Shown here in pieces: positions 1 to 64,000 of a DNA stretch of 64,000 nt (its first letter is position 1; each line of letters opens with the position of its first letter). This DNA comes from Nitrospinaceae bacterium (GTDB lineage Bacteria; Nitrospinota; Nitrospinia; Nitrospinales; VA-1). The stretch covers positions 88,117 to 152,116 of the forward strand of contig BQJC01000004.1 in the NCBI GenBank assembly GCA_021604505.1, given 5' to 3'. The notes under the pieces were generated by a model that saw only the letters and a list, made by a program, of their open reading frames with translations, did not search any database and had not been told where the DNA came from. Position numbers and translations under genes: made by a program.

Positions 1-1
1 C

Positions 2-754
2 GATATAAACTCTGTTTTCAAAGATCCGACCACTTATAAATTCGAGGCCGCCTACCGGATTCTTGAAACCGGAACGCGAATCCGGGGAGCCTTTGCGACT
101 GGTTTCCGGGCACCCACCTTGAATGAGCTGTTCTTTCCCAATTTTGGCGACCCTTCCATAGCGCCGGAGGAAAGTAAGGGTTGGGAAGTGGGCCTCGATC
201 AAACCTTGTTTCGCAAAAAAGTAAAGGCCAGTGTCACCTATTTTGAAACGGACTTTGAAAACCTCATTCAAACGACAACCGTACCGGTGAGCGCTCAGTT
301 TCCGTTTGGCACCGCCGCCCAAAATGTCGCGAAAGCCACGACAAAAGGTGTAGAGACCGCTATCACTCTTGTTTTACCGCATAACTTCAGGGCATCGACA
401 AACTATACCTGGTTAAATGCCCGTGAAGAGGACGGCCAACCTCTTGTACGTCGCGCGGAACATAATTTCACGGCTAATGTAACCCACACGTGGAAAGAAA
501 AACTGGAAACACTATTGGGAATACGAGTACGAAGCGACACGCGTTCCAACAGCACGGGAAGCCGCATTACTCCCGCCTTCACCACCATGCGCGCCGCAGT
601 CAGCTATTGGGTCAATAAACATTTAAAAGTGACCGCCAGGGGTGAAAATCTTTTTGATGAACCTTATGAAGAAAACTTTGGATTTGGCACTGCCGGTGTA
701 TCCGGTTATGCCGGGTTCACCTGGTATTTTAATCCTCAGTCCGCAACCAATTAA
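2..754 (+). CDS. TonB-dependent outer-membrane receptor, C-terminal fragment (5' end lies outside the window); BtuB-like by context
   Basis: The frame is open from position 2. The translation reads ...GAFATGFRAPTLNELF... and ends ...GVSGYAGFTWYF plus a short tail, typical of a terminal beta-barrel strand. It sits directly upstream of cobalamin genes. Confidence 0.8.
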   Translation, partial: DINSVFKDPTTYKFEAAYRILETGTRIRGAFATGFRAPTLNELFFPNFGDPSIAPEESKGWEVGLDQTLFRKKVKASVTYFETDFENLIQTTTVPVSAQFPFGTAAQNVAKATTKGVETAITLVLPHNFRASTNYTWLNAREEDGQPLVRRAEHNFTANVTHTWKEKLETLLGIRVRSDTRSNSTGSRITPAFTTMRAAVSYWVNKHLKVTARGENLFDEPYEENFGFGTAGVSGYAGFTWYFNPQSATN

Positions 755-822
755 TGGATTTATTCATGAACAATAAAAGATGATCACTTCGGCTCTTATA
801 AACAGGGGAGCTATTAATTAAT

Positions 823-2229
823 ATGACGGTCCCTCAGCAAAAAATTAAAGGCTTCATCATTGCCGGAACTCAATCGGATATTGGCAAGACTTCGGTTTCG
901 TTGGGATTGATGCGCCTTTTCGCTCGAAGAGGGTTGGCAGTAGCGCCGTTTAAAGTGGGCCCGGATTATATCGATCCGGGTCACCATTCCCGCGCCTGTG
1001 GACGGCCCGGTTATAATCTGGACTCCTTCATGTGCACGAAACCCTATGTTCGCAGGCTTTTCTCGGAAATATCGACAGGTTCCGATGTCGCCATCGTGGA
1101 GGGGGTCATGGGCCTGTTTGACGGCGCGTCTCCAAAGTCCGATAAAGGCTCCACAGCCGAAATCGCAAAACTGCTTGAACTTCCCGTCATCCTCATTTTT
1201 AACGGCGAAGCAACGGCACGCTCCGCAGCGGCTCTGGTGCAAGGATTCACAAACTTTGACCCTGCACTAAAGTTTTTAGGGGTGATCGCTAACCGGGTCA
1301 ATCATCCCGGACACGCGAACATACTCAAAGCCGCTGTAGAAAAATACACGTCCACCAGGTTTCTGGGTCATATACCCAGCGATCCGGAATTGACCCTGCC
1401 TTCTCGTCACCTGGGTTTATTACAAAGCCATGAGAATCGGGAGAGTTTTTACGACCGTTGGGCGGACCATCTGGAAAGCCATATCAACATCCCGGGTATT
1501 CAAAAATTTCTACGCTCATCTGTAAAGAACAGTTCCTTCAAAACCACCACTCAGACTCAGCGTTGGCCACGGAGAAAAGCTAAATCGTCTTGCAAAGTGG
1601 CTGTTGCCAAAGACGAGGCGTTTGCATTCTGCTATCAAGACACTCTGGATGTCTTTGCCCATCACGGTGTAGACATCTGCTTTTTCTCTCCACTCAAGGA
1701 TAAGGGACTGCCCGGGGAATGCGACTGGGTTTACCTTCCCGGCGGCTATCCGGAACTGCATCTCAAAAAACTCAGCGCCAATAAAACCATGCGCAGAAGT
1801 TTAAAGTCATTTGGAGAATCGGGAAAAGTCATCGTCGGCGAATGCGGTGGAATGATGTATCTGGGCAAAAATATTCGCGATGACAAAAATCAATCTCATG
1901 ACATGACGGGGCTTTTTGATTTTTCCACCACGATGGAACCCAAAAAACTCACCCTGGGCTACCGCATTCTAAAACTTCAAAAAAAGGGACATCGTGAGAA
2001 GGATTTGCGTTTAAAAGGGCACGAGTTCCATTACTCCAGTTTCACGAAAAACAGGGAAACGCCCCGCCTGCGGGAAACACGAGCTGGAAATTTTTCGACA
2101 ATAAAGGATGGATATTTCTATAAAAATTGTTTCGCGTTTTATTCCCATATTTACTGGGGCAGCTCTACCCCCTGGTTGCAATTTATTTTAAACAGAATTC
2201 AATCCGCTCGCACCGCGAAATCTTTTTGA
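823..2229 (+). CDS. cbiA: Cobyrinate a,c-diamide synthase
   Basis: 468 aa. N-terminal nucleotide-binding motif GTQSDIGKTSVSLGL, then FKVGPDYIDPGHH. C-terminal glutamine-amidotransferase motif GECGGMMYLG. Confidence 0.85.
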   Translation: MTVPQQKIKGFIIAGTQSDIGKTSVSLGLMRLFARRGLAVAPFKVGPDYIDPGHHSRACGRPGYNLDSFMCTKPYVRRLFSEISTGSDVAIVEGVMGLFDGASPKSDKGSTAEIAKLLELPVILIFNGEATARSAAALVQGFTNFDPALKFLGVIANRVNHPGHANILKAAVEKYTSTRFLGHIPSDPELTLPSRHLGLLQSHENRESFYDRWADHLESHINIPGIQKFLRSSVKNSSFKTTTQTQRWPRRKAKSSCKVAVAKDEAFAFCYQDTLDVFAHHGVDICFFSPLKDKGLPGECDWVYLPGGYPELHLKKLSANKTMRRSLKSFGESGKVIVGECGGMMYLGKNIRDDKNQSHDMTGLFDFSTTMEPKKLTLGYRILKLQKKGHREKDLRLKGHEFHYSSFTKNRETPRLRETRAGNFSTIKDGYFYKNCFAFYSHIYWGSSTPWLQFILNRIQSARTAKSF

Positions 2230-2240
2230 AAGATGTTGAT

Positions 2241-2795
2241 ATGAGAAAAATGCCGGCTTCAGACAAACGCAAGAGAAAGGGGTTGATCATCGTCAACACC
2301 GGCGATGGAAAAGGCAAATCCACCGCCGCCTTTGGAATTGCCCTGCGCGCCGCAGGGAACAAAATGAACGTGTTCATCATGCAGTTCATGAAGGGAAAAT
2401 GGAAAGCCGGAGAAAGGAAGGCGTTTGATCTGTTGGCGCCCACCATCGAAGTGGTCCCGATGGGGGATGGCTTCACCTGGGACACAGAAAACCCTGAACA
2501 GGATAGGAAAACCGCCCGCACAGCCTGGAACATCGCTTTTGAAAAATTAAACAGCGGCAAATATAAAATGGTGGTGCTGGATGAAATCAACTACGTGCTT
2601 CACTACAATTTTCTGCCCGCAAAAGATCTTATTGATGCATTAAAGAATAAACCTGCCGATGTTCACGTCATCTGCACCGGCAGAAACGCGCCGGACGAAC
2701 TCATCGAGATCGCGGATCTGGTAACGGAAATGCGTTGCGTGAAGCATCCGTTTGGAGAACAGGGCATCCCCGCCCAAAAAGGGATCGAATTTTAG
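2241..2795 (+). CDS. cobO: Cob(I)yrinic acid a,c-diamide adenosyltransferase
   Basis: GLIIVNTGDGKGKSTAAFG P-loop and FMKGKW motif, about 184 aa from the ATG at 2241. The ORF-track start at 2127 overlaps cbiA and adds non-homologous residues. Confidence 0.85.
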   Translation: MRKMPASDKRKRKGLIIVNTGDGKGKSTAAFGIALRAAGNKMNVFIMQFMKGKWKAGERKAFDLLAPTIEVVPMGDGFTWDTENPEQDRKTARTAWNIAFEKLNSGKYKMVVLDEINYVLHYNFLPAKDLIDALKNKPADVHVICTGRNAPDELIEIADLVTEMRCVKHPFGEQGIPAQKGIEF

Positions 2796-2829
2796 GTTTT
2801 ATAAAAGAGTGATTATTTTCCAAACAGCA

Positions 2830-4212
2830 ATGAACTCACTTTCCTTAAAAAAACGTTTAAAAAAACACCCGTTGCTGTTAGCCATCGCTTTTTCGGCGGC
2901 GGTCCATCTGGTCGCTTTTTATTTTTCTCCCTCTTTTTCCACCCTGCCCCAACCCGATAAAGGAAAAGTGATCCGGATCAAAGCGGTCGTGGAAAAAAAA
3001 GCGAAACCCCTTGAGAAAGGCCGAACTCTGGTTAAAAGGAACGTGGCGCGAAAAAGCACTCCTGCGGCAGAAACACCAGATAATTACGCGCCCAAACCGC
3101 GGCCGAAGTCTGATATAATTGAACACGTTAAAGCTGTCACGAACGGCCCTTCCCCGGTTTCTACAAGGAACCCAGTGCCGACCCGAAACCTCACGGAAAC
3201 CTTTAAACCTGTGAATCCGGTCCAATCAAATACGTCTGCTCCACCTTTAGTTTCTGCAGTTACGGCCCATGAGTCATTTGTGATGCCTGATATCCTTCAG
3301 CCGGTGCCCAGAAAGAACAGAGCCGTCTCCCGGAACCCGGAAATGCATCTGGCCGTAGCAAGGGAAGCCTATCCTTTGAAAACTTTAAACGATTCGACAA
3401 AGGCCACCATCACCGCTTCATCCAAATGGAGTGGCGAAAGATTTGCCCAACAAACCACGGTGATTCAAAAACGTCAACCCCTTGAGTTTGACCAGACATC
3501 ATTAGCCAGTCCACCGGTATCTCTAGCAAGTAATTTGGGGCCAGCAAACAATTCGCGCCCGTTTAAAACCCTGCAGGCAAAAAGTCCACAAACCTTCAAT
3601 GAACCAGAGACGGCAATACTTGCAAAAAGAGAAATAGTGGGCTCAACGATTCAACACCAGCAACGAGCGGAAGTTCAGGTGCGGGCTCCTGAAAATTTGC
3701 ATTTGGAATCCACAGCGCTCCATCAACCCACAATGCCAGTTTACGCAAACTACTTTTCTTCGCCCCTGAAAAGCGCAAACCTTTTTAAAGAAGCCGCAAT
3801 TCCTTCCGGTTTTTCCGAGGAAACACTCAAGTCCGGGAACGAGGATCAAGAAGCCTCGGCAAAAATTGCCAATCTGAGTGTTGGAATCGATGTCATTTCG
3901 GAGGAAGGGTTGAAGAAAATCAAAAACGGATTTTCCACTCAAGTCCGGACAAAAATCGCGAAAGTCAAATATTACCCTCGCATTGCCCGTAACCGCGGGT
4001 TCGAGGGACAACCGGTAATCGCGTTTACTTTAGGAAGCAAAGGAGAACTGTTGGACTTATCCATCGCCGCCCCTTCTCCTTTTAAACTTTTGGACGAGGC
4101 CGCATTAAACGCCATCAAATCGGCAAGTCCCTACCCCCCGATCCCCGCGCCCCTAAAATTGAAATCCATGAAATTTAAAATTCCAATATCCTTTAATCTG
4201 GAGGAACGATGA
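2830..4212 (+). CDS. TonB family energy transducer with an unusually long linker
   Basis: N-terminal TM anchor HPLLLAIAFSAAVHLVAFYF. About 330 aa of P/S/T/N/Q-rich linker. C-terminal TonB fold motif YPRIARNRGFEGQPVIAFTL...ALNAIKSASPYPPIP. Start chosen at ATG 2830. Confidence 0.8.
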   Translation: MNSLSLKKRLKKHPLLLAIAFSAAVHLVAFYFSPSFSTLPQPDKGKVIRIKAVVEKKAKPLEKGRTLVKRNVARKSTPAAETPDNYAPKPRPKSDIIEHVKAVTNGPSPVSTRNPVPTRNLTETFKPVNPVQSNTSAPPLVSAVTAHESFVMPDILQPVPRKNRAVSRNPEMHLAVAREAYPLKTLNDSTKATITASSKWSGERFAQQTTVIQKRQPLEFDQTSLASPPVSLASNLGPANNSRPFKTLQAKSPQTFNEPETAILAKREIVGSTIQHQQRAEVQVRAPENLHLESTALHQPTMPVYANYFSSPLKSANLFKEAAIPSGFSEETLKSGNEDQEASAKIANLSVGIDVISEEGLKKIKNGFSTQVRTKIAKVKYYPRIARNRGFEGQPVIAFTLGSKGELLDLSIAAPSPFKLLDEAALNAIKSASPYPPIPAPLKLKSMKFKIPISFNLEER

Positions 4213-4940
4213 AATCTTCAAAAAAGGTTACATTTTTCTTATTTCTGGCCCTGGGGATTCTATCATCCAACGCCTACGGCGAAATCATTCAGGTCGACAG
4301 CGATTTCGATGGGAAACTGGACCAGTGGCACGAAATGTCCGAAGACGGCAAGCTCATCAAAATTGAATACGACACCAACGGGGATGGCAAGCTGGATCAG
4401 GTCGATATTTTTGAAGGCAACAAAAAACCCGTCCTCGCCAAGCTCGATCGCAATTTTGACGGAGTTCTTGACCAGTTTCAATTTTACTCCAAAAATTTTT
4501 CCCTCGAACGTATCGAAAAAGATTCCAGGTTTAACGGGAAAGTGGACAGAAAAGAATTTTTCGGTTCCAATCAAAAGATATCCCGCATTGAAATCGATGA
4601 AAACCTGGATGGCACGATGGATATTTTTCAATTTTTTGATAAGCAGGAAGTCTTGGTCCGGGTGGAATACGACACCAACAAAAATAACAAAATCGATCGT
4701 TGGGAATACTTTGCCGGCGAAGAAAATCTTCAGTCCGCGGCTTTCGATTCGAATGGCGACGGCAAGCAAGACCAATGGCAATACTTTAAAGGCTCAACAA
4801 CACCGGAAAAAGTGGAATACGACATCAATCTGGATGGCGAGGTGGACCGCTGGGAGTATTTTGAACCCTCCGGCCAATTGATGCGCGTCGAGCTGGACAG
4901 AAATTACGATGGAATAACCGACATGGTCAAACGCAGATAA
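4209..4940 (+). CDS. Secreted repeat protein with about 9 DxDxDG-type (EF-hand-like) calcium-binding hairpin repeats
   Basis: Signal peptide FFLFLALGILSSNAYG. Repeats of about 24 aa such as YDTNGDGKLDQ, LDRNFDGVLDQ, FDSNGDGKQDQW and YDINLDGEVDRWEYF. Its ATG overlaps the tonB stop (ATGA). Confidence 0.65.
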   Translation: MKSSKKVTFFLFLALGILSSNAYGEIIQVDSDFDGKLDQWHEMSEDGKLIKIEYDTNGDGKLDQVDIFEGNKKPVLAKLDRNFDGVLDQFQFYSKNFSLERIEKDSRFNGKVDRKEFFGSNQKISRIEIDENLDGTMDIFQFFDKQEVLVRVEYDTNKNNKIDRWEYFAGEENLQSAAFDSNGDGKQDQWQYFKGSTTPEKVEYDINLDGEVDRWEYFEPSGQLMRVELDRNYDGITDMVKRR

Positions 4941-4956
4941 CAGGAGGTAATTCTTA

Positions 4957-5349
4957 ATGACAGCATTTCGAGGGTTGGTACTTTTTTCGCTTCTCTTTGT
5001 GGCTTCATGCGCTCCGGAGGCCACCAAAGAGGTTCCTCAAGAATTTAAAGCGGGACAAAAGTATTATCATAAAGTGTGTTCCAATTGCCACGGGGCCGAC
5101 GCAATGGGCAAGCACACTCAAGCCCCCCGACTCATCGATGCAGAATATATTGAAGAAAATTTTTCGGATGAGGAATTTTCCGAAACCATTATCCATGGAA
5201 TCAATAAAATGCCTTCGCAGAGAAGCAAGTTGACCGATGAAGAAATTGCGGAAATCATCAAATACCTGCGTTATTCCCAGAAAATAGCGGGCCTTGTCGT
5301 GGAAGAAGACGTCGAAGAAGAAATGTTAAACGATGAAGATGCTCAGTAA
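4957..5349 (+). CDS. Small class-I-like c-type cytochrome, probable lipoprotein
   Basis: Signal peptide with lipobox-like LLFVASC. Single heme-c motif CSNCH. Downstream INKMPSQ is a candidate Met axial ligand. Acidic C-terminal tail. Confidence 0.75.
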   Translation: MTAFRGLVLFSLLFVASCAPEATKEVPQEFKAGQKYYHKVCSNCHGADAMGKHTQAPRLIDAEYIEENFSDEEFSETIIHGINKMPSQRSKLTDEEIAEIIKYLRYSQKIAGLVVEEDVEEEMLNDEDAQ

Positions 5350-5352
5350 TTT

Positions 5353-6417
5353 ATGCTCGAATCGATTCAAAAAACCATCCGCCAAATACAACCCGTAAAT
5401 AACGGCGACCTGGAGACGGCGCAACAACGGCTCGATTCCCTGACAAAGCCTCCGGGGAGTCTCGGGAGATTGGAGGAGCTCGCCCGGCGCTACGCCGCAA
5501 TTAAAGGGACCCACCTTCCTCGAATCGACAAGAAAACTGTTTTTGTTTTTGCGGCGGATCATGGCATCGCAACGGAGGGAGTCAGCGCTTATCCGCAGGA
5601 AGTCACTCCGCAAATGGTGCAGAACTTTTTGGCTGGAGGCGCCGCCATCAATGTTCTCGCCAGCCATGCCTCAGCGGAAATAAAGGTCGTCGATATCGGA
5701 GTCAATTTTGACTTCCAAAACTGCCCCGGCATGATTCACAAAAAAATCGCTCCCGGAACCAGGAACATCTCTAAAGGTCCCGCCATGACCCGTCAGCAGG
5801 CGGAAGAAGCGATAGAAATCGGGATCGACCTGGCAGGTGAATCGGTGAACCAGGGAACGGATGTCCTGGCCTCCGGCGACATGGGCATCGGAAACACCAC
5901 GCCGTCCGCGGCCATCATGTGCGTTTACGGGAACAAAAGCCCGCGTCAAACCGCGGGAAAAGGAACCGGCATCGACACGGCAACCTTCAATAGAAAAGTG
6001 GCCCTCATCGAACAGGCCATCAAAATCAACAATCCCAACGAAGAGGATCCTGTCGAGGTTCTTGCCAAAATAGGCGGATTTGAAATTGCCGGAATCGCCG
6101 GACTCATTCTCGGCGCCGCCGCCAAAAAGACTCCCGTTATCATCGACGGGCTGATCTCGGGAGCGGGAGCCGTCATCGCCTATAAACTCAATCCCACAGT
6201 GGGAGATTATATATTCACCTCGCATCAATCTCAGGAACCCGGCCATGAAATCCTGTTTCACCTCCTCGACCAACCGCCGTTATTTAATTTTGGAATGCGG
6301 CTGGGAGAAGGGACCGGCGCCGTTTTAGCCATGAACATTCTGGAAGCCTCGGTCAAAATTTACTCGCAAATGGCTACCTTTCAGGAAGCGGGGGTCTCCT
6401 CCAAAATCGGTCGTTGA
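5353..6417 (+). CDS. cobT: Nicotinate-nucleotide--dimethylbenzimidazole phosphoribosyltransferase
   Basis: 354 aa. Motifs SLGRLEEL, GDMGIGNTT and MRLGEGTGAVLA are characteristic of CobT. Confidence 0.85.
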   Translation: MLESIQKTIRQIQPVNNGDLETAQQRLDSLTKPPGSLGRLEELARRYAAIKGTHLPRIDKKTVFVFAADHGIATEGVSAYPQEVTPQMVQNFLAGGAAINVLASHASAEIKVVDIGVNFDFQNCPGMIHKKIAPGTRNISKGPAMTRQQAEEAIEIGIDLAGESVNQGTDVLASGDMGIGNTTPSAAIMCVYGNKSPRQTAGKGTGIDTATFNRKVALIEQAIKINNPNEEDPVEVLAKIGGFEIAGIAGLILGAAAKKTPVIIDGLISGAGAVIAYKLNPTVGDYIFTSHQSQEPGHEILFHLLDQPPLFNFGMRLGEGTGAVLAMNILEASVKIYSQMATFQEAGVSSKIGR

Positions 6418-6422
6418 CAGCC

Positions 6423-7337
6423 ATGCCCTCCAGGCTTTCGTTTAAATTCCTGCTGTTTCTTGTGATTTTTTCCCTTCCCGCCACAGCCCTGGGGTTCAAC
6501 GACGATTCCACCGATGACACCCGCAGTTTACTGGAAATTCGCACGATTTGCGAAAATGGCAAAACGGTCATCGATTCCGATATCCAGCGCTCGTCCTGCC
6601 AGGGAGACGATGTCTACCTGAATCAGCTCAGAACCGGTCTGTTCAAAAACGGCGTCGAGATCACCCACGAAAAAATTCTCGATTTTAAAGTCGCCCGAAA
6701 CGGCAACGTCTATTATCGAACTGAAAAAGGACCCTACTTATATGATGAAGAAGGGCCGTTAAACAGCAACGGCAGTACCGTCGTTCTGTTTCTGGTCGCT
6801 TCAAACGGCGATGTGGTGTATTTGAACGACCGGGGAGATATTTTTAAGAACGGGTCCAAACTTTCCAGAGGCGCGGCTAAAGTTTCCGTCAACTTTGTGG
6901 AAATCGGATTCCTGGGAGAAAGAATCGCTCTGTTTGAAAATCCCATAGTCGCCAGAAATGGAAAAGCGGTTTACATCAATGACGCAGGGCATCTTTATGT
7001 GGATGGCAATCGCATCAATTCGAAGATCAGCAACGTGGTTGCGCTCAAGCTCAACACAGATGGAGATGTCTATTTCATCGACGACAACAACCGCCTGTAC
7101 CGTAACAAATATAAATTGTTTGACGGTCGTTTTGATATTCTCGAGTTTCAACTCAGCAATAGGGGAAAAGCTGTTTACCTCACGGATTCCATATCCAAAA
7201 ATCTATTCATGGAAGACAAGGTTCTACCGGCGGGTTCGCAGAAAGTGGTCAATTTCAACTTCAACAGTTCCGGCGAAGTGATTTACGAAGATGAATTGCG
7301 CCGGCTCTGGAAAGACGGCCGGCAGATCGGTCGATGA
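6423..7337 (+). CDS. Secreted hypothetical repeat protein (possible beta-propeller-like)
   Basis: Signal peptide FKFLLFLVIFSLPATALG. Recurring units of about 40 aa such as ARNG(N/K)(V/A)VY..D.G.L(Y/F).(D/N)G. Overlaps the cobT stop if the TTG at 6414 is used. Confidence 0.55.
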   Translation: MPSRLSFKFLLFLVIFSLPATALGFNDDSTDDTRSLLEIRTICENGKTVIDSDIQRSSCQGDDVYLNQLRTGLFKNGVEITHEKILDFKVARNGNVYYRTEKGPYLYDEEGPLNSNGSTVVLFLVASNGDVVYLNDRGDIFKNGSKLSRGAAKVSVNFVEIGFLGERIALFENPIVARNGKAVYINDAGHLYVDGNRINSKISNVVALKLNTDGDVYFIDDNNRLYRNKYKLFDGRFDILEFQLSNRGKAVYLTDSISKNLFMEDKVLPAGSQKVVNFNFNSSGEVIYEDELRRLWKDGRQIGR

Positions 7338-7402
7338 CGACCCTTCCTCATTCATCGCGGAATCCTAATGAGCCCTTTTCTGGTTTATGGACAGGCCTTT
7401 CC

Positions 7403-7431
7403 TTGACACCAACCCGGTTTTTGGCTAGATT
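7403..7431 (+). promoter_or_regulatory. Candidate sigma70-type promoter for the aminotransferase gene
   Basis: TTGACA (7403-7408), a 17-nt spacer, then TAGATT (7426-7431), about 70 nt upstream of the ATG at 7500. Confidence 0.4.
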
Positions 7432-7499
7432 TATCGACTCGGTTTAAAATTCCCGTTTTATTTCATAACTCATTTATCAGTTCCCGGAGAGATAACAAC

Positions 7500-8741
7500 A
7501 TGTCCGACAAAGAAAGTTATATACAATCTCTATTCGCAAAGAGGCTGGGTGGAGACCAATTTGGCAAAGACACCAAGATTTATAAATTCGAAAAAATAAA
7601 ACGGGCGAAGCGAGCCGCTCTCGAAGAAAATCCCGGCAAGGATTTATTCGACATGGGTGTCGGCGAACCGGACGAAAAGGCCTATCCGGGAGTGATCAAG
7701 GCCCTGCAACTGGAAGCGGAAAAAGCCGACAACCGGGGTTATACCGACAACGGAATTCAGGATTTCAAGGACGCCGCCGTCACCTACATGGAAAATGTGT
7801 TTGGCGTCAAAAACCTCGACCCCAATAAACACATCAACCACACCATTGGCTCCAAACCTGGCCTAGCCATGGTTCCCGCGATTGTTATCAATCCAGGCGA
7901 TGTCACGCTGATGACCGTTCCCGGCTACCCGGTGATGGGCACCCATGCAAAATATCTCGGCGGCGACGTCGTGAACCTGCCGTTGTTGGAAGAAAACCAT
8001 TTTCTTCCCGATCTAAAAAGCATCGATCCAAAAATTGTGGAGCGCACCAAACTGTTGTATCTCAATTACCCCAATAACCCCACCGGCGCCACCGCCACAC
8101 GGGAGTTTTTCGAAGAAGTGGTCGAATTTGCCAAAAAGAATCAGATCGTCGTCATTCAAGATGCCGCTTACGCCGCTCTCAGCTACAACAATGAACCGTT
8201 GAGTTTTTTATCCGTTCCCGGAGCCATGGACGTCGGCGTCGAGTTTCATTCCCTGTCAAAGGCCTACAACATGACGGGCTGGCGGCTGGCATTCATCGTT
8301 GGCAACGAACTGGTGGTCAAAGGGCTGGCGCATGTGAAAGACAACGTCGACTCCGGGCAGTTCGCGGCCATTCAGAAAGCCGGCGTTTTTGCCCTCAACC
8401 ATCCGGAGATCACCGAGGAGATTCTTGAAAAATACCGCCGCCGATTGACTTTGATGGTCGACGCTCTCAATTCCGTCGGGTTCAACGCCAAACTGCCGGG
8501 CGGCTCCTTTTTTCTTTACGTCAAAGCCCCCAAAGGAATCGAGGGAGGACAACAGTTTAAAACCGCTGAGGACTTTTCTCAGTTTCTCATTAAAGAGATG
8601 CTGATCTCCACCGTACCCTGGGACGATGCCGGGTCCTATGTCCGTTTTTCGGCAACGTTCGCCGCCAGGGAACCATCCGACGAAAAACGCATCATGGATG
8701 AAATCAAAACGAGATTGTCCTCGGTTAAATTCGTTTTTTAG
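7500..8741 (+). CDS. dapL: Class I/II PLP aminotransferase, probable LL-diaminopimelate aminotransferase
   Basis: 413 aa. PLP-lysine motif SLSKAYNMTGWRLAF, YPNNPTG, and N-terminal FEKIKRAKR...DMGVGEPD, as I recall for DapL-type enzymes. Confidence 0.6.
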   Translation: MSDKESYIQSLFAKRLGGDQFGKDTKIYKFEKIKRAKRAALEENPGKDLFDMGVGEPDEKAYPGVIKALQLEAEKADNRGYTDNGIQDFKDAAVTYMENVFGVKNLDPNKHINHTIGSKPGLAMVPAIVINPGDVTLMTVPGYPVMGTHAKYLGGDVVNLPLLEENHFLPDLKSIDPKIVERTKLLYLNYPNNPTGATATREFFEEVVEFAKKNQIVVIQDAAYAALSYNNEPLSFLSVPGAMDVGVEFHSLSKAYNMTGWRLAFIVGNELVVKGLAHVKDNVDSGQFAAIQKAGVFALNHPEITEEILEKYRRRLTLMVDALNSVGFNAKLPGGSFFLYVKAPKGIEGGQQFKTAEDFSQFLIKEMLISTVPWDDAGSYVRFSATFAAREPSDEKRIMDEIKTRLSSVKFVF

Positions 8742-8773
8742 CGTTTCGGTGTGCCAAAAAGGATTTTTCTGCC

Positions 8774-9271
8774 GTGCCCAATTCAGCCTATATAGGCATT
8801 GGATCCAATCTGGGGTCGCCGCTGGCCAACTGCCAACAGGCTCTGACGCATTTTGAAAACCATCCGGAAATTCAAGTCACCGCATGTTCCTCATTTTATA
8901 AAACCCAACCGGTGGGGGTGACGGAGCAAGGCTGGTTCGTCAATGCCGTGGCCAAAATACTCACGGATCTCGAACCCCTGCCACTATTAGAATTGTTGTT
9001 GGGTATTGAAAAGGCGATGGGGAGAACCCGCGATAAAAAATGGGGACCGCGCATCGTGGATCTCGACCTTCTGCTTTATGAAGATCGAATTATAAAGATC
9101 CCCAGGCTTCAAATTCCGCATCCTGAAATGAATCGAAGACGCTTTGTGCTGGCCCCCTTAAGCGAACTGGCGTCCGGTACGATTCATCCGGTTGCCAACA
9201 AAACCATTCAGCAATTGCTGTCCGAATTACCGGAGAACGAAAAGGTCATCAAAGTTCACACAGCCACCTGA
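8774..9271 (+). CDS. folK: 2-amino-4-hydroxy-6-hydroxymethyldihydropteridine pyrophosphokinase
   Basis: AYIGIGSNLG, GPRIVDLDLLLY and PHPEMNRRRFVLAPL. 165 aa. GTG start. Confidence 0.85.
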   Translation: MPNSAYIGIGSNLGSPLANCQQALTHFENHPEIQVTACSSFYKTQPVGVTEQGWFVNAVAKILTDLEPLPLLELLLGIEKAMGRTRDKKWGPRIVDLDLLLYEDRIIKIPRLQIPHPEMNRRRFVLAPLSELASGTIHPVANKTIQQLLSELPENEKVIKVHTAT

Positions 9272-10452
9272 CCGTCCAGCGCGATCACTTCGATTTTTTC
9301 CAGCGCGTCCCGCATCAAGTCCTGCCAGGGAAAGGAAGATTCGTCTCTCTCCAGCTTTTCTTTCTTACTCTTTGTCGCCGGGCGCGGCGGCATGAAAACC
9401 GAACAACAGTCCGGTTGCGGTTCGATGCTTATGGGGTAGGTCTCAATTTTTTTCGCCTGCCCGATGATGTCCTGCTTATCCATGCCGATCAACGGCCGAA
9501 ACACGCTCGCCGCAACGACATGCGAAACCGCCGCCAGATTTTCCAAAGTCTGAGAAGCCACCTGTCCCAGCGATTCCCCGGTCACCAGCCCCAGAAAGTG
9601 GTTTTTTTCAGCCACCGCCTCGGCGATGCGGTACATCATCCGGCGGTACAAGACAACGCGATTCTCCGGTGAGCAATGGTCGCGGATCGCCACTTGCATA
9701 TCCTGAAAAGGAACCACATAAACTTTTCCCCGCGATTGGTAACGGTTGAGAACCTGGCCCAGCTTGAGCACCTTATCGTACCCTCCCCTGCCCAGAAACG
9801 GCTGATTGTCAAAAAAAATAAAGTTCACCCGGCACCCCCGGCGCATCATGTAAAACGAAGCCACCGGGCTGTCGATGCCTCCCGAAAGCAGGCTTAAAAC
9901 GGTGCCCGAACAACCGACGGGCAAGCCACGGATTCCGGGAATGCGGTGATCGAACAAAACCGTCTCGCCAAGACCCAGCTCAATTTCAATCACAACTTCC
10001 GCCTCATTGATGTTGACGGTCAAACCCTTCTCCGCAAGGGCGGTCATGATCCTGGACCCCACTTCAAAACTGACCTCCGGCGAAGTCTTGGGAAACGATT
10101 TATCGCTGCGCCGCGTCTGCACACAGAATTTCATCTCCTGGCCGGAGCGTAACTGCGGCTCGAGCAATTCAATTCCCAAAGCCGCCATTTCATCAAAATC
10201 GGGATTGACAGGAAACCCGACACTGAACGAGGCAATGCCGGGGACATAAGGCAGGCGTTGGGCACATTCTTTAGCTACCTGGGAAGACGTGTCGATCATG
10301 ATGCGGCCGCGGGGAAGCCGGTAACGAATCCCTTCCAGCCCGTCAAACGCTCGCTTGATATTGTCCAAAAGGCAGTTCTCGAAAAACTTTCGATTCCGCC
10401 CCTTCAGGCCAATTTCATCGTAGCGGATCAGCAGGGTCCGGGCATCGTTCAT
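9256..10452 (-). CDS. thiI: tRNA 4-thiouridine synthase ThiI (no rhodanese domain)
   Basis: N-terminal ferredoxin-like/THUMP region (IRYDEIGLKGRNR) and PP-loop SGGIDSPVA. 398 aa. Confidence 0.85.
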   Translation of the reverse strand: MNDARTLLIRYDEIGLKGRNRKFFENCLLDNIKRAFDGLEGIRYRLPRGRIMIDTSSQVAKECAQRLPYVPGIASFSVGFPVNPDFDEMAALGIELLEPQLRSGQEMKFCVQTRRSDKSFPKTSPEVSFEVGSRIMTALAEKGLTVNINEAEVVIEIELGLGETVLFDHRIPGIRGLPVGCSGTVLSLLSGGIDSPVASFYMMRRGCRVNFIFFDNQPFLGRGGYDKVLKLGQVLNRYQSRGKVYVVPFQDMQVAIRDHCSPENRVVLYRRMMYRIAEAVAEKNHFLGLVTGESLGQVASQTLENLAAVSHVVAASVFRPLIGMDKQDIIGQAKKIETYPISIEPQPDCCSVFMPPRPATKSKKEKLERDESSFPWQDLMRDALEKIEVIALDGQVAV

Positions 10453-11672
10453 TTTCCCGCCGCGTTCTTATTAGAAAACGTTGGATAAAGGGCATCGTGA
10501 GCTTTGCCGAATGCATCGAGAAACCGATCGACCTCTTGCAATGTATTCTGGCGGCCAAATGAAATTCTCAGACTGCAGCGCGCCTCTTCTACCGTCAGCC
10601 CCAGTCCGGTGAGGATTTTTGAAGGCTCCTTGGAATGGGCGCTGCACGCGCTTCCCAACCCCACGTAAATGTCTTGTTCTTCCAGATGATGCAGAAGCAC
10701 TTCTCCTTCGACCGGCGGAAAACTGAAATTAACCATGGACGGAGACTGACGCATCACATCGTCCACCGGCAGAGAATTGAACCGCAGGTTAAAATTAGGC
10801 GAGCGTTCGGATAGTTCCCGCAAACCTTCAATGAGATGACTGTGCAATTTTCTAAGGTGAGCCTGGGTTTCATCGACCCGCTCCACGGCCAGTTGGACGG
10901 CTTTTGCCAGCCCCAGAATCAAAGGCGCCGGCAAGGTTCCCGAGCGCACGCCAAACTGTTGCCTGCCGCCATGAATCTGCGGATTCAACGCCAACCGGGA
11001 ATCATAGATCAACAAACCGATCCCCTTCGGACCGTTTATTTTGTGGCCGGAGATAGAATATCCGGCCAATCCCGGCCAGGTTCCCGGCGACAGAGCGAGT
11101 TTGCCGACCGCCTGCACGCCATCCAGAAATATCCGGGTTTGAGGAGAATCACTTTTTATCGCCGCAACCACGCTTTCCGGATCGTTGACCGTTCCCAGTT
11201 CGTTATTCACATGCGACAGGCAAAGAAGCCGGACCCGGTTTTTTTTGAGGACGGGAATGGCGCTTTGCAAATCCAGCCTTCCCTCTTTTTGATACTCCAA
11301 TAAATTAAAGGGTTCGTTGCCAAATTCCGCCAGATACTTCAACGTATCCACAACGCTGGGATGTTCCAGCCCCAAATAAGCGGCCTTTTTATCCGGAAAA
11401 CAAATTCCCTTGATGAACAGATTGTTCGATTCACTGCCGCCGCTGGTAAATACCAGACGGTGAGTGGATGGCACACCGAGTGCATCTGCAATTTTCTCCG
11501 CCGCCCTTTCGATGCATTTCCTGGCATCCAGCCCGATCCGGTAGACCGCGCCCGAATTGGCAAAGTCCTGGCGCATCGATTCCGCGATGACTTCAATCAC
11601 TGCTGGGTCCACAGGGGTTGTAGCGGCGTTGTCCAGATAAATCATTTCGGTGTTTGCATCCCTTTGTTTCAT
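10449..11672 (-). CDS. Cysteine desulfurase (NifS/IscS family)
   Basis: IYLDNAATTP, PLP-lysine motif SGHKINGPKGIG, and active-site loop GSACSAHSKEPS. 4-nt overlaps with both neighbours. Confidence 0.85.
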   Translation of the reverse strand: MKQRDANTEMIYLDNAATTPVDPAVIEVIAESMRQDFANSGAVYRIGLDARKCIERAAEKIADALGVPSTHRLVFTSGGSESNNLFIKGICFPDKKAAYLGLEHPSVVDTLKYLAEFGNEPFNLLEYQKEGRLDLQSAIPVLKKNRVRLLCLSHVNNELGTVNDPESVVAAIKSDSPQTRIFLDGVQAVGKLALSPGTWPGLAGYSISGHKINGPKGIGLLIYDSRLALNPQIHGGRQQFGVRSGTLPAPLILGLAKAVQLAVERVDETQAHLRKLHSHLIEGLRELSERSPNFNLRFNSLPVDDVMRQSPSMVNFSFPPVEGEVLLHHLEEQDIYVGLGSACSAHSKEPSKILTGLGLTVEEARCSLRISFGRQNTLQEVDRFLDAFGKAHDALYPTFSNKNAAGK

Positions 11673-12223
11673 GAATCGTAAGGCGGCACTAAATCCTGAG
11701 GCATCCCGATCTGGTCCATGATCCGGGCCACGACGAAATCGATGAGATCATCCATGGTTTTTTGCCCCTGGTAAAATCCTGGAGACGCAGGAAGGATCAA
11801 TCCGCCCGCCTGATCCAGGGTCAGAAGATTTTTTAAGTGGATGGTGCTGAAGGGAGTTTCCCTGGGAACCAGGATCAGTTTCCTTTTCTCTTTCAAAGTC
11901 ACATCCGCCACCCGTTCGATCAGGGTTTCCGAAACCCCCGAGGCGATCCGGCCAATCGTCCCCATACTTGCTGGAACGATCACCATCGCATCGGTCGGAA
12001 ACGAACCACTGGCGATCGATGCGTTGATCTTGGAATTTTTGTGAACGGTGACATTCTCCTTTTGAAAGTAGGAAACCTTCAAACCCAGCTCCAGGTTCAA
12101 CAGCTCCGTCCCCCGCTCGGACACGATGACGTGCAGTTCCGCCTTCGGTTGCAGACAGTCAAACAACCGCTTGGCATAGGCCGCCCCGCTCGCTCCGGTG
12201 ATTCCCAGCACAAACCGCTTCAT
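11669..12223 (-). CDS. ubiX: Flavin prenyltransferase UbiX
   Basis: GITGASGAAYA at the N-terminus, VIVPASMGT, 184 aa. Confidence 0.85.
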   Translation of the reverse strand: MKRFVLGITGASGAAYAKRLFDCLQPKAELHVIVSERGTELLNLELGLKVSYFQKENVTVHKNSKINASIASGSFPTDAMVIVPASMGTIGRIASGVSETLIERVADVTLKEKRKLILVPRETPFSTIHLKNLLTLDQAGGLILPASPGFYQGQKTMDDLIDFVVARIMDQIGMPQDLVPPYDS

Positions 12224-12840
12224 TTCTTACCTTCCAAAGCTATCAAAGCATCCACCTCGGTGCGTAATTTGGCATGCACCTCGTCCGGAGGCGGCTCTGT
12301 ATCAATCCGGCGGATCACCGGATCTGAAAAAGAGTCGAAGATCTGCTGAACCTTCTGCAAATAATCCAGCTTTTCAAAAGATGTCTTCTCCGACCGCGAC
12401 TTCTGGATTCGCTCCAGGCATTGTTCCGGCGACGCGACGAAAAGAAACACAAGGTCCGGTTTGGGAGCAAAAGCTTCATTTTCCCGAAGTATTTGTTCGG
12501 GGTCGAACCCCAGCGCTCCCTGATAAGCCGCCGTCGAATAATAATAGCGGTCCAGAATAATGATCTTTTTCTGATCCAGGCCGGGCCGAATATTTTTCTC
12601 CACATCCTCTTTTCGGTCATTGATGAACCAGCGCAACTCTTCCTCAGGAGACACGTCACCCCGTCCCTCGGTCAGCAGTTTGCGGATCTTCATTCCCCAG
12701 GGCCCTTGAGTCGGCTCGAACAGTCTCAAAACCGGAAATCCACTGGATTTCAAATAGTCGGCCAGCAGACGGCAATGGGTGCTTTTTCCGGTCCCGTCGA
12801 TGCCTTCAAAAACGATCAAATAGCCCCGGTTGAGTTTCAA
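12220..12840 (-). CDS. tmk: Thymidylate kinase
   Basis: FEGIDGTGKST P-loop and LDRYYYST. 206 aa. Confidence 0.9.
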   Translation of the reverse strand: MKLNRGYLIVFEGIDGTGKSTHCRLLADYLKSSGFPVLRLFEPTQGPWGMKIRKLLTEGRGDVSPEEELRWFINDRKEDVEKNIRPGLDQKKIIILDRYYYSTAAYQGALGFDPEQILRENEAFAPKPDLVFLFVASPEQCLERIQKSRSEKTSFEKLDYLQKVQQIFDSFSDPVIRRIDTEPPPDEVHAKLRTEVDALIALEGKK

Positions 12841-12918
12841 CCTTCCTCCCTTTTTTAGCCAAATAGCTTATTTTATATGAGTTTATTAGATAATCCCAAT
12901 GGAAACAACCCGTAGTGG

Positions 12919-12960
12919 AAAACAAAAAGAAAAAGCCGCCCACCCGGCAAGGTGGACGGC
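12919..12960 (-). terminator. Rho-independent terminator downstream of the chemoreceptor gene
   Basis: 10-bp GC-rich stem (12935-12944 / 12951-12960, one mismatch). On the minus strand it is followed by a T-rich tract (plus-strand A-tract 12919-12934). Confidence 0.65.
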
Positions 12961-13002
12961 TTTTCAACCGGTTAAACTTAGTTGCCAGTCAACTCACAGA
13001 TA

Positions 13003-15456
13003 TCAATATTTGAACTGACTGACCAGTTTCTGCAGACTCTGAGCCATTCGCGAGAGCTCGTTAGCCGCCTCTTGCGTTTGACCGACCCCAGAGGAGGTTT
13101 CCTGAGCGGCCTGAGCCACGCCGGAAATGTTTTCGGAAATTTCGGCACTTCCTCTGGAGGTTTCAGCGACATTTCGGCCAATTTCCGCCGTTGTCGCCGT
13201 CTGTTCTTCTACGGCGCTGGCGATGGTGTTTGAAATATCGTTGATCTGATTGATGATTTGCGTGATCTCACCGATGGCATCCACCGAACTTTTGGTGTCC
13301 TGTTGAATGGCTTCGATTTTTTGACTGATGTCCTCCGTGGCTTTGGCCGTTTGGTTCGCCAGTTCCTTAACCTCGTTGGCGACGACCGCAAAGCCTTTTC
13401 CGGCTTCCCCGGCACGTGCCGCCTCGATAGTGGCGTTTAGGGCCAGGAGATTGGTCTGCTCCGCGATCGAGGTGATGACCTTGATCACCTGACCGACCTC
13501 CGCACTGCTGTCTCCCAGTTTCGCGACGGTCTGATTAGTGGTTTCCGCAACCTCTACCGCGGATTTTGCCACCCGGGCCGCTTCGTTGGCGTTCTGAGCA
13601 ATTTCCTTGATACTCGCGCTCATTTCATCTGCCCCGGTAGAAACCGTTTGAACATTTTTACTGATCTGCTCAGTTGCGGCTGACACGACATTGGCCTGAG
13701 CGGAAGTTTCCTCGGCGTTTCCGGCCATGGTCTGGCTCACCGAGGTCAACTCCTCTGAAGAACTGCCCAGAGTCTGCGCCATATTCGCAATTTCAGAAAT
13801 GCTGTTTCTAAGATTCTTGAAAAATCCAGACAACCCTTCACCCATTCGACCAATAGCGTCTTCGCCCTTAATCGCAATTTCCTGGGTCAGGTCCCCTTGG
13901 GAAGCGCTGCTCACAACCCCAAGGATACTATCCACTTTTTCACGCAATTCCTGTGCCTGATGCTGGTCGCGCTCAACCATTTCTTGAGCTTTTTTCTCAT
14001 TTTCGATCTTTTCAGTGACCACCTGCCAGGAGAGCATTGGGCCAAGATAAGTGCCTTCTTTGTCGAAAATTCCCGCGACCATAACGTCAAAGGTTTCCGG
14101 GCCAAATTTAATCAATGACTGATGCGGTGAACCATTGGAATTTGAAATACTATTCCTTGCATCGTTCGGGATTTGATAAATAACGTCCATTGACTGGCCA
14201 ATCAGTTCCTCCGACGAAACTGAAAGATGCTGGCTCAATTTCGAGAAGAGTTGCTTGGCCGCCGGGTTGACGTAACGGATATTGAAATCCGTATCGGCGT
14301 AAACCATATAGCCTGGGTTGTTTTCCACCATTCCTGCCACCCGCGCCATCTGGGTTTCCGCTTCCACTTTTTCTGTCACGATTTCCCAGGACAACATCGG
14401 CCCGAGATATTCATGGTTCTGATCGAAAACAGCACTGACGGCGATATCGATTTTTTCCTCCCCGACAGTAATCAACGTATGTATTGGAAGGTTATTGGGA
14501 TCGGATACAATTCTTCGCTGATGATCCGGATTTTTGTGGAAAAGATCGATGGATTGCCCAATGATGTTGTCCTCGCCCACCGGCAGAAATTTTTCCAGTT
14601 TCTTCATTATTTTTTTGGATTCCGCGTTCAAGTATTGGATATTCCAGTTTTTGTCCGCGAACATGGCCCCTTTCGGAGTATTTTCCATCATCGAAACAAT
14701 TTTAGCGGTTTCCGTTTCCGATCTTTTCATCGACCGCATGAACATCCAGACGCCGGCAACCATCATGCCTACTAAAACCAGACAAAAAGCAGTAATACCG
14801 ATCACGCGGCTCAACATGGAATCATTCGCCACAAGTTGCGTGTCGATGGGAGAAATGACCTCAAGCACACCCCGCACGTCTCCCAATTTCCAATTATTTT
14901 TCGGAGTATCAGCACGGCTGTTGTGACAGTTGACACAGGCTTCAGCGATCATCCTGTCCGCCACCGCCACACGCACGACTTCCTGTCCGTTCAGCGATTC
15001 CTGTCTTACAAAAGAATCATCAGGATTGGCTCTAAAAAATGCCAATGCATCCGTCCCGAAACCATCCAGTTTCCTGTCTGCTCTGTTCGGGAAAGGAAAT
15101 TCACTGTAAAGTTTTAATTTCACTTTATCTTCGCCTTTTTTACTCAACAATGCACTCATGTCATGAATCAAAGTGGCAGGCAGGGGAATCCCGTCAGGCA
15201 TGGTTTCGTGATCGTAGGAAATTTTCAAACCGGTATCGTTCCCCTTGACTTTTTTAATGACGCTTTTAACGTAATACGCTCTCAGGGTTTTGAATTGATC
15301 AATAATGGATAACGCATTCAGCTTACTTCCTTCCTGGGTATTATGAAGGCTGGTATTAGAAATATAGATAATGAGCCCCACAATGCTAATTGCCAGAACC
15401 CCCACAACCGAAAACATCATTTTTGCCATGTGTTTTTTTAAAAACGCTTCATTCAT
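13003..15456 (-). CDS. Methyl-accepting chemotaxis protein with a periplasmic CXXCH (heme-c type) sensor domain and two PAS-like repeats
   Basis: TM1 ([18 protein letters not shown]). Periplasmic domain carrying [28 protein letters not shown], which resembles the Tll0287-like/DUF3365 domain. TM2. Two homologous PAS-like units of about 105 aa, both ending LGPMLSW(E/Q)(I/V)VTEK. C-terminal MCP signalling core [31 protein letters not shown]. Confidence 0.85.
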
Positions 15457-15826
15457 CGCTTCTTCCTCCCCCTAGGGCTTCTAAATGAAATTTGTAAAAT
15501 ATTTAATGATTGCCGATTGGTCTGATTATCTGAAGAATCCACTTAGTTATTCTAGACTATAAATGTAAATCTGTAAATATAATTAGTTGTTTTTTATGAT
15601 GTTTTGCTATATTAACCAGAAGATTAAAACATTTAACTTCGAATGGCTGTGCCTTTATATCGGAAAAAAACGGATTCGGGATGGTTGGTTGCAAACGGAT
15701 ATTTTTTATTTGATAATGGGCTCGCCGAATTATGGAAAGTCTGCTTAGAAACAGCTTGCTTGATTTATCGGCTTTTATAGTCAATAAGTTAATAATAAAG
15801 GTAAGTGAAAAGGGTAAACGATCAAA

Positions 15827-16360
15827 GTGAAGCGTTTTTTCAAAGTCCTGGGCTGGGTTTGTCTGGGGATATTTTTACAATTCAAATTCAACGTGCTATA
15901 CGGCATCGTCTTTCTTGAAAACCTGAATTTCCACGATCGAACCTATATTGTAAAAATGGGGCTCACCCCTGTCACTGAAGGGGCGAAAGTCCTGAATATT
16001 GAAACCACCGTCCACCACTCCCTGGGGTCTGATTACTTTGCTACCGTTTATATCCCAATAGGTTATAAAGTTTTGAATCAAAAAGTCTACCAGGGAACCG
16101 AAGCGATTGAAGGCTACCAGGCGTACCAAATGAATATGAAACGCCGTTACCGGGATGTTCTGGCCACAGCGGATTTTATTATCTCCCCTGAAAAGTCAGC
16201 GAAAGAAACTCCCGCGAATCCAATTCTAGTGCAATTTGAAAACCTCGATCAACTCCTGCATAAAGATTCCACCTACCTTCTCTCCATAAAAAACAAGCAG
16301 GTCAGTTTGGAAGGCCCTGAAATGGCCGAAGCCAAATACCCGCAAAAATTTGGTATGTAG
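15827..16360 (+). CDS. Hypothetical protein with an N-terminal hydrophobic segment
   Basis: 177-aa ORF with a GTG start. No motif I recognise. It sits in an otherwise empty AT-rich gap. Confidence 0.4.
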   Translation: MKRFFKVLGWVCLGIFLQFKFNVLYGIVFLENLNFHDRTYIVKMGLTPVTEGAKVLNIETTVHHSLGSDYFATVYIPIGYKVLNQKVYQGTEAIEGYQAYQMNMKRRYRDVLATADFIISPEKSAKETPANPILVQFENLDQLLHKDSTYLLSIKNKQVSLEGPEMAEAKYPQKFGM

Positions 16361-16388
16361 CCGATGATTTTGCGATACGATAATAGGT

Positions 16389-17249
16389 ATGAATCCCCGC
16401 ACCAAAGAATTTAAAGACTACTATAAAATCCTGAACGTTCAGGAAATTGCCACAGATGTGGAAATCAAAAAAGCTTACCGCAAGCTCGCCCTGGAAAATC
16501 ATCCCGACCACCATCCCGATGACCCCAAAAGCGAAGACCGGTTCAAGGAAATCACCGAAGCTTACGGAGTTTTGATTGACCCTGCCAAAAGGCGCGAATA
16601 CGATCTCTTCCGGGCGGCCACGCTCTCAGGAAACGGTCCTGGTTCAAACCCGTTCAGCTATTCCCAGGAAGATATCTTTGAAAATATGTTTCGCCAGGGA
16701 AACGCACGCGACATTTTTGAAGAGCTGAACCGGGAGTTTGCCAAATCCGGCGTCCGGTCGGGCAACCCCTTTTTCCAATCCATGCTTTTTGGCGGTGCTC
16801 TGGGCGGCTTGACGCGCATCCTGGGCATGATCCCCGGTCCACTGGGCAAAATCGGTTATGGGATCCGAATCGCACAAATGGTCGGTTCCTCTTTCATGGC
16901 ATACAACCAGATGCGGCAGGCGCAAAAAAAAGCCTCGCCTGATGGCAGCGAACCGCCGCCGGACATCCTGGACTCGGTCAAGGGAGCCTTAAAAAAGGGC
17001 GTTCATACCATCACCGGTCCTGGGCAAAATTCAGCGAACATCAATTTGTCCATCACGGTACCGGCTGTGGAAGCAATGACGGGCGCACGCAAGAAAATCT
17101 CCTACAAGCTGGGCGATGACACGGAACGGTTGGTCGTCAGCATCCCTCCTCAATTTCCTCCGAATGGGAAATTACGGATTCCTCAAAAGGGCCGGCTGAT
17201 AAACGGCAAACGCGGAGACTTGTTTCTCACCGTTAAAATCGAAACATAA
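16389..17249 (+). CDS. J-domain protein (DnaJ/CbpA-like, no zinc finger)
   Basis: J domain YYKILNVQEIATDVEIKKAYRKLALENHPDHH. The C-terminal GDLFLTVKIE resembles the end of a DnaJ C-terminal domain. Confidence 0.75.
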   Translation: MNPRTKEFKDYYKILNVQEIATDVEIKKAYRKLALENHPDHHPDDPKSEDRFKEITEAYGVLIDPAKRREYDLFRAATLSGNGPGSNPFSYSQEDIFENMFRQGNARDIFEELNREFAKSGVRSGNPFFQSMLFGGALGGLTRILGMIPGPLGKIGYGIRIAQMVGSSFMAYNQMRQAQKKASPDGSEPPPDILDSVKGALKKGVHTITGPGQNSANINLSITVPAVEAMTGARKKISYKLGDDTERLVVSIPPQFPPNGKLRIPQKGRLINGKRGDLFLTVKIET

Positions 17250-17376
17250 AACTGTTCACCGGCTTTCTCCCCGATTGATCTCAAAAGTATTTCCCAAACT
17301 GATTTTATTTTCATCCCCACCAGCGTATAATCAATTGTAATTTCATTACTTATTTTTATTTTCGGTCGACGAACGG

Positions 17377-18687
17377 ATGCCTTACCGATACCTCAGCAAT
17401 CATCGAGGATATTTAATATCACTCCTTTTATTCGCGGTCGTTGCCTGCGGTAAAACCAACGCCGAAGACAAGGGAGGAAAGCCGGACAATCCTGTACCGG
17501 TAGTCGTTGCCCAGGTAAAAAAACAAGCGGCTATCGTCAATATAGAACTGCCGGGAACCATCCTCGCCTGGTCGACCACCCGCATGGCGGCTGAAATCGA
17601 TGGACGGGTGGAAAAGTTTTTCTACCAGGAAGGCGAGTATGTCCAAAAAGGCAAACCTATTGTGCAACTGCACACGCGGCCTCTGGAACTGGAGCTGGAT
17701 TTTGCCATGGCGGAAAGGGAACGCGCCGCCAACCGCCTGGAAGAATTGCAAACCGGAACACGGGTGGAGGTTCTGGATGCAGCCAAGGCGGCTTTGAATA
17801 AAGCCGAGGCCCGGGTTGAACTGACGAATCAGGAATATAAGCGGATTAAAAAATTAAAGGACGACGGCGTATTGAGCGTCAATGAATATGACAACGCAGT
17901 GGCTCAATGGGAAGAAGCCAGGGCGCAATTCAATGAGAGCAAAGCCAAATTGGATGAACACCTTGCCGGTCCCCGGATCGAACAGATCCAGCAGGAGGAA
18001 GCCAGTCTCTCTGCCGCGGAAGCGAAAGTCAATATCATAAAAGATCAAATCCACCGGGGAACGGCTTTTGCTCCCTTTAATGGCTTTCTGATCAAAAAAG
18101 AAACGGAAATCGGACAATGGCTGGAAAAAGGCGAGCCTTTGTTCACTCTGATTGCGGTCAACCCGGTCAAGGCGGAAGTGAACTTGCCGCAATCCCAGTT
18201 CAACAAGATCCAGCTGGGAATGCCCGCACAGGTGATATTGGAAACGGAAGATCCCAACGAGTCCAACCGGATTTTTAAGGGAAAAGTCATAGAGAAGATT
18301 CAATCCGGAGACCCGCAGTCCCGCACCTTTCCGGTACGAATTAAAATCGACAATCCCAAATCGGAAATCGCCGTTGGCATGCTGGTCCGTGTCCGATTCC
18401 ATCAGTCAACCCGGAAAAAACCACGCCTTTATGTTCCCAAAGACGCTCTGGTCCGTTCTCCTTTTGCCACCGTGGTCTGGCGGGTGGATAAAAAGGAAGA
18501 TCAAACCCATCGGGTTGAAAAAGTATCCGTGAAGACCGGTGATATATCTGAGAGCCTGATTTCCATAGACCCGGAAAATGATGGCATCAAAGAAAACGAT
18601 TGGGTGGTGGTGCATGGAAATGAGCGGCTTCGACCGGGAGGTCAAGTCAACGTCACCCAAAGCCCTCCTTCGCAAAAATCTCCATGA
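17377..18687 (+). CDS. RND efflux periplasmic adaptor (membrane fusion protein)
   Basis: Lipobox-like VVACG, a coiled-coil hairpin region, and beta-barrel/MP segments typical of the HlyD/AcrA family. Overlaps the downstream RND pump gene (ATGA). Confidence 0.8.
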   Translation: MPYRYLSNHRGYLISLLLFAVVACGKTNAEDKGGKPDNPVPVVVAQVKKQAAIVNIELPGTILAWSTTRMAAEIDGRVEKFFYQEGEYVQKGKPIVQLHTRPLELELDFAMAERERAANRLEELQTGTRVEVLDAAKAALNKAEARVELTNQEYKRIKKLKDDGVLSVNEYDNAVAQWEEARAQFNESKAKLDEHLAGPRIEQIQQEEASLSAAEAKVNIIKDQIHRGTAFAPFNGFLIKKETEIGQWLEKGEPLFTLIAVNPVKAEVNLPQSQFNKIQLGMPAQVILETEDPNESNRIFKGKVIEKIQSGDPQSRTFPVRIKIDNPKSEIAVGMLVRVRFHQSTRKKPRLYVPKDALVRSPFATVVWRVDKKEDQTHRVEKVSVKTGDISESLISIDPENDGIKENDWVVVHGNERLRPGGQVNVTQSPPSQKSP

Positions 18688-21600
18688 AGTGGATTGAAGG
18701 TTCATTAAAGTACGGAGTCACCGTGGCCGTGGGGGTCACCCTGATCATCCTGTTTGGCACCCTCTCCCTGTTCCGCATTCCCGTCCAGCTGGTTCCGGAT
18801 ATCAGCCAGCCCGAACTAACCGTCACCACCGAATGGCCGGGCGCCAGCCCGGAAGAAGTCGAACGGGACATCATCGATGAGCAGGAAAAACACTTAAAAT
18901 CGCTTGTGGGTCTGGTGGAGATGAAAAGCCTGTCTCAGACCGGCCGGGCGGACGTGTATCTCACGTTTCAAACGGGAGCGGATTTACAGGAAATTCTGGT
19001 TCGCACATCCAACGCCCTGCAACAGGTCACCTCATACCCGGAAGACGTGGATCAACCCAGAATCAAGACGGTGAACGTATCGGACCGCCCCATTGCCTGG
19101 TTCGTTCTGCAACCCCTGCCCGGAATGGAAAACGAAGTCAACGTTTACCATTACCGGGACTTCGCGGAGGATAAAATCCAATCCCGCTTCGAACGGGTGC
19201 CCGGCGTTTCAGACAGTGAAGTTCGCGGCGGCAGTCCCCTGGAGGTGCATGTCACATTCAATCCCGACGCACTGGCCGAACGGGGCTTGAGCGTTTTTGC
19301 CTTGCGGGAAGCCCTGCGCCAGCAAAACCACAATATCAGCGGCGGAGATTTTGATGAGGGCAAGCGCCGGTACATCATCCGCACCCAGGGAGAGTTCCGG
19401 TCCGTCGAAGACATCAAAAACACCATCCTCGCCCAGGTCAACGGACGCGCCATCTATACCAAAGATGTTGCCGAGGTGACGGTTGATTACGACGAGTTGA
19501 GAGACTACGTCCGTCATAACGGATTGGCGGGAATCGCCGTCAATGCCCGGAGGCAGCTGGGTTCAAATATCCTCACGGTCATGAAGGACCTGAAAAAGGT
19601 CCAGGCTGAAATGAACGAAAATTTGTTGCACCCCCTGGGCCTGCATCTGGTCCAGACCGCCGACAAAACCGAATACATCACGCGCTCCATCGACATGGTG
19701 CAACTCAATCTTGTGGTGGGGGGAATTTTCGCCACCCTCATTCTTCTGCTTTTTTTAAGAAGCTTATACAGCACGATGGTCATCGCCATCGCCATTCCCA
19801 TCAGCGTGATCGGGTCGTTTCTGGTGATCACCCTGATGGGCCGGACCATCAATGTCATCATGCTTGCGGGGATGGCATTCGCCGTAGGAATGGTGGTCGA
19901 TGCGTCGATCATTGTCCTGGAAAATATATACCGACACAAACAAATGGGAAAACCCACCCGCCAAGCGGCATTGGATGGCGCCAGCGAAGTCTGGGGCGCC
20001 ATTTTGGCGACCACTCTCACCACCCTGGCGGTGTTTGTTCCCATTCTTTTTATTGAAGAGGAAGTCGGGCAATTATTCCGCGACATTGCCGTGGCCATCA
20101 GCGCCGCGGTGACCCTTTCCATGATCGTGAGTATCCTGGTCATCCCCCCCTTGAGCAATAAACTTCTGCAATACGAATCCGAACACCCTAAGAGTGCAGC
20201 GTCCTATTTAAAAAAACTGTTTCAAAACCTTTTTGGAGTGTATGCGGTTGCGGCTAAATTGAGAAAAGTCATTCTTTCTTCGTTAAAAACCATTTTTCGT
20301 TCACGAAAAGCGCAATGGACCGTGGTCGCCTCGTTGACCCTCCTGCCCGTTATAGCGGCATGGGTCATGGTTCCCAAAGCGGAATACCTGCCCGAAGGAG
20401 AACAGAACGTCATCATCGGGATGATGATCCCCCCGCAGGGCTATAACATCCAGGAAGCCCACAGGCTGGGAAACGAACTGGAAAAAATTTACCGGCCTTA
20501 TTGGGAGGCGATGCCGGGAAGCGCGGAAGAAAAAAAATTAAAAGGACCCGCGGTACGGAATTTTCTGTTTATCGGCAGCCGGGGCCGGTTGTTCACTGTC
20601 GTCAAGGCCAAGGACCCTAAAAGATCAAAAGATCTCATTCCCGTTCTCAAGGAAGAACTGGAAAAGGCGCCCGGAATGATCGTGGTCACCCGCCAGCTTT
20701 CGTTACTCACCGGGGCATTCCGCGGTTCCCGGGGGATCGAGATCAATATCATGGGGCCCGATTTGGCGAAACTGACGTTGATCACGCAGAACGCGTTTTT
20801 CAAGCTCAAAACCTTGATGCCCGGCGCGCAGATCCGCCCCGTTCCAGGGATGGAACTCGGTCAGCCGCAAATTCAGATCATCCCCAAGTGGCGGGAAGTG
20901 GCGGAAATGGACGTGAATGTTTCTGAACTTGGCTATTCCGTTTCGGCCCTGGCGGACGGGGTGTTTGCCGATGAAGTCTACCTCGACCCCGAGAACCTTC
21001 AGGTCCCCTATGTACCGAGGGATGGAATCGACCTGATCCTGAAAAGCCGGGCGCAGGATGTGCAAAAAACTCAGGACATCGGCAAAATGGTGGTTTACAC
21101 CCGAAGAGGAAAAACCGTGCCGTTGACCAGTGTGGCCCTGCTCAAGGAAACGGTCAGCTCCGAACAGATCCAGCATTTTGAAAGGCAGCGGTCGATCACG
21201 CTTGAGGTGGTGCCGCCTGCGGCAATGCCGCTGGAAGAAGGCATCGACATTGTTCGCCAGGAAATCATTCAGCCTCTCATCGACGACGGCGCCTTGACCG
21301 GGGGCTATTCCATCAGCCTGACCGGAAACGCCGATAAACTGGAGAATACCCGAAAGGCGATCTCGGGGAATTTTATCCTGGCGATCATCATCACCTATCT
21401 TTTGCTCACCGTACTTTTTCAACACTGGGGATACCCTTTGATCATCATGCTGAGCGTTCCCCTGGCGGCGGTGGGAGGCGTGTTCGGTCTGTGGTTCCTG
21501 AATCTCTTCGTCCTTCAGCCGCTGGATGTACTGACGATGCTGGGGTTCATCATTCTAATCGGGGTGGTGGTCAATAATGCGATTTTGATCATCCACCAGA

Positions 21601-21872
21601 GTTTAAGGAATATGCGCGAAGAAAATATGGAACCCCAGCAGGCGATTCTGGAGAGCGTCAACACGCGTATCCGTCCGATTTTCATGAGCACCCTGACCAG
21701 TATTTTCGGCCTGATGCCGCTGGTGGCCCTGCCGGGCGCCGGCAGTGAAATTTACCGGGGCATCGGCATCGTGATACTATCCGGGTTATTCTTAAGCACC
21801 CTGTTCACTCTTTTTCTCATTCCTTGTCTAATGAACCTCAGCACCAGTAAAAATTTTCCGAAATATGGATAA
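18684..21872 (+). CDS. RND efflux transporter permease (AcrB/CzcA superfamily)
   Basis: 1,062 aa. Two large periplasmic loops and two 6-TM bundles. Motifs such as VMLAGMAFAVGMVVDASIIVLEN. Confidence 0.9.
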   Translation: MKWIEGSLKYGVTVAVGVTLIILFGTLSLFRIPVQLVPDISQPELTVTTEWPGASPEEVERDIIDEQEKHLKSLVGLVEMKSLSQTGRADVYLTFQTGADLQEILVRTSNALQQVTSYPEDVDQPRIKTVNVSDRPIAWFVLQPLPGMENEVNVYHYRDFAEDKIQSRFERVPGVSDSEVRGGSPLEVHVTFNPDALAERGLSVFALREALRQQNHNISGGDFDEGKRRYIIRTQGEFRSVEDIKNTILAQVNGRAIYTKDVAEVTVDYDELRDYVRHNGLAGIAVNARRQLGSNILTVMKDLKKVQAEMNENLLHPLGLHLVQTADKTEYITRSIDMVQLNLVVGGIFATLILLLFLRSLYSTMVIAIAIPISVIGSFLVITLMGRTINVIMLAGMAFAVGMVVDASIIVLENIYRHKQMGKPTRQAALDGASEVWGAILATTLTTLAVFVPILFIEEEVGQLFRDIAVAISAAVTLSMIVSILVIPPLSNKLLQYESEHPKSAASYLKKLFQNLFGVYAVAAKLRKVILSSLKTIFRSRKAQWTVVASLTLLPVIAAWVMVPKAEYLPEGEQNVIIGMMIPPQGYNIQEAHRLGNELEKIYRPYWEAMPGSAEEKKLKGPAVRNFLFIGSRGRLFTVVKAKDPKRSKDLIPVLKEELEKAPGMIVVTRQLSLLTGAFRGSRGIEINIMGPDLAKLTLITQNAFFKLKTLMPGAQIRPVPGMELGQPQIQIIPKWREVAEMDVNVSELGYSVSALADGVFADEVYLDPENLQVPYVPRDGIDLILKSRAQDVQKTQDIGKMVVYTRRGKTVPLTSVALLKETVSSEQIQHFERQRSITLEVVPPAAMPLEEGIDIVRQEIIQPLIDDGALTGGYSISLTGNADKLENTRKAISGNFILAIIITYLLLTVLFQHWGYPLIIMLSVPLAAVGGVFGLWFLNLFVLQPLDVLTMLGFIILIGVVVNNAILIIHQSLRNMREENMEPQQAILESVNTRIRPIFMSTLTSIFGLMPLVALPGAGSEIYRGIGIVILSGLFLSTLFTLFLIPCLMNLSTSKNFPKYG

Positions 21873-22557
21873 ACCGGCCCTGCTCAATTACTGGCAAAAA
21901 TTTTTTTCCGACCTCTTTCTGGGCACGTTTAAAAAATTGTTTCTCTTCAGCCTGACGGGGTTTGTTTCCGGTGTGCTGGTTTTGTTCGTCTTCAAATCCA
22001 CCATGATCGCGGAACTGGATTGGCAGGCGTGGCTCAAGACCCTGGTGCTTGTCCTGGTATTTTTCTGGTTCGGGGGGTTTGGAGTTTTTCACGGACTGAT
22101 CTCGTCCGTCATCCATGTGGTCGGAAAAAAGTTCAAGGAGGCGGTGCTCGGGTTGCATGACCTCCTGGACCTTTTCACCCGGGAAGTCATGACCAGAATT
22201 CCCAGGTTCAACAAAAGCACTCCCAGGGAGGAAATCGAAAAACAATTTGAAAATATCGGCAGGGATTTTCAGAACAAACTGCGCTTGAAAGGGATCACCG
22301 GCTGGATCTCAAGCCTGTTTTTTTGGGTCCTGGTCAAGGCATTGAAGATTTTATTTCTGGACAGCGTGGCGGAAGAATTGCTCAAAAACCCTTCCGACCA
22401 AATAGAGTCCAGCGACATCGAACACGCCGTCCGGCGGGTGGGCGTGGAAATTATCTTAGAGCCGATCACCGACAGTTTATTATTATTTCAAATCCTCAAC
22501 GGGGTTTTGGTCATCTTAATCTTCGCGATCCCCTTCGGGATATTTTTCTTGCTTTAA
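21865..22557 (+). CDS. Hypothetical integral membrane protein
   Basis: 230 aa with several hydrophobic helices. Its start overlaps the RND gene end by 8 nt, which implies co-transcription. Confidence 0.5.
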   Translation: MDKPALLNYWQKFFSDLFLGTFKKLFLFSLTGFVSGVLVLFVFKSTMIAELDWQAWLKTLVLVLVFFWFGGFGVFHGLISSVIHVVGKKFKEAVLGLHDLLDLFTREVMTRIPRFNKSTPREEIEKQFENIGRDFQNKLRLKGITGWISSLFFWVLVKALKILFLDSVAEELLKNPSDQIESSDIEHAVRRVGVEIILEPITDSLLLFQILNGVLVILIFAIPFGIFFLL

Positions 22558-22583
22558 AATTCCAGAAACCATAAAGTGTAAAA

Positions 22584-22889
22584 ATGGTTGATTCGGGCAA
22601 AAAACTAAAATCCTTTATTCCCAGGCTGGGCGTCCTTCTGGCGTTGCTCAGCTTCGGATTCATGATTGGCCTGGCCCCGGTGCTGCACGCTCATGAACTG
22701 GATTTTGATGCGGCACATGACGATTGCGCCCCCTGCCACTGGAGCCAATCCCATCAATCCGTTGAAACCACTGCAAACACGATATCCAAAACCTCACTGG
22801 TGTATACCCAGCCATTTTCCCCTGCCGAGTTCATCGGCCAGCAGTTTACCAGCAACGTCCTCAACCGCGGTCCCCCTCTTCTTTCGTAG
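22584..22889 (+). CDS. Membrane-anchored Cys/His-rich mini-protein, paralog 1 (101 aa)
   Basis: TM anchor LGVLLALLSFGFMIGLAPVL, then HAHELDFDAAHDDCAPCHW (contains CXXCH). Conserved C-terminus PAEFIGQQFTSNVLNRGPPLLS. Confidence 0.7.
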   Translation: MVDSGKKLKSFIPRLGVLLALLSFGFMIGLAPVLHAHELDFDAAHDDCAPCHWSQSHQSVETTANTISKTSLVYTQPFSPAEFIGQQFTSNVLNRGPPLLS

Positions 22890-22982
22890 CACCCCACTCG
22901 TAAAACAAACAATATTTTTTTAAGATCCTTGAAATGCTTCCTGCGTAAAGGAACGTTTCCCCGTGGTCTTCTGTGCAAAAAA

Positions 22983-23288
22983 ATGGTCCTTCTGGATAAA
23001 AAACTAAAATCCTTTCTTCCAAGGCTGGGTGTTCTTCTGGTTTTGCTCAGCTTCGGGTTCATGACCGGCCTGGCTCCGGTGTTGCACGCTCATGAATTTG
23101 ATTTCGATGTAGCTCATGACAATTGCGCTCCCTGTCACTGGGTTCAATCCAATCAATCCGTCGAAACCTCCGTCAACACATTGGCAGCAGCCCCCCTGCT
23201 ACAATTTTCGATCTTTTTTCCTGCCGAGTTCATCGGCCAGCCGTTCACTGGCAACGTCCTCAACCGCGGCCCTCCCCTGCTTTCGTAA
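22983..23288 (+). CDS. Membrane-anchored Cys/His-rich mini-protein, paralog 2 (101 aa)
   Basis: About 75% identical to paralog 1 and the same length. HAHEFDFDVAHDNCAPCHW and ...NVLNRGPPLLS. ATG at 22983 chosen by alignment with paralog 1. Confidence 0.7.
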   Translation: MVLLDKKLKSFLPRLGVLLVLLSFGFMTGLAPVLHAHEFDFDVAHDNCAPCHWVQSNQSVETSVNTLAAAPLLQFSIFFPAEFIGQPFTGNVLNRGPPLLS

Positions 23289-23374
23289 CCTCTCGCTAAT
23301 CATCCAACTATAAATTTGGGATCACTCCTGCGCAAAGACGCGTTCGCCCGTGGTCCTCTTAATGGAGAGTGTTT

Positions 23375-24553
23375 ATGAAATCCTTGAACCTGTTCTCTTT
23401 GGTGTTGCTCTGCGTCCTGATGGGCTCAAATGCCAGCGCCGAAGATAAAAAATATTTTAAAAACCGTATCGAGCAACTCGAAAACCGCGTGAAGCAACTG
23501 GAATCTGAAAAGTCCCAAAAAGCTTCCCCATCCGGTAGTGAACGCGCTTCCGGGTCGACCACAGCTACAGGAATTTCCCGCTATTTCAATCCCGCCATCA
23601 GCGTCAACGGCCTGCTTCTTGGAACCTATACCAACCGGGGAAGAAATGACGCCTCGCGGGAAGTAAAAACCGGAATGAAGATTCAGGAAGTGGAAATGCG
23701 CTTCACCGCAAACATCGACTCCTACCTCACAGGAGATCTGACGATCGCCTTTGAAGGCGATGAAGTGGAAATTGAAGAGATCATCGCTTCCCTGCTTGTG
23801 ACCAACAATCTGGCTTTCCGGGCCGGAAAGTTTTTCACGCCCTTTGGAAAGCACAACCTTCTGCACACCCATAACTTCCCATTCATTGACGCGCCTTTAA
23901 TCAATGAGGAAATTCTCGGTGAGGAAGGCATCAATGAAGTTGGAGTGGGTGCGTCGGTTCTATTGCCAACCCCCTGGTTCTCGGAGGTCAACCTGCAAAT
24001 CCTGGAAGGTGACAACGCGCTGTTCAGCGGTCCGTTGAATGATGATTTTCTTTATCTCGCCCATTGGAAAAATCTCATCGACCTCACACGCGAGTTGACC
24101 GCCGAACTTGGAGGCTCCTTCGCCTATGGCCGCAACGACCTCATAACCGGCCCCTATAACCACACCACCCTGGCGGGAGCCGACATGACGTTCAAATGGA
24201 AACCGGCAGGCCGGGAAAAATACCGCACGCTGATATGGCAGACCGAGTTCATGAACTCATCTAAAAACATAGATAAAAAGGGCATTTACACGCTCGTGCA
24301 ACACCAGTTCGCCCGCCGCTGGTGGGTCCAGGGGCGCTACGATTTTTTGACCCTTCCCCGCGACGCCGTCGGCGGCGGCGAGGTGAAACAGGACAAACAC
24401 CGTTACGCCGGTCTTCTGGCGTTTGTGCTCAGCGAATTTTCCGCACTCAGACTGCAATACAGTTTTCTGGATTCGTCCATCGCTGAAAACGAGCATCAGG
24501 TGCTTTTGCAACTCAACTTCACATTCGGGTCGCATCCGGCGCACTCTTATTGA
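23375..24553 (+). CDS. Putative outer-membrane beta-barrel (porin-like) protein
   Basis: Signal peptide ending SNASA. N-terminal coiled coil (NRIEQLENRVKQLESE). Alternating beta-strand pattern through to the C-terminal LLQLNFTFG. GGAGAG RBS 5 nt before the ATG at 23375. Confidence 0.6.
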   Translation: MKSLNLFSLVLLCVLMGSNASAEDKKYFKNRIEQLENRVKQLESEKSQKASPSGSERASGSTTATGISRYFNPAISVNGLLLGTYTNRGRNDASREVKTGMKIQEVEMRFTANIDSYLTGDLTIAFEGDEVEIEEIIASLLVTNNLAFRAGKFFTPFGKHNLLHTHNFPFIDAPLINEEILGEEGINEVGVGASVLLPTPWFSEVNLQILEGDNALFSGPLNDDFLYLAHWKNLIDLTRELTAELGGSFAYGRNDLITGPYNHTTLAGADMTFKWKPAGREKYRTLIWQTEFMNSSKNIDKKGIYTLVQHQFARRWWVQGRYDFLTLPRDAVGGGEVKQDKHRYAGLLAFVLSEFSALRLQYSFLDSSIAENEHQVLLQLNFTFGSHPAHSY

Positions 24554-24580
24554 TCGAACAAAATTCAACCAGGTGAAACC

Positions 24581-25534
24581 ATGAGACCTTTCAATTTAAT
24601 AAAAATTGTTTTCGTTTTTTTCTTAATCGGTTTATCCCATCCGGCAATGGCGATGGCCAAAATCAATGTCGTGACCACCACCGAAGACATTGCATCCATT
24701 GTCAGAGAAGTCGGGGGAAACCGGGTTGCCGTGCAAAGCATCGCCAGAGGCTATCAGGACCCGCACGTCGTTGAAGCCAAGCCCAGCTACATGCTGAAAA
24801 TCAACCGCGCCGATTTACTGGCGTATCAGGGTCTGGAACTGGAGGTGGGCTGGCTTCCCTTATTGATCCAAGGTGGCAGGAATAAAAAAGTCATGCCGGG
24901 ACAATTGGGCCATCTGGACGTATCCCACGCCATCACGCCCCTGGAAGTTCCCGCAGGGCAACTGGACCGCTCGATGGGCGATGTGCATCCGCTCGGAAAC
25001 CCGCACTACACCTTGAATCCCGAGAATGGTCTGTTGATCGCCGCTGTCATCGCGGAGCGGTTGAGTCAGCTCGACCCATCCGGCTCACAAAGCTATCAGG
25101 CCAATTTAGAAAAGTTCCGTCAGCGTCTGAAAGCGAAAGTTGTTGAATGGAAATCCCGGTTGGAAAAATTCAAGGGTTCCAAGGTGGTCACGTACCACAC
25201 GACCTGGAGTTACCTTCTGGATTTTTTTAAAATCGAATCGGTTGGCGCCATTGAAAACCGCCCCGGAATTCCCCCCAGTGGACGACACCTCGCCGAACTG
25301 GCAACCTTGATGAATCAAACCGGCACCAAAGTCATTCTGCAGGCCAACTATTTCGATGACGAATTTTCACAATTGCTGGCCAGCAAGACCGAGGCAACGG
25401 TGCTGGCTCTTCCAGTGGCGGTAGGAGGCACGGAAGAAGCGCAGGACACCTTCACTTTATTTGAGATTTTGGTCGATAAACTGGAAAAGGCTTTTGCGAA
25501 ACATCAATCCCTCATTAAAAAGGAAAATCATTAA
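24581..25534 (+). CDS. Metal ABC transporter substrate-binding protein (ZnuA/TroA family)
   Basis: Signal peptide. DPHVVEAKPS, HPLGNPHYTLNP and YHTTWSYL are typical cluster A-I metal-binding-protein motifs. Confidence 0.8.
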   Translation: MRPFNLIKIVFVFFLIGLSHPAMAMAKINVVTTTEDIASIVREVGGNRVAVQSIARGYQDPHVVEAKPSYMLKINRADLLAYQGLELEVGWLPLLIQGGRNKKVMPGQLGHLDVSHAITPLEVPAGQLDRSMGDVHPLGNPHYTLNPENGLLIAAVIAERLSQLDPSGSQSYQANLEKFRQRLKAKVVEWKSRLEKFKGSKVVTYHTTWSYLLDFFKIESVGAIENRPGIPPSGRHLAELATLMNQTGTKVILQANYFDDEFSQLLASKTEATVLALPVAVGGTEEAQDTFTLFEILVDKLEKAFAKHQSLIKKENH

Positions 25535-25540
25535 ATCGAT

Positions 25541-26362
25541 ATGAGTGAATTTCTGACATTCATGGGTCCATCGGCAGCTGCCTGCTTCCTGCTCGCCGTC
25601 ATTTACACCTATTTTGGCTGTCACGTTTTAAAGCGCGAGATCATTTTCATCGATCTATCGCTTGCCCAGTTGGCCGCGCTGGGGACAACCACCGCCTTCG
25701 CACTTGACCTCGAACTGGATGCTTCCGGTTCTTTCGCCCTGTCACTTTTGTTTGTGGTTGCGGGGTCGGTGTTTTTTTCAACCACGCGCAATCTCGGGAA
25801 AAGCATTCCCCAGGAAGCCGTCATCGGAATCGTTTACGTCGTCAGCGCCTCGGTGGCCCTGCTTCTCGCAAGCGGGATGCCGCACGGAGCGGAGCATTTG
25901 AAAACGCTTTTAAACGGCTCCATCCTGTGGATCACCTGGGGGGGAGTCCTGCAAATTTTCGGTGTGACCCTGGGAGTCGGCGGATTGCACTGGGCAATGA
26001 GAGCCCAGTTTTTTAAACTCTCGGAAACTTACAAAAACGCCGATGCCGCAAATTCACTGAGTAAAACCTGGGATTTTTTGTTTTACGTCACCTTAGGGTT
26101 GGTGATCGTCTTCTCGGTCAGAACGGCGGGTGTTTTTTTGATTTTCACATTTCTTATTATCCCCGCGGTCTGCGGGGCGCTGTTTTCCCCATCGATGGTC
26201 CGGCAATTCATCACAGGTTCCATCCTTGGCATTGTCGTCAGTCTGGCGGGTTTGCTCCTTTCGTTTTTTCTCGATTTACCTACAGGCGCCACGCTCGTCT
26301 GTTCCTTCGGCACGGTCTTTTTTGCGTCTCTTGTGCTGAGGCGGTTTCGGCCGTCTATCTAG
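25541..26362 (+). CDS. Metal ABC transporter permease (ZnuB/TroC family)
   Basis: 273 aa with about 8 hydrophobic helices. Immediately follows the binding-protein gene. Confidence 0.75.
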   Translation: MSEFLTFMGPSAAACFLLAVIYTYFGCHVLKREIIFIDLSLAQLAALGTTTAFALDLELDASGSFALSLLFVVAGSVFFSTTRNLGKSIPQEAVIGIVYVVSASVALLLASGMPHGAEHLKTLLNGSILWITWGGVLQIFGVTLGVGGLHWAMRAQFFKLSETYKNADAANSLSKTWDFLFYVTLGLVIVFSVRTAGVFLIFTFLIIPAVCGALFSPSMVRQFITGSILGIVVSLAGLLLSFFLDLPTGATLVCSFGTVFFASLVLRRFRPSI

Positions 26363-26483
26363 CATCCCGTGAAACTCGCTCAATCTGTAAGGAACGGATA
26401 TCCTCGCCGACCAAACAAAAAATTCCAGTCATCCATTGGCCTGGGTTTTAATGTTCAATTTTTTCGATCGAAGGGAAAGCCAA

Positions 26484-26645
26484 ATGAAACAACTCATGAG
26501 TCTGGGAATTCTTATTGTCTTTCTGACACCCTTGGCATTGGGAGTTTCGGGTTGCGCAGGCCCCAAGCACCAGGGCGGGTCCACCTACGAAAAATCAAAA
26601 TCCGATTACGAAAAGAAAAGGCGGGAAGGTTCAGGCGGGTATTAA
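26484..26645 (+). CDS. Small lipoprotein (53 aa)
   Basis: MKQLMSLGILIVFLTPLALGVSGC lipobox followed by a charged tail. A purine-rich (GAAGGGAAAG) stretch lies upstream. Confidence 0.5.
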   Translation: MKQLMSLGILIVFLTPLALGVSGCAGPKHQGGSTYEKSKSDYEKKRREGSGGY

Positions 26646-26775
26646 TGGAAATAAGGAGTATTTCCGAATGGACCTTATTTTCGACTCATAAACGATTTGT
26701 TCGCGTTAGGATCGAATTTTAGGGTATATTACGGCCTTGGTTGAATTTCAGTAATTTTTTCTTACAATTATTCGC

Positions 26776-27642
26776 ATGTCTCGAGCCCAGACCGGGATTT
26801 CTCCCCTCCTTCCAAAACACACCTTGATTGTCTCTTTCCAGGTCCGGGATATCCCCTTGACCGCAATGAGCGTCGGGCACGTTGCGGCCAATGTTCCAGG
26901 GCTCGCCAATGAATTTAGAAAGTCGGCCACGGGTTCGGATCTGGTCTATACCATCGGGTTCGGCTGGCAGGTGTGGAATTTCATCTGGCAGGGCGCCATG
27001 CCCCCTGGGTTTTCCCATCTTGAGGTCGAAGAAAACGAGGATGAGATCGAAGAAGATGATGAGGACGATGACGAGCCCGGTCCGCACCTCCTGTTTAGTT
27101 TTTCCGCCTCGGAACCGGAGGTTCTCCGCGAACTGGCCGAGCAAAGCAGGACCCACCTGAAAAATATCGCCGACGTTCATGAAATGGTCCTGGCAACTCC
27201 GGTTGCAGACCCGGAGCATCCTTCTCCTAAAAGCCGGGAAACAGCTGTAGAAGCTTTGATTGGCCAGCAGAACGCGGAATACGCGCAAAGCAGTTATTTA
27301 TTGGCCCTAAATATGACATCGGAAAAAGCAACCGCGGACAACAGCTTATCCAGGGATGTTACAACCCTCACCGAAAACCAATCCGGCCTCATCTCTCATC
27401 TATATGGCTGTAAAACAGAAACCGAATCCAAACATTACCTAATGGCATTTTGTAATCACGTCCGGCCCTTTCAGGGGATTCTCGATCGAATCGCCGTGCC
27501 CTCCGATTCCCTCAAGGCTCCCTGGAGCGATATTGCGGTATGCCCTTCCCTGTTTTTCCTGCCTTCGCTTGAAATACTGGGAGCCTTGCGAATGGGAACG
27601 CTGAGAATGGGACCCCTCTCGCCCACCGCCCGCTGGAAATAA
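26776..27642 (+). CDS. Hypothetical protein with an acidic low-complexity insertion
   Basis: 288-aa ORF. EVEENEDEIEEDDEDDDEPG insertion. The N-terminus (QTGISPLLPKHTLIVSFQV) faintly recalls DyP-type peroxidase N-termini, but the distal GXXDG-type motif is not seen. Confidence 0.45.
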   Translation: MSRAQTGISPLLPKHTLIVSFQVRDIPLTAMSVGHVAANVPGLANEFRKSATGSDLVYTIGFGWQVWNFIWQGAMPPGFSHLEVEENEDEIEEDDEDDDEPGPHLLFSFSASEPEVLRELAEQSRTHLKNIADVHEMVLATPVADPEHPSPKSRETAVEALIGQQNAEYAQSSYLLALNMTSEKATADNSLSRDVTTLTENQSGLISHLYGCKTETESKHYLMAFCNHVRPFQGILDRIAVPSDSLKAPWSDIAVCPSLFFLPSLEILGALRMGTLRMGPLSPTARWK

Positions 27643-27794
27643 GAGAACCCGAATGGGCCTTTTCGGCCTTTATCCGGCACCGTGGAAACTTTAGGTGACT
27701 CGGGAAGGCTATTAATGTTAGGATTTCACCTTTACTAAATCTAAAAATATTATCAATCAATTGAATCTTTGATTCAAATTAAGGAAGGATAGCA

Positions 27795-28280
27795 ATGGTT
27801 AAGAAGGATAGCGTGGTCAGCATGAGTTACAACTTGAAAAATGCCGCAGGTGAAGAACTGGGCAGTGCCGATAGCGCCAAGCCCCTCACCTACCTTCAAG
27901 GGTCGGGACAGATCGTTCCCGGTCTGGAAAATGCCCTCGAAGGGTTGGTTATCGGTGATAAAAAGGATGTCACTCTCACCGCCCAGGAAGGCTATGGAGA
28001 GTTGAATCCTGAATTAAAAATGAAGGTGGAACGCAAAATGTTCCCCCCCGATGCGGAAATCAAGGCCGGGATGCAGTTTCGCGCCAACATCGGCGGCGAT
28101 CGCGAGCACACGTTCACCGTCATGGATGTTCAAAACGACGATGTTTTTGTCGACGGCAATCATCCCCTGGCGGGACAAACACTGCATTTTTCAGTTGAGA
28201 TCGTCGGCATTCGGGAAGCTACCCAGGAAGAACTGACGCATGGCCACGCCCATGGACCGGACGGAACCCATTCCCATTGA
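27795..28280 (+). CDS. slyD: FKBP-type peptidyl-prolyl isomerase SlyD
   Basis: FKBP core with an inserted IF domain, GNHPLAGQTLHF, and a His-rich tail HGHAHGPDGTHSH. Confidence 0.85.
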   Translation: MVKKDSVVSMSYNLKNAAGEELGSADSAKPLTYLQGSGQIVPGLENALEGLVIGDKKDVTLTAQEGYGELNPELKMKVERKMFPPDAEIKAGMQFRANIGGDREHTFTVMDVQNDDVFVDGNHPLAGQTLHFSVEIVGIREATQEELTHGHAHGPDGTHSH

Positions 28281-28309
28281 GGAAGTGGGTAGTTACTGAG
28301 GGCTTTGCT

Positions 28310-30097
28310 TCACGCTGGAGACAGGATGTTGAGGCGTTCCCGAATATCTTCTCTTTGATGATGCCCAAGATACAGCAGGCCGTCTGACAGGGAGTAGTTG
28401 TCCGGGAAGGTCATCACTTCCCGTCCCAGTTTTTCGATGATTTCCTGATACAGTTCCGTGGCTTGTTCCGCCGTCATGCCCACCGTCCCTTCATAGGAAT
28501 ACCCCAGGCTCAAATCCTGATCCGGCGGCGTGTAGATTTTGGTGATATGCCATTCGGCGGGATTCTTTTCGAGGGGTGTGCCTTTTTCCAGGTCGAATTG
28601 CGAGGCGATGCAGGAAAAACCCGGCGAATCGAGCAGTCTCTGATTGTCGAGCACAAAGTTGACGGAATCCATGACTTCTTCCCGCGTCTCAGTGGGAAAC
28701 CCGCAGATCAGGTAAAAATGCATGGCGATGCCGATGCGCAGACATTCTTCCACCGTTTTGTCGACGACCTCCAGTTCAACCCCTTTTTTCATGGAATCGA
28801 GAACGCGCTGGTTGTAGGATTCCAAACCGAAAATCAGTTTCCGGCATCCCGAACGGTAGAGCAGTTCCATCCGGTTTTCCTTCAAGAGACTCTTCTCAAA
28901 CTTCAACTCACCGGTCCACTGAATGTCCAGCTCCTGATCGACGATTTTTCCGGCGAAGGTTTTCATGAAGTTGATGGGCAACGCCTCGTCGGTGAAGAAG
29001 AAATAATTGCAGTTGTATTTCTCCTTGAGGTTTCTCACGTCGTTGACCACATTTTCCGCATAGCGCACGTGAAAATCCATATGATCGAAAGGAATCGAAC
29101 AAAAAGCGCACCGCTCCCAGTAGCAACCGCGTGACCCCATGATCGGCAGAACGCGCTCCGGCGACAAATAAAGATCCAGAGGCAGGCCGTCAAAATCCGG
29201 CGTGGGAAGCGCATTCAGCTCTTCCTTGGCGAAAGGACGGTTGACCTGCACCTTGCCTTCCACTTCATAAGCCAGATTCGGCACCTTGGTAAGATCCTTG
29301 CCGCCTCGCAATTCCTGCACCAGACGTAGGAGGGGCGTCTCCCCTTCGTGCACGATGAAACTGTCGATAAACTTAAAGAGAGGCGAACCGTTTTTTTCCA
29401 GCCGGTCCACCAGCTTGGTGAACACACTGCCGCCGACCGTGATATGAATGTCCTTGCGGTGTTTCTTGACCAGGTGCGCCAGCGTCAATCCAGGGATGAT
29501 CTGCTCAACCGAGGTGATGGAAATTCCCAGGATGTCGATGTCCTTTTCCAGAATCGACGGCAGATACCATCGCTCATAAAGATCGTAGAAATAATTCTCT
29601 TCCGGGTGGTTGAACGAATCGATGATCTCCACAGAAGAATACGGCGTGAACCGCAACTGACTGCCAATGACGGTCAACTGCGATGGGTAATAAGGCGACA
29701 GGATATTGTCCAGCCAGACATCGATGATCTTGAGGCTTTCCATATACCGTTCCAGATCGTAAAAATCCTCCGAGCGCAGAGATTGCTTCGCCGCGTCTAT
29801 CTGATCTTTCAGTGATGGAATGATCTCTTCCGCCTCCAGCAGTTTGGCGTACTTCTCCTGCTCAAATTTATTGCGGTTGGAATTCGCTCTCAGTTCGTTG
29901 AGCTCGCGAATGATACGCTCGTACAACGGCTTGGTTTTCTCCCAGGTGCACAAATCGTCCAGCAGTTCGATCGCCAGATCGCGCTGAGCGACATCGTGGA
30001 TGCCGTTTTTTGCAAGAAACGCCTTGAGGCTGGGGAGACTGAGATAAGGCTGAGAAGGATGCCAGGAAGATGGAAACACCAGATAAATCATCAGCAA
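28310..30097 (-). CDS. B12-binding-domain radical SAM protein (class B-like)
   Basis: 595 aa. N-terminal region typical of the B12-binding-domain group (SQPYLSLPSLKAFLAKNG). Cysteine cluster GSRGCYWERCAFCS. TIM-barrel-length core. Confidence 0.7.
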   Translation of the reverse strand: MLMIYLVFPSSWHPSQPYLSLPSLKAFLAKNGIHDVAQRDLAIELLDDLCTWEKTKPLYERIIRELNELRANSNRNKFEQEKYAKLLEAEEIIPSLKDQIDAAKQSLRSEDFYDLERYMESLKIIDVWLDNILSPYYPSQLTVIGSQLRFTPYSSVEIIDSFNHPEENYFYDLYERWYLPSILEKDIDILGISITSVEQIIPGLTLAHLVKKHRKDIHITVGGSVFTKLVDRLEKNGSPLFKFIDSFIVHEGETPLLRLVQELRGGKDLTKVPNLAYEVEGKVQVNRPFAKEELNALPTPDFDGLPLDLYLSPERVLPIMGSRGCYWERCAFCSIPFDHMDFHVRYAENVVNDVRNLKEKYNCNYFFFTDEALPINFMKTFAGKIVDQELDIQWTGELKFEKSLLKENRMELLYRSGCRKLIFGLESYNQRVLDSMKKGVELEVVDKTVEECLRIGIAMHFYLICGFPTETREEVMDSVNFVLDNQRLLDSPGFSCIASQFDLEKGTPLEKNPAEWHITKIYTPPDQDLSLGYSYEGTVGMTAEQATELYQEIIEKLGREVMTFPDNYSLSDGLLYLGHHQREDIRERLNILSPA

Positions 30098-30294
30098 ATT
30101 CCTTTATTTGCAATAAGCGCCATTCGTGTTCACAAATTTTGGAAAGCCATTAACCCGCCGCTCGATGACATGGATTCCAAGCTAAGCCTGGCTCCTGCGC
30201 GCAGGGCGGGTTTGCTCACGACGTGCAACGATTCATTCACGGAACTGAAATCGGTTAATCCAAAAACCATCGCACGTTAATATTAAGTCCAGCG

Positions 30295-30615
30295 TTACGC
30301 TGGCTTGGGAGCCATAAACACCAGCATCACCAATTTTGCGTTCGTATGGTTGACCACACCGTGGTCCTGTCCACTGGGAGCCAGAGTGATTTCATCAGCG
30401 GTCATTTCGCGTTCCACAGTGCCGACGGTCACCTTGCCTTTTCCTTCCAGAACGTAGTAAACCTTGTCCGGCCCATCATGAGAGTGAATTTTCTGGGACT
30501 GACCCGGTTCAAAACAATATACATCACAAAAGAAATTGTCCGTATCGAAAAGAGGGACCTTTTTTAACTTTTCGGGGCTGAAAGCCACCCGATCTCTAAC
30601 TTTAACAACGTTCAT
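30295..30615 (-). CDS. Cupin domain protein
   Basis: 106 aa. Cupin motif 1 GQSQKIHSHDGPDKVYYVLEG and motif 2 region APSGQDHGVVN. Confidence 0.75.
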   Translation of the reverse strand: MNVVKVRDRVAFSPEKLKKVPLFDTDNFFCDVYCFEPGQSQKIHSHDGPDKVYYVLEGKGKVTVGTVEREMTADEITLAPSGQDHGVVNHTNAKLVMLVFMAPKPA

Positions 30616-30937
30616 ACCGCCCCGGCGAGTTGGAAATTCTTAAATTATAAGGGATCGGACCCAGGCCACTGCCAGTCATTCGCCTCCCCCTACCCTCACG
30701 GAAACATCTGGAAAACATGCGATTCTGCAAATTTTATCATAGAAAATCCAGCCATCCAACCAAATTGAAATTCAAGGAGTTTTTCCCTCCAATTTTATTG
30801 ACTTCGCAGGCTATATCCACTATTTTTTATAAAAACAATCCTGAAGTTTTTCCGTGGAGAAACAACCCCCGCATCCATCAAAACATACTGGAATGGATCG
30901 GAAACCACGCTTCGGGAATCGGAACATACACTTAAAA

Positions 30938-31015
30938 CGGGACGTAGCGCAGCCTGGTTAGCGTACTTGACTGGGGGTCAAGTGGTCGGAGGTTCAAATC
31001 CTCTCGTCCCGACCA
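30938..31015 (+). tRNA. tRNA-Pro (anticodon GGG), CCA encoded
   Basis: Manual fold. Acceptor CGGGACG/CGTCCCG; D arm GCGC-AGCCTGGTTA-GCGT; anticodon arm CTTGA-CTGGGGG-TCAAG; variable loop TGGTC; T arm GGAGG-TTCAAAT-CCTCT; discriminator A plus CCA. Confidence 0.9.
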
Positions 31016-31022
31016 TATAAAA

Positions 31023-31064
31023 CAATGGGTTATCAGTTCATGCTGATGACCCATTGTCGTTTAT
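31023..31064. terminator. Hairpin terminator between tRNA-Pro and the convergent operon (potentially bidirectional)
   Basis: 14-bp stem CAATGGGTTATCAG / CTGATGACCCATTG (one G-U pair), a 6-nt loop, then a TCGTTTAT tail. Confidence 0.55.
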
Positions 31065-31096
31065 AGAGTGACAAGTATTAAAACGGGAAATTGGAC

Positions 31097-31867
31097 CTAC
31101 AAGGTTTTTTCAAACAAATTGAGCCCCGTTTTAAAAGCTTCCCGCAGTTGGCTCAATCGTCTGGGGTCTACTGTTAAGCTTTTTGGGTCGAACCAGGGGT
31201 TGGAGAGATATAATTTTCGATTCATTTCAATTTGAATCCAGGGTACCGGATCGTTTCCGTATTTTCTGGTGATATACCCCCCCGCGAAAGGCTCGTTGAT
31301 CGTCACGTCCCCTGCTTTTAAGTGAAAACCTTCCTGAAGGCATTCAGCTAATTTTTGCACCCACTCATCGGAACAACTTTTTCCATAATTATTTCCCAGG
31401 CAAATAAGAGGACGCTCTTTCCCACTATCGGGAGCGATGGGAGGGCCAACAGGCTCCATGGTATGACAATCCAGGCCTAATTTGATCCCGGAATGGGTGT
31501 TCAACAACTCCCGGATTTTTTTGTGGTAAGGGTCGTGGTATTTTTGAATCAGTTCCTCACCGATTGTTTCGTCGAGCAACAACCCAGGAGAATAGATCGG
31601 CTGGCCATGGCAGGTTTTGGTTTTGACAATGCCGTCCGGGTTTTTGGGAGGCCGGTCTGAAGTTTCACGGTTCAAATCGACAAACGCTCTGGCGATGTCC
31701 GTTTCGATAAAAGCCTGAACTTCATCGCGGATCCCGTAGATCTCCCGGGTGAAGGCATCCCCATCCTCAAACAAATCCTTCTGCGTGATACAAACCCGAT
31801 CGGAAATTTCTTGGGGAGTTTTTGTTCCCCCATGGGGAATAGAGATCAGAAATGGAAGTTTAGCCAT
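31097..31867 (-). CDS. N-formylglutamate amidohydrolase family protein
   Basis: ISIPHGGTKTP near the N-terminus, plus GLDCHTM and PWIQIEMNR motifs of the FGase family. 256 aa. Confidence 0.75.
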   Translation of the reverse strand: MAKLPFLISIPHGGTKTPQEISDRVCITQKDLFEDGDAFTREIYGIRDEVQAFIETDIARAFVDLNRETSDRPPKNPDGIVKTKTCHGQPIYSPGLLLDETIGEELIQKYHDPYHKKIRELLNTHSGIKLGLDCHTMEPVGPPIAPDSGKERPLICLGNNYGKSCSDEWVQKLAECLQEGFHLKAGDVTINEPFAGGYITRKYGNDPVPWIQIEMNRKLYLSNPWFDPKSLTVDPRRLSQLREAFKTGLNLFEKTL

Positions 31868-31870
31868 TAT

Positions 31871-33502
31871 TCATGGCCCTTGCGCCGTACCGTCACGCCT
31901 GATTTCGGCAACGCCTTGAAACTGATCTTTGGTCTGGCATTTGAGGACGGCATGAATGGCGCCAAGATAAAAAGAGTAGGCTTCCCTGCGATCAATTTTA
32001 TATCCCACCTGTTCAAGATACCGGATGACCTCGGCGTCAAATCTCTCCGCTTCAATACTCAATTTTCCTCCCACGGTGCAGTGAAACCTGGGTTTTTCCA
32101 TGGCTTCGTCAATGGAAAGATCGGAGTCCACAATATGGGAAAGAAACTGACTCATCGATGAAAAGATACGCTCACTTCCAGGGCTTCCCGCAACCAGCCA
32201 GGGTTTATCCTTGTAAAAGGCGATTATAGGAGCGACCGAACTCCAGGGAATGGCGTTGGGTCTTAAGTAGTAGGGATGAGAAGGGTCAAGCGTGTCGAGA
32301 GAGCTCATATAATTGTTGTATAGAAAGCCCAGGCCCCGTCCCGCTACTTTTGCTCCATAAACCAATTCAATAGACTGAGTAATACCGATGGCGTTGCCTT
32401 CCTTATCCATGACCGAAAGATGCGTGGTGTCATTGGCCAAAGAAAATAATTCCGTCAAGGGAAGAGAGGGGTCGATTCCATCTCGAATGGTGGAAGAAAG
32501 ATTTCTGGCAAACGACTGACTCAGAATTTTTCTATCATCCGGTAATTGCGGATAGATGTTTGGATCGAAAGGACGTTCTTTATGATTCAACAGCCCCTTT
32601 CTAAAAATCTCCGCCATGAAATGATAGGCCTGCGCGCTTCTACTCTTCAATACTTTGGAAGGCAGGTTTTTTAAAATTTGCAAAACCAGTAACAACGTTC
32701 TACCTGCCCCGGGAGGCGGGCTGGTAAACACCTTGATCTTCCGGTAATTTCTGCTGATCGGTTTTCTTTCAACCGGCCAGGGAATCAAGGCCAGGTCTTC
32801 AGCGCGTAAAAACCCTTCGTGAAACCGCATATCCTCATCAATGCGTTTCGCAATATCCCCCGTGTAAAATGATTTCACCCCGTGCCGGGACAGATGCTCC
32901 AATAACTGCGCCAGGTCTTCCTGTACAAATCGCTCTCCCACAGGATAAGGGGTTTGACCGTCTTTTAAAAAGTATTTGGCTCCCGACAGAGAATCCATGA
33001 GCAGGAAGTTGTCAGTTTCCCGGATTTGCAGATCATGCTGAAGTTGGGTGATCGCGTACCCTTCACGGGCGATACGAATCGCCGGCTCCAAAATTTGTGA
33101 CCATTCCAGTTTTCCATAACGAAAATTCAAATGGCCAAGAACAGCAGGGGTGCTGGGAACGGTCGTGGCCTTATAACCTCGGAACCTTTGGGTCTTCTTA
33201 TCAATGCGGTCCATATGAGCAAGAGAAGGAACGCGGCTCGAGCCATCCAAAGCAATGGTCCTTTCATCGATATGCAAAATAGCCATGGACTGGCCTCCAA
33301 GGCCGCTGGCTTGCGGCTCACACACGCTCAATGCAAAAGCGGCGGCGCAGGCGGCATCAATGGCATTGCCGCCTCTGCGAAGCATTTCCACCCCCGCTTC
33401 CGTCGCTTCAGGAAAAGCGGTGGAGACCATGCCTCCTGACGAGGTGGCGCATTTTCCATCTTCCGTGGGAGAAAAACTACTTTCAATATTATCCAGTTTC
33501 AT
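31871..33502 (-). CDS. ggt: Gamma-glutamyltransferase family protein with no signal peptide
   Basis: Autoprocessing/nucleophile motif NDTTHLSVMDKEGNAIGITQSIE, and GSPGSERI. The N-terminus has no hydrophobic leader. Confidence 0.85.
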   Translation of the reverse strand: MKLDNIESSFSPTEDGKCATSSGGMVSTAFPEATEAGVEMLRRGGNAIDAACAAAFALSVCEPQASGLGGQSMAILHIDERTIALDGSSRVPSLAHMDRIDKKTQRFRGYKATTVPSTPAVLGHLNFRYGKLEWSQILEPAIRIAREGYAITQLQHDLQIRETDNFLLMDSLSGAKYFLKDGQTPYPVGERFVQEDLAQLLEHLSRHGVKSFYTGDIAKRIDEDMRFHEGFLRAEDLALIPWPVERKPISRNYRKIKVFTSPPPGAGRTLLLVLQILKNLPSKVLKSRSAQAYHFMAEIFRKGLLNHKERPFDPNIYPQLPDDRKILSQSFARNLSSTIRDGIDPSLPLTELFSLANDTTHLSVMDKEGNAIGITQSIELVYGAKVAGRGLGFLYNNYMSSLDTLDPSHPYYLRPNAIPWSSVAPIIAFYKDKPWLVAGSPGSERIFSSMSQFLSHIVDSDLSIDEAMEKPRFHCTVGGKLSIEAERFDAEVIRYLEQVGYKIDRREAYSFYLGAIHAVLKCQTKDQFQGVAEIRRDGTAQGP

Positions 33503-35691
33503 AAATCGAAATTCTTGGAAGATTGATAAATGAGGTAAGCAAGAAGAACGCCCCGGTCAATGAGGCTGTCGCGAACGACGTGCTCGTTATTGGAGCCATA
33601 AGCGCCTGTAACCGGACCAAATCCATCAAGAGCCGGAACACCCTCTGCTACATTTGCCATATAGGAAACCATACTGTTCTCAGATTTTTTAACCCTGACT
33701 TCCAGTAACTTAGCCATTTTTTTGATCTTCTCGAAAAACTTAAGATTTTTTTCGGTTTCCAAAAAGGGCTTTCTTTGCGCTCCCTTGGTGACATGGACCT
33801 TGATGTTATCTTGCGGTTTGGCGGCAAATATCAGATTGACCTGCTCCCCCAGCCTTTTTCTCTGGTCTAACGTACGATAGCGGATGACAAATGATAATGC
33901 GGCATGATAGGTGGGCTGGTCTTCCATTCCCTTCGTCTGCAATCCTGTTATGGTGGTAAAAATTCCATCCTGCTCGGAATTTAATTTCCTCAACGCGTTA
34001 ATTTTTTGAGACGAAAAAAGTATGGGGTCGCTGACCTCAGAGGAAGATTTTAAACCCTGCTTATTCTGTGTCCGGTTGATTTCAATCTCATACCTTAAAG
34101 TCCCGGAGCAGGATGTCATGATCTCGCCACTCAAACCCGCGCCCCTCAATCCAACGACATAATTCGATTTTTTAGAAAGCTCCTCAATGACCGGCTTCGA
34201 GGACCGCTCGCCCATCGATTCATCCGTAATCAACAGGATTCCACACTTGACCCTTTTTAAGGTCCGCGTGTACCGCAATGCTTTAATAGCGCCCAACAAA
34301 ACGGCAATGCCGCCTTTTCCTCTGGCCACTCCGGTTCCGTATAAACGACCCTTTTCCTCATTGAAAGAACTGTAATCTTCAAAATCCACCGGGTTGTCCA
34401 GATTGCCAACCACAAGAATATCGTTGGTCTCTTCCATGTGATTGGTAAGATACAGAATATTTCCGAATTCCGCCCGTGAATACACTTGACGATGAAATCC
34501 AATAGCACTCAATTTATTGGCAACCCAATGGCCCAGGGAATTGATGCCCTCGATATTTTGCACAAAGGAGTTAATATCCACCATCTTCTCAAGGTCATCT
34601 TCCATGGTTTGAAGGTTTCCACGCAGATGACTTCTCAAGCGAATCCGAAGCGGGTCCTTTTTGGTTTTCGTTTCAGGCTCTTCAACAGCTATTTGATCTA
34701 TTTGCTGACCGCCAAAATAACGTTCCACCGCCACATCCAGCATTCTGTTCACCATGGAATCATAAGTGTAGCCTGCTACCTTGGCGGCATGAACATAAGA
34801 GCCGGTCCGGCCAAGACTGGCCATCGAGTTCAACTCCAGAATATATAAGTTTCCGTCCTTATCCATGCGAAAATCCACCCGGCAAAAATCATAAATCCCC
34901 AGAACACGGAATGTCTCCTTGGTCAAACGGCGAATTTCTTCACTCACTTTTTCATCGATCTGGGATGGGCATATTTTCCCCTTAGGTTTTTTAAGCTTGT
35001 CTTCAAGGCTTTGAATCGCGTCCGGGTCCCCTTCGAGATCAATTTCCAATACAGGGAAAATCTCAGGATCCCGGTTGCCCAATAATCCCACCGCAAACTC
35101 CCTTCCAGGAATGAACTGTTCGACTAAGATAGGCTGTTTAAACTGCTCTACCAGATCGGCGATAGCCGTCTTTAAAGAAGGCAGGTCGTGGATGACCTGG
35201 ATGCCCATAGAAACCGCTTCCATCTTTGGCTTGGTGATCACGGGAAACGGCAAATCATCGGGGATCTGTTCGGCGTCATAAAAAACCCAGTACGGCGCTG
35301 TGGGGAGTCCTGCCGCGTGGATCATTACTTTCGTGGTGACTTTATCAAGCGCCACCCCATGACCCGCGGGACTCGACCCCACATAGGGGACCCCAAGCAT
35401 TTCAAGCAGGGAGGGGATATGGGTATAACGGCTGACTCCCTGAATACCGTATGCCATGTTAAAAACCATGCCGGGTTGTTCCCCTTGAACGACCCGCGGC
35501 ATAAAATCCTGCAGTTGCTCGATGACATTGATGTTTCCATCAATGACGCGTACGTTGTGGCCGCCTTTTTCTAAGGCGGATGCAACCATCTCAACTGTTT
35601 TCGGGTTATAAGTTTCCTGATTCTGCATTCCAAAAACGTTGAGGACGCCTTCATTATCTTTAGGTTTATTGTAAATGACCGCGACTTTCAT
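33499..35691 (-). CDS. Fusion protein: D-Ala-D-Ala-ligase-like ATP-grasp domain (N) plus M20 peptidase-like domain (C)
   Basis: N-terminal half: MKVAVIYN..., ITKPKMEAVSMGI, CRVDFRMDKDGNLYILELNS (ATP-grasp). C-terminal half aligns by eye to the M20 motifs, e.g. YGTGVARGKGG and ILLITDESMG. 4-nt overlap with ggt. Confidence 0.75.
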   Translation of the reverse strand: MKVAVIYNKPKDNEGVLNVFGMQNQETYNPKTVEMVASALEKGGHNVRVIDGNINVIEQLQDFMPRVVQGEQPGMVFNMAYGIQGVSRYTHIPSLLEMLGVPYVGSSPAGHGVALDKVTTKVMIHAAGLPTAPYWVFYDAEQIPDDLPFPVITKPKMEAVSMGIQVIHDLPSLKTAIADLVEQFKQPILVEQFIPGREFAVGLLGNRDPEIFPVLEIDLEGDPDAIQSLEDKLKKPKGKICPSQIDEKVSEEIRRLTKETFRVLGIYDFCRVDFRMDKDGNLYILELNSMASLGRTGSYVHAAKVAGYTYDSMVNRMLDVAVERYFGGQQIDQIAVEEPETKTKKDPLRIRLRSHLRGNLQTMEDDLEKMVDINSFVQNIEGINSLGHWVANKLSAIGFHRQVYSRAEFGNILYLTNHMEETNDILVVGNLDNPVDFEDYSSFNEEKGRLYGTGVARGKGGIAVLLGAIKALRYTRTLKRVKCGILLITDESMGERSSKPVIEELSKKSNYVVGLRGAGLSGEIMTSCSGTLRYEIEINRTQNKQGLKSSSEVSDPILFSSQKINALRKLNSEQDGIFTTITGLQTKGMEDQPTYHAALSFVIRYRTLDQRKRLGEQVNLIFAAKPQDNIKVHVTKGAQRKPFLETEKNLKFFEKIKKMAKLLEVRVKKSENSMVSYMANVAEGVPALDGFGPVTGAYGSNNEHVVRDSLIDRGVLLAYLIYQSSKNFDL

Positions 35692-35708
35692 CTAGTTTTC
35701 CTCGAATA

Positions 35709-36437
35709 TTAAAAGGTCCATTCCATCACTTCCAAATGCTCTCTAAGCTGGGACACTGTTTTGAATTTTTTCACAATCATACTCTTTTTAAGGCCGCAAC
35801 AGATATATTTAATTGCCTGCGGATGCTTGGAATAATTTTTGCTTCCGCCTAAAACTTCATAGAAAATATTAATCAATCCAATCAAATCATCCCTAAGAAA
35901 CTCAGGTCGAGCGGCTCCATAGTGAAATAAATCTAAAAGCTTGAGTTCGAAGTTGAGACCAAATTTATTGACAATAATATTATCGCTGTGCAAATCGCCG
36001 TGATATTCATTTCTAAGATGAATTTCCTCAATTCCCTTTGCCAAAGCATGCAAAAGATGCAGGGCTTTATAGGGGTCCAGTTTCTTCCCCGGAAAATTAA
36101 GAAGAAATTCCGACAACAGAACTCCTTCCACATATTCGGAAACTAAAACAGTGACGGGAAATTTATGATAGATGATTTCCTCTTGAGTGTGATACTGGAT
36201 GAGCAAAGAGCATTGGCGTAGTTTGTGTAATTTCTGGGCATATCTTTTTGCGGATTTACCCCGCAGGTTCCTTTGCGGATAAAATAATTTTGCCGCTTTT
36301 TCAATTCCAGTTTTAACTTCATAAATTTTATAAACTTCTCCCTCCCAGCCAGAACCCAACCTGGAAAGGACCTTGTATTTTCCAGCAATGGACTTGCCAG
36401 CAGGCAAATTGAATTCTGTTATTTTTGAAGGGTTCAT
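35709..36437 (-). CDS. Minimal protein-kinase-like protein (242 aa)
   Basis: Gly-rich loop LGSGWEGEVY, AAKLF (VAIK-like Lys), catalytic loop YHGDLHSDNIIV, and LLDLF (DFG-like). First gene of the operon. Confidence 0.65.
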   Translation of the reverse strand: MNPSKITEFNLPAGKSIAGKYKVLSRLGSGWEGEVYKIYEVKTGIEKAAKLFYPQRNLRGKSAKRYAQKLHKLRQCSLLIQYHTQEEIIYHKFPVTVLVSEYVEGVLLSEFLLNFPGKKLDPYKALHLLHALAKGIEEIHLRNEYHGDLHSDNIIVNKFGLNFELKLLDLFHYGAARPEFLRDDLIGLINIFYEVLGGSKNYSKHPQAIKYICCGLKKSMIVKKFKTVSQLREHLEVMEWTF

Positions 36438-36635
36438 TTCAACAGGTCAATGAAAAAAGATCATGTTGAAATATATCACTCCAAATACCTGCGGAATCAA
36501 AATAATCTAATATTTTTTGTCAGCGTAACAAATCGACTCTATTTTCCATTCACCTGTAACCCATAGCGCAATTAACAAATTAAGGATAAAATTTTCAATA
36601 TTTTCCCTCGTATCGGGAAATGGGGCGGTATTATT

Positions 36636-36678
36636 GGGAGACGAGTGGCCTTCAGTTCAAATCTTCTCGTCTCGAACC
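36636..36678 (+). other. Truncated tRNA-like remnant (acceptor plus T-loop region, no D or anticodon arms)
   Basis: 36644-36678 matches the tRNA-Pro 3' part at 26/35 positions (19/22 from GTTCAAATC onward). GAGACGAG (36638-45) pairs perfectly with CTCGTCTC (36666-73). Same orientation as the tRNA-Pro gene. Confidence 0.4.
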
Positions 36679-36802
36679 TAAAGGGCGGCTTGGAAACAGA
36701 GGATCCACCATTGCTTGTGGCTGATATTGGGGTTATTTTAAAGTATCGCTCAGGAAAAAACAGAAAAATAAACCTTGGAAATATCGTTTCTATTCTTCTT
36801 AA

Positions 36803-37306
36803 ATGATAAGGGCCGCTTTAAGAAAAAAAATGAAAAAAATTAAACTTCCATTGGTTATTTTACTTTGCGGGCTATCCGTTTCTTTAGCCGTTGCAGGCAC
36901 AGATGAAGCACAAACCGCTCCCACTCTCCCCACTTTAAAGCCAACCGTTTCCTTAAACACCCCTAAGGAAATGCAAAAGAATCCCGATAGGCCGAAAATA
37001 AGCCAGGATTTGCTGAACCTCTACAAAACCTATCAAGCACAGAATGACCGCTCAAACGGCAGGAAAACAAACGGAAGCCTGGAACAGCCAATGCTTCCGG
37101 TTTCTGACGGGTTTGTGACCATCGACGCCATCGCGTCGAATGATACCAAGGCCCTGAAAACCGATATGGAGACATTGGGTTTAAAAAACTCCGCCAGCTT
37201 TGGGCGTGTGGTTTCCGGCCTTTTCCCCATTTCCCAAATCTCTAAGCTCTCCGACTTGAAGAGCCTGAAATATGTCAGAGCTTCTTCAGCAATAACCCAC
37301 AACTGA
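36803..37306 (+). CDS. Secreted stand-alone homolog of the giant protease's N-terminal prodomain
   Basis: Signal peptide. Residues about 95-167 (VSDGFVTIDAIASND...LGLKNSASFGRVVSGLFPIS) align at about 45-50% identity with residues about 93-160 of the giant protein (VSDSYVVIDAIAVSD...IGLKNAGIFGKMVSGLLPIS). Confidence 0.7.
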   Translation: MIRAALRKKMKKIKLPLVILLCGLSVSLAVAGTDEAQTAPTLPTLKPTVSLNTPKEMQKNPDRPKISQDLLNLYKTYQAQNDRSNGRKTNGSLEQPMLPVSDGFVTIDAIASNDTKALKTDMETLGLKNSASFGRVVSGLFPISQISKLSDLKSLKYVRASSAITHN

Positions 37307-37338
37307 GCTTTTAAGAAAACGTTTTTTGATATTTGGAG

Positions 37339-40300
37339 TCAACAAGGGTTGGGAACGTATTCCATATGCAGAAGAGGCGCGGCGCTGGGAACCCCGTTGA
37401 AAGATTCAGCGGCTCGTTCTCCGGTTCCACTGATAATGACCGCCAGCGAATTGCCGCTCACCCATCCCGGCAGGTTAATGATTTCCTGAATGACGGAAGC
37501 GATATCCGGAGTTCGCTGATCCAACCCGGCTTCTCCCACCGAAGTCCACGAAGGAACCCCAGGCCAGCCCACCGAGGCTCCCGTCAGCGGCCGGTCGGTG
37601 ATGTTGTTGCTTGCACTGGTAAACGTCGCGGCGTTGGCCGCAGCCTGCCCGCGCACCGTGAGCGACGTGGTCCCGGAATGGCTTTCATCCGCCTGAAACT
37701 GAACATAGGCATTGGTGATCGTCGAACAACCGGGGACACTCACCCCGTTAAAGCGCAGGCCAATGGTCTGGTTGTCTCCGGCATCAAAGGTCATTTCGAG
37801 ATCGGAGCTGGTCAGCGACATACTTCCCGAGGCCCGTTCTTCCGCATCGTCCGTACTCGATGAAACACGGATGTCGAGAATCGTAGAAGCTGAAGGTGGA
37901 CCCGTGGAGACAACGATTTTGACACTGCTGCCTGCCGCAGCACTGGCTCCGCCTATCGGATTCTGGCTGATCACATCTCCCGCAGAAACCGTAGCGCTGC
38001 TCTGCGTTGAAACCGTTCCAACATCCAGTCCCGCACCGACAATCGCCGCTTCCGCAGCAGCTTGCGTCAGACCCACAACGTCAGGGACCGACACCAATAC
38101 CGGTGGCGTGCTTGAAAATTCCACATACAATAAAGGTGCGGCGCCGGGAACCCCGTTGAAGGATTCAGCAACCCGCTCTCCGGTCCCGCTGATAATGACC
38201 GCCAGCGAATTGCCACTCACCCATCCCGGCAGGTTGATGATTTCCTGAATGACCGATGCTATATCCGGTGTCCGCTGATTTGGCCCGGCTTCTCCCACCG
38301 AATTCCATGCAGGAACAGAAGGCCAGGCCACCGACGCTCCCGTTAACGACCGGTCGGTGATGTTGTTGGTTTCACTGGTAAACGTCGCGGCGTTGGCCGC
38401 CGCCTGCCCGCGAACCGTGAGCGACGTGGACCCGGAATGGCTTTCATCCGCCTGAAACTGAACATAGGCTTTGGTGATCGTTGCACCTGCGGGAATATTC
38501 ACCCCGTTAAAGCGCATACCGATGGTCTGGTCGCCTCCGGCATCAAAGGTCAGCTCGAGATCGGAGCTGGTCAGCGACATATCCCCAGAGGCCCGTTCTT
38601 CCGCATCGTCCGAACCCGATGCAACCCGAATATCGAGAACCGTTGTCCCCGAACTCTCGGTCACAGTGATGCTCAACTCGTCGAAGACAGTGAACTCGCC
38701 GTCAAAGGCAGTCAGGCGCAAAACGTAGGTCCCCGGCAAATTGAAACTGACGGTCGTGTCTTCCGCATTGGCGTTGGCAAAGGTCGCCGTTCCGCCCGCA
38801 GGCCCGCTTTCCTGATTCCAGGTAATCGTCGGAGTCGCCTGCACCAGGCCGTCGTCGGTGACCGTTCCATTCAGTGTCGCACTTGCCGGAAGAACAATCG
38901 ACTGGTCCGGACCGGCGTTGACCGTGGGGGGAGTGTTGGACGGCGGGGTGACAACCTCCACGGTGATCGTGTCCTGTCCCGGCAGGCCGCCGCTGTCCGT
39001 CACTGAAGCGGTGATGGTGTGTATTCCTGTCGATAACCCAGCCGTTGCAAAGGAAACCGCCTGCACTCCACCGTTGAGAACCCCATCCAGGTTGGAAGTC
39101 CACGTGAGATTCGACGACAGGTTACCGTCCTCAAAATCATTGGCCGTGCCGCTGAAAGTGATGCTGGCCCCCGCGTTGAAAGTCAAACCGTCCGCTGGTG
39201 CGTTGATCCCCACCGTGGGGGGCTGGTTGCCCTGACTGGAACCGTATTCCACATGCAGAAGAGGCGCGGCGCTCGGAACCCCGTTGAAAGATTCAGCGGC
39301 TCGCTCTCCGGCCCCGCTGATAATGACCGCCAACGAATTGCCACTCGCCCATCCCGGCAGGTTGATGATTTCCTGAATGACCGATGCTATATCCGGAGTC
39401 CGCTGATCGACACCTGCTTCTCCCACCGAATTCCATGCAGGAACCCCAGGCCAGGCCACCGACGCTCCTGTCAGGGGCCGGTCGGTGATGTTGTTGGTTT
39501 CACTGGTAAACGTCGCGGCGTTCGCCGCAGCCTGCCCGCGCACCGTCAGCGACGTGGACCCGGAATGGCTTTCATCCGCCTGGAACTGAACATAGGCTTT
39601 GGTGATCGTTGCGCCTGCGGGAATATTCACCCCGTTAAAGCGCATGCCGATGGTCTGATCGCCTCCGGCATCAAAGGTCAGCTCGAGATCGGAGCTGGTC
39701 AAAGACAGATCCCCTGAGGACCGTTCTTCCGCATCGTCCGAACCCGATGCAACCCGAATATCGAGCACATCCTGGCTGGGACTTTCAGTTGCCGTGATGC
39801 TCAACTCGTCAAAGATAGTGAACTCGCCGTCGAAGGCAGTCAGGCGTAAAACGTAGGTCCCCGGCAAATTGAAACTGACGGTCGTGTCTTCCGCATTGGC
39901 GTTGGCAAAGCTCGCCGTTCCACCTGCAGGACCGCTTTCCTGATTCCAGGTAATCGCCGGAGTCGCCTGCACCAGGCCGTCGTCGGTGACCGTTCCATTC
40001 AGCGTCGCACCCGCCGGAAGAACAATCGACTGGTCCGGACCGGCGTTGACCGTTGGCGGAGCATTGACCGCGACGGCGGGGTTGACGGTGACGGTCAACT
40101 CATCGAAAGCCGTCAACTCGCCATCAAACGCGGTCAATCGGAGGACATACGTACCAGCTTCGGAGAAACTGACGGTCGTGTCCTCAGCATTGAAATTGGC
40201 AAAGGTAGCCGTTCCACCCGCAGGCCCGCTCTGCTGGCTCCAGGTAATCGTCGGAGTTGTCTGTATCTGGCCGTCGTCGGTAACGGTTCCATCTAAAATT

Positions 40301-43300
40301 GCGTTAGCCGGAAGGGTGATCGTCTGGTCAGGCCCTGCGTCTGGCACCGGAGCACTATTGGCATTGCCACCAATATTACACGTGTCTGAACCTGTATCCG
40401 TAAATTCAAACCCCGCCTCAGGAAGGAATTCCCAATCATAGCCATTGTCTCTTAATGTTAATTTGATAATACCCAGTGAGGAATTGTATTTAACCTCGCT
40501 ATTGGGGATTGGATTGTCAAAATTGTAAAGGGATCTCCCGCCGGTACCGACGACAAAGGCCCGGATGCCGTTCGGGTCAAGATTGCTGTTTGAATCCTGT
40601 TTCGCAAACCGCTCGTAAGTATGATCGTGACCTGCAATAACAATATCCGCCCCGGCGATGTATAGTTCTTGCCAAAATTCAATCGTTCGCGTTGAACTTC
40701 CATGACGTCCTGAGCTGTAGTACGGACGGTGCCAATAAGCAAGAATGCAGGATCCGGAATGCGCCGCTAGATCTTGTTTCAACCACTCCACTTGTGCGGA
40801 ACCCGCCTCAAAATCAACTTCCGAATCGAGTGAAATGATGTGCCAGTTTCCGAGGTCGTAGCTGTAAAAAAGTTGTTGTGTATTTCCAGGAAAGACGCAA
40901 TCATTGGCTGTAGGACAGAAATAATCCAGATAATCCGCCGCACCTGCAACCCCGTAGTCATGGTTGCCGGGCGAGGGAAAGGTTCGCGAACGGTGTCTGC
41001 CCCACGTCGGGTCGTATTTCTGCAGAAAATCAGCTGCTGTGCCGTTGTCATAGGCATTGTCCCCTGCAGTGAATACAATGGCGCCAGGATCATTGGCAAC
41101 CACGTTATCGATGATTTGTGCGGTTGCCTCGGGCCCCCCTGTTATGGAACCATCATCGGCAATATCCCCCGCGCCGACCAGCGTATAAGAAGTAATTTGA
41201 CCGGGATCAAGCGTTGTCGCGCTTGCGGGAAGACTTGCTTCTGAAAGATTATTCGAACTATCCCGTGCAACAACTTCATACGTATAACTCGTAATCGTCG
41301 AAAGGTCCGTATCAAGAAACGAAGTTGCCGATGTTGAACCTATAAATGCGCTGGGCGTGCAACCGAAACCTTGACAGCGAAACACATCGTATCCAGCAAC
41401 CGCAATGTTGTCCGTTGAAGCACTCCATGTAAGGTTGATGCGGGAGGATAAAACACCCGTTCCCGTTAACCCCGTGGGAACGGAGGGGGGTTCTGAATCA
41501 GTCACTGCTAAAAATTCCACATGCAATAAAGGTGCGGCGCCGGGAACCCCGTTGAAGGATTCAGCCGCTCGCTCCCCGGTCCCGCTGATAATGACCGCCA
41601 GAGAATTGCCACTCGCCCATCCCGGCAGGTTGATGATTTCCTGAATGACCGATGCTATATCCGGAGTCCGCTGATTTGGCCCGGCTTCTCCCACCGAATT
41701 CCATGCAGGAACCCCAGGCCAGGCCACCGACGCTCCCGTTAACGACCGGTCGGTGATGTTGTTGGTTTGACTGGTAAACGTCGCGGCGTTGGTCGCAGCC
41801 TGCCCGCGAACCGTGAGCGACGTGGACCCGGAATGGCTTTCATCCGCCTGAAACTGAACATAGGCTTTGGTGATCGTTGCGCCTGCGGGAATATTCACCC
41901 CGTTAAAGCGCATGCCGATGGTCTGGTCACCTCCGGCATCAAAGGTCAGCTCGAGATCGGAGCTGGTCAGTGACATATCCCCTGAGGCCCGTTCTTCCGC
42001 ATCGTCCGAACCCGATGCAACCCGAATATCGAGCACATCCTGGCTGGGACTTTCAGTTAAAGTGATGCTCAAATCGTCGAAGACAGAGAACTCGCCATCG
42101 AAGGCAGTCAGGCGCAAAACGTAGGTCCCCGGCAAATTGAAACTGACGGTCGTGTCTTCCGCATTGGCGTTGGCAAAGGTCGCCGTTCCACCCGCAGGCC
42201 CGCTTTCCAAATTCCAGGTAATCGTCGGAGTCGCCTGCACCAGACCGTCGTCGGTGACCGTTCCATTCAGCGTCGCACCCGCCGGAAGAACAATCGACTG
42301 GTCCGGACCGGCGTTGACCGTGGGGGGAGTGTTGACTGGCGGCGGACCAGAACTTTGGCTAAAAAAGATGAAGGCCGAGCCGGAATCGTTTTCGCCGTTG
42401 TTATCGTCTTGATAAGCTCCCACGATGACATCGTCGATGCCGTCGCCATTGTAATCGCCTGCTGACGATATAGAAAAACCAAACGAATCATTTTCGTTCT
42501 GACCATTCAAAATCACGTCCGAATCTGCGTCGGCCCTTAATGTCAACTGAGCTCCAGCGGGGTTGCGGCCGAAAAAGATGAAAGCGCTGCCAGAGTTACA
42601 AAGTTCGCTTAGGCAATCCGGGTTGTTATCATCGGAAGGTACTCCGACGATAACGTCGCCTAATCCGTCGCCGTTGAAGTCACCCGCCAATGACACCCTA
42701 GAACCAAAGTTGTTCTGTGCGTTCTGTCCATTGAGGATCACATCCGCGTCAGCATCCGCTCGTAAAAACAACTGAACACCTTCCGGATCACGGCCGAAAA
42801 AAATAAAGGCACTACCGGAATTGATTTTACCGTTATTATCGTCATTATGAGCGCCAACGATAATATCATCTACACCGTCGCCGTTGAAGTCGCCCGCTGA
42901 GGACACTGAAGACCCGAAAAAGTCATCTGTACTCTGGCCCCACAAGATCATGTTCGCGTGGCTATTCGCCCCTAGGGTCAATTGTCCAACCGGTTGGCGG
43001 CCGAAAAAGATAAAGGCGCTGCCAGATTGAGTTTGGCCGTTATTACTGGCAAAAGCGGCTCCGACGATGACGTCGTCCTTTCCATCGCCATTGAAATCAC
43101 CCGCCGGGGATACAGATCCGCCAAACCTACCTAATAGATTTTGACCATTGATGATCACATCGACATCGGCATCCGCACTTAAAGTCAACTGAACACCCGC
43201 ACCCGGATCACGGCCCAAAAATATGGAGGCACTCCCGTTATTAGCTAACCCGATACTATCGTCCAATGGAACTCCGACGATGACATCACTCTTGCCGTCA

Positions 43301-46170
43301 CCATTGAAGTCCCCAGTTGAGGAGAACACACCACCAAATCGACCACCTGCAGTTTGGCCATTCAAGATCACGTCCGCATCCGCATCGGCCACTAATGTCA
43401 ACTGAACGCCCCCTGTGCTACGGCCGAAAAAGATGAACGCACTGCCAGAGTCACAAAATTCGTTTGTACAATCCGGGCTGTTATCATCATTTGATGCCCC
43501 TACCATGACGTCGTCTTTGCCGTCACCATTGAAGTCCCCCACAAACGAAACTGTTAGACCAAACAAATCATTTGCACTCTGGCCACTTAGGATCACATCG
43601 GCATCGGCCTCTGATCTTAGCCCAAGCTGAACGCCAACGAGGTTGCGGCCAAAAAATATGAAGGCGCTATTCGATAAATTGGAACCGACGATTATATCGT
43701 CAATGCCATCGCCATTAAAATCCCCGGCCGATGACACGGAATTACCAAATCGATCCCCTGCGTTTTGACCATCGAGGATGACATTGGCGTCACTATCCAC
43801 CGTTAGAATGGGCGATGTCTTAACCGTAACTGTTTGGGTTGCCGTTCCGGTATTGCCCGAAGAGTCCGTTGCCGAATACGTCACTATGGTAACGCCAGCT
43901 GGGAAACCACCTGCAGGGGCATCGTTGATTGGTATGATCGTTCCATCCACCCCGTCAATGGCGGTGACTGTGCCCAAGGCAACTGGTGTCAATGTCCCCG
44001 TCGCAGCCACCACTAAATCTGGAAGATAGACAGTAACCTCTGGCAGGGTGGTATCGACAATCGTAATGGTTTGCGTGGCTGTTGAGGAATTACCCCTCTC
44101 ATCGGTGGCGGTCCAGATAACCGGGGTAACACCCACCGGGAACTGGATATAGCCTATCCGGTGGGGGGGTGGCGCATTGTTGGTGATAGTAATATCAGCC
44201 GGTGCACTCACATTATCAGTTGCCGTTGCTTGACCAATAAACACACCCGTCTGTATACCGGTTGCCTCAACCGTTAAATCCGCAGGAACCGTTATTACAG
44301 GAGGTATAGAATCAATTTCAAGACCATCAATAACTGTAATGGCCGGAACGGCCTGCACCAATCCATAACCCGTGGCAAAATCGACACCGGTGTCAAACCC
44401 TGCAGTTCCAGGATCATCCATATCGATGGCAGTCGATTCCAGAGCCAAATAAATTTCTGCTGGAAATAATCCAGGTTTATTTTGAAACAACAAAGCGGCA
44501 AGCCCCGCGACGTGAGGAGCGGCGGCGGAGGTCCCGAAAAAATCCGGGAACCCGTCTCCATTACTGTCGGGACTGCCAAAAAAAGTGGTGCTGCCACCAT
44601 CCGGGCCGACAATATTCGGTTTGAATCGAATTTCAGGCGAAGCCAATGGGTTCCCTGCGAGGTCGAACAGAATAGGGACGCCGCCGATAGAGGAAAACGC
44701 TTCCAATTGCGGCGGGTTGACTCCAAACTCCGGGGTATTGATAAAATTTGCCGCTCCTACCGCTTCCGCTCCCAAGGCGTTGGCGTGCCCGTAGGAAGTG
44801 GGGCTCGCTGTATTAAACTGATTGACCGTTGAGTTGCCGAACTGGACATATTTGATTTTACCGGGATTCGCTCCCCCACCATTGGTGATGACAATATTGA
44901 AAGTCTGCGTGGCTCCCGTGTTTTGAAAAAACAGGACTTCTACCGGGTCCAGACCAATATTAGCTTCCGCACTGGCCGCAACCACCGTAGTGGCAGCGGC
45001 ATTGGCCAGGTAGATATCCACATCGTTGGGAGAACCGGCCCCACCCGCCGAGGCCGCCGGAGAGTCCCATTGCAGGGCAATCAAAAGGGTTCCCCCGCCC
45101 GGAATCGTCACCTGCTGAAATATATCCACCCCGCCGCCCGGATCAAAATCGTGGACCTCAAAAACTTCCGGGCCGATGGTGATCGTCTGCCCTCCCCGGA
45201 ACACATCCTCATAGCTGTTCCGGGATTGGTTCCCCGCCGCTGAAAAATACGCAACTCCCGTTCCATTCACCTGATCGACGGCCTGGGCGATGATTCCGTC
45301 TTGAAACATCGGTTCGGCAAAATAAATGATGTCATCGACAATAACTTGCGCACCGGCATTGGCGAGGTCAATAATGCCTTGCGCAAAGTTGGCCTGACCA
45401 TTGAAGGCTGTGTGAAAAGCCAGCGAAGCGCCCGGCGCTACGTCATGCACGATCTGCAGCATGCCCCGGCCTTCGTCGATACTGCTAGCACATGAGGCGG
45501 TGTCATCCAGAACGGTCACACCTCCCGCAGGAAGGTCCCCGGATGAAATGTCCCCCGCCGCCCCGCCGAGGCAATCGTAACTATCCGAAAGAACCCCGAC
45601 CGTCACGCCCGACCCATCCACGCCGAAAGTCGTGCGCGCAATATCTGCCCGCATGGAAAGGTCCCCCTGACTGGTCACCGACCCTGCGTTGGTGGCCGCC
45701 ATGGACGGACGCGCAAAAGTCAGATAATGGCATTGCGGTAGTTGATCGACTGCCGAAATGGGTAAGAGGCCTGAGACCATCTTTCCAAAAATTCCGGCAT
45801 TTTTAAGGCCGATTCCTTCCAACTCCTCTTTCAAGTCGTTTGGATCCGAAACGGCGATGGCATCGATCACCACATAGCTATCAGACACCTTGACCATGGA
45901 GTTTTGCGGCCTGAATTTCCCTTTGAAGCTGAAGGACTTGTTCTTTCTAAAGGACTGGAAGTCTTCGTAAACCTCTCGCAAATGTTTTCCGACCTTGGGT
46001 CTTATCGATGGTCTTGACTTTATATCTTTTTGAGAGATTTCGAGGCGGGTTTGCGGGTCGTTTTCCCTTTTACTGTTATCGGCATGAACGGACAGGGAGG
46101 GCAGAATCGTTAAAAATAAAGCCAGTATTAAAACAGTCAGCCCGGTTTTTGAATTTCTGCCGATTCTCAC
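37339..46170 (-). CDS. Giant secreted multidomain protein (2,943 aa). Order: signal, prodomain, S8 subtilase, 2x HYR, 7x FG-GAP, PKD+X, FN3, metallophosphoesterase, PKD', PKD+X, Ig-like, PKD+X, PASTA, X
   Basis: One uninterrupted 8.8-kb ORF. The motifs are listed in the domain features below. All plus-strand ORFs inside it are antisense shadows. Confidence 0.85.
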   Translation of the reverse strand: MRIGRNSKTGLTVLILALFLTILPSLSVHADNSKRENDPQTRLEISQKDIKSRPSIRPKVGKHLREVYEDFQSFRKNKSFSFKGKFRPQNSMVKVSDSYVVIDAIAVSDPNDLKEELEGIGLKNAGIFGKMVSGLLPISAVDQLPQCHYLTFARPSMAATNAGSVTSQGDLSMRADIARTTFGVDGSGVTVGVLSDSYDCLGGAAGDISSGDLPAGGVTVLDDTASCASSIDEGRGMLQIVHDVAPGASLAFHTAFNGQANFAQGIIDLANAGAQVIVDDIIYFAEPMFQDGIIAQAVDQVNGTGVAYFSAAGNQSRNSYEDVFRGGQTITIGPEVFEVHDFDPGGGVDIFQQVTIPGGGTLLIALQWDSPAASAGGAGSPNDVDIYLANAAATTVVAASAEANIGLDPVEVLFFQNTGATQTFNIVITNGGGANPGKIKYVQFGNSTVNQFNTASPTSYGHANALGAEAVGAANFINTPEFGVNPPQLEAFSSIGGVPILFDLAGNPLASPEIRFKPNIVGPDGGSTTFFGSPDSNGDGFPDFFGTSAAAPHVAGLAALLFQNKPGLFPAEIYLALESTAIDMDDPGTAGFDTGVDFATGYGLVQAVPAITVIDGLEIDSIPPVITVPADLTVEATGIQTGVFIGQATATDNVSAPADITITNNAPPPHRIGYIQFPVGVTPVIWTATDERGNSSTATQTITIVDTTLPEVTVYLPDLVVAATGTLTPVALGTVTAIDGVDGTIIPINDAPAGGFPAGVTIVTYSATDSSGNTGTATQTVTVKTSPILTVDSDANVILDGQNAGDRFGNSVSSAGDFNGDGIDDIIVGSNLSNSAFIFFGRNLVGVQLGLRSEADADVILSGQSANDLFGLTVSFVGDFNGDGKDDVMVGASNDDNSPDCTNEFCDSGSAFIFFGRSTGGVQLTLVADADADVILNGQTAGGRFGGVFSSTGDFNGDGKSDVIVGVPLDDSIGLANNGSASIFLGRDPGAGVQLTLSADADVDVIINGQNLLGRFGGSVSPAGDFNGDGKDDVIVGAAFASNNGQTQSGSAFIFFGRQPVGQLTLGANSHANMILWGQSTDDFFGSSVSSAGDFNGDGVDDIIVGAHNDDNNGKINSGSAFIFFGRDPEGVQLFLRADADADVILNGQNAQNNFGSRVSLAGDFNGDGLGDVIVGVPSDDNNPDCLSELCNSGSAFIFFGRNPAGAQLTLRADADSDVILNGQNENDSFGFSISSAGDYNGDGIDDVIVGAYQDDNNGENDSGSAFIFFSQSSGPPPVNTPPTVNAGPDQSIVLPAGATLNGTVTDDGLVQATPTITWNLESGPAGGTATFANANAEDTTVSFNLPGTYVLRLTAFDGEFSVFDDLSITLTESPSQDVLDIRVASGSDDAEERASGDMSLTSSDLELTFDAGGDQTIGMRFNGVNIPAGATITKAYVQFQADESHSGSTSLTVRGQAATNAATFTSQTNNITDRSLTGASVAWPGVPAWNSVGEAGPNQRTPDIASVIQEIINLPGWASGNSLAVIISGTGERAAESFNGVPGAAPLLHVEFLAVTDSEPPSVPTGLTGTGVLSSRINLTWSASTDNIAVAGYDVFRCQGFGCTPSAFIGSTSATSFLDTDLSTITSYTYEVVARDSSNNLSEASLPASATTLDPGQITSYTLVGAGDIADDGSITGGPEATAQIIDNVVANDPGAIVFTAGDNAYDNGTAADFLQKYDPTWGRHRSRTFPSPGNHDYGVAGAADYLDYFCPTANDCVFPGNTQQLFYSYDLGNWHIISLDSEVDFEAGSAQVEWLKQDLAAHSGSCILAYWHRPYYSSGRHGSSTRTIEFWQELYIAGADIVIAGHDHTYERFAKQDSNSNLDPNGIRAFVVGTGGRSLYNFDNPIPNSEVKYNSSLGIIKLTLRDNGYDWEFLPEAGFEFTDTGSDTCNIGGNANSAPVPDAGPDQTITLPANAILDGTVTDDGQIQTTPTITWSQQSGPAGGTATFANFNAEDTTVSFSEAGTYVLRLTAFDGELTAFDELTVTVNPAVAVNAPPTVNAGPDQSIVLPAGATLNGTVTDDGLVQATPAITWNQESGPAGGTASFANANAEDTTVSFNLPGTYVLRLTAFDGEFTIFDELSITATESPSQDVLDIRVASGSDDAEERSSGDLSLTSSDLELTFDAGGDQTIGMRFNGVNIPAGATITKAYVQFQADESHSGSTSLTVRGQAAANAATFTSETNNITDRPLTGASVAWPGVPAWNSVGEAGVDQRTPDIASVIQEIINLPGWASGNSLAVIISGAGERAAESFNGVPSAAPLLHVEYGSSQGNQPPTVGINAPADGLTFNAGASITFSGTANDFEDGNLSSNLTWTSNLDGVLNGGVQAVSFATAGLSTGIHTITASVTDSGGLPGQDTITVEVVTPPSNTPPTVNAGPDQSIVLPASATLNGTVTDDGLVQATPTITWNQESGPAGGTATFANANAEDTTVSFNLPGTYVLRLTAFDGEFTVFDELSITVTESSGTTVLDIRVASGSDDAEERASGDMSLTSSDLELTFDAGGDQTIGMRFNGVNIPAGATITKAYVQFQADESHSGSTSLTVRGQAAANAATFTSETNNITDRSLTGASVAWPSVPAWNSVGEAGPNQRTPDIASVIQEIINLPGWVSGNSLAVIISGTGERVAESFNGVPGAAPLLYVEFSSTPPVLVSVPDVVGLTQAAAEAAIVGAGLDVGTVSTQSSATVSAGDVISQNPIGGASAAAGSSVKIVVSTGPPSASTILDIRVSSSTDDAEERASGSMSLTSSDLEMTFDAGDNQTIGLRFNGVSVPGCSTITNAYVQFQADESHSGTTSLTVRGQAAANAATFTSASNNITDRPLTGASVGWPGVPSWTSVGEAGLDQRTPDIASVIQEIINLPGWVSGNSLAVIISGTGERAAESFNGVPSAAPLLHMEYVPNPC
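37357..37881 (-). repeat. Fourth, more divergent X-domain copy (D) at the C-terminus, with no PKD partner
   Basis: ILDIRVSSSTDDAEERASGSMSLTSSDLEMTFDAG...LLHMEY. About 87% aa identity to copies A-C by eye. Confidence 0.8.
37900..38091 (-). other. PASTA-like domain of the giant protein
   Basis: VPDVVGLTQAAAEAAIVGAGLDVGTVSTQSSATVSAGDVISQNPIGGASAAAGSSVKIVVSTG matches the PASTA pattern (PDVVG.....A...L...GL......V........G.V..Q.P..G......V.L..S.G). Confidence 0.65.
38116..38934 (-). repeat. Intragenic 819-bp repeat unit C (PKD-like plus X domain)
   Basis: Same length and frame as units A and B. Ends LLYVEF. Confidence 0.85.
39244..40062 (-). repeat. Intragenic 819-bp repeat unit B (PKD-like plus X domain)
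   Basis: Same length and frame as unit A. A diverged extra PKD-like module lies at 40063-40350. Confidence 0.85.
40426..41193 (-). other. Calcineurin-like metallophosphoesterase domain of the giant protein
   Basis: All signature motifs are present: GAGDIAD, AGDNAYDNG, PGNHDY, YWHRP and GHDHTYERF. Confidence 0.8.
41512..42330 (-). repeat. Intragenic 819-bp repeat unit A (PKD-like 98 aa plus X domain 175 aa)
   Basis: Encodes TPPTVNAGPDQSIVLPAGATLNGTVTDDGL... followed by VLDIRVASGSDDAEER...LLHVEF. Roughly 95% DNA identity to units B and C over the stretches I compared by eye. Confidence 0.85.
42355..43803 (-). other. Seven FG-GAP repeats (integrin-alpha-like beta-propeller) in the giant protein
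   Basis: Seven units FG..V...GD(F/Y)NGDG.DD(V/I)(I/M)VG...SGSAFIFFGR. Units 2 and 6 carry an extra Cys pair (NSPDCTNEFC and NNPDCLSELC). Confidence 0.8.
44341..45633 (-). other. Subtilisin-like (S8) peptidase domain of the giant protein
   Basis: Putative triad D196 (GVTVGVLSDS), H242 (EGRGMLQIVHDVAPGA) and S548 (GTSAAAPHVAGLAALL). Oxyanion Asn in SAAGNQ. Confidence 0.8.
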
Positions 46171-46261
46171 TTTTCAAATTTCCAAAGTCTAAATATTTAA
46201 AGGGGTTCGATCATAAGCCGTTCACTCCGAATCAACGAAACGGATACCATATAGGCTGGGG

Positions 46262-46290
46262 ATTATAAATTAAACACACCGTTTATACAA
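46262..46290 (-). promoter_or_regulatory. Weak candidate promoter for the giant gene
   Basis: On the minus strand: TTGTAT (46285-46290), a 17-nt spacer, then TATAAT (46262-46267), about 90 nt upstream of the ATG at 46170. Confidence 0.3.
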
Positions 46291-46582
46291 TCTTCCTGCA
46301 GGGAAACTTGTGACATTTAAAGGGTTTAGATATTGGCATAGGGATATAAGCTCTGAACCGGAAATCCCTTAAGCTTGCGTATTGTTTTGCTTGAAAGATT
46401 CCTTATCTTTTCCCTTTATTTCATACTTTACAGAGAAGGGGTTGCTCACAAAATTTATATTTTCTAAATGATTACAAAGAGTTAAAGGTGAGCCTGTAAC
46501 CCACAGTCAATTTGTGTTAATTTAATAGAATGCAGTTTAGTTTCCCCAACATTCCCATTCTAAAACCAAAATTCGGAATCAA

Positions 46583-47653
46583 ATGTATTTGAACACAAAA
46601 GACGAGAACACCCTTTGCAAAATCAATTACCCCGAAATAGAAAAAGAATTTAAGGAACTGATAAACCTTGAAAACCTGGACCAGAGAATCGCCGAGGAGC
46701 CTGCCCGGGTCGAATCTTTTGAAGAAGACCTCGACGAGATCCTTTCCGAAGCGTTCGACGACGAGGCGCATGATTCTTCCTCGGCCCACCTGTTTATTCA
46801 CCGGATTCTATATCGGATCAACCGCCTGAAACTGTTCTGGTACGACGATCTGAGCAATTATGCCAATGAAAATTCCCAGTATCTTTTTAAAGTCCGCAAT
46901 CAAATCGAGTCTGTATGGCAGGATTGGGAGAAAAATCATCTCAAAATGGCATATCTTTCCTCTGCCAAGGTAAAAAGCGGATTGAGGGAACAGATTGCAA
47001 GAGACTTGCACCCGGAACCGTCCGAGGATGGTTTATATTTTCGCAACGAAATGACTCTGCAGGGATATTGCAGGCTTTTGGCCATCGCTTCTCTGGATGG
47101 ATTGGTGGAAGCGAGTCAACTGTCCAGAATGCTAGGGGGGGCGAGCAATGAAGTTCAATCTATGCTCACGCGAATATTTTTGGAGGAGTATGGAGGGGGC
47201 CGTTTACAGCGCAAGCACTCCTCCTATTTTTCCAACATGCTGGAAGGGCTCGGCATGAATACCCAGCCGGAAGCCTATTTTGACCGGGTGCCCTGGGAGG
47301 TTCTCGCCAATATCAATCACAGTTTTTTCCTCAGCGAAGGCAACCGCCATTTTTTGCGCTACGCGGGAAGCCTGCTCTATACCGAAGTTTCCGTTCCCGC
47401 GTCCTTTGATAATTTCCGTCTGGCCGGAGAGCGCCTCGGTTTGGGCGAAGACGCCATCACCTATTGGGATCTGCATATCAAAGAGGACATCAGGCACGGT
47501 CAATGGATGCTGGATGACGTGGCGCTCCCCCTGGCCGAACGCTACCCGGAAGAAGCCTGGGAAATCCTTTGGGGATATGAGCAACAGCGGTTTTTCAGTA
47601 CCCGGGCAAGCCGGGCCACGGCACGAGCCGTTCAGGAAGCTGAAGCTTCCTGA
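46583..47653 (+). CDS. Iron-containing redox enzyme family protein (heme-oxygenase-like di-iron fold)
   Basis: FLEEYGGGRLQRKHSSYF and HIKEDIRHGQW resemble the paired E...H metal-ligand helices of the CADD/PqqC-like heme-oxygenase-like di-iron oxidase family. 356 aa. Confidence 0.6.
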   Translation: MYLNTKDENTLCKINYPEIEKEFKELINLENLDQRIAEEPARVESFEEDLDEILSEAFDDEAHDSSSAHLFIHRILYRINRLKLFWYDDLSNYANENSQYLFKVRNQIESVWQDWEKNHLKMAYLSSAKVKSGLREQIARDLHPEPSEDGLYFRNEMTLQGYCRLLAIASLDGLVEASQLSRMLGGASNEVQSMLTRIFLEEYGGGRLQRKHSSYFSNMLEGLGMNTQPEAYFDRVPWEVLANINHSFFLSEGNRHFLRYAGSLLYTEVSVPASFDNFRLAGERLGLGEDAITYWDLHIKEDIRHGQWMLDDVALPLAERYPEEAWEILWGYEQQRFFSTRASRATARAVQEAEAS

Positions 47654-47679
47654 AATCCGGCAGGCGCAGAGGAGAGTTC

Positions 47680-48462
47680 TTGCAGTCACGGGAAAACATC
47701 CTGGTCATCACAGGCGAGGAGTTGCGCCATCAATATTTTGCCAATCAAATAAATGCCCATTTCCCTCTGGCCGCTATTTTCACCGAGGCTTCGCATTATC
47801 CTGCCCCCCCGGCAGGTTCCGAAGAAGAAAGCGGCGCCTGGGATTGGTTTTTTACCCGGCGCGCCCAATATGAAAACCGGGTGTTTGGAACCGCCAGTCA
47901 GCTTCCAACGGTTAACCCCCCTCCCCTCATACGAATTCAAAAAGGGAAATTGAATTCACCGGAAACCGCCGAGGCTATAAAAAAATGCCATCCGGGCTTC
48001 ATCGCCATTTTTGGAACCGGGATGTTGGAAGATAAAATTCTGGCGCTTTTTCCGGAACGAATCTTCAACCTTCATGTGGGACTGCCTGACTTCTACAGAG
48101 GGTCTTCTTGTAATTTCTGGCCCATTTATGAAGGGCGGTTGGAGAAACTTGGCGCGGCGGTCCATTCAACCAGCCGGGGAATCGACACCGGGAAAATCGC
48201 CGCCCAGACAACCATCGAACTGGATTCCAACGACGATGAACAGACCTTAATGGGCAAAACACTGTTTGCTGGAGTGAAGTTAATGATTTCCACGATTCAC
48301 AATTGGAGAAAAGATACCTTGCACCTTTCCCACCTTGCATCCCCTGGAAACTTGTATGTAAGAAAAGACTTTACTCCCCGCGCGGTTTTACGTGTCAGGA
48401 AGATGGTCGAATCGGGGGAATTAAAACATCTAATTCAAAAAACTCAAAGGGACAACCACTAA
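47680..48462 (+). CDS. Formyltransferase-family protein (catalytic N-domain only)
   Basis: IFNLHVGLPDFYRGSSCNFWPI (the N/H of the formyltransferase triad) and VHSTSRGIDTGKIAAQ (the Asp). TTG start preceded by GGAGAG. Confidence 0.65.
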   Translation: MQSRENILVITGEELRHQYFANQINAHFPLAAIFTEASHYPAPPAGSEEESGAWDWFFTRRAQYENRVFGTASQLPTVNPPPLIRIQKGKLNSPETAEAIKKCHPGFIAIFGTGMLEDKILALFPERIFNLHVGLPDFYRGSSCNFWPIYEGRLEKLGAAVHSTSRGIDTGKIAAQTTIELDSNDDEQTLMGKTLFAGVKLMISTIHNWRKDTLHLSHLASPGNLYVRKDFTPRAVLRVRKMVESGELKHLIQKTQRDNH

Positions 48463-49490
48463 TTGCGGACCAGCCGAATGCTTAAAGTTGGGCTATTGTA
48501 ACCTTTCAATTCAGTCACGCCATAACCCCCCATAAAAAAGAAATAGCGCGCGGATTCCATTCCCATTTCCTCATTGGACCAGAACCCATACCCGCCTCCG
48601 CTTTCAAAAGCTTCCGGGTTGCCGAGAAGAAATTTCTCTTTTTGATCGTAAGCCTGCTGTTTGCCATTTTCATTATAGATCGCCTGATAGTCTTCGATAG
48701 TGGGAGCACGCCAATCGGTATATCCCCCATAACGTTGCTCGTTAATCTTTTCCACCCACGACATCGCTTCCTGCCAGTCTTTAGGCTGCCGCTTCTCAAT
48801 GATCCTGAAGTCACGGGTCATCCACACTAAATCGGTTTTAGTGTCCTTCGCCGTTCCGTTATCATACTTCACCCAGTGTCCCATTTTTTGGCTGGTGCTT
48901 TCCAGCTTCACATTTCTCGCCCAACTGGAGTAAGCTTCAAACGTCCCAAATCCCAAAGCCATGATCACCATGGCCAAAACCAGTTTCTTTTTAATTTGCA
49001 TCAATCCTTGAACTTGATTATCTAAATTCTGCGTTTGCGCCTCCAACTCCGCCTTTTCTGTGAGTATTTTTTCATGCTCCCCGAGCTGAGCCTTTAATTT
49101 AAGAATACGGTCATTCTCACCAACGCCCTCTTGAATGGCTCGAGTCAGAATCTTAAAATCCAACGGCTTTTTGACAAAGCGGAAAACCTCCCCGGTATTG
49201 ACCACATCCTCAATGAGCTTGGCGTCGGTACCGGCAGTCATTAAGATTCTAACGGTATCGGGCGCCAGTCCTTTCAATTTTTCGAAAAATTCCGTCCCCC
49301 GCATGGTCGACAGTTTGTTTTCGCACACCACCACTGCCATGGGTCCCTTATCATCGATAACTTCCAAAGCTTCATCAGGATCGGAAGAAACCAATAACTG
49401 GTAATTCTCACGGGCCAGCAGTTTTTTGGCCGTCACCACGACCTTGTTGTCGCCATCCAGAAACATTACTTTTTTATTGATAGATGCCAT
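48459..49490 (-). CDS. Response-regulator receiver, coiled coil, TM helix, then an extracytoplasmic DUF1566-like domain
   Basis: Receiver (KVMFLDGDN...VVCENKL...). TM helix LVLAMVIMALGFGTFEAY. The C-terminal DLVWMTRDF...YTDWRAPTIEDYQAIY resembles the Lcl C-terminal/DUF1566 motif. Confidence 0.7.
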   Translation of the reverse strand: MASINKKVMFLDGDNKVVVTAKKLLARENYQLLVSSDPDEALEVIDDKGPMAVVVCENKLSTMRGTEFFEKLKGLAPDTVRILMTAGTDAKLIEDVVNTGEVFRFVKKPLDFKILTRAIQEGVGENDRILKLKAQLGEHEKILTEKAELEAQTQNLDNQVQGLMQIKKKLVLAMVIMALGFGTFEAYSSWARNVKLESTSQKMGHWVKYDNGTAKDTKTDLVWMTRDFRIIEKRQPKDWQEAMSWVEKINEQRYGGYTDWRAPTIEDYQAIYNENGKQQAYDQKEKFLLGNPEAFESGGGYGFWSNEEMGMESARYFFFMGGYGVTELKGYNSPTLSIRLVRN

Positions 49491-49708
49491 GATCTCTCAG
49501 TGTTTTCAGGCAAAAAAACTTTTCAACCGTCCACCACCGGACGGTGCGCACCAGAGCAACCCGGCCCAAACGAATTCGGGTTGTACCCAAAGGATAGCCC
49601 GTTTCGCAGGGCCTGTAAATACATAAGTCCTTATAAATCAATAGGAAATGTGGAATTCGATTGAAAAACCGCAGGTTGGATTGAGAAAAAAACAGGGGAT
49701 GTTTAGGG

Positions 49709-51994
49709 CTATTGCGGTTGTTTTACAGTCAGGGTGTTTATTTGTTTTAAAAGATCCGTCCGGGAGTAATTTCCCTTTTGAAAAATGCAGTCCACTTCTT
49801 TCTTAAGTTCTTTCAACTCTTCGCTCGAAAGCTCTTTGGCCGTGATAACGATGATTGGAATATGCTGCCATCGAACATTTTGACTTATTTCGGCAAGCAA
49901 ATCGTACCCGTTAAAATCCGGCAGAATCAAATCCAGAATGAGCAACCCAGGATTCTCCGTTTCCATCATATTTCGGGCCACATTACCATCGACCGCTTCT
50001 AACACCTGAAACCCTTCCCGCCTTAAAACACGGCATAAAGCGCCCCGGTTGGTCGCATCGTCTTCCACCACCAGGATCGGGAGAGAAGCGGATTTCGCCA
50101 CTGCCTTCACAGCCTCCAAAAACCGAACCCAATCCACTGGTTTGGTGATTATGTCCACGGCACCCGACCGGATGGCCCTTTCTTTTTCATTCTCAACCGT
50201 GAGCAGGATGACAGGAGTCTGGGCAAGAAAAGGGTCCTTCTTTATTTCCGACAGCGCCATCCAGCCATTTGTTTCAGGCATCATCACATCCAGAGTGATG
50301 ATGTCGGGCTGAATTTCCCGGGCCAAACGCAGGCCTTCCGTTGCATTGGAGGCCGTGGTGACGGCAAACCCTTCCTGTTCCATAATCTTCCGAATGAGAT
50401 CCAAAGTACCCGGATCATCGTCGATCGCCAGCAGGGTCTCTACTTTTTGATCTGAAGAAGGTGTGGCATCCACCTTTTGCAGTTCAAACGATGGGGTTGG
50501 AGAAACTTTCGATTCTTCTAAAAGGGCCGGATCTCCAGCAGGTTCAGAAGGCGGAGCGTCCTCAACCTTCGGGCCTGGAACAGAACCCGGCTCACTGGCA
50601 TCCGCCGGCAACCTGACGCAAAAAATGGTTCCCTCGCCCAGTGCACTTTTTACGGAAATGTCCCCCCCCAATATCTGACAAAGGCGGCGGCTGATGGACA
50701 ACCCCAAGCCGGTGCCGCCGTATTTCCGGACGGCTGAACTTTCAGCCTGAGTGAATTCCTCGAACAATTTTGGGATCATTTCGGGACTCATTCCGATTCC
50801 TGTATCGGCAATGGAAAACGTCCACCATTCGAATTTATCACGTGTCTCACTGCTCACTTTAAGAGAAACGGAGCCATCTTCGGTAAACTTGCAGGCGTTG
50901 CTGAGCAGATTCAAAAGCACTTGCCGAACCCTTCCCGGATCGGAAAACATCGTCTTCGCCTGCCCCTGACTGGTGACGGAAATGGTATTGCGGTTTTTTC
51001 GGGCCAGCGGACGTATGGTCGCCATCACATCTTCCACCAGACTCAGCACCTTGAAATCTTCCAGATTGACATCCATTTTTCCAGCCTGAATTTTTGAATA
51101 GTCGAGGATATCGTTGAACAGTTCCAGCAAATGCCGCCCGGAAACCTCTATGGACCGGAGATCTTCGACAATGTCCGGGCGGTCAAATTTTTTGGTCTCG
51201 TATTGAAGGATCTCACAGTAACCCAGAATGGCATTTAAAGGAGTGCGAAACTCGTGGCTGATATTGGCGATGAATTCGCTTTTTACGCGTGCGGCCCGCT
51301 CGGCTTCCTCCTTGGCAACCACCAGGGATTCCTCGGCCAGCCGCCGGTAGGCGATTTCCTGCTTGAGTTCGTGGGTCTGTTCTTCCAGGGCCTGGGTTCG
51401 CTTGTGAACAATTTCCTCCAGGTTTTTATTCTGGTCGGAAATCAGCTTGTTGAGAGCGACCCCCTCAACTGCGTAGGAAGTATTCTGCAATATAATGGAG
51501 AGCGGGTATAATACGGTTTCCTGAATATCCTTTTGCTCCTCGGTCAGGATTCCGGCAAACATCCCTCTCACTTTGGATTTGGTCGCTAAAACGTGCAGAA
51601 TTAATGTCTTGCCGTACCTCTTCGACTGGACCACCACCGGCCGGTTCTGACTGACCGCCCAGGCAAAACTGCCATTTTCAATCTGGTCTTCGATCTCTTT
51701 CTGAATCCCGGATTTTTCGTTCTCAGGGCTCACCTCAGCCAACTCAAAATCGGAACGTTCTTCGGGAACCAGAAAAAACGACATGACCTGAAAGTTCAAC
51801 AATTTTTTTAAATGTTCTTCGCACAGTTTAAGAATCCGGGGGGTGTCACATTCCATGGCGGCATCGTGCTGAAGCTCATCCAGAGAAGCCAGCAGTCCCA
51901 GACCATAAAGATTCGAGCGGGCCAGATTTTCGAGGTATCCAATGCGGACCTCCCGTTTGTCGCTATATTCCCCAGATTCCCGTTTCTCGCCCAT
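49709..51994 (-). CDS. Hybrid sensor histidine kinase (GAF-like, HisKA, HATPase, 2x receiver)
   Basis: H-box FIANISHEFRTPLNAI, N/G boxes (LLSNACKFT, GGTGLGLSISRRL), and two receiver domains (LLAIDDDPG... and ILVVEDDATN...). Confidence 0.85.
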   Translation of the reverse strand: MGEKRESGEYSDKREVRIGYLENLARSNLYGLGLLASLDELQHDAAMECDTPRILKLCEEHLKKLLNFQVMSFFLVPEERSDFELAEVSPENEKSGIQKEIEDQIENGSFAWAVSQNRPVVVQSKRYGKTLILHVLATKSKVRGMFAGILTEEQKDIQETVLYPLSIILQNTSYAVEGVALNKLISDQNKNLEEIVHKRTQALEEQTHELKQEIAYRRLAEESLVVAKEEAERAARVKSEFIANISHEFRTPLNAILGYCEILQYETKKFDRPDIVEDLRSIEVSGRHLLELFNDILDYSKIQAGKMDVNLEDFKVLSLVEDVMATIRPLARKNRNTISVTSQGQAKTMFSDPGRVRQVLLNLLSNACKFTEDGSVSLKVSSETRDKFEWWTFSIADTGIGMSPEMIPKLFEEFTQAESSAVRKYGGTGLGLSISRRLCQILGGDISVKSALGEGTIFCVRLPADASEPGSVPGPKVEDAPPSEPAGDPALLEESKVSPTPSFELQKVDATPSSDQKVETLLAIDDDPGTLDLIRKIMEQEGFAVTTASNATEGLRLAREIQPDIITLDVMMPETNGWMALSEIKKDPFLAQTPVILLTVENEKERAIRSGAVDIITKPVDWVRFLEAVKAVAKSASLPILVVEDDATNRGALCRVLRREGFQVLEAVDGNVARNMMETENPGLLILDLILPDFNGYDLLAEISQNVRWQHIPIIVITAKELSSEELKELKKEVDCIFQKGNYSRTDLLKQINTLTVKQPQ

Positions 51995-52003
51995 AAACCA
52001 TCC

Positions 52004-52849
52004 CTATAAAAAAACTTCTACTAAATCACCCACCTGACGATCCACCTGAGTCACGATGGAAGACAACATACTGGGCTGCATTCCAAGAATATCCCAGGCC
52101 TTGCCATCCAGGGGAGGAACAAAACGCTCCCCACTGCTTCCCTGTTCCATGGTTTGAGCCACGATATCTCCGACATGGACGACCGCCGCCTCAAACGGAA
52201 AGTTCGGAGCATTTGACGGGCTGTGATGATATCGAACCCCCTGGACCAACCGGTCAGGAAGATACCATTTCTTTAACAATTCAGCCCCCACGTCAGCGTG
52301 ATCCCATCCCAAAACCTTGCATTCCGCTTCATGCAAAAGCCCTTCATCCTTGTTCAATTCCAGTACCCGGTTCATGTCTTCCGGAACAGCAAGGAATAAA
52401 AGCAAGCGTCCTAAATCGTGAAGCAGGCCGAGAACATAAAACCGCTCCGGGTTGGGTTTTTTCAAGAAAGTGCCGATCACCTGTCCCGCCAGGCCCACCG
52501 CAATACTGTGATGCCAGAACGATTTCATATTGACGGCGTCTCTTGGAATCCCCTTAAAATTGTTGATGATGGCCGTCGCCAGGGCCAGATCCCGCAGCTG
52601 CACCATGCCCACAATGGTCACCGCATGGGTGATCGTTTCGACCTTGGAGGAGAACCCGAAAAAGGAGCTGTTGACAATTTTAAGCAAACGGGCGCAAAGG
52701 GCAGAATCCTTGCTGATGATTTCACCGATTTCAGAAAAGGAACATTCTGGGTCCTCCACCGCCTCGTTGATTTGATAAAAAATTGTTGGCAAAGACCCCA
52801 GTTGCACCGTACTGTCCACGAGACTCACAATGTCCTGAGTAGTATCCAT
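52004..52849 (-). CDS. HDOD domain protein
   Basis: LPTIFYQINEAV...LCARLLKIVNSSFFG, and GLLHDLGRLLL typical of HDOD. Start moved to the ATG at 52849, which has a GGAGGGAG RBS. Confidence 0.8.
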   Translation of the reverse strand: MDTTQDIVSLVDSTVQLGSLPTIFYQINEAVEDPECSFSEIGEIISKDSALCARLLKIVNSSFFGFSSKVETITHAVTIVGMVQLRDLALATAIINNFKGIPRDAVNMKSFWHHSIAVGLAGQVIGTFLKKPNPERFYVLGLLHDLGRLLLFLAVPEDMNRVLELNKDEGLLHEAECKVLGWDHADVGAELLKKWYLPDRLVQGVRYHHSPSNAPNFPFEAAVVHVGDIVAQTMEQGSSGERFVPPLDGKAWDILGMQPSMLSSIVTQVDRQVGDLVEVFL

Positions 52850-52857
52850 ACTCCCTC

Positions 52858-53190
52858 CTAAACGGGCTCCATTTTTCTCAAAGCGCACAATTCCATTAGT
52901 TCCGCTACGGCGGGATGTTGCTTGTCAGCATATCGGAACAATTCCTCTACATGCTTTCTCACTTCAGTGGGAACCTTCTCCCAAAAGTTTTCGGGAACAT
53001 TCCCTTCGGTTTTCCCAGGCCCATTGCTGCCCTCGACCCCGGCCTCGGTCACTCCCCAGGCTTTAAACATTCGAAGATGCTTGCCGGTAATGTTCTCACC
53101 GGCGGATACGATCAAACGCCCGTTCCGATCCAGGACATCCCGGGCAAGGGTCATCCCCTCTTCTAAATCTCTAATTTTTATAGTGGCCAT
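52858..53190 (-). CDS. Small hypothetical protein resembling the N-terminal module of HD-GYP regulators
   Basis: IKIRDLEEGMTLARDVLDRNGRLIVSAGENITGKHL recalls the DUF3391-type N-termini. 110 aa. First gene of the signalling operon. Confidence 0.45.
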   Translation of the reverse strand: MATIKIRDLEEGMTLARDVLDRNGRLIVSAGENITGKHLRMFKAWGVTEAGVEGSNGPGKTEGNVPENFWEKVPTEVRKHVEELFRYADKQHPAVAELMELCALRKMEPV

Positions 53191-53397
53191 AGAATTATCA
53201 ATCCGGTAAAGATCAAGCTGCCTTCAAACACACTAATATAAATGATATCAATATATTAAGGGAAACTCGACCCTTTTGTTGCGAGCCGACCCAAAACCAA
53301 TTTAAAATTATATTTACAGTACAGGTGATAGATGGCAATATATACCCCTGAATTTCCCCAGCTTAAATGGGAATGCCTATTGGACTCTGGTTTGGTT

Positions 53398-53982
53398 ATG
53401 AAATCCTATCGACCGTTCAAGATTTTTACTTTAGTATCCCTCCTCCTATATTTCTCAGGGTGTTCTCAGATGCATTCCGTCACCATCAACCCGGCCCTGC
53501 CAGTGAGTCGATCGGATATAGGGCGGAACATCGTCTTGAACGTGAAGGTCATCGATTCACGCCCCAGCAATCTCATTTCGAACTGGAAGGGAAAACTTAA
53601 CTTTAGAAGTTTTAGAATCGCTCCCGATGAAGACCTTACCGCCGTCTTGCAAAACAAAATTGAAAACGGCTTGCAAAACCTGGGGTTTGTCCCCAAACGC
53701 AATCCCGTAAAGCAAACGCCGGCTTTAACGGTCGAAATCCTCCGGTTAAAAAGCGTTTACCACAAAAAAAGTCCCAACCTGGGTTTAAAAGTCGAATCGG
53801 TTTTGCGGGCCAGGTGCCAAAACATAAACCAAACCTATAAAATGGACTACAAGGAGCGGTTGACCCGGAATCCCATTATCCCCACATCGTTTCCCAATGA
53901 AACCCTGGTCAATGCTTCCCTTTCAGGGTCCTTAAAGAAAATGTTTTCCGACAAACAGCTCCTCCATTGCCTGGCCAGATGA
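53398..53982 (+). CDS. Putative lipoprotein (possibly YajG-like)
   Basis: MKSYRPFKIFTLVSLLLYFSGCS lipobox. About 194 aa. The family assignment is tentative. Confidence 0.55.
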   Translation: MKSYRPFKIFTLVSLLLYFSGCSQMHSVTINPALPVSRSDIGRNIVLNVKVIDSRPSNLISNWKGKLNFRSFRIAPDEDLTAVLQNKIENGLQNLGFVPKRNPVKQTPALTVEILRLKSVYHKKSPNLGLKVESVLRARCQNINQTYKMDYKERLTRNPIIPTSFPNETLVNASLSGSLKKMFSDKQLLHCLAR

Positions 53983-54247
53983 TTCAAAAACCTTCTATGA
54001 CGTCCATTTTGGCACTCCTGGAAAAACCAGCGCCCTCAGGGTTTAGCACTCAAAAGATTCCCCAGCCTTCTAATTACTTGAAGGTGCGGCAAAAATTTAC
54101 TATTGTTTGCTAGCGATTAAAAAAATAACCTGAACCAATCGCTTTTGGTCAAAATGATACGGAGGTTTTATTCAATGAACTAGGAATCGGATTTCCCGTA
54201 ACCGCGCGAATCCCCCCATCCGTTCCGATCGCAGGAGGAAAAGTATA

Positions 54248-55483
54248 ATGGACAAGGAAATAGTTGCACTCAGCAACAGCGGCGATGTGCTGTTCATGAT
54301 GCTGGGGGCGGTCATGGTTTTTGCCATGCACGGTGGGTTTGCATTTCTTGAAGTTGGAACGGTCCGCAAAAAAAATCAGGTGAACGCCCTGGTGAAAATA
54401 CTTTCTGATTTCGCCATATGCACCATTATTTATTTCACCATCGGTTATGCAATCGCTTACGGAGTTTCTTTTTATCAATCCGCACCCGATCTGGTGGGAA
54501 ACAACCAGGGGTACGAGCTGGTTCACTTTTTCTTTTTACTCACCTTTGCGGCGGCAATTCCGGCGATCATTTCCGGAGGAATCGCCGAACGCGCCAAATT
54601 CTGGACCCAGGCCCTGGCCGCAGGCATTTTCGTGGCCTTCGTCTATCCGTTCTTTGAGGGAATGGTCTGGGGACAAATCACCTTGCTAGGCCAGGACGAC
54701 TCCTGGCTTGCGGGAATATCCGGTGGCATCCCTTTCCACGATTATGCAGGGTCAGTGGTGGTGCATTCAGTGGGCGGCTGGATCGCTCTGGCGGCGGTCC
54801 TCGTTCTGGGGCCACGGATAGGACGCTGGGATTCCAATGGAAGAAGCCGGCCCCTTCCCATCAGCAGTGTGCCTTTCATGGCCCTAGGAAGCTGGATGCT
54901 TTGCATCGGATGGTTTGGATTCAACGTCATGTCAGCCGCTACAATGGATGGGATTACCGGTCTTGTGGCAATCAATTCCTTATTCGCCATGGCGGGAGGA
55001 ATCCTGGTTGCTTTGGTGGTATCGAAAAACGATCCCGGTTTTATTCACAACGGAGCTCTGGCGGGCCTGGTTGCCATTTGCGCCGGATCGGATAAGGTCC
55101 ATCCCCTGGGCGCCTTTATCATAGGCGGAATTGCCGCTGTTATCTTTGTGAAGGGGTTCACCTGGGAACAGGAAAAACTGAAGATCGACGATGTGCTGGG
55201 AGTCTGGCCCTTACACGGCATCTCCGGCACCTGGGGCGGGATCGCCTGCGGCATCTTTGGGCAAGAAGCTTTAGGCGGCATGGGCGGTGTCAGCCTGGTC
55301 GCCCAAACGGTCGGTTCGCTGGTCGCCATCGTCATTTCCCTGGGGTTTGGATTCGCGGTTTACAAAGTTCTGGATGCCTCTTTTGGAATCCGGCTTTCCC
55401 CTGAAGAAGAAATGCGGGGTTCCGACCTCACCATTCACAAACTGGAGGCTAACCCTGAGGACATCTCGGCGCGGTTCATGTAA
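54248..55483 (+). CDS. amt: Ammonium transporter
   Basis: 411 aa, about 11 TM helices. Motifs DFAGSVVVH-like (HDYAGSVVVHSVGG), AGLVAICAGS and VWPLHGISGTWGG. Confidence 0.9.
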   Translation: MDKEIVALSNSGDVLFMMLGAVMVFAMHGGFAFLEVGTVRKKNQVNALVKILSDFAICTIIYFTIGYAIAYGVSFYQSAPDLVGNNQGYELVHFFFLLTFAAAIPAIISGGIAERAKFWTQALAAGIFVAFVYPFFEGMVWGQITLLGQDDSWLAGISGGIPFHDYAGSVVVHSVGGWIALAAVLVLGPRIGRWDSNGRSRPLPISSVPFMALGSWMLCIGWFGFNVMSAATMDGITGLVAINSLFAMAGGILVALVVSKNDPGFIHNGALAGLVAICAGSDKVHPLGAFIIGGIAAVIFVKGFTWEQEKLKIDDVLGVWPLHGISGTWGGIACGIFGQEALGGMGGVSLVAQTVGSLVAIVISLGFGFAVYKVLDASFGIRLSPEEEMRGSDLTIHKLEANPEDISARFM

Positions 55484-55507
55484 CGCATCTCTTAAAGAGG
55501 TAGGACC

Positions 55508-57805
55508 ATGAAATTTCATGGGGCGGTCGCTCTATGCCTCTATTGTCTGATAATCGGTATCGCCCTGCCCTCGCAGGCTTTTGAAGACAAGATTGAGAGT
55601 TATAAAAAAGCCATTGAGGCCGATCCCAACGATTATGCCCCGCATTTTGCATTGGGGCAGATCTATCAGACCCTGGGACTGCACGAAGAGGCTATTTTCG
55701 AATATAAGGAAACCCTTCGTCTCGAGCCTCTTTTTTCGGCGGCTTATCACGGCCTTGGCGGCAGTTACGGCGAACTGGAACGATTCAAGGAGTCAGAGGC
55801 GGCCTACCTGGAAGCCACCCGCCTCGACCCCAACTATGCGGAGGGTCAATACGGTCTGGGCTGGGTGTACAGCAAGTTGGGCAAGTGCAAAAAGGCTCTG
55901 GAACCCTTAAAGGTCGCCATCAGCTTAAAGCCCGATTTGACCGCGGCCCACTATACGTTGGGCCACTGTTACGCCGAGCTCGGCCAGCCTGAGAAAGCCA
56001 TCGAGGAGTTCAACGAAACCCTGCAATTGACTCCTCTTTATTTCGAGGCGCATCTGGGCCTGGGTCATAGTTACCTGCTCCTGAAAAAATACGGCGACGC
56101 GATCGCCGCTTTTCAGGAAGCCCTTGAAATCAATCCCGGTTTTCATGAAGCGCTCACCGGAATCGGACAGGCTCATATTCAATCCGGGCGTTATCAAGAC
56201 GCCCTCGAACCTCTAAAGTCCGCGCTATTGATCAACCCCAAAGACGACAAAGCCTACGAAGCGTTGGGAGAAGCCTACCAAAAGCTGAAGAATCATCAAA
56301 AAGCTCTGAATGCATTTCAAAGTTTTGTCAAAATCAAATACCAGAATCCCGTGGCACATTATAAGCTGGGACAGGCCTACGCCAATCTGGGCCAGACTCA
56401 AAAAGCCATCAAAAGTTTTGAAAACGCCGTCAAATGGAACCGGGATTACGCCGCCGCCTATTTCAAAATCGCCTGGCTTCACCAAAAAACCAGGCAATAT
56501 CCCCTGGCCCTGAAAAATTATCAGGAAGTGGTCCGCATCCAGAAGAACAACAGCCGGGCGTATTTTAATATGGGAACCATTCACGAGCAGATGAAGCGCT
56601 ACAATCTGGCGGCGGATGCTTACAAGCAGGTCCTTAAAATCAACCCAAAGCACCCATCGGCGCACCAGCGGTTGGGAGAAAATTACCTGAAATTGAAATG
56701 GTACGAACCTGCACGCGATCAATTCCAACACGCCGTCGTCATCGATCCAAAATCCGCTGACATGCAATACAATCTTGGACTCACCTATATTGAATTACAG
56801 CAATACCGGAAAGCCATCAAACCGTTGACCACCGCCGTCAAACTGAATCCCAAACACCCCGACGCTCATTTCGAACTGGGGTTTGCGCACGTCAATCTGA
56901 AACAATACCAGAAAGCTCTGAAACCTTTGAACCAGGCCGCCAAAAACGACCCTGAAAACCCGCTGACCCGGTTGAGTCTCGGCATCTCCTACAGTGAGCT
57001 CGGACGCTACAAGGAAGCCCTGCCGCATTTGGAAAAGTCCATTCAAATCGCTCCCAACATCTCCAAGGCTCAATTTTTTCTGGGAATGGCCTACGCGCGA
57101 TCGGGCCGGTTTGAAGACGCCGTGGAACCCTTAAAGGCGGCTATCTCCCTGACCCCCGATTTTCTTGAGGGATACGACCGACTGGGAGCGGTATTGGTGG
57201 AATTGAAACGCTATGACAGCGCCATCAAAATTTACCAGGCCGGAACCAAACTCGACCCCAGGTTTCTGAACGGCTTCATCAATCAGGGTTCCATCCACAC
57301 CCTGCTCGAAAACCATGAAGAAGCCCTTAAAAATTTTGCAGAGGTGATTCGAATCGATCCGAACCACATTCAGGCCCACTATAAAACAGGACTCATCTAC
57401 GACGTGCTCGGGCGGTTCGATGAATCCATTGAAAAATATAAAAAAGTCATTGCAATCGACCCCACCTTTGCGGATGCCTACTCCAGCTTGGGCTGGGCCT
57501 ATCTGGAAATGAACCGCCCCCTGGAAGCCGTCGCCCCCCTCAAACAAGCCATTCGTTTGAATCCCGCCAACGCCAACGCATATTTCAACCTGGGTTGGGC
57601 GTACGGCGAAACCAAAAATTTCAAGGAAGCGACCCGTCAGTTTGAAGAGGCCATTCGTTTGAATCCCAACCACAGCGGGGCGCAGGAACGATTGGAACTG
57701 GCGAAAAGAAAGTTGAATGGAGATGTAAAAGACAATGGGAAAAACCCCACAAAAACCCGAAAAACCCGAAAACCGGGTCATCCGGTGATCATCATCACGC
57801 CCTGA
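55508..57805 (+). CDS. Secreted tetratricopeptide-repeat protein (about 20 TPRs)
   Basis: Signal peptide, then uninterrupted 34-aa TPR units (A..Y..A..L.P....A...LG). Basic C-terminal tail. Confidence 0.85.
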   Translation: MKFHGAVALCLYCLIIGIALPSQAFEDKIESYKKAIEADPNDYAPHFALGQIYQTLGLHEEAIFEYKETLRLEPLFSAAYHGLGGSYGELERFKESEAAYLEATRLDPNYAEGQYGLGWVYSKLGKCKKALEPLKVAISLKPDLTAAHYTLGHCYAELGQPEKAIEEFNETLQLTPLYFEAHLGLGHSYLLLKKYGDAIAAFQEALEINPGFHEALTGIGQAHIQSGRYQDALEPLKSALLINPKDDKAYEALGEAYQKLKNHQKALNAFQSFVKIKYQNPVAHYKLGQAYANLGQTQKAIKSFENAVKWNRDYAAAYFKIAWLHQKTRQYPLALKNYQEVVRIQKNNSRAYFNMGTIHEQMKRYNLAADAYKQVLKINPKHPSAHQRLGENYLKLKWYEPARDQFQHAVVIDPKSADMQYNLGLTYIELQQYRKAIKPLTTAVKLNPKHPDAHFELGFAHVNLKQYQKALKPLNQAAKNDPENPLTRLSLGISYSELGRYKEALPHLEKSIQIAPNISKAQFFLGMAYARSGRFEDAVEPLKAAISLTPDFLEGYDRLGAVLVELKRYDSAIKIYQAGTKLDPRFLNGFINQGSIHTLLENHEEALKNFAEVIRIDPNHIQAHYKTGLIYDVLGRFDESIEKYKKVIAIDPTFADAYSSLGWAYLEMNRPLEAVAPLKQAIRLNPANANAYFNLGWAYGETKNFKEATRQFEEAIRLNPNHSGAQERLELAKRKLNGDVKDNGKNPTKTRKTRKPGHPVIIITP

Positions 57806-58130
57806 ATTCCGGCAAGGAATTATCCTTCCAGGGAAGCCTCACGATCAAAAACCGCTCAGACCCATTGTCAATCAAATAACCTCAGCAAAACAAATGGATT
57901 ACCGTTTTTCCCGGTCTTGAAAAAGGCGAACGTCGCCTAAGGAGTGCAACATCCGATTGGTCTTAAAAGTGTCTATCCGGTAACCGGAAAAACCCTCAAT
58001 AGAAATAAAAAATCGCTGAAGAAAAAGGTTTTCAACTCAGTATTTTGCGAGGCGCCATTTCGATCAAAGACTTTTACCAAGGGCCTTCAAAACAAAGGAG
58101 TTTTACCTCATCAGGGAATCAATAAATAAG

Positions 58131-58160
58131 TTGACATAAATTAAACTCTGCCTTTATACT
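58131..58160 (+). promoter_or_regulatory. Candidate sigma70-type promoter for the nuoE-G-D genes
   Basis: TTGACA (58131-58136), an 18-nt spacer, then TATACT (58155-58160). This would give a leader of about 140 nt before the ATG at 58304. Confidence 0.45.
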
Positions 58161-58303
58161 TCCCCCTCCACCCCGTAGTTCGTGGAAGCGCGGCAGAAAA
58201 ATAAACTCAAACCTCATGAAGACAGGGTTTTTAATTTATCAGTTTAACCCCGAAAGTCTTTTATAATAGATACCAATATTTTCTTATAAAAGAGTGATCC
58301 TTT

Positions 58304-58870
58304 ATGGAAACCAACGATACGGCACTAGCAACCGACACCAGCCCGGAAGAAGAAGAACAACCGGTAGATCTGACTGCAGGGAAAGAAATTATCGGCAAAA
58401 TTCCGGACACTCCCAATAATAGACGGTATCTCATCCCCACTCTGCAGAAAATCCAGGATGCCTACCGTTATCTGCCCGATCCGGTGATCCGGCTCCTGAT
58501 GGCCAAATTGCGCATTGCCCGGGCCGAAATTTTCGGAGTGATCTCGTTTTATCCCGGACTCATGATTGAAGAGCCCGGCAAATACATCATCAAACTGTGT
58601 TATGGAACGGCCTGCTTTGTTAAAGGGGCCGAGATCATCGCCAACAAAATCCAGGAAAAGTATCATATTGGTCCCGGAGAAACCGACAAGAGCAAATTAT
58701 TCACCATGCAAACCGCCTCCTGCCTCGGCAACTGCGGCGCCGCTCCCATGGCCATCATCGGGGAGGACACCCACGGAACCATCGATCCTGAAAAAACACT
58801 GCCAATGCTGGCTTGCTACAAACTGGAGGAGGACGCACCAGCGGAGACCGAGGAGATAACGTCTGAATGA
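58304..58870 (+). CDS. nuoE: NuoE/HoxE-type thioredoxin-like [2Fe-2S] subunit
   Basis: CYGTAC...CLGNCGAAP cysteine pattern. Acidic N- and C-terminal extensions. Confidence 0.8.
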   Translation: METNDTALATDTSPEEEEQPVDLTAGKEIIGKIPDTPNNRRYLIPTLQKIQDAYRYLPDPVIRLLMAKLRIARAEIFGVISFYPGLMIEEPGKYIIKLCYGTACFVKGAEIIANKIQEKYHIGPGETDKSKLFTMQTASCLGNCGAAPMAIIGEDTHGTIDPEKTLPMLACYKLEEDAPAETEEITSE

Positions 58871-61497
58871 GCACCGTCGTCAAGAAAACCATAAATCTGA
58901 AAATTGATGGCAAGGAGGTCACCGCACCGGAAGGCACCGTGATTCTGGAAGCCGCAAAGCAACACGGTTTCGAGGTGACCAACCTCTGCTACAACAGAAA
59001 ACTGAAGCCCTTTGCGGCCTGCCGCACCTGTATGGTAGAAACGGTCACCGACGGCGAGAAGGAATTGGTGTATTCCTGCACCCATCCCGTGGCCGAAGGC
59101 ATGGAGGTGAAAACCAACACCGAGGAAACCGACCGCTACAACAAAGCCTGCCTGGAAATGCTTTTAGTGGAGCATCCCCTGGACTGTCCGATTTGCGACA
59201 AGTCCGGAGTCTGCCCTCTGCAAGACAACACCGATGCTCTCAAGCTCTACAACGGCCGCTTTGAGATCAACCGCAGGAACGAACCCAGTATCAAGAGCAA
59301 CCCCATCATCGAATTTTATTTGAACCGTTGCATCATGTGCGGATTGTGCGTACGCGCGTGTGATGAAACGCAAGGGGTGCAGGCCCTGGATTTCCACAAA
59401 CGCGGCATGAGCGTCGGCATCGGCACCGCCAACGACGAACCGCTCGATTGCGAGTTCTGCGGGCAGTGCATCACCGTCTGCCCGACAGGCGCCCTCATGG
59501 ACATGACTTCCGAAGCGCGAGGTCTGGCCGCCATGTTCACCAACACCCACACCACTTGCAACTACTGTTCGTGGGGATGCACGTTTCGACTGCAAACCAA
59601 AAAAGGTGAGGTTCTGCGCATTGAGGGAGACGAAGGTTACAACGTCGGCATCAACGAAGGCAATCTCTGTGCTAAAGGCCGGTTCGGGCATGGCATCATC
59701 CACAACGAAGACAGAATCAAATCCCCATTGATGAATTACGGCGGCGAATTTAAAGAGATCAGCTGGGACGAAGCCATTCAAACCATCGCCGAACGAATGC
59801 AAACCACCGTCAACCGAAGCGGCCCTGGGAGTATTGCGGGGATTGGGTCTGAAAAAATGACCAACGAGGAAGCCTACCTGTTCCAGAAGCTCTTTCGCAA
59901 TCAATTCGGCTCCAATCAGATCACCAATCTGGCTAATCTCAGAGCGCCTTACGTCAACCAGTTCATGCTGGACTGCTTCAAAGGCGGCATCGAATCCAAA
60001 CCCGTCACCGAACTTGAGCATGCTGATGTGGTCCTGATTTTCAATTCGGATCTTCCATCCGAATACCCGGTGGGCGGCAACTCCATCCGTAAAGGTGTCG
60101 TGTTTACCGGAACAGATATCATCATCGCCAACCCCAGAGACGTGGTATTCAACAACGAAGCCCAATGCGATATCCGTATGACCTTCAGCCACGGCGCGGA
60201 TCTGGCCGTTATCAGCCGGTTGACCCGGATCATCCTCGACGAGAAACTCATCGACCTGGATAAAGCCAAAGCCGCTGTTCCCAATTTTGACGACCTGGTC
60301 AAATCCTTGAAGCCCTATAGCGCCAAGGATGCAGAAAAAATGACCGGCTTAAAGGATGACATTCTCACTCAGGCGGCCAAACGATTTGCCAGAGAAGCGG
60401 ACCGATTCGTCATTCTCGGCAATGATATTCTAGACACCGGCCAGGGGGAAGATATCCTGAAAGCCCTGCTCAACCTGTCTCTTCTGGTCCATTATGGAGG
60501 GGAAGGCAGCATCAGCATCTATCCGCCCAGGGAGCACTGCAATTCCCAGGGTGTGAACGACATGGGCGTGACACCGGCGTTTCTCCCCGGATATCAACCG
60601 GCTCAGGACCCAGCGGCGTTAGAAGCGTTGTCAAAAACCTGGGAAAGAGAACCATTGAAACCCACAGAAGAGAACCTGGCGGAAGATCTTTTCACCAATT
60701 GCGCCAATGGCAAAACCAAACTGTTGTACATCGCTGGTGAAGACCCGATACAGTCCTACTACAAAGCGGCGCTTGTGAAAGACGCACTGCAAACCGTTCC
60801 GTTCCTTGTTGTCCAGGACGTGTTCATGACCGAAACCGCCAAAATGGCCGACATCGTTCTTCCCACCTCGACGTTTGCGGAAAAAGACGGGACCTTCACC
60901 AATATGACGCGCCATGTCCAACAGGTGAAAGCGGCGACCCTGCCGCAGGGAATGTCGAAACCGGATTTCGATATCTTCTGTGAAATCGCGGACGCTTTGG
61001 ACAAACCGTTCACTCAAAATTCCGTTGAAGAGGTGCAGGAAGAAATCGAACGCACCGTCTCCTTTTATAGTGGAACGATGCCGGGAGATGAGTCCAGGCA
61101 ATGGCCCGCTTCAGGGTTCGCGGACAAACCGGAATTTAAAATTCCTCAGGCTTATCAGGGTGCGGCTTCCAAAGATGGATTCCCATTTCGCCTGCAAACC
61201 AACAATCACATGTTCCATATTGGCAGTTACACCCAGCACGCAAAAGCGCTGGTCGAGGTAGGACCTGAGTGTTACGCCGAAATACACCCCGAAGATGCCG
61301 AATCCCTGAACCTTCAAGAGGGAGACCGCATCGTCGTTGAATCGCAAAATGCTAAAGTGGAAGTGCCCGTGAAAGCAAGCTACGTGACCGCAAAAGGCAT
61401 GGTTTACATCCCGCAAAACTGGGTGGATGTGCCCGTACACCAGTTAAGGAACGGGGAAGAAGGTCTGATCTCCATCAAAGTTTCCAAAGCAGATTGA
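58867..61497 (+). CDS. nuoG: NuoG-like / formate-dehydrogenase-alpha-like Fe-S molybdopterin-fold subunit
   Basis: N-terminal 2Fe-2S (CYNRKLKPFAACRTC), His-ligated cluster HPLDCPICDKSGVCPLQ, 4Fe-4S motifs CIMCGLCVRAC and CEFCGQCITVCP, MopB cluster CNYCSWGC, then a long molybdopterin-oxidoreductase fold. 4-nt overlap with nuoE. Confidence 0.75.
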   Translation: MSTVVKKTINLKIDGKEVTAPEGTVILEAAKQHGFEVTNLCYNRKLKPFAACRTCMVETVTDGEKELVYSCTHPVAEGMEVKTNTEETDRYNKACLEMLLVEHPLDCPICDKSGVCPLQDNTDALKLYNGRFEINRRNEPSIKSNPIIEFYLNRCIMCGLCVRACDETQGVQALDFHKRGMSVGIGTANDEPLDCEFCGQCITVCPTGALMDMTSEARGLAAMFTNTHTTCNYCSWGCTFRLQTKKGEVLRIEGDEGYNVGINEGNLCAKGRFGHGIIHNEDRIKSPLMNYGGEFKEISWDEAIQTIAERMQTTVNRSGPGSIAGIGSEKMTNEEAYLFQKLFRNQFGSNQITNLANLRAPYVNQFMLDCFKGGIESKPVTELEHADVVLIFNSDLPSEYPVGGNSIRKGVVFTGTDIIIANPRDVVFNNEAQCDIRMTFSHGADLAVISRLTRIILDEKLIDLDKAKAAVPNFDDLVKSLKPYSAKDAEKMTGLKDDILTQAAKRFAREADRFVILGNDILDTGQGEDILKALLNLSLLVHYGGEGSISIYPPREHCNSQGVNDMGVTPAFLPGYQPAQDPAALEALSKTWEREPLKPTEENLAEDLFTNCANGKTKLLYIAGEDPIQSYYKAALVKDALQTVPFLVVQDVFMTETAKMADIVLPTSTFAEKDGTFTNMTRHVQQVKAATLPQGMSKPDFDIFCEIADALDKPFTQNSVEEVQEEIERTVSFYSGTMPGDESRQWPASGFADKPEFKIPQAYQGAASKDGFPFRLQTNNHMFHIGSYTQHAKALVEVGPECYAEIHPEDAESLNLQEGDRIVVESQNAKVEVPVKASYVTAKGMVYIPQNWVDVPVHQLRNGEEGLISIKVSKAD

Positions 61498-61544
61498 GTT
61501 TCCCGGAACATTTTTTTATCGAGTAATTAAAAAAAAGACCGCTC

Positions 61545-62735
61545 ATGGCCGATTTAAAAGAACAACTGCATACCGATCACATGGTCCTCAACATGGGGCC
61601 GTCTCACCCCGCCACCCACGGAACCGTCAAGTTTCTGCTGACCCTGGACGGGGAAACGGTGGTAAACATGGATGTTGAGATCGGTTACCTGCATCGCGGG
61701 TTTGAAAAAATGTGCGAGAGCGTGACCTATTCCAACGTTTTCCCCTACACCGATCGGCTGAATTATTGCTCGGCCATCATGAACAACGTAGGCTTTGCGA
61801 TCGCGGTGGAAAAACTTTGCGGCATCGAAGCCACGGACCGTTGCAATTACATTCGTATGGTGACGAACGAACTGGCCCGCATCTCGGACCACTACACCAA
61901 TATCGCCGCCGCCGCTCTGGAGTTGGGCGCATTGACGGCGTTTATTTATTTTGTGGAAGCGCGGGAAATCGTTTGGGATCTTCTGGAAAAAGTATGCGGC
62001 GCCCGGTTAACGTCCAATTACATCCGCATCGGCGGGCTGATGTGCGACCTGCCTCCCGGATTCGACGAAGATTTGCAGACGTCCTACAAAAAACTGGATT
62101 CCCTGTTCGACGACGTGGATAAATTGCTCACCAAAAACCGGATCTTCCTCGACCGCATGCGGGACACAGGCGCCATTTCGGCGGAAGATGCGATCAACTG
62201 GGGGTTCACCGGTCCCTGCCTGCGGGCCTGCGGGGTGGATTACGATGTCCGCAAACAGCACCCCTACATGGGTTATGACCGTATCGATTTTGACATTCCC
62301 CTGGGAACCACCGGCGACAATTTCGACCGCTATCTTGTCCGCATGGAAGAAATCAAGCAAAGCTTTCGGATCATCAAACAAGCCATGAAGGACATGCCCG
62401 ACGGCCCCATCAACGTGGCCAACCCTTATATGCGGACACCGGCGAAACCCGATGTTTATTCCCGCATGGAAGAAATGATCGCCCACTTTAAGATGATCAT
62501 CGACGGGTTGAAACCGCCTGTCGGCGAAGTGTACTTTCCTTCGGAAGCAGCCAATGGAGAACTGGGGTTTTATCTGGTGAGCGATGGAACGGGAAAACCC
62601 TACAAATGCAGAGTCCGCCCCCCCAGCTTCACAATGACCGGGGCCATGGAAACGCTTTGCAAAGGCGGTATGCTCGCTGACATCATTCCCACATTTGACA
62701 TGATCAATATGATCGGCGGGGAATGCGATCGTTGA
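61545..62735 (+). CDS. nuoD: NADH-quinone oxidoreductase subunit D homolog
   Basis: MVLNMGPSHPATHGTVKF, IGYLHRGFEKM, and the C-terminal MINMIGGECDR typical of NuoD/49-kDa subunits. Confidence 0.85.
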   Translation: MADLKEQLHTDHMVLNMGPSHPATHGTVKFLLTLDGETVVNMDVEIGYLHRGFEKMCESVTYSNVFPYTDRLNYCSAIMNNVGFAIAVEKLCGIEATDRCNYIRMVTNELARISDHYTNIAAAALELGALTAFIYFVEAREIVWDLLEKVCGARLTSNYIRIGGLMCDLPPGFDEDLQTSYKKLDSLFDDVDKLLTKNRIFLDRMRDTGAISAEDAINWGFTGPCLRACGVDYDVRKQHPYMGYDRIDFDIPLGTTGDNFDRYLVRMEEIKQSFRIIKQAMKDMPDGPINVANPYMRTPAKPDVYSRMEEMIAHFKMIIDGLKPPVGEVYFPSEAANGELGFYLVSDGTGKPYKCRVRPPSFTMTGAMETLCKGGMLADIIPTFDMINMIGGECDR

Positions 62736-62851
62736 CCTTATCCCGCCTTTCTCGAAAATGCCCTCCATACTTCACAAAAAATAATCGTCGGTTAGAATCG
62801 TATTTTCGGACGTAATCTTTTTTAAACCATTTAACCCGCCCGCCTTCGCCA

Positions 62852-63853
62852 ATGGCAAAGTTTTTAAAGGTTGCCTTTCTTTTAGCCGGTCTCGCACTAT
62901 TCGCATGGTCGCTAAAGTTTGTCGATATGACCCGCGTGCTCTCCCTGCTTTGGGACATAGGATTTGGTTTTGTCCTCATCATGCTGGTCTACGCCCTGGT
63001 CACCTACATCGATACCCTGGCCTGGCGATACACTTTCAAACCTGAACAGGCCCGCAGATTCAGTTCACTGCAACTATGGAGAATACGCCAGATCGGCGAA
63101 GCCTACAATGTCATCACACCTTTCGGAACGGTGGGAGGCGAACCCGTCAAAGCCCAGCTCCTAAAGGATTATCACCATTTGACTTTCAAGCAGGGCTTGG
63201 CCTCGTTAGTCATCACCCGGACAACCCTGCTCACCGGGCTCATTATATTTTTCATCCCCGGGGTTTACATGATTCAAACCTCACAAGTCGTGTCCGGGGA
63301 ATTTAAAAGCGTCAGCCTCGCCGGAATGATCGTGTTCTCCACATTGATCTTCCTGTTCTTTTTATTTCAAATCACCGGGACATTGGGAGTATTGGCGTCC
63401 TGGGCGGACCGGCTGTTTACCAGGAAAAAAGAGGACGGTTTTCTCAGTCATTTACAGGTGTTAAATACCCTGATGTCAAAATATTACAAAGAGCATCAGG
63501 GAAGAGTTTATCTATCCATCCTGTACGCATTGATTGGCTGGGTGGTGGGGTTGGCTGAGCTTTATCTCGCCTTGTATCTTCTTGGCTACAATCCCAGTTT
63601 TCAGGAATTATGGATCATTGAAGCATTGGTCCAACTCATTCGGGTGGGGTCATTTTTTATCCCCATGAGCCTGGGAGCCCAGGAAGGAGGAATGATTCTT
63701 ATCTTTGTCGCCATGGGAATGACGGCGGATTTGGGCCTGACCGTGTCTTTCGTTCGCCGGGTCAAGGAACTGATATGGGTTTCAGCGGGCTTGCTCCTGG
63801 GTTGGAGCCTGGCCTTCAAACCCGCCAAAGTCCAACCCGACACACAAAGCTGA
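62852..63853 (+). CDS. Flippase-like / lysylphosphatidylglycerol-synthase TM-domain family membrane protein (UPF0104-like)
   Basis: 333 aa with about 8 TM helices. The GTVGGEPVKAQLLK motif resembles that family. Confidence 0.55.
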   Translation: MAKFLKVAFLLAGLALFAWSLKFVDMTRVLSLLWDIGFGFVLIMLVYALVTYIDTLAWRYTFKPEQARRFSSLQLWRIRQIGEAYNVITPFGTVGGEPVKAQLLKDYHHLTFKQGLASLVITRTTLLTGLIIFFIPGVYMIQTSQVVSGEFKSVSLAGMIVFSTLIFLFFLFQITGTLGVLASWADRLFTRKKEDGFLSHLQVLNTLMSKYYKEHQGRVYLSILYALIGWVVGLAELYLALYLLGYNPSFQELWIIEALVQLIRVGSFFIPMSLGAQEGGMILIFVAMGMTADLGLTVSFVRRVKELIWVSAGLLLGWSLAFKPAKVQPDTQS

Positions 63854-64000
63854 ATTCGCTGTCCAACAACGATCAAGCGGAATTAAAAAACATCCCTGGA
63901 AACTCCCCGGTCTCTGCCTCTTCCTCCGGGAGTTCGTTTCATGGAGTCGGTAAAAACATCCCCCTGCTGAACCAATCCGTCATGCGCGGTTTTGATGGTC

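Follow-up and report, generated by a model that had tools for sequence, protein, structure and literature searches.

A nuoE2-nuoG2-nuoD2 trio in a Nitrospinaceae bacterium as part of a scattered second complex I, probably of the Nuo-Bfu kind

Why genes for three complex I-like subunits, nuoE, nuoG and nuoD, should stand together apart from every other nuo gene is the question raised by a locus of a Nitrospinaceae bacterium, which we analysed within a window of 64,000 nucleotides (the whole stretch of DNA considered; GCA_021604505.1, contig BQJC01000004.1, positions 88,117 to 152,116). An ORF check confirmed the co-oriented trio where the initial annotation had placed it (Table 1), encoding a NuoE-like protein, an FdsA/NuoG-like protein and NuoD, with a 4-nt overlap between the first two genes (ATGA, 58867-58870) and a gap of 47 nt between the last two. 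The gene that follows does encode an unrelated membrane protein, which is LPG_synthase_TM/HpnL-like (62852-63853). The 500 bp upstream, described as non-coding, were so in part: the 498 bp at 57806-58303 hold no listed plus-strand ORF of at least 80 aa and gave no Rfam match, but two short minus-strand ORFs from within the TPR gene overlap the first 100 bp, and a conserved promoter lies inside.

Table 1. Positions of the trio and associated features in the window.
Feature	Position	Strand	Description
nuoE2	58304..58870	+	188 aa; NuoE/HydC (BfuC)-type thioredoxin-like [2Fe-2S] subunit
nuoG2	58867..61497	+	876 aa; FdsA-architecture 75-kDa-type Fe-S subunit, molybdopterin domain degenerate
nuoD2	61545..62735	+	396 aa; 49-kDa quinone-site subunit of complex I
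NuoG2 Arg359-Ala360 codons	59941..59946	+	aligned with Mo-ligand Cys386 and His387 of R. capsulatus FdsA
Conserved motif GGGCCTTCAAAACAAAGG upstream of trio	58081..58098	+	candidate regulator site
Predicted sigma-70-type promoter of trio	58131..58160	+	TTGACA, 18 nt, TATACT; A/T-rich AATAAATA block 5' of promoter

Pfam scans of the other selected ORFs in the window (longest non-nested, at least 150 aa) detected no nuo, hox, fdh or mbh gene besides the trio. In seven related Nitrospinia loci, nuo-like genes were likewise absent within 7-10 kb on either side of the trio, except that downstream of the trio in L173 the check was shortened by a contig that stops ~3 kb past nuoD. The missing subunits are thus not to be sought just past the window edge, in the continuation of a split operon. 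The gene order HDOD, lipoprotein, Amt, TPR, E, G, D, HpnL-like, TatA is common to seven loci, with NuoG identity down to 70%. The trio promoter fits 11 of 12 consensus positions, and in an alignment of six Nitrospinia loci (NuoG proteins 70-87% identical) the hexamers and the AATAAATA block (AATAAATA-R-GTTGACA ... TATACTTC) were invariant, the 18-nt spacer alone varying, while the surrounding sequence diverged. The motif GGGCCTTCAAAACAAAGG, possibly a regulator site, differed hardly at all between the window, L001 and L002, had one mismatch in L169 and was recognisable in the more distant L171 and L173. The dN/dS ratios of 0.03-0.08 (~0.07 for both nuoE2 and nuoG2, ~0.03 for nuoD2), read with dS close to or past saturation, place the trio under strong purifying selection. 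Judged by their sequence, these are real, functional genes under one conserved predicted promoter.

We assessed which families the three products belong to. NuoE2 matched the thioredoxin-like 2Fe-2S family PF01257 (E=2e-37) and has all four [2Fe-2S] Cys ligands (C99, C104, C140, C144); it scored under the cut-off of every NuoE, FdsG and HoxE NCBIfam model. Its top solved relatives were HydC, NfnC and NiFe-hydrogenase subunit C (8a6t_C at 1.6e-29, 7t2r_C and 9n5u_C), from HydABC/NfnABC-type enzymes that we take to be electron-bifurcating, whereas complex I NuoE structures reached only about 1e-19. NuoG2 combines Fer2_4, NADH-G_4Fe-4S_3, Fer4_Nqo3, Molybdop_Fe4S4, Molybdopterin and Molydop_binding domains (Pfam), and it too fell under both curated cut-offs (Fdh-alpha, 438 vs 666 bits; NuoG, 399.5 vs 470). 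Five Fe-S cluster motifs were present in all: a 2Fe-2S motif (C41/52/55/71), H103-C107-C110-C116, two complete CxxCxxCxxxC motifs (155-165 and 195-205), and C231/234/238/268 followed by Lys. The top full-length PDB match was FdsA (9wxb_B, 5e-113; 6tg9_A, 1e-110), and complex I NuoG structures aligned with the N-terminal half only. NuoE2 and NuoG2 are therefore classed, on these matches, as relatives of HydC/BfuC subunits and of the FdsA/BfuA subunits of HydABC-type enzymes, respectively, and not as canonical complex I subunits.

NuoD2, by contrast with its two neighbours, is a standard 49-kDa subunit. The initial annotation had called it bona fide, which is borne out by a score above the curated NCBIfam NuoD cut-off (TIGR01962, 492.5 bits vs 459), a Complex1_49kDa match (E=2e-106) and end-to-end alignment with solved complex I 49-kDa subunits (up to 1e-107). 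Equivalents of Nqo4 His38 and Tyr87 are retained (HPATHG at 21-26, DRLNY at 70-74), and that of Asp139 is Glu126. Because the quinone-site His and Tyr make sense only beside NuoB and NuoH, NuoD2 would be expected to work within a membrane complex. Relative to canonical complex I (Thermus thermophilus Nqo, 4hea; E. coli Nuo), NuoG2 shares the N1b, N5, N4 and N7 ligand motifs but carries one further [4Fe-4S] motif and is FdsA-like throughout its C-terminal half; both NuoE2 and NuoG2 miss the curated cut-offs, and the genes lie outside a nuoA-N operon.

The ancestry of the set looks mosaic from sequence comparisons, NuoD2 being of Nitrospinota type and NuoE2 and NuoG2 of anammox type. Top NuoD2 matches (85-95% identity) were named Nitrospinae, Nitrospina or Nitrospinaceae, and NuoD2 clustered with Nitrospinota-type NuoD (61-70% identity), including their Glu-for-Asp signature, and not with anammox NuoD (45-49%). 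Outside the class, NuoG2 had its closest relatives in anammox bacteria (39-42% identity), whose NuoG proteins form its sister group. As NuoG2 and NuoD2 differ in nearest relatives, shared ancestry cannot show that they assemble together. In anammox bacteria, orthologs of NuoE2 and NuoG2 are encoded in complete colinear nuoABCDEFGHIJKLMN operons, between nuoD/E/F and nuoH, and the NuoF of these operons matched NfnB/HydB over its full length (up to 1e-225) and Nqo1 over the core only (1e-123).

These operons, and a published gene inventory, do away with the label of an orphan trio. In Nitrospina gracilis 3/211, one of the marine, nitrite-oxidising Nitrospina, Lücker et al. 2013 (PMC3578206) assigned a nuoEGD cluster to a scattered NUO-2, or 'alternative complex I', with nuoE/G/D at NITGRv1_810025-27 (186/877/396 aa; Table S1), a nuoACHIJKLMN cluster without nuoB and nuoD (nuoN to nuoA, NITGRv1_590040-48), and solitary nuoB2 and nuoF2. 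Our trio is this nuoEGD, and is thus neither orphan nor new: the gene order, the protein lengths (188/876/396 aa), the extra [4Fe-4S] motif in NuoG2, the class and the isolation from other nuo genes agree, and the two loci differ in nothing of substance, the window representing another species of the class. Kop et al. 2024 (PMC10839748) found a complete second nuo set across Nitrospinia, which the other Nitrospinota classes, able to use low-potential donors, for the most part lack; a canonical NUO-1 is also present in Nitrospinia (PMC3578206, PMC10839748). The order is therefore normal in a studied clade, as had been considered possible, although the function that goes with it is hypothesised only: we found no biochemical, proteomic or expression data on NUO-2 in the literature searched.

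We consider it probable that the trio is nuoE2-nuoG2-nuoD2 of the scattered NUO-2, an enzyme of the Nuo-Bfu kind most likely run backwards to ferredoxin. What we show directly is which genes these are, which cofactor motifs their products carry, that the Mo ligand has been lost, that the trio and its promoter are conserved, and in which operons the orthologs lie. The three genes would form one transcription unit whose products do not act alone: NuoD2 would supply the quinone-site subunit for the nuoACHIJKLMN cluster encoded elsewhere, and NuoB2 and a ~600-aa NuoF2, from other loci, would complete the enzyme, a complementarity for which the sources are a single published inventory of genome content and a single comparative study. 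This corresponds to the first reading of the initial annotation, an electron-input module for a core encoded elsewhere, which fits both the N. gracilis inventory and the anammox operons. Given the affinities of NuoE2 and NuoG2 to HydC/BfuC and FdsA/BfuA, the assembled NUO-2 would be a complex I with a Bfu-type module in place of the NADH module. Nuo-Bfu was defined in Planctomycetes, 'Nitrospirae', Deferribacteres and Proteobacteria (Schut 2022, PMC9304861); the anammox operons of Jettenia (L003, L004) and Kuenenia share with NUO-2 BfuC/BfuA-kind NuoE and NuoG beside ordinary Q- and P-module subunits, but are single colinear 14-gene operons, as opposed to at least four scattered loci in Nitrospinia, and NuoD2 is not of anammox type. 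Lücker 2013 stated that NuoF2 has no FMN site, which, if true, would exclude Bfu-type flavin chemistry in Nitrospinia; we question the generality of this remark. The HydB/BfuB-type NuoF was seen in the anammox operons. HydABC, NfnABC and NiFe-HydABCSL (8a6t, 7t2r, 9n5u, 7p5h) resemble the putative module in their C subunits, closest to NuoE2, and in their B subunits, matched full length by the NuoF of the NuoG2-ortholog operons; NUO-2 differs in having no hydrogenase or NADPH module, and its third substrate would be quinone/quinol via the membrane arm.

Complex I is reversible in principle, and the direction of electron flow is not derivable from sequence. A less likely but still plausible alternative is that NUO-2 is assembled as proposed but runs forward, co-oxidising NADH and reduced ferredoxin (confurcation) with quinone reduction and proton pumping, for example during glycogen catabolism or at low oxygen, and is not a ferredoxin-reducing machine. 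Forward running was predicted for Nuo-Bfu in general (PMC9304861), and N. gracilis stores glycogen, the use of which needs forward electron transport (PMC3578206). Against it, NUO-1 already serves NADH oxidation in Nitrospinia, and the confinement of the second set mostly to the nitrite-oxidising class (PMC10839748) fits a need arising from the high-potential donor nitrite.

It is improbable that NuoE2, NuoG2 and NuoD2 instead form an alternative peripheral arm on the NUO-1 membrane arm, by module swapping with no second enzyme. The best matches of NUO-1 D, H and L in Table S1 share a Kuenenia operon with that of NuoG2, a hint that an anammox-type N-module once served a NUO-1-like core. However, the NUO-1 operon already includes D, B, E, F and G (PMC3578206), such docking would leave the D-less, B-less membrane cluster useless, and NuoD2 carries the Nitrospinota-type Glu-for-Asp.

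More doubtful still is the reading in which NuoE2, NuoG2 and NuoF2 make up a soluble dehydrogenase like FdsABG/HydABC that acts on formate or some other substrate, with nuoD as a chance neighbour. Among solved structures NuoG2 is best matched, over its full length, by soluble NAD-dependent formate dehydrogenases; the label 'formate dehydrogenase (NADP+) alpha subunit' is given to some of the homologs by JGI annotation pipelines, and the Kuenenia complex was formerly annotated formate:quinone oxidoreductase. NuoG2 aligns with FdsA of the NAD+-dependent Rhodobacter capsulatus FdsABG (6tg9) over residues 9-849, sharing the five Fe-S motifs, the molybdopterin-fold domains and the equivalents of Arg587 (R555) and of the Lys following the fourth Cys, and NuoE2 is homologous to FdsG. 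The Mo-ligand position, which the initial annotation had singled out for inspection, speaks against this: Arg-Ala replaces Cys386-His387, 'laNLRApy' lying opposite 'caRVCHsp' of 6tg9_A and 9wxb_B (HMMER alignment), and among 151 sequences (MAFFT) LAN[LI]RAPY occurred in the window NuoG2, P0121, P0123 and P0124, and CAR[LV]CH in canonical FDH representatives. The Mo-ligand Cys/Sec and catalytic His are missing in NuoG2 and all close relatives, the anammox ones included. NuoG2 is thus not a formate dehydrogenase; having lost the metal ligand of its molybdopterin fold, it would, with five Fe-S motifs, act as an electron wire and scaffold. The Fdh-alpha score under cut-off, the class-wide E-G-D linkage under one promoter, the linkage to nuoD and not to fdsB, fdsC or fdsD, and the embedding of the anammox orthologs between nuoD/E/F and nuoH also argue against a soluble enzyme. 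Of the second reading in the initial annotation, a separate non-NADH module, the soluble, formate-using version is disfavoured by Arg-Ala and the quinone-site His/Tyr, and ferredoxin as partner substrate stands as the leading idea. A decaying, functionless remnant of a broken nuo operon, as might be suspected from genes apart from the rest of any such operon and from NuoE2 and NuoG2 under every curated cut-off, is effectively refuted by selection and conservation (dN/dS 0.03-0.08, intact frames, all Fe-S ligands present, promoter and synteny kept across the class).

The '2M' complex I of Nitrospira is not known to contain any of NuoEFG, unlike NUO-2, which keeps a modified E/F/G module. According to PMC12342949, which cites Chadwick et al. 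2018, it has a second NuoM, and its proposed role in a nitrite oxidiser is the same, to feed the reductive TCA cycle with ferredoxin reduced by reverse electron transport. For NUO-2 we infer physical assembly, direction and substrates as follows. In a nitrite oxidiser fixing CO2 via the reductive TCA cycle, the enzyme would most likely run in reverse, proton motive force pushing electrons from quinol through NuoD2, NuoB2 and NuoI2 to NuoG2, NuoE2 and NuoF2, at which end ferredoxin would be reduced, probably along with NAD+. The role of NUO-2 in providing ferredoxin for CO2 fixation is a hypothesis only. To the published description of the nuoEGD cluster, the present analysis adds that NuoG2 lacks the Mo ligand, that NuoE2 and NuoG2 have Bfu affinity, that the promoter is conserved and that the ancestry of the set looks mosaic.

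The three genes that the initial annotation had called an orphan complex I fragment were recovered by ORF listing and domain scans with the same boundaries and gene descriptions, as were the 4-nt overlap of the first two (ATGA) and the membrane protein that follows (LPG_synthase_TM/HpnL-like). nuoG2 and nuoD2 are separated by 47 nt. The orphan label does not hold, however: the trio is the nuoEGD cluster of NUO-2, the second, scattered complex I of class Nitrospinia, and is an already published piece of that enzyme (Lücker 2013, PMC3578206; Kop 2024, PMC10839748).

Pfam scans of the other selected ORFs in the window (longest non-nested, at least 150 aa) revealed no nuo, hox, fdh or mbh gene besides the trio, and identified cobalamin, thiamine, efflux, chemotaxis, two-component and transport genes. 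The window also encodes a giant, probably surface-exposed or secreted protein with subtilase (S8), FG-GAP, HYR, PKD/K319L-like, calcineurin-like phosphoesterase and PASTA domains, coinciding with the G+C peak of the window (0.59 at 38-40 kb). A tRNA gene was the sole Rfam match at gathering threshold in the window. A three-gene run on the minus strand possibly represents a small cluster for peptide or amide metabolism.

Coordinates of the nuoEGD genes, associated sites and other features within the window
Feature	Position	Strand	Description
nuoE2 (gene 1)	58304-58870	+	188 aa; thioredoxin-like [2Fe-2S], NuoE family, PF01257 E=2e-37
nuoG2 (gene 2)	58867-61497	+	876 aa; Fer2_4, NADH-G_4Fe-4S_3, Fer4_Nqo3, Molybdop_Fe4S4, Molybdopterin, Molydop_binding
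nuoD2 (gene 3)	61545-62735	+	396 aa; TIGR01962 492.5 bits
Glu126 codon of nuoD2	61920-61922	+	position of Nqo4 Asp139
Sigma-70-type site	58131-58160	+	TTGACA-18 nt-TATACT; 11/12 consensus positions
Motif GGGCCTTCAAAACAAAGG	58081-58098		~35 nt upstream of the nuoEGD -35 hexamer; kept in closer Nitrospinia loci
Promoter-like site	62771-62798		TTCACA-16 nt-TAGAAT; 10/12 positions; in the 116 nt that separate nuoD2 from the HpnL-like gene
tRNA gene	30938-31012	+	62.6 bits
Run of three genes	31097-35691	-	N-formylglutamate amidohydrolase-like; gamma-glutamyltranspeptidase; 730-aa fusion of D-Ala-D-Ala-ligase-type ATP-grasp and M20 peptidase
Giant ORF	37339-46170	-	2943 aa

The best NuoD matches (85-95% identity) were named Nitrospinae, Nitrospina, Nitrospinaceae or Nitrospinales, with the best NuoD and NuoG matches together spanning 70-95%, and we assign the source organism to class Nitrospinia. 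A lookup of the exact NuoD sequence of the window gave no record, and gene context was drawn from relatives at 94-95% identity. Gene order was the same in seven related Nitrospinia loci (HDOD, lipoprotein, ammonium transporter, TPR protein of ~760 aa, nuoE, nuoG, nuoD, HpnL-like, then tatA on the opposite strand), across which NuoG identity to the window protein ranged from 87% down to 70%. In the inspected flanks of these seven loci, one of which ends about 3 kb downstream of nuoD, no other nuo gene was found within 7-10 kb; the missing subunits are therefore not just past the window edge, and this explanation was ruled out.

The roughly 500 bp upstream of the trio had been described as non-coding. 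An Rfam search of this 498-bp leader was without match, but the leader is not empty. It holds a conserved sigma-70-type site embedded in the block AATAAATA-R-GTTGACA...TATACTTC (also written AATAAATARGTTGACA...TATACT). Both hexamers and the AATAAATA block were invariant in all six aligned loci, with only the 18-nt spacer varying, and the flanks diverge. The GGGCCTTCAAAACAAAGG motif further upstream is a candidate regulator binding site. Relative to closer relatives, dN/dS was 0.07 for nuoE, 0.07 for nuoG and 0.03 for nuoD (dS near 1). Taken together, synteny, promoter conservation and dN/dS argue that the trio is an autonomous, conserved and selected transcription unit, and the latter two rule out a pseudogene remnant. 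No terminator-like hairpin was detected after nuoD2, and read-through into the HpnL-like gene may occur. The HpnL-like protein as a functional partner is unsupported, given that the whole 15-kb neighbourhood is syntenic and that the gene is preceded by its own promoter-like site. The conserved nuoEGD promoter is a possible tool to look for co-regulation of the dispersed NUO-2 loci.

The loci that complement the trio are taken from the literature. In Nitrospina gracilis, nuoE, nuoG and nuoD (NITGRv1_810025-27; 186, 877 and 396 residues; Lücker 2013 Table S1, PMC3578206) have the same order, the same isolation from other nuo genes and nearly the same lengths as in the window. The remaining genes comprise a nuoACHIJKLMN cluster that lacks B and D, together with nuoB2 and an extended nuoF2, each of which stands alone (PMC3578206). 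For nuoN-M-L-K-J-I-H-C-A, listed as NITGRv1_590040-48, the seven tags checked in Table S1 are consecutive, so that a B or D gene would not fit between them. A second, complete nuo set occurs throughout class Nitrospinia and is absent from most other Nitrospinota classes (Kop 2024, PMC10839748). The suggestion that the trio supplements a complex I core encoded elsewhere was thus right, as judged from these published partner loci and from the operon context in anammox bacteria described below. The literature search found no expression, proteome or biochemical data on Nitrospina NUO-2.

N. gracilis NuoF2 has been reported to carry three additional clusters, one 2Fe-2S and two 4Fe-4S, but "no FMN site", and its best match was Deferribacter at only 46% (Lücker 2013 and its Table S1, PMC3578206). 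With two anammox NuoF proteins as seeds, our genome scan recovered anammox bacteria and members of many other phyla, as well as two Nitrospinota outside class Nitrospinia whose operons read F-G-A-B-C-D-H; a protein search that started from a NuoF of these Nitrospinota retrieved the same lineages together with marine anammox operons. Neither search reached the Nitrospinia nuoF2 or nuoB2 sequences, which for NuoF2 fits the low identity of its published best match. In a metagenome scan seeded with a Nitrospinota NuoH, the D-less nuoACHIJKLMN cluster was not found, and all loci that were long enough had intact B-C-D-H or D-E-F-G-H.

NuoD2 is the most conventional of the three subunits. It scored above the curated equivalog cut-offs (TIGR01962, 492.5 vs 459.35 bits; NF004739, 478 vs 360), bearing out its description as a genuine NuoD homolog, and aligned end to end with solved 49-kDa subunits (up to 1e-107). 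We take His38, Tyr87 and Asp139 of Thermus thermophilus Nqo4 to be quinone-site residues, with Asp139 the partner of the quinone-site His. The first two are kept in NuoD2 as His25 (HPATHG) and Tyr74 (DRLNY), and the third is conservatively changed to Glu126. Among the sampled sequences, this position was Glu without exception in Nitrospinia NuoD2 and in Nitrospinota-type NuoD, and Asp without exception in NuoD of anammox bacteria and Deltaproteobacteria. The change may be linked to the quinone used. Nothing points to a function of NuoD2 outside the Q-module of complex I.

NuoG2 fell under the curated cut-offs of both families it resembles, namely NuoG (TIGR01973, 399.5 vs 470.05 bits, with other NuoG models far under theirs) and the formate dehydrogenase alpha subunit (TIGR01591, 438 vs 666.25 bits). 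Its best solved relatives over residues 9-849 were the FdsA subunits of NAD-dependent formate dehydrogenases (9wxb_B, 5e-113; 6tg9_A, 1e-110), and solved complex I NuoG chains matched its N-terminal half only (residues ~7-430). NuoG2 has the ligand motifs for clusters N1b, N5, N4 and N7 and, in addition to them, a second full CxxCxxCxxxC motif. This gives one [2Fe-2S] and four [4Fe-4S] motifs, equivalent to clusters A1-A5 of BfuA and one [4Fe-4S] motif more than in canonical NuoG; the extra motif was also noted by Lücker 2013 (PMC3578206).

The active site of FdsA, ARVCHSP (Cys386, His387), faces ANLRAPY in NuoG2 (Arg359, Ala360). In a MAFFT alignment of NuoG2 with its 150 best representatives from a library of 1.84 billion proteins, canonical formate dehydrogenases had CAR[LV]CH and PLRGQNNVQG; NuoG2 and the only three sequences closely related to it (P0121, P0123 and P0124, the last from an anammox bacterium) had LAN[LI]RAPY and PREH[CN]NSQG. 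The metal ligand and catalytic His are gone, whereas the equivalents of Arg587 and of the electron-transfer Lys remain. This combination points to NuoG2 being an Fe-S wire and scaffold built on an FdsA chassis, and no formate dehydrogenase. Because the Arg587 and Lys equivalents are retained, the pocket may still be occupied by a pterin or Mo/W bis-MGD. The active-site residues and the curated score rule out a catalytic formate dehydrogenase, and with it formate, one of the electron donors that had been suggested for the trio.

NuoE2 retains all four cluster Cys residues. Its best solved relatives were the small (C) subunits of the electron-bifurcating enzymes HydABC, NiFe-HydABCSL and NfnABC (89-106 bits), ahead of complex I NuoE and FdsG (55-75 bits). 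No motif is known to us that would tell BfuC apart from NuoE, and this ranking is one of similarity scores.

The NuoG2 family is narrow, comprising Nitrospinia (at least 70% identity) and then anammox bacteria at 39-42% (Jettenia, Brocadia, Scalindua, Anammoxibacter, Loosdrechtia). The anammox ortholog is part of an operon that is complete and colinear (nuoA-B-C-D-E-F-G-H-I-J-K-L-M-N) and whose NuoF has 597-616 aa (loci L003, from Jettenia, and L004). This NuoF aligned over its full length with the B subunits of NfnABC/HydABC (9n5u_B, 9e-225; also 7t2r_B, 7q4v_B and 8a6t_B) and with Nqo1 over the core only (5e-123). Its flavin-site loop GLRGRGGGGFPTGEKW is present, reading GLRGRGGGGF(P/D)TGxKW in the extended NuoF of both loci (L003 8154-10004; L004 7155-8948), and these proteins can be aligned from end to end with BfuB structures that contain FMN; the sole notable change is CGEET to CGEST. 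The presence of this loop conflicts with the remark made in 2013 that an FMN site is apparently missing from the Kuenenia enzyme (PMC3578206).

Nuo-Bfu has been predicted to be a 14-subunit complex I in which BfuABC replaces the NuoEFG module, and was assigned to Planctomycetes/"Nitrospirae" and Deferribacteres/Proteobacteria clades (Schut 2022, PMC9304861). The anammox nuoA-N operons belong to this class. The BfuABC genes of Nuo-Bfu occupy a central position within one nuo cluster of 14 genes, as they do in L003, L004 and three Scalindua-like marine anammox operons (L085-L087), whereas the Nitrospinia genes are scattered. In the marine operons, the nuoE-nuoG interval holds a tandem pair of extended NuoF/BfuB genes, the first of 608 aa and the second of 625-633 aa (L085 8001-11673, L086 8001-11725, L087 4049-7773), a duplication of which we noticed no mention in the literature consulted. 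Other insertions in anammox nuo operons were a 94-aa Desulfoferrodoxin_N-domain protein between nuoG and nuoH (L003 12756-13040) and a 317-aa PAS-GAF protein between nuoF and nuoG (L004 9035-9988).

In neighbour-joining trees of the sampled loci, which carry no support values and whose sampling is biased by the way loci were fetched, NuoG2 was sister to anammox NuoG (31-34% identity to NuoG of other Nitrospinota), and NuoD2 grouped with Nitrospinota-type NuoD (61-70%, from F-G-A-B-C-D-H operons and locus L098; 45-49% to anammox NuoD). The Glu-for-Asp signature follows the same split as the NuoD tree. This pattern is an indication, not a proof, of mosaic ancestry, combining a Nitrospinota-type NuoD2 with an anammox-type NuoG2. 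The operons of the Nitrospinota-type group (L024 2913-12550, also L023 and L088-L096) appear to come from Nitrospinota outside class Nitrospinia and read nuoF(extended)-nuoG-nuoA-B-C-D-H-I-J-K with no adjoining nuoE; among the proteins sampled, their NuoD form the group nearest to NuoD2 (61-66%), and their NuoG is unrelated to NuoG2 (31-34%).

The potential of nitrite (+420 mV) lies far from that of ferredoxin (about -500 mV), and the supply of reduced ferredoxin in aerobic nitrite oxidisers that fix CO2 through the rTCA cycle is an open bioenergetic question. In NUO-2, NuoD2 would form the Q-site with NuoB2, NuoC2, NuoH2 and NuoI2, and NuoG2, NuoE2 and NuoF2 would form a Bfu-type distal module. 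Running in reverse in a nitrite oxidiser, the enzyme would draw on proton motive force to drive electrons uphill from quinol to ferredoxin and probably also to NAD+, and the reduced ferredoxin would feed those two carboxylations of the rTCA cycle that depend on it. We put forward, tentatively and at less than even odds, that the Nitrospinia enzyme is a mosaic, dispersed Nuo-Bfu acting as a reverse, pmf-driven bifurcating quinol oxidase, with electrons split at a flavin/Fe-S site between NAD+ and low-potential ferredoxin. Its parts have been published separately, with electron transfer from quinol to ferredoxin proposed by Lücker 2013 (PMC3578206) and confurcation by Nuo-Bfu by Schut 2022 (PMC9304861); new here are their combination and the chimeric origin, with a Nitrospinota-type Q module and an anammox-type N module. 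The main functional rival is the same complex operating forward, with NADH and reduced ferredoxin delivering electrons to quinone. Less probable are docking of the trio onto the membrane arm of NUO-1 (the canonical complex I), a soluble dehydrogenase and a relic.

The ferredoxin question, which matters for much of the carbon fixed in the dark ocean, dates from 2013 and has gone unanswered since; the trio does not open it, and the window offers a refinement, no new handle on ferredoxin reduction by nitrite oxidisers. For Nitrospinia no candidate other than NUO-2 has been named, and the trio provides three of the peripheral-arm subunits of that enzyme. The analysis narrows the question by removing formate as a substrate of NuoG2, tying the N-module to structurally characterised Bfu enzymes and identifying a conserved promoter. 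If the bifurcating, reverse-running Nuo-Bfu is correct, nitrite-derived electrons would supply both reductants of the rTCA cycle through this one enzyme.
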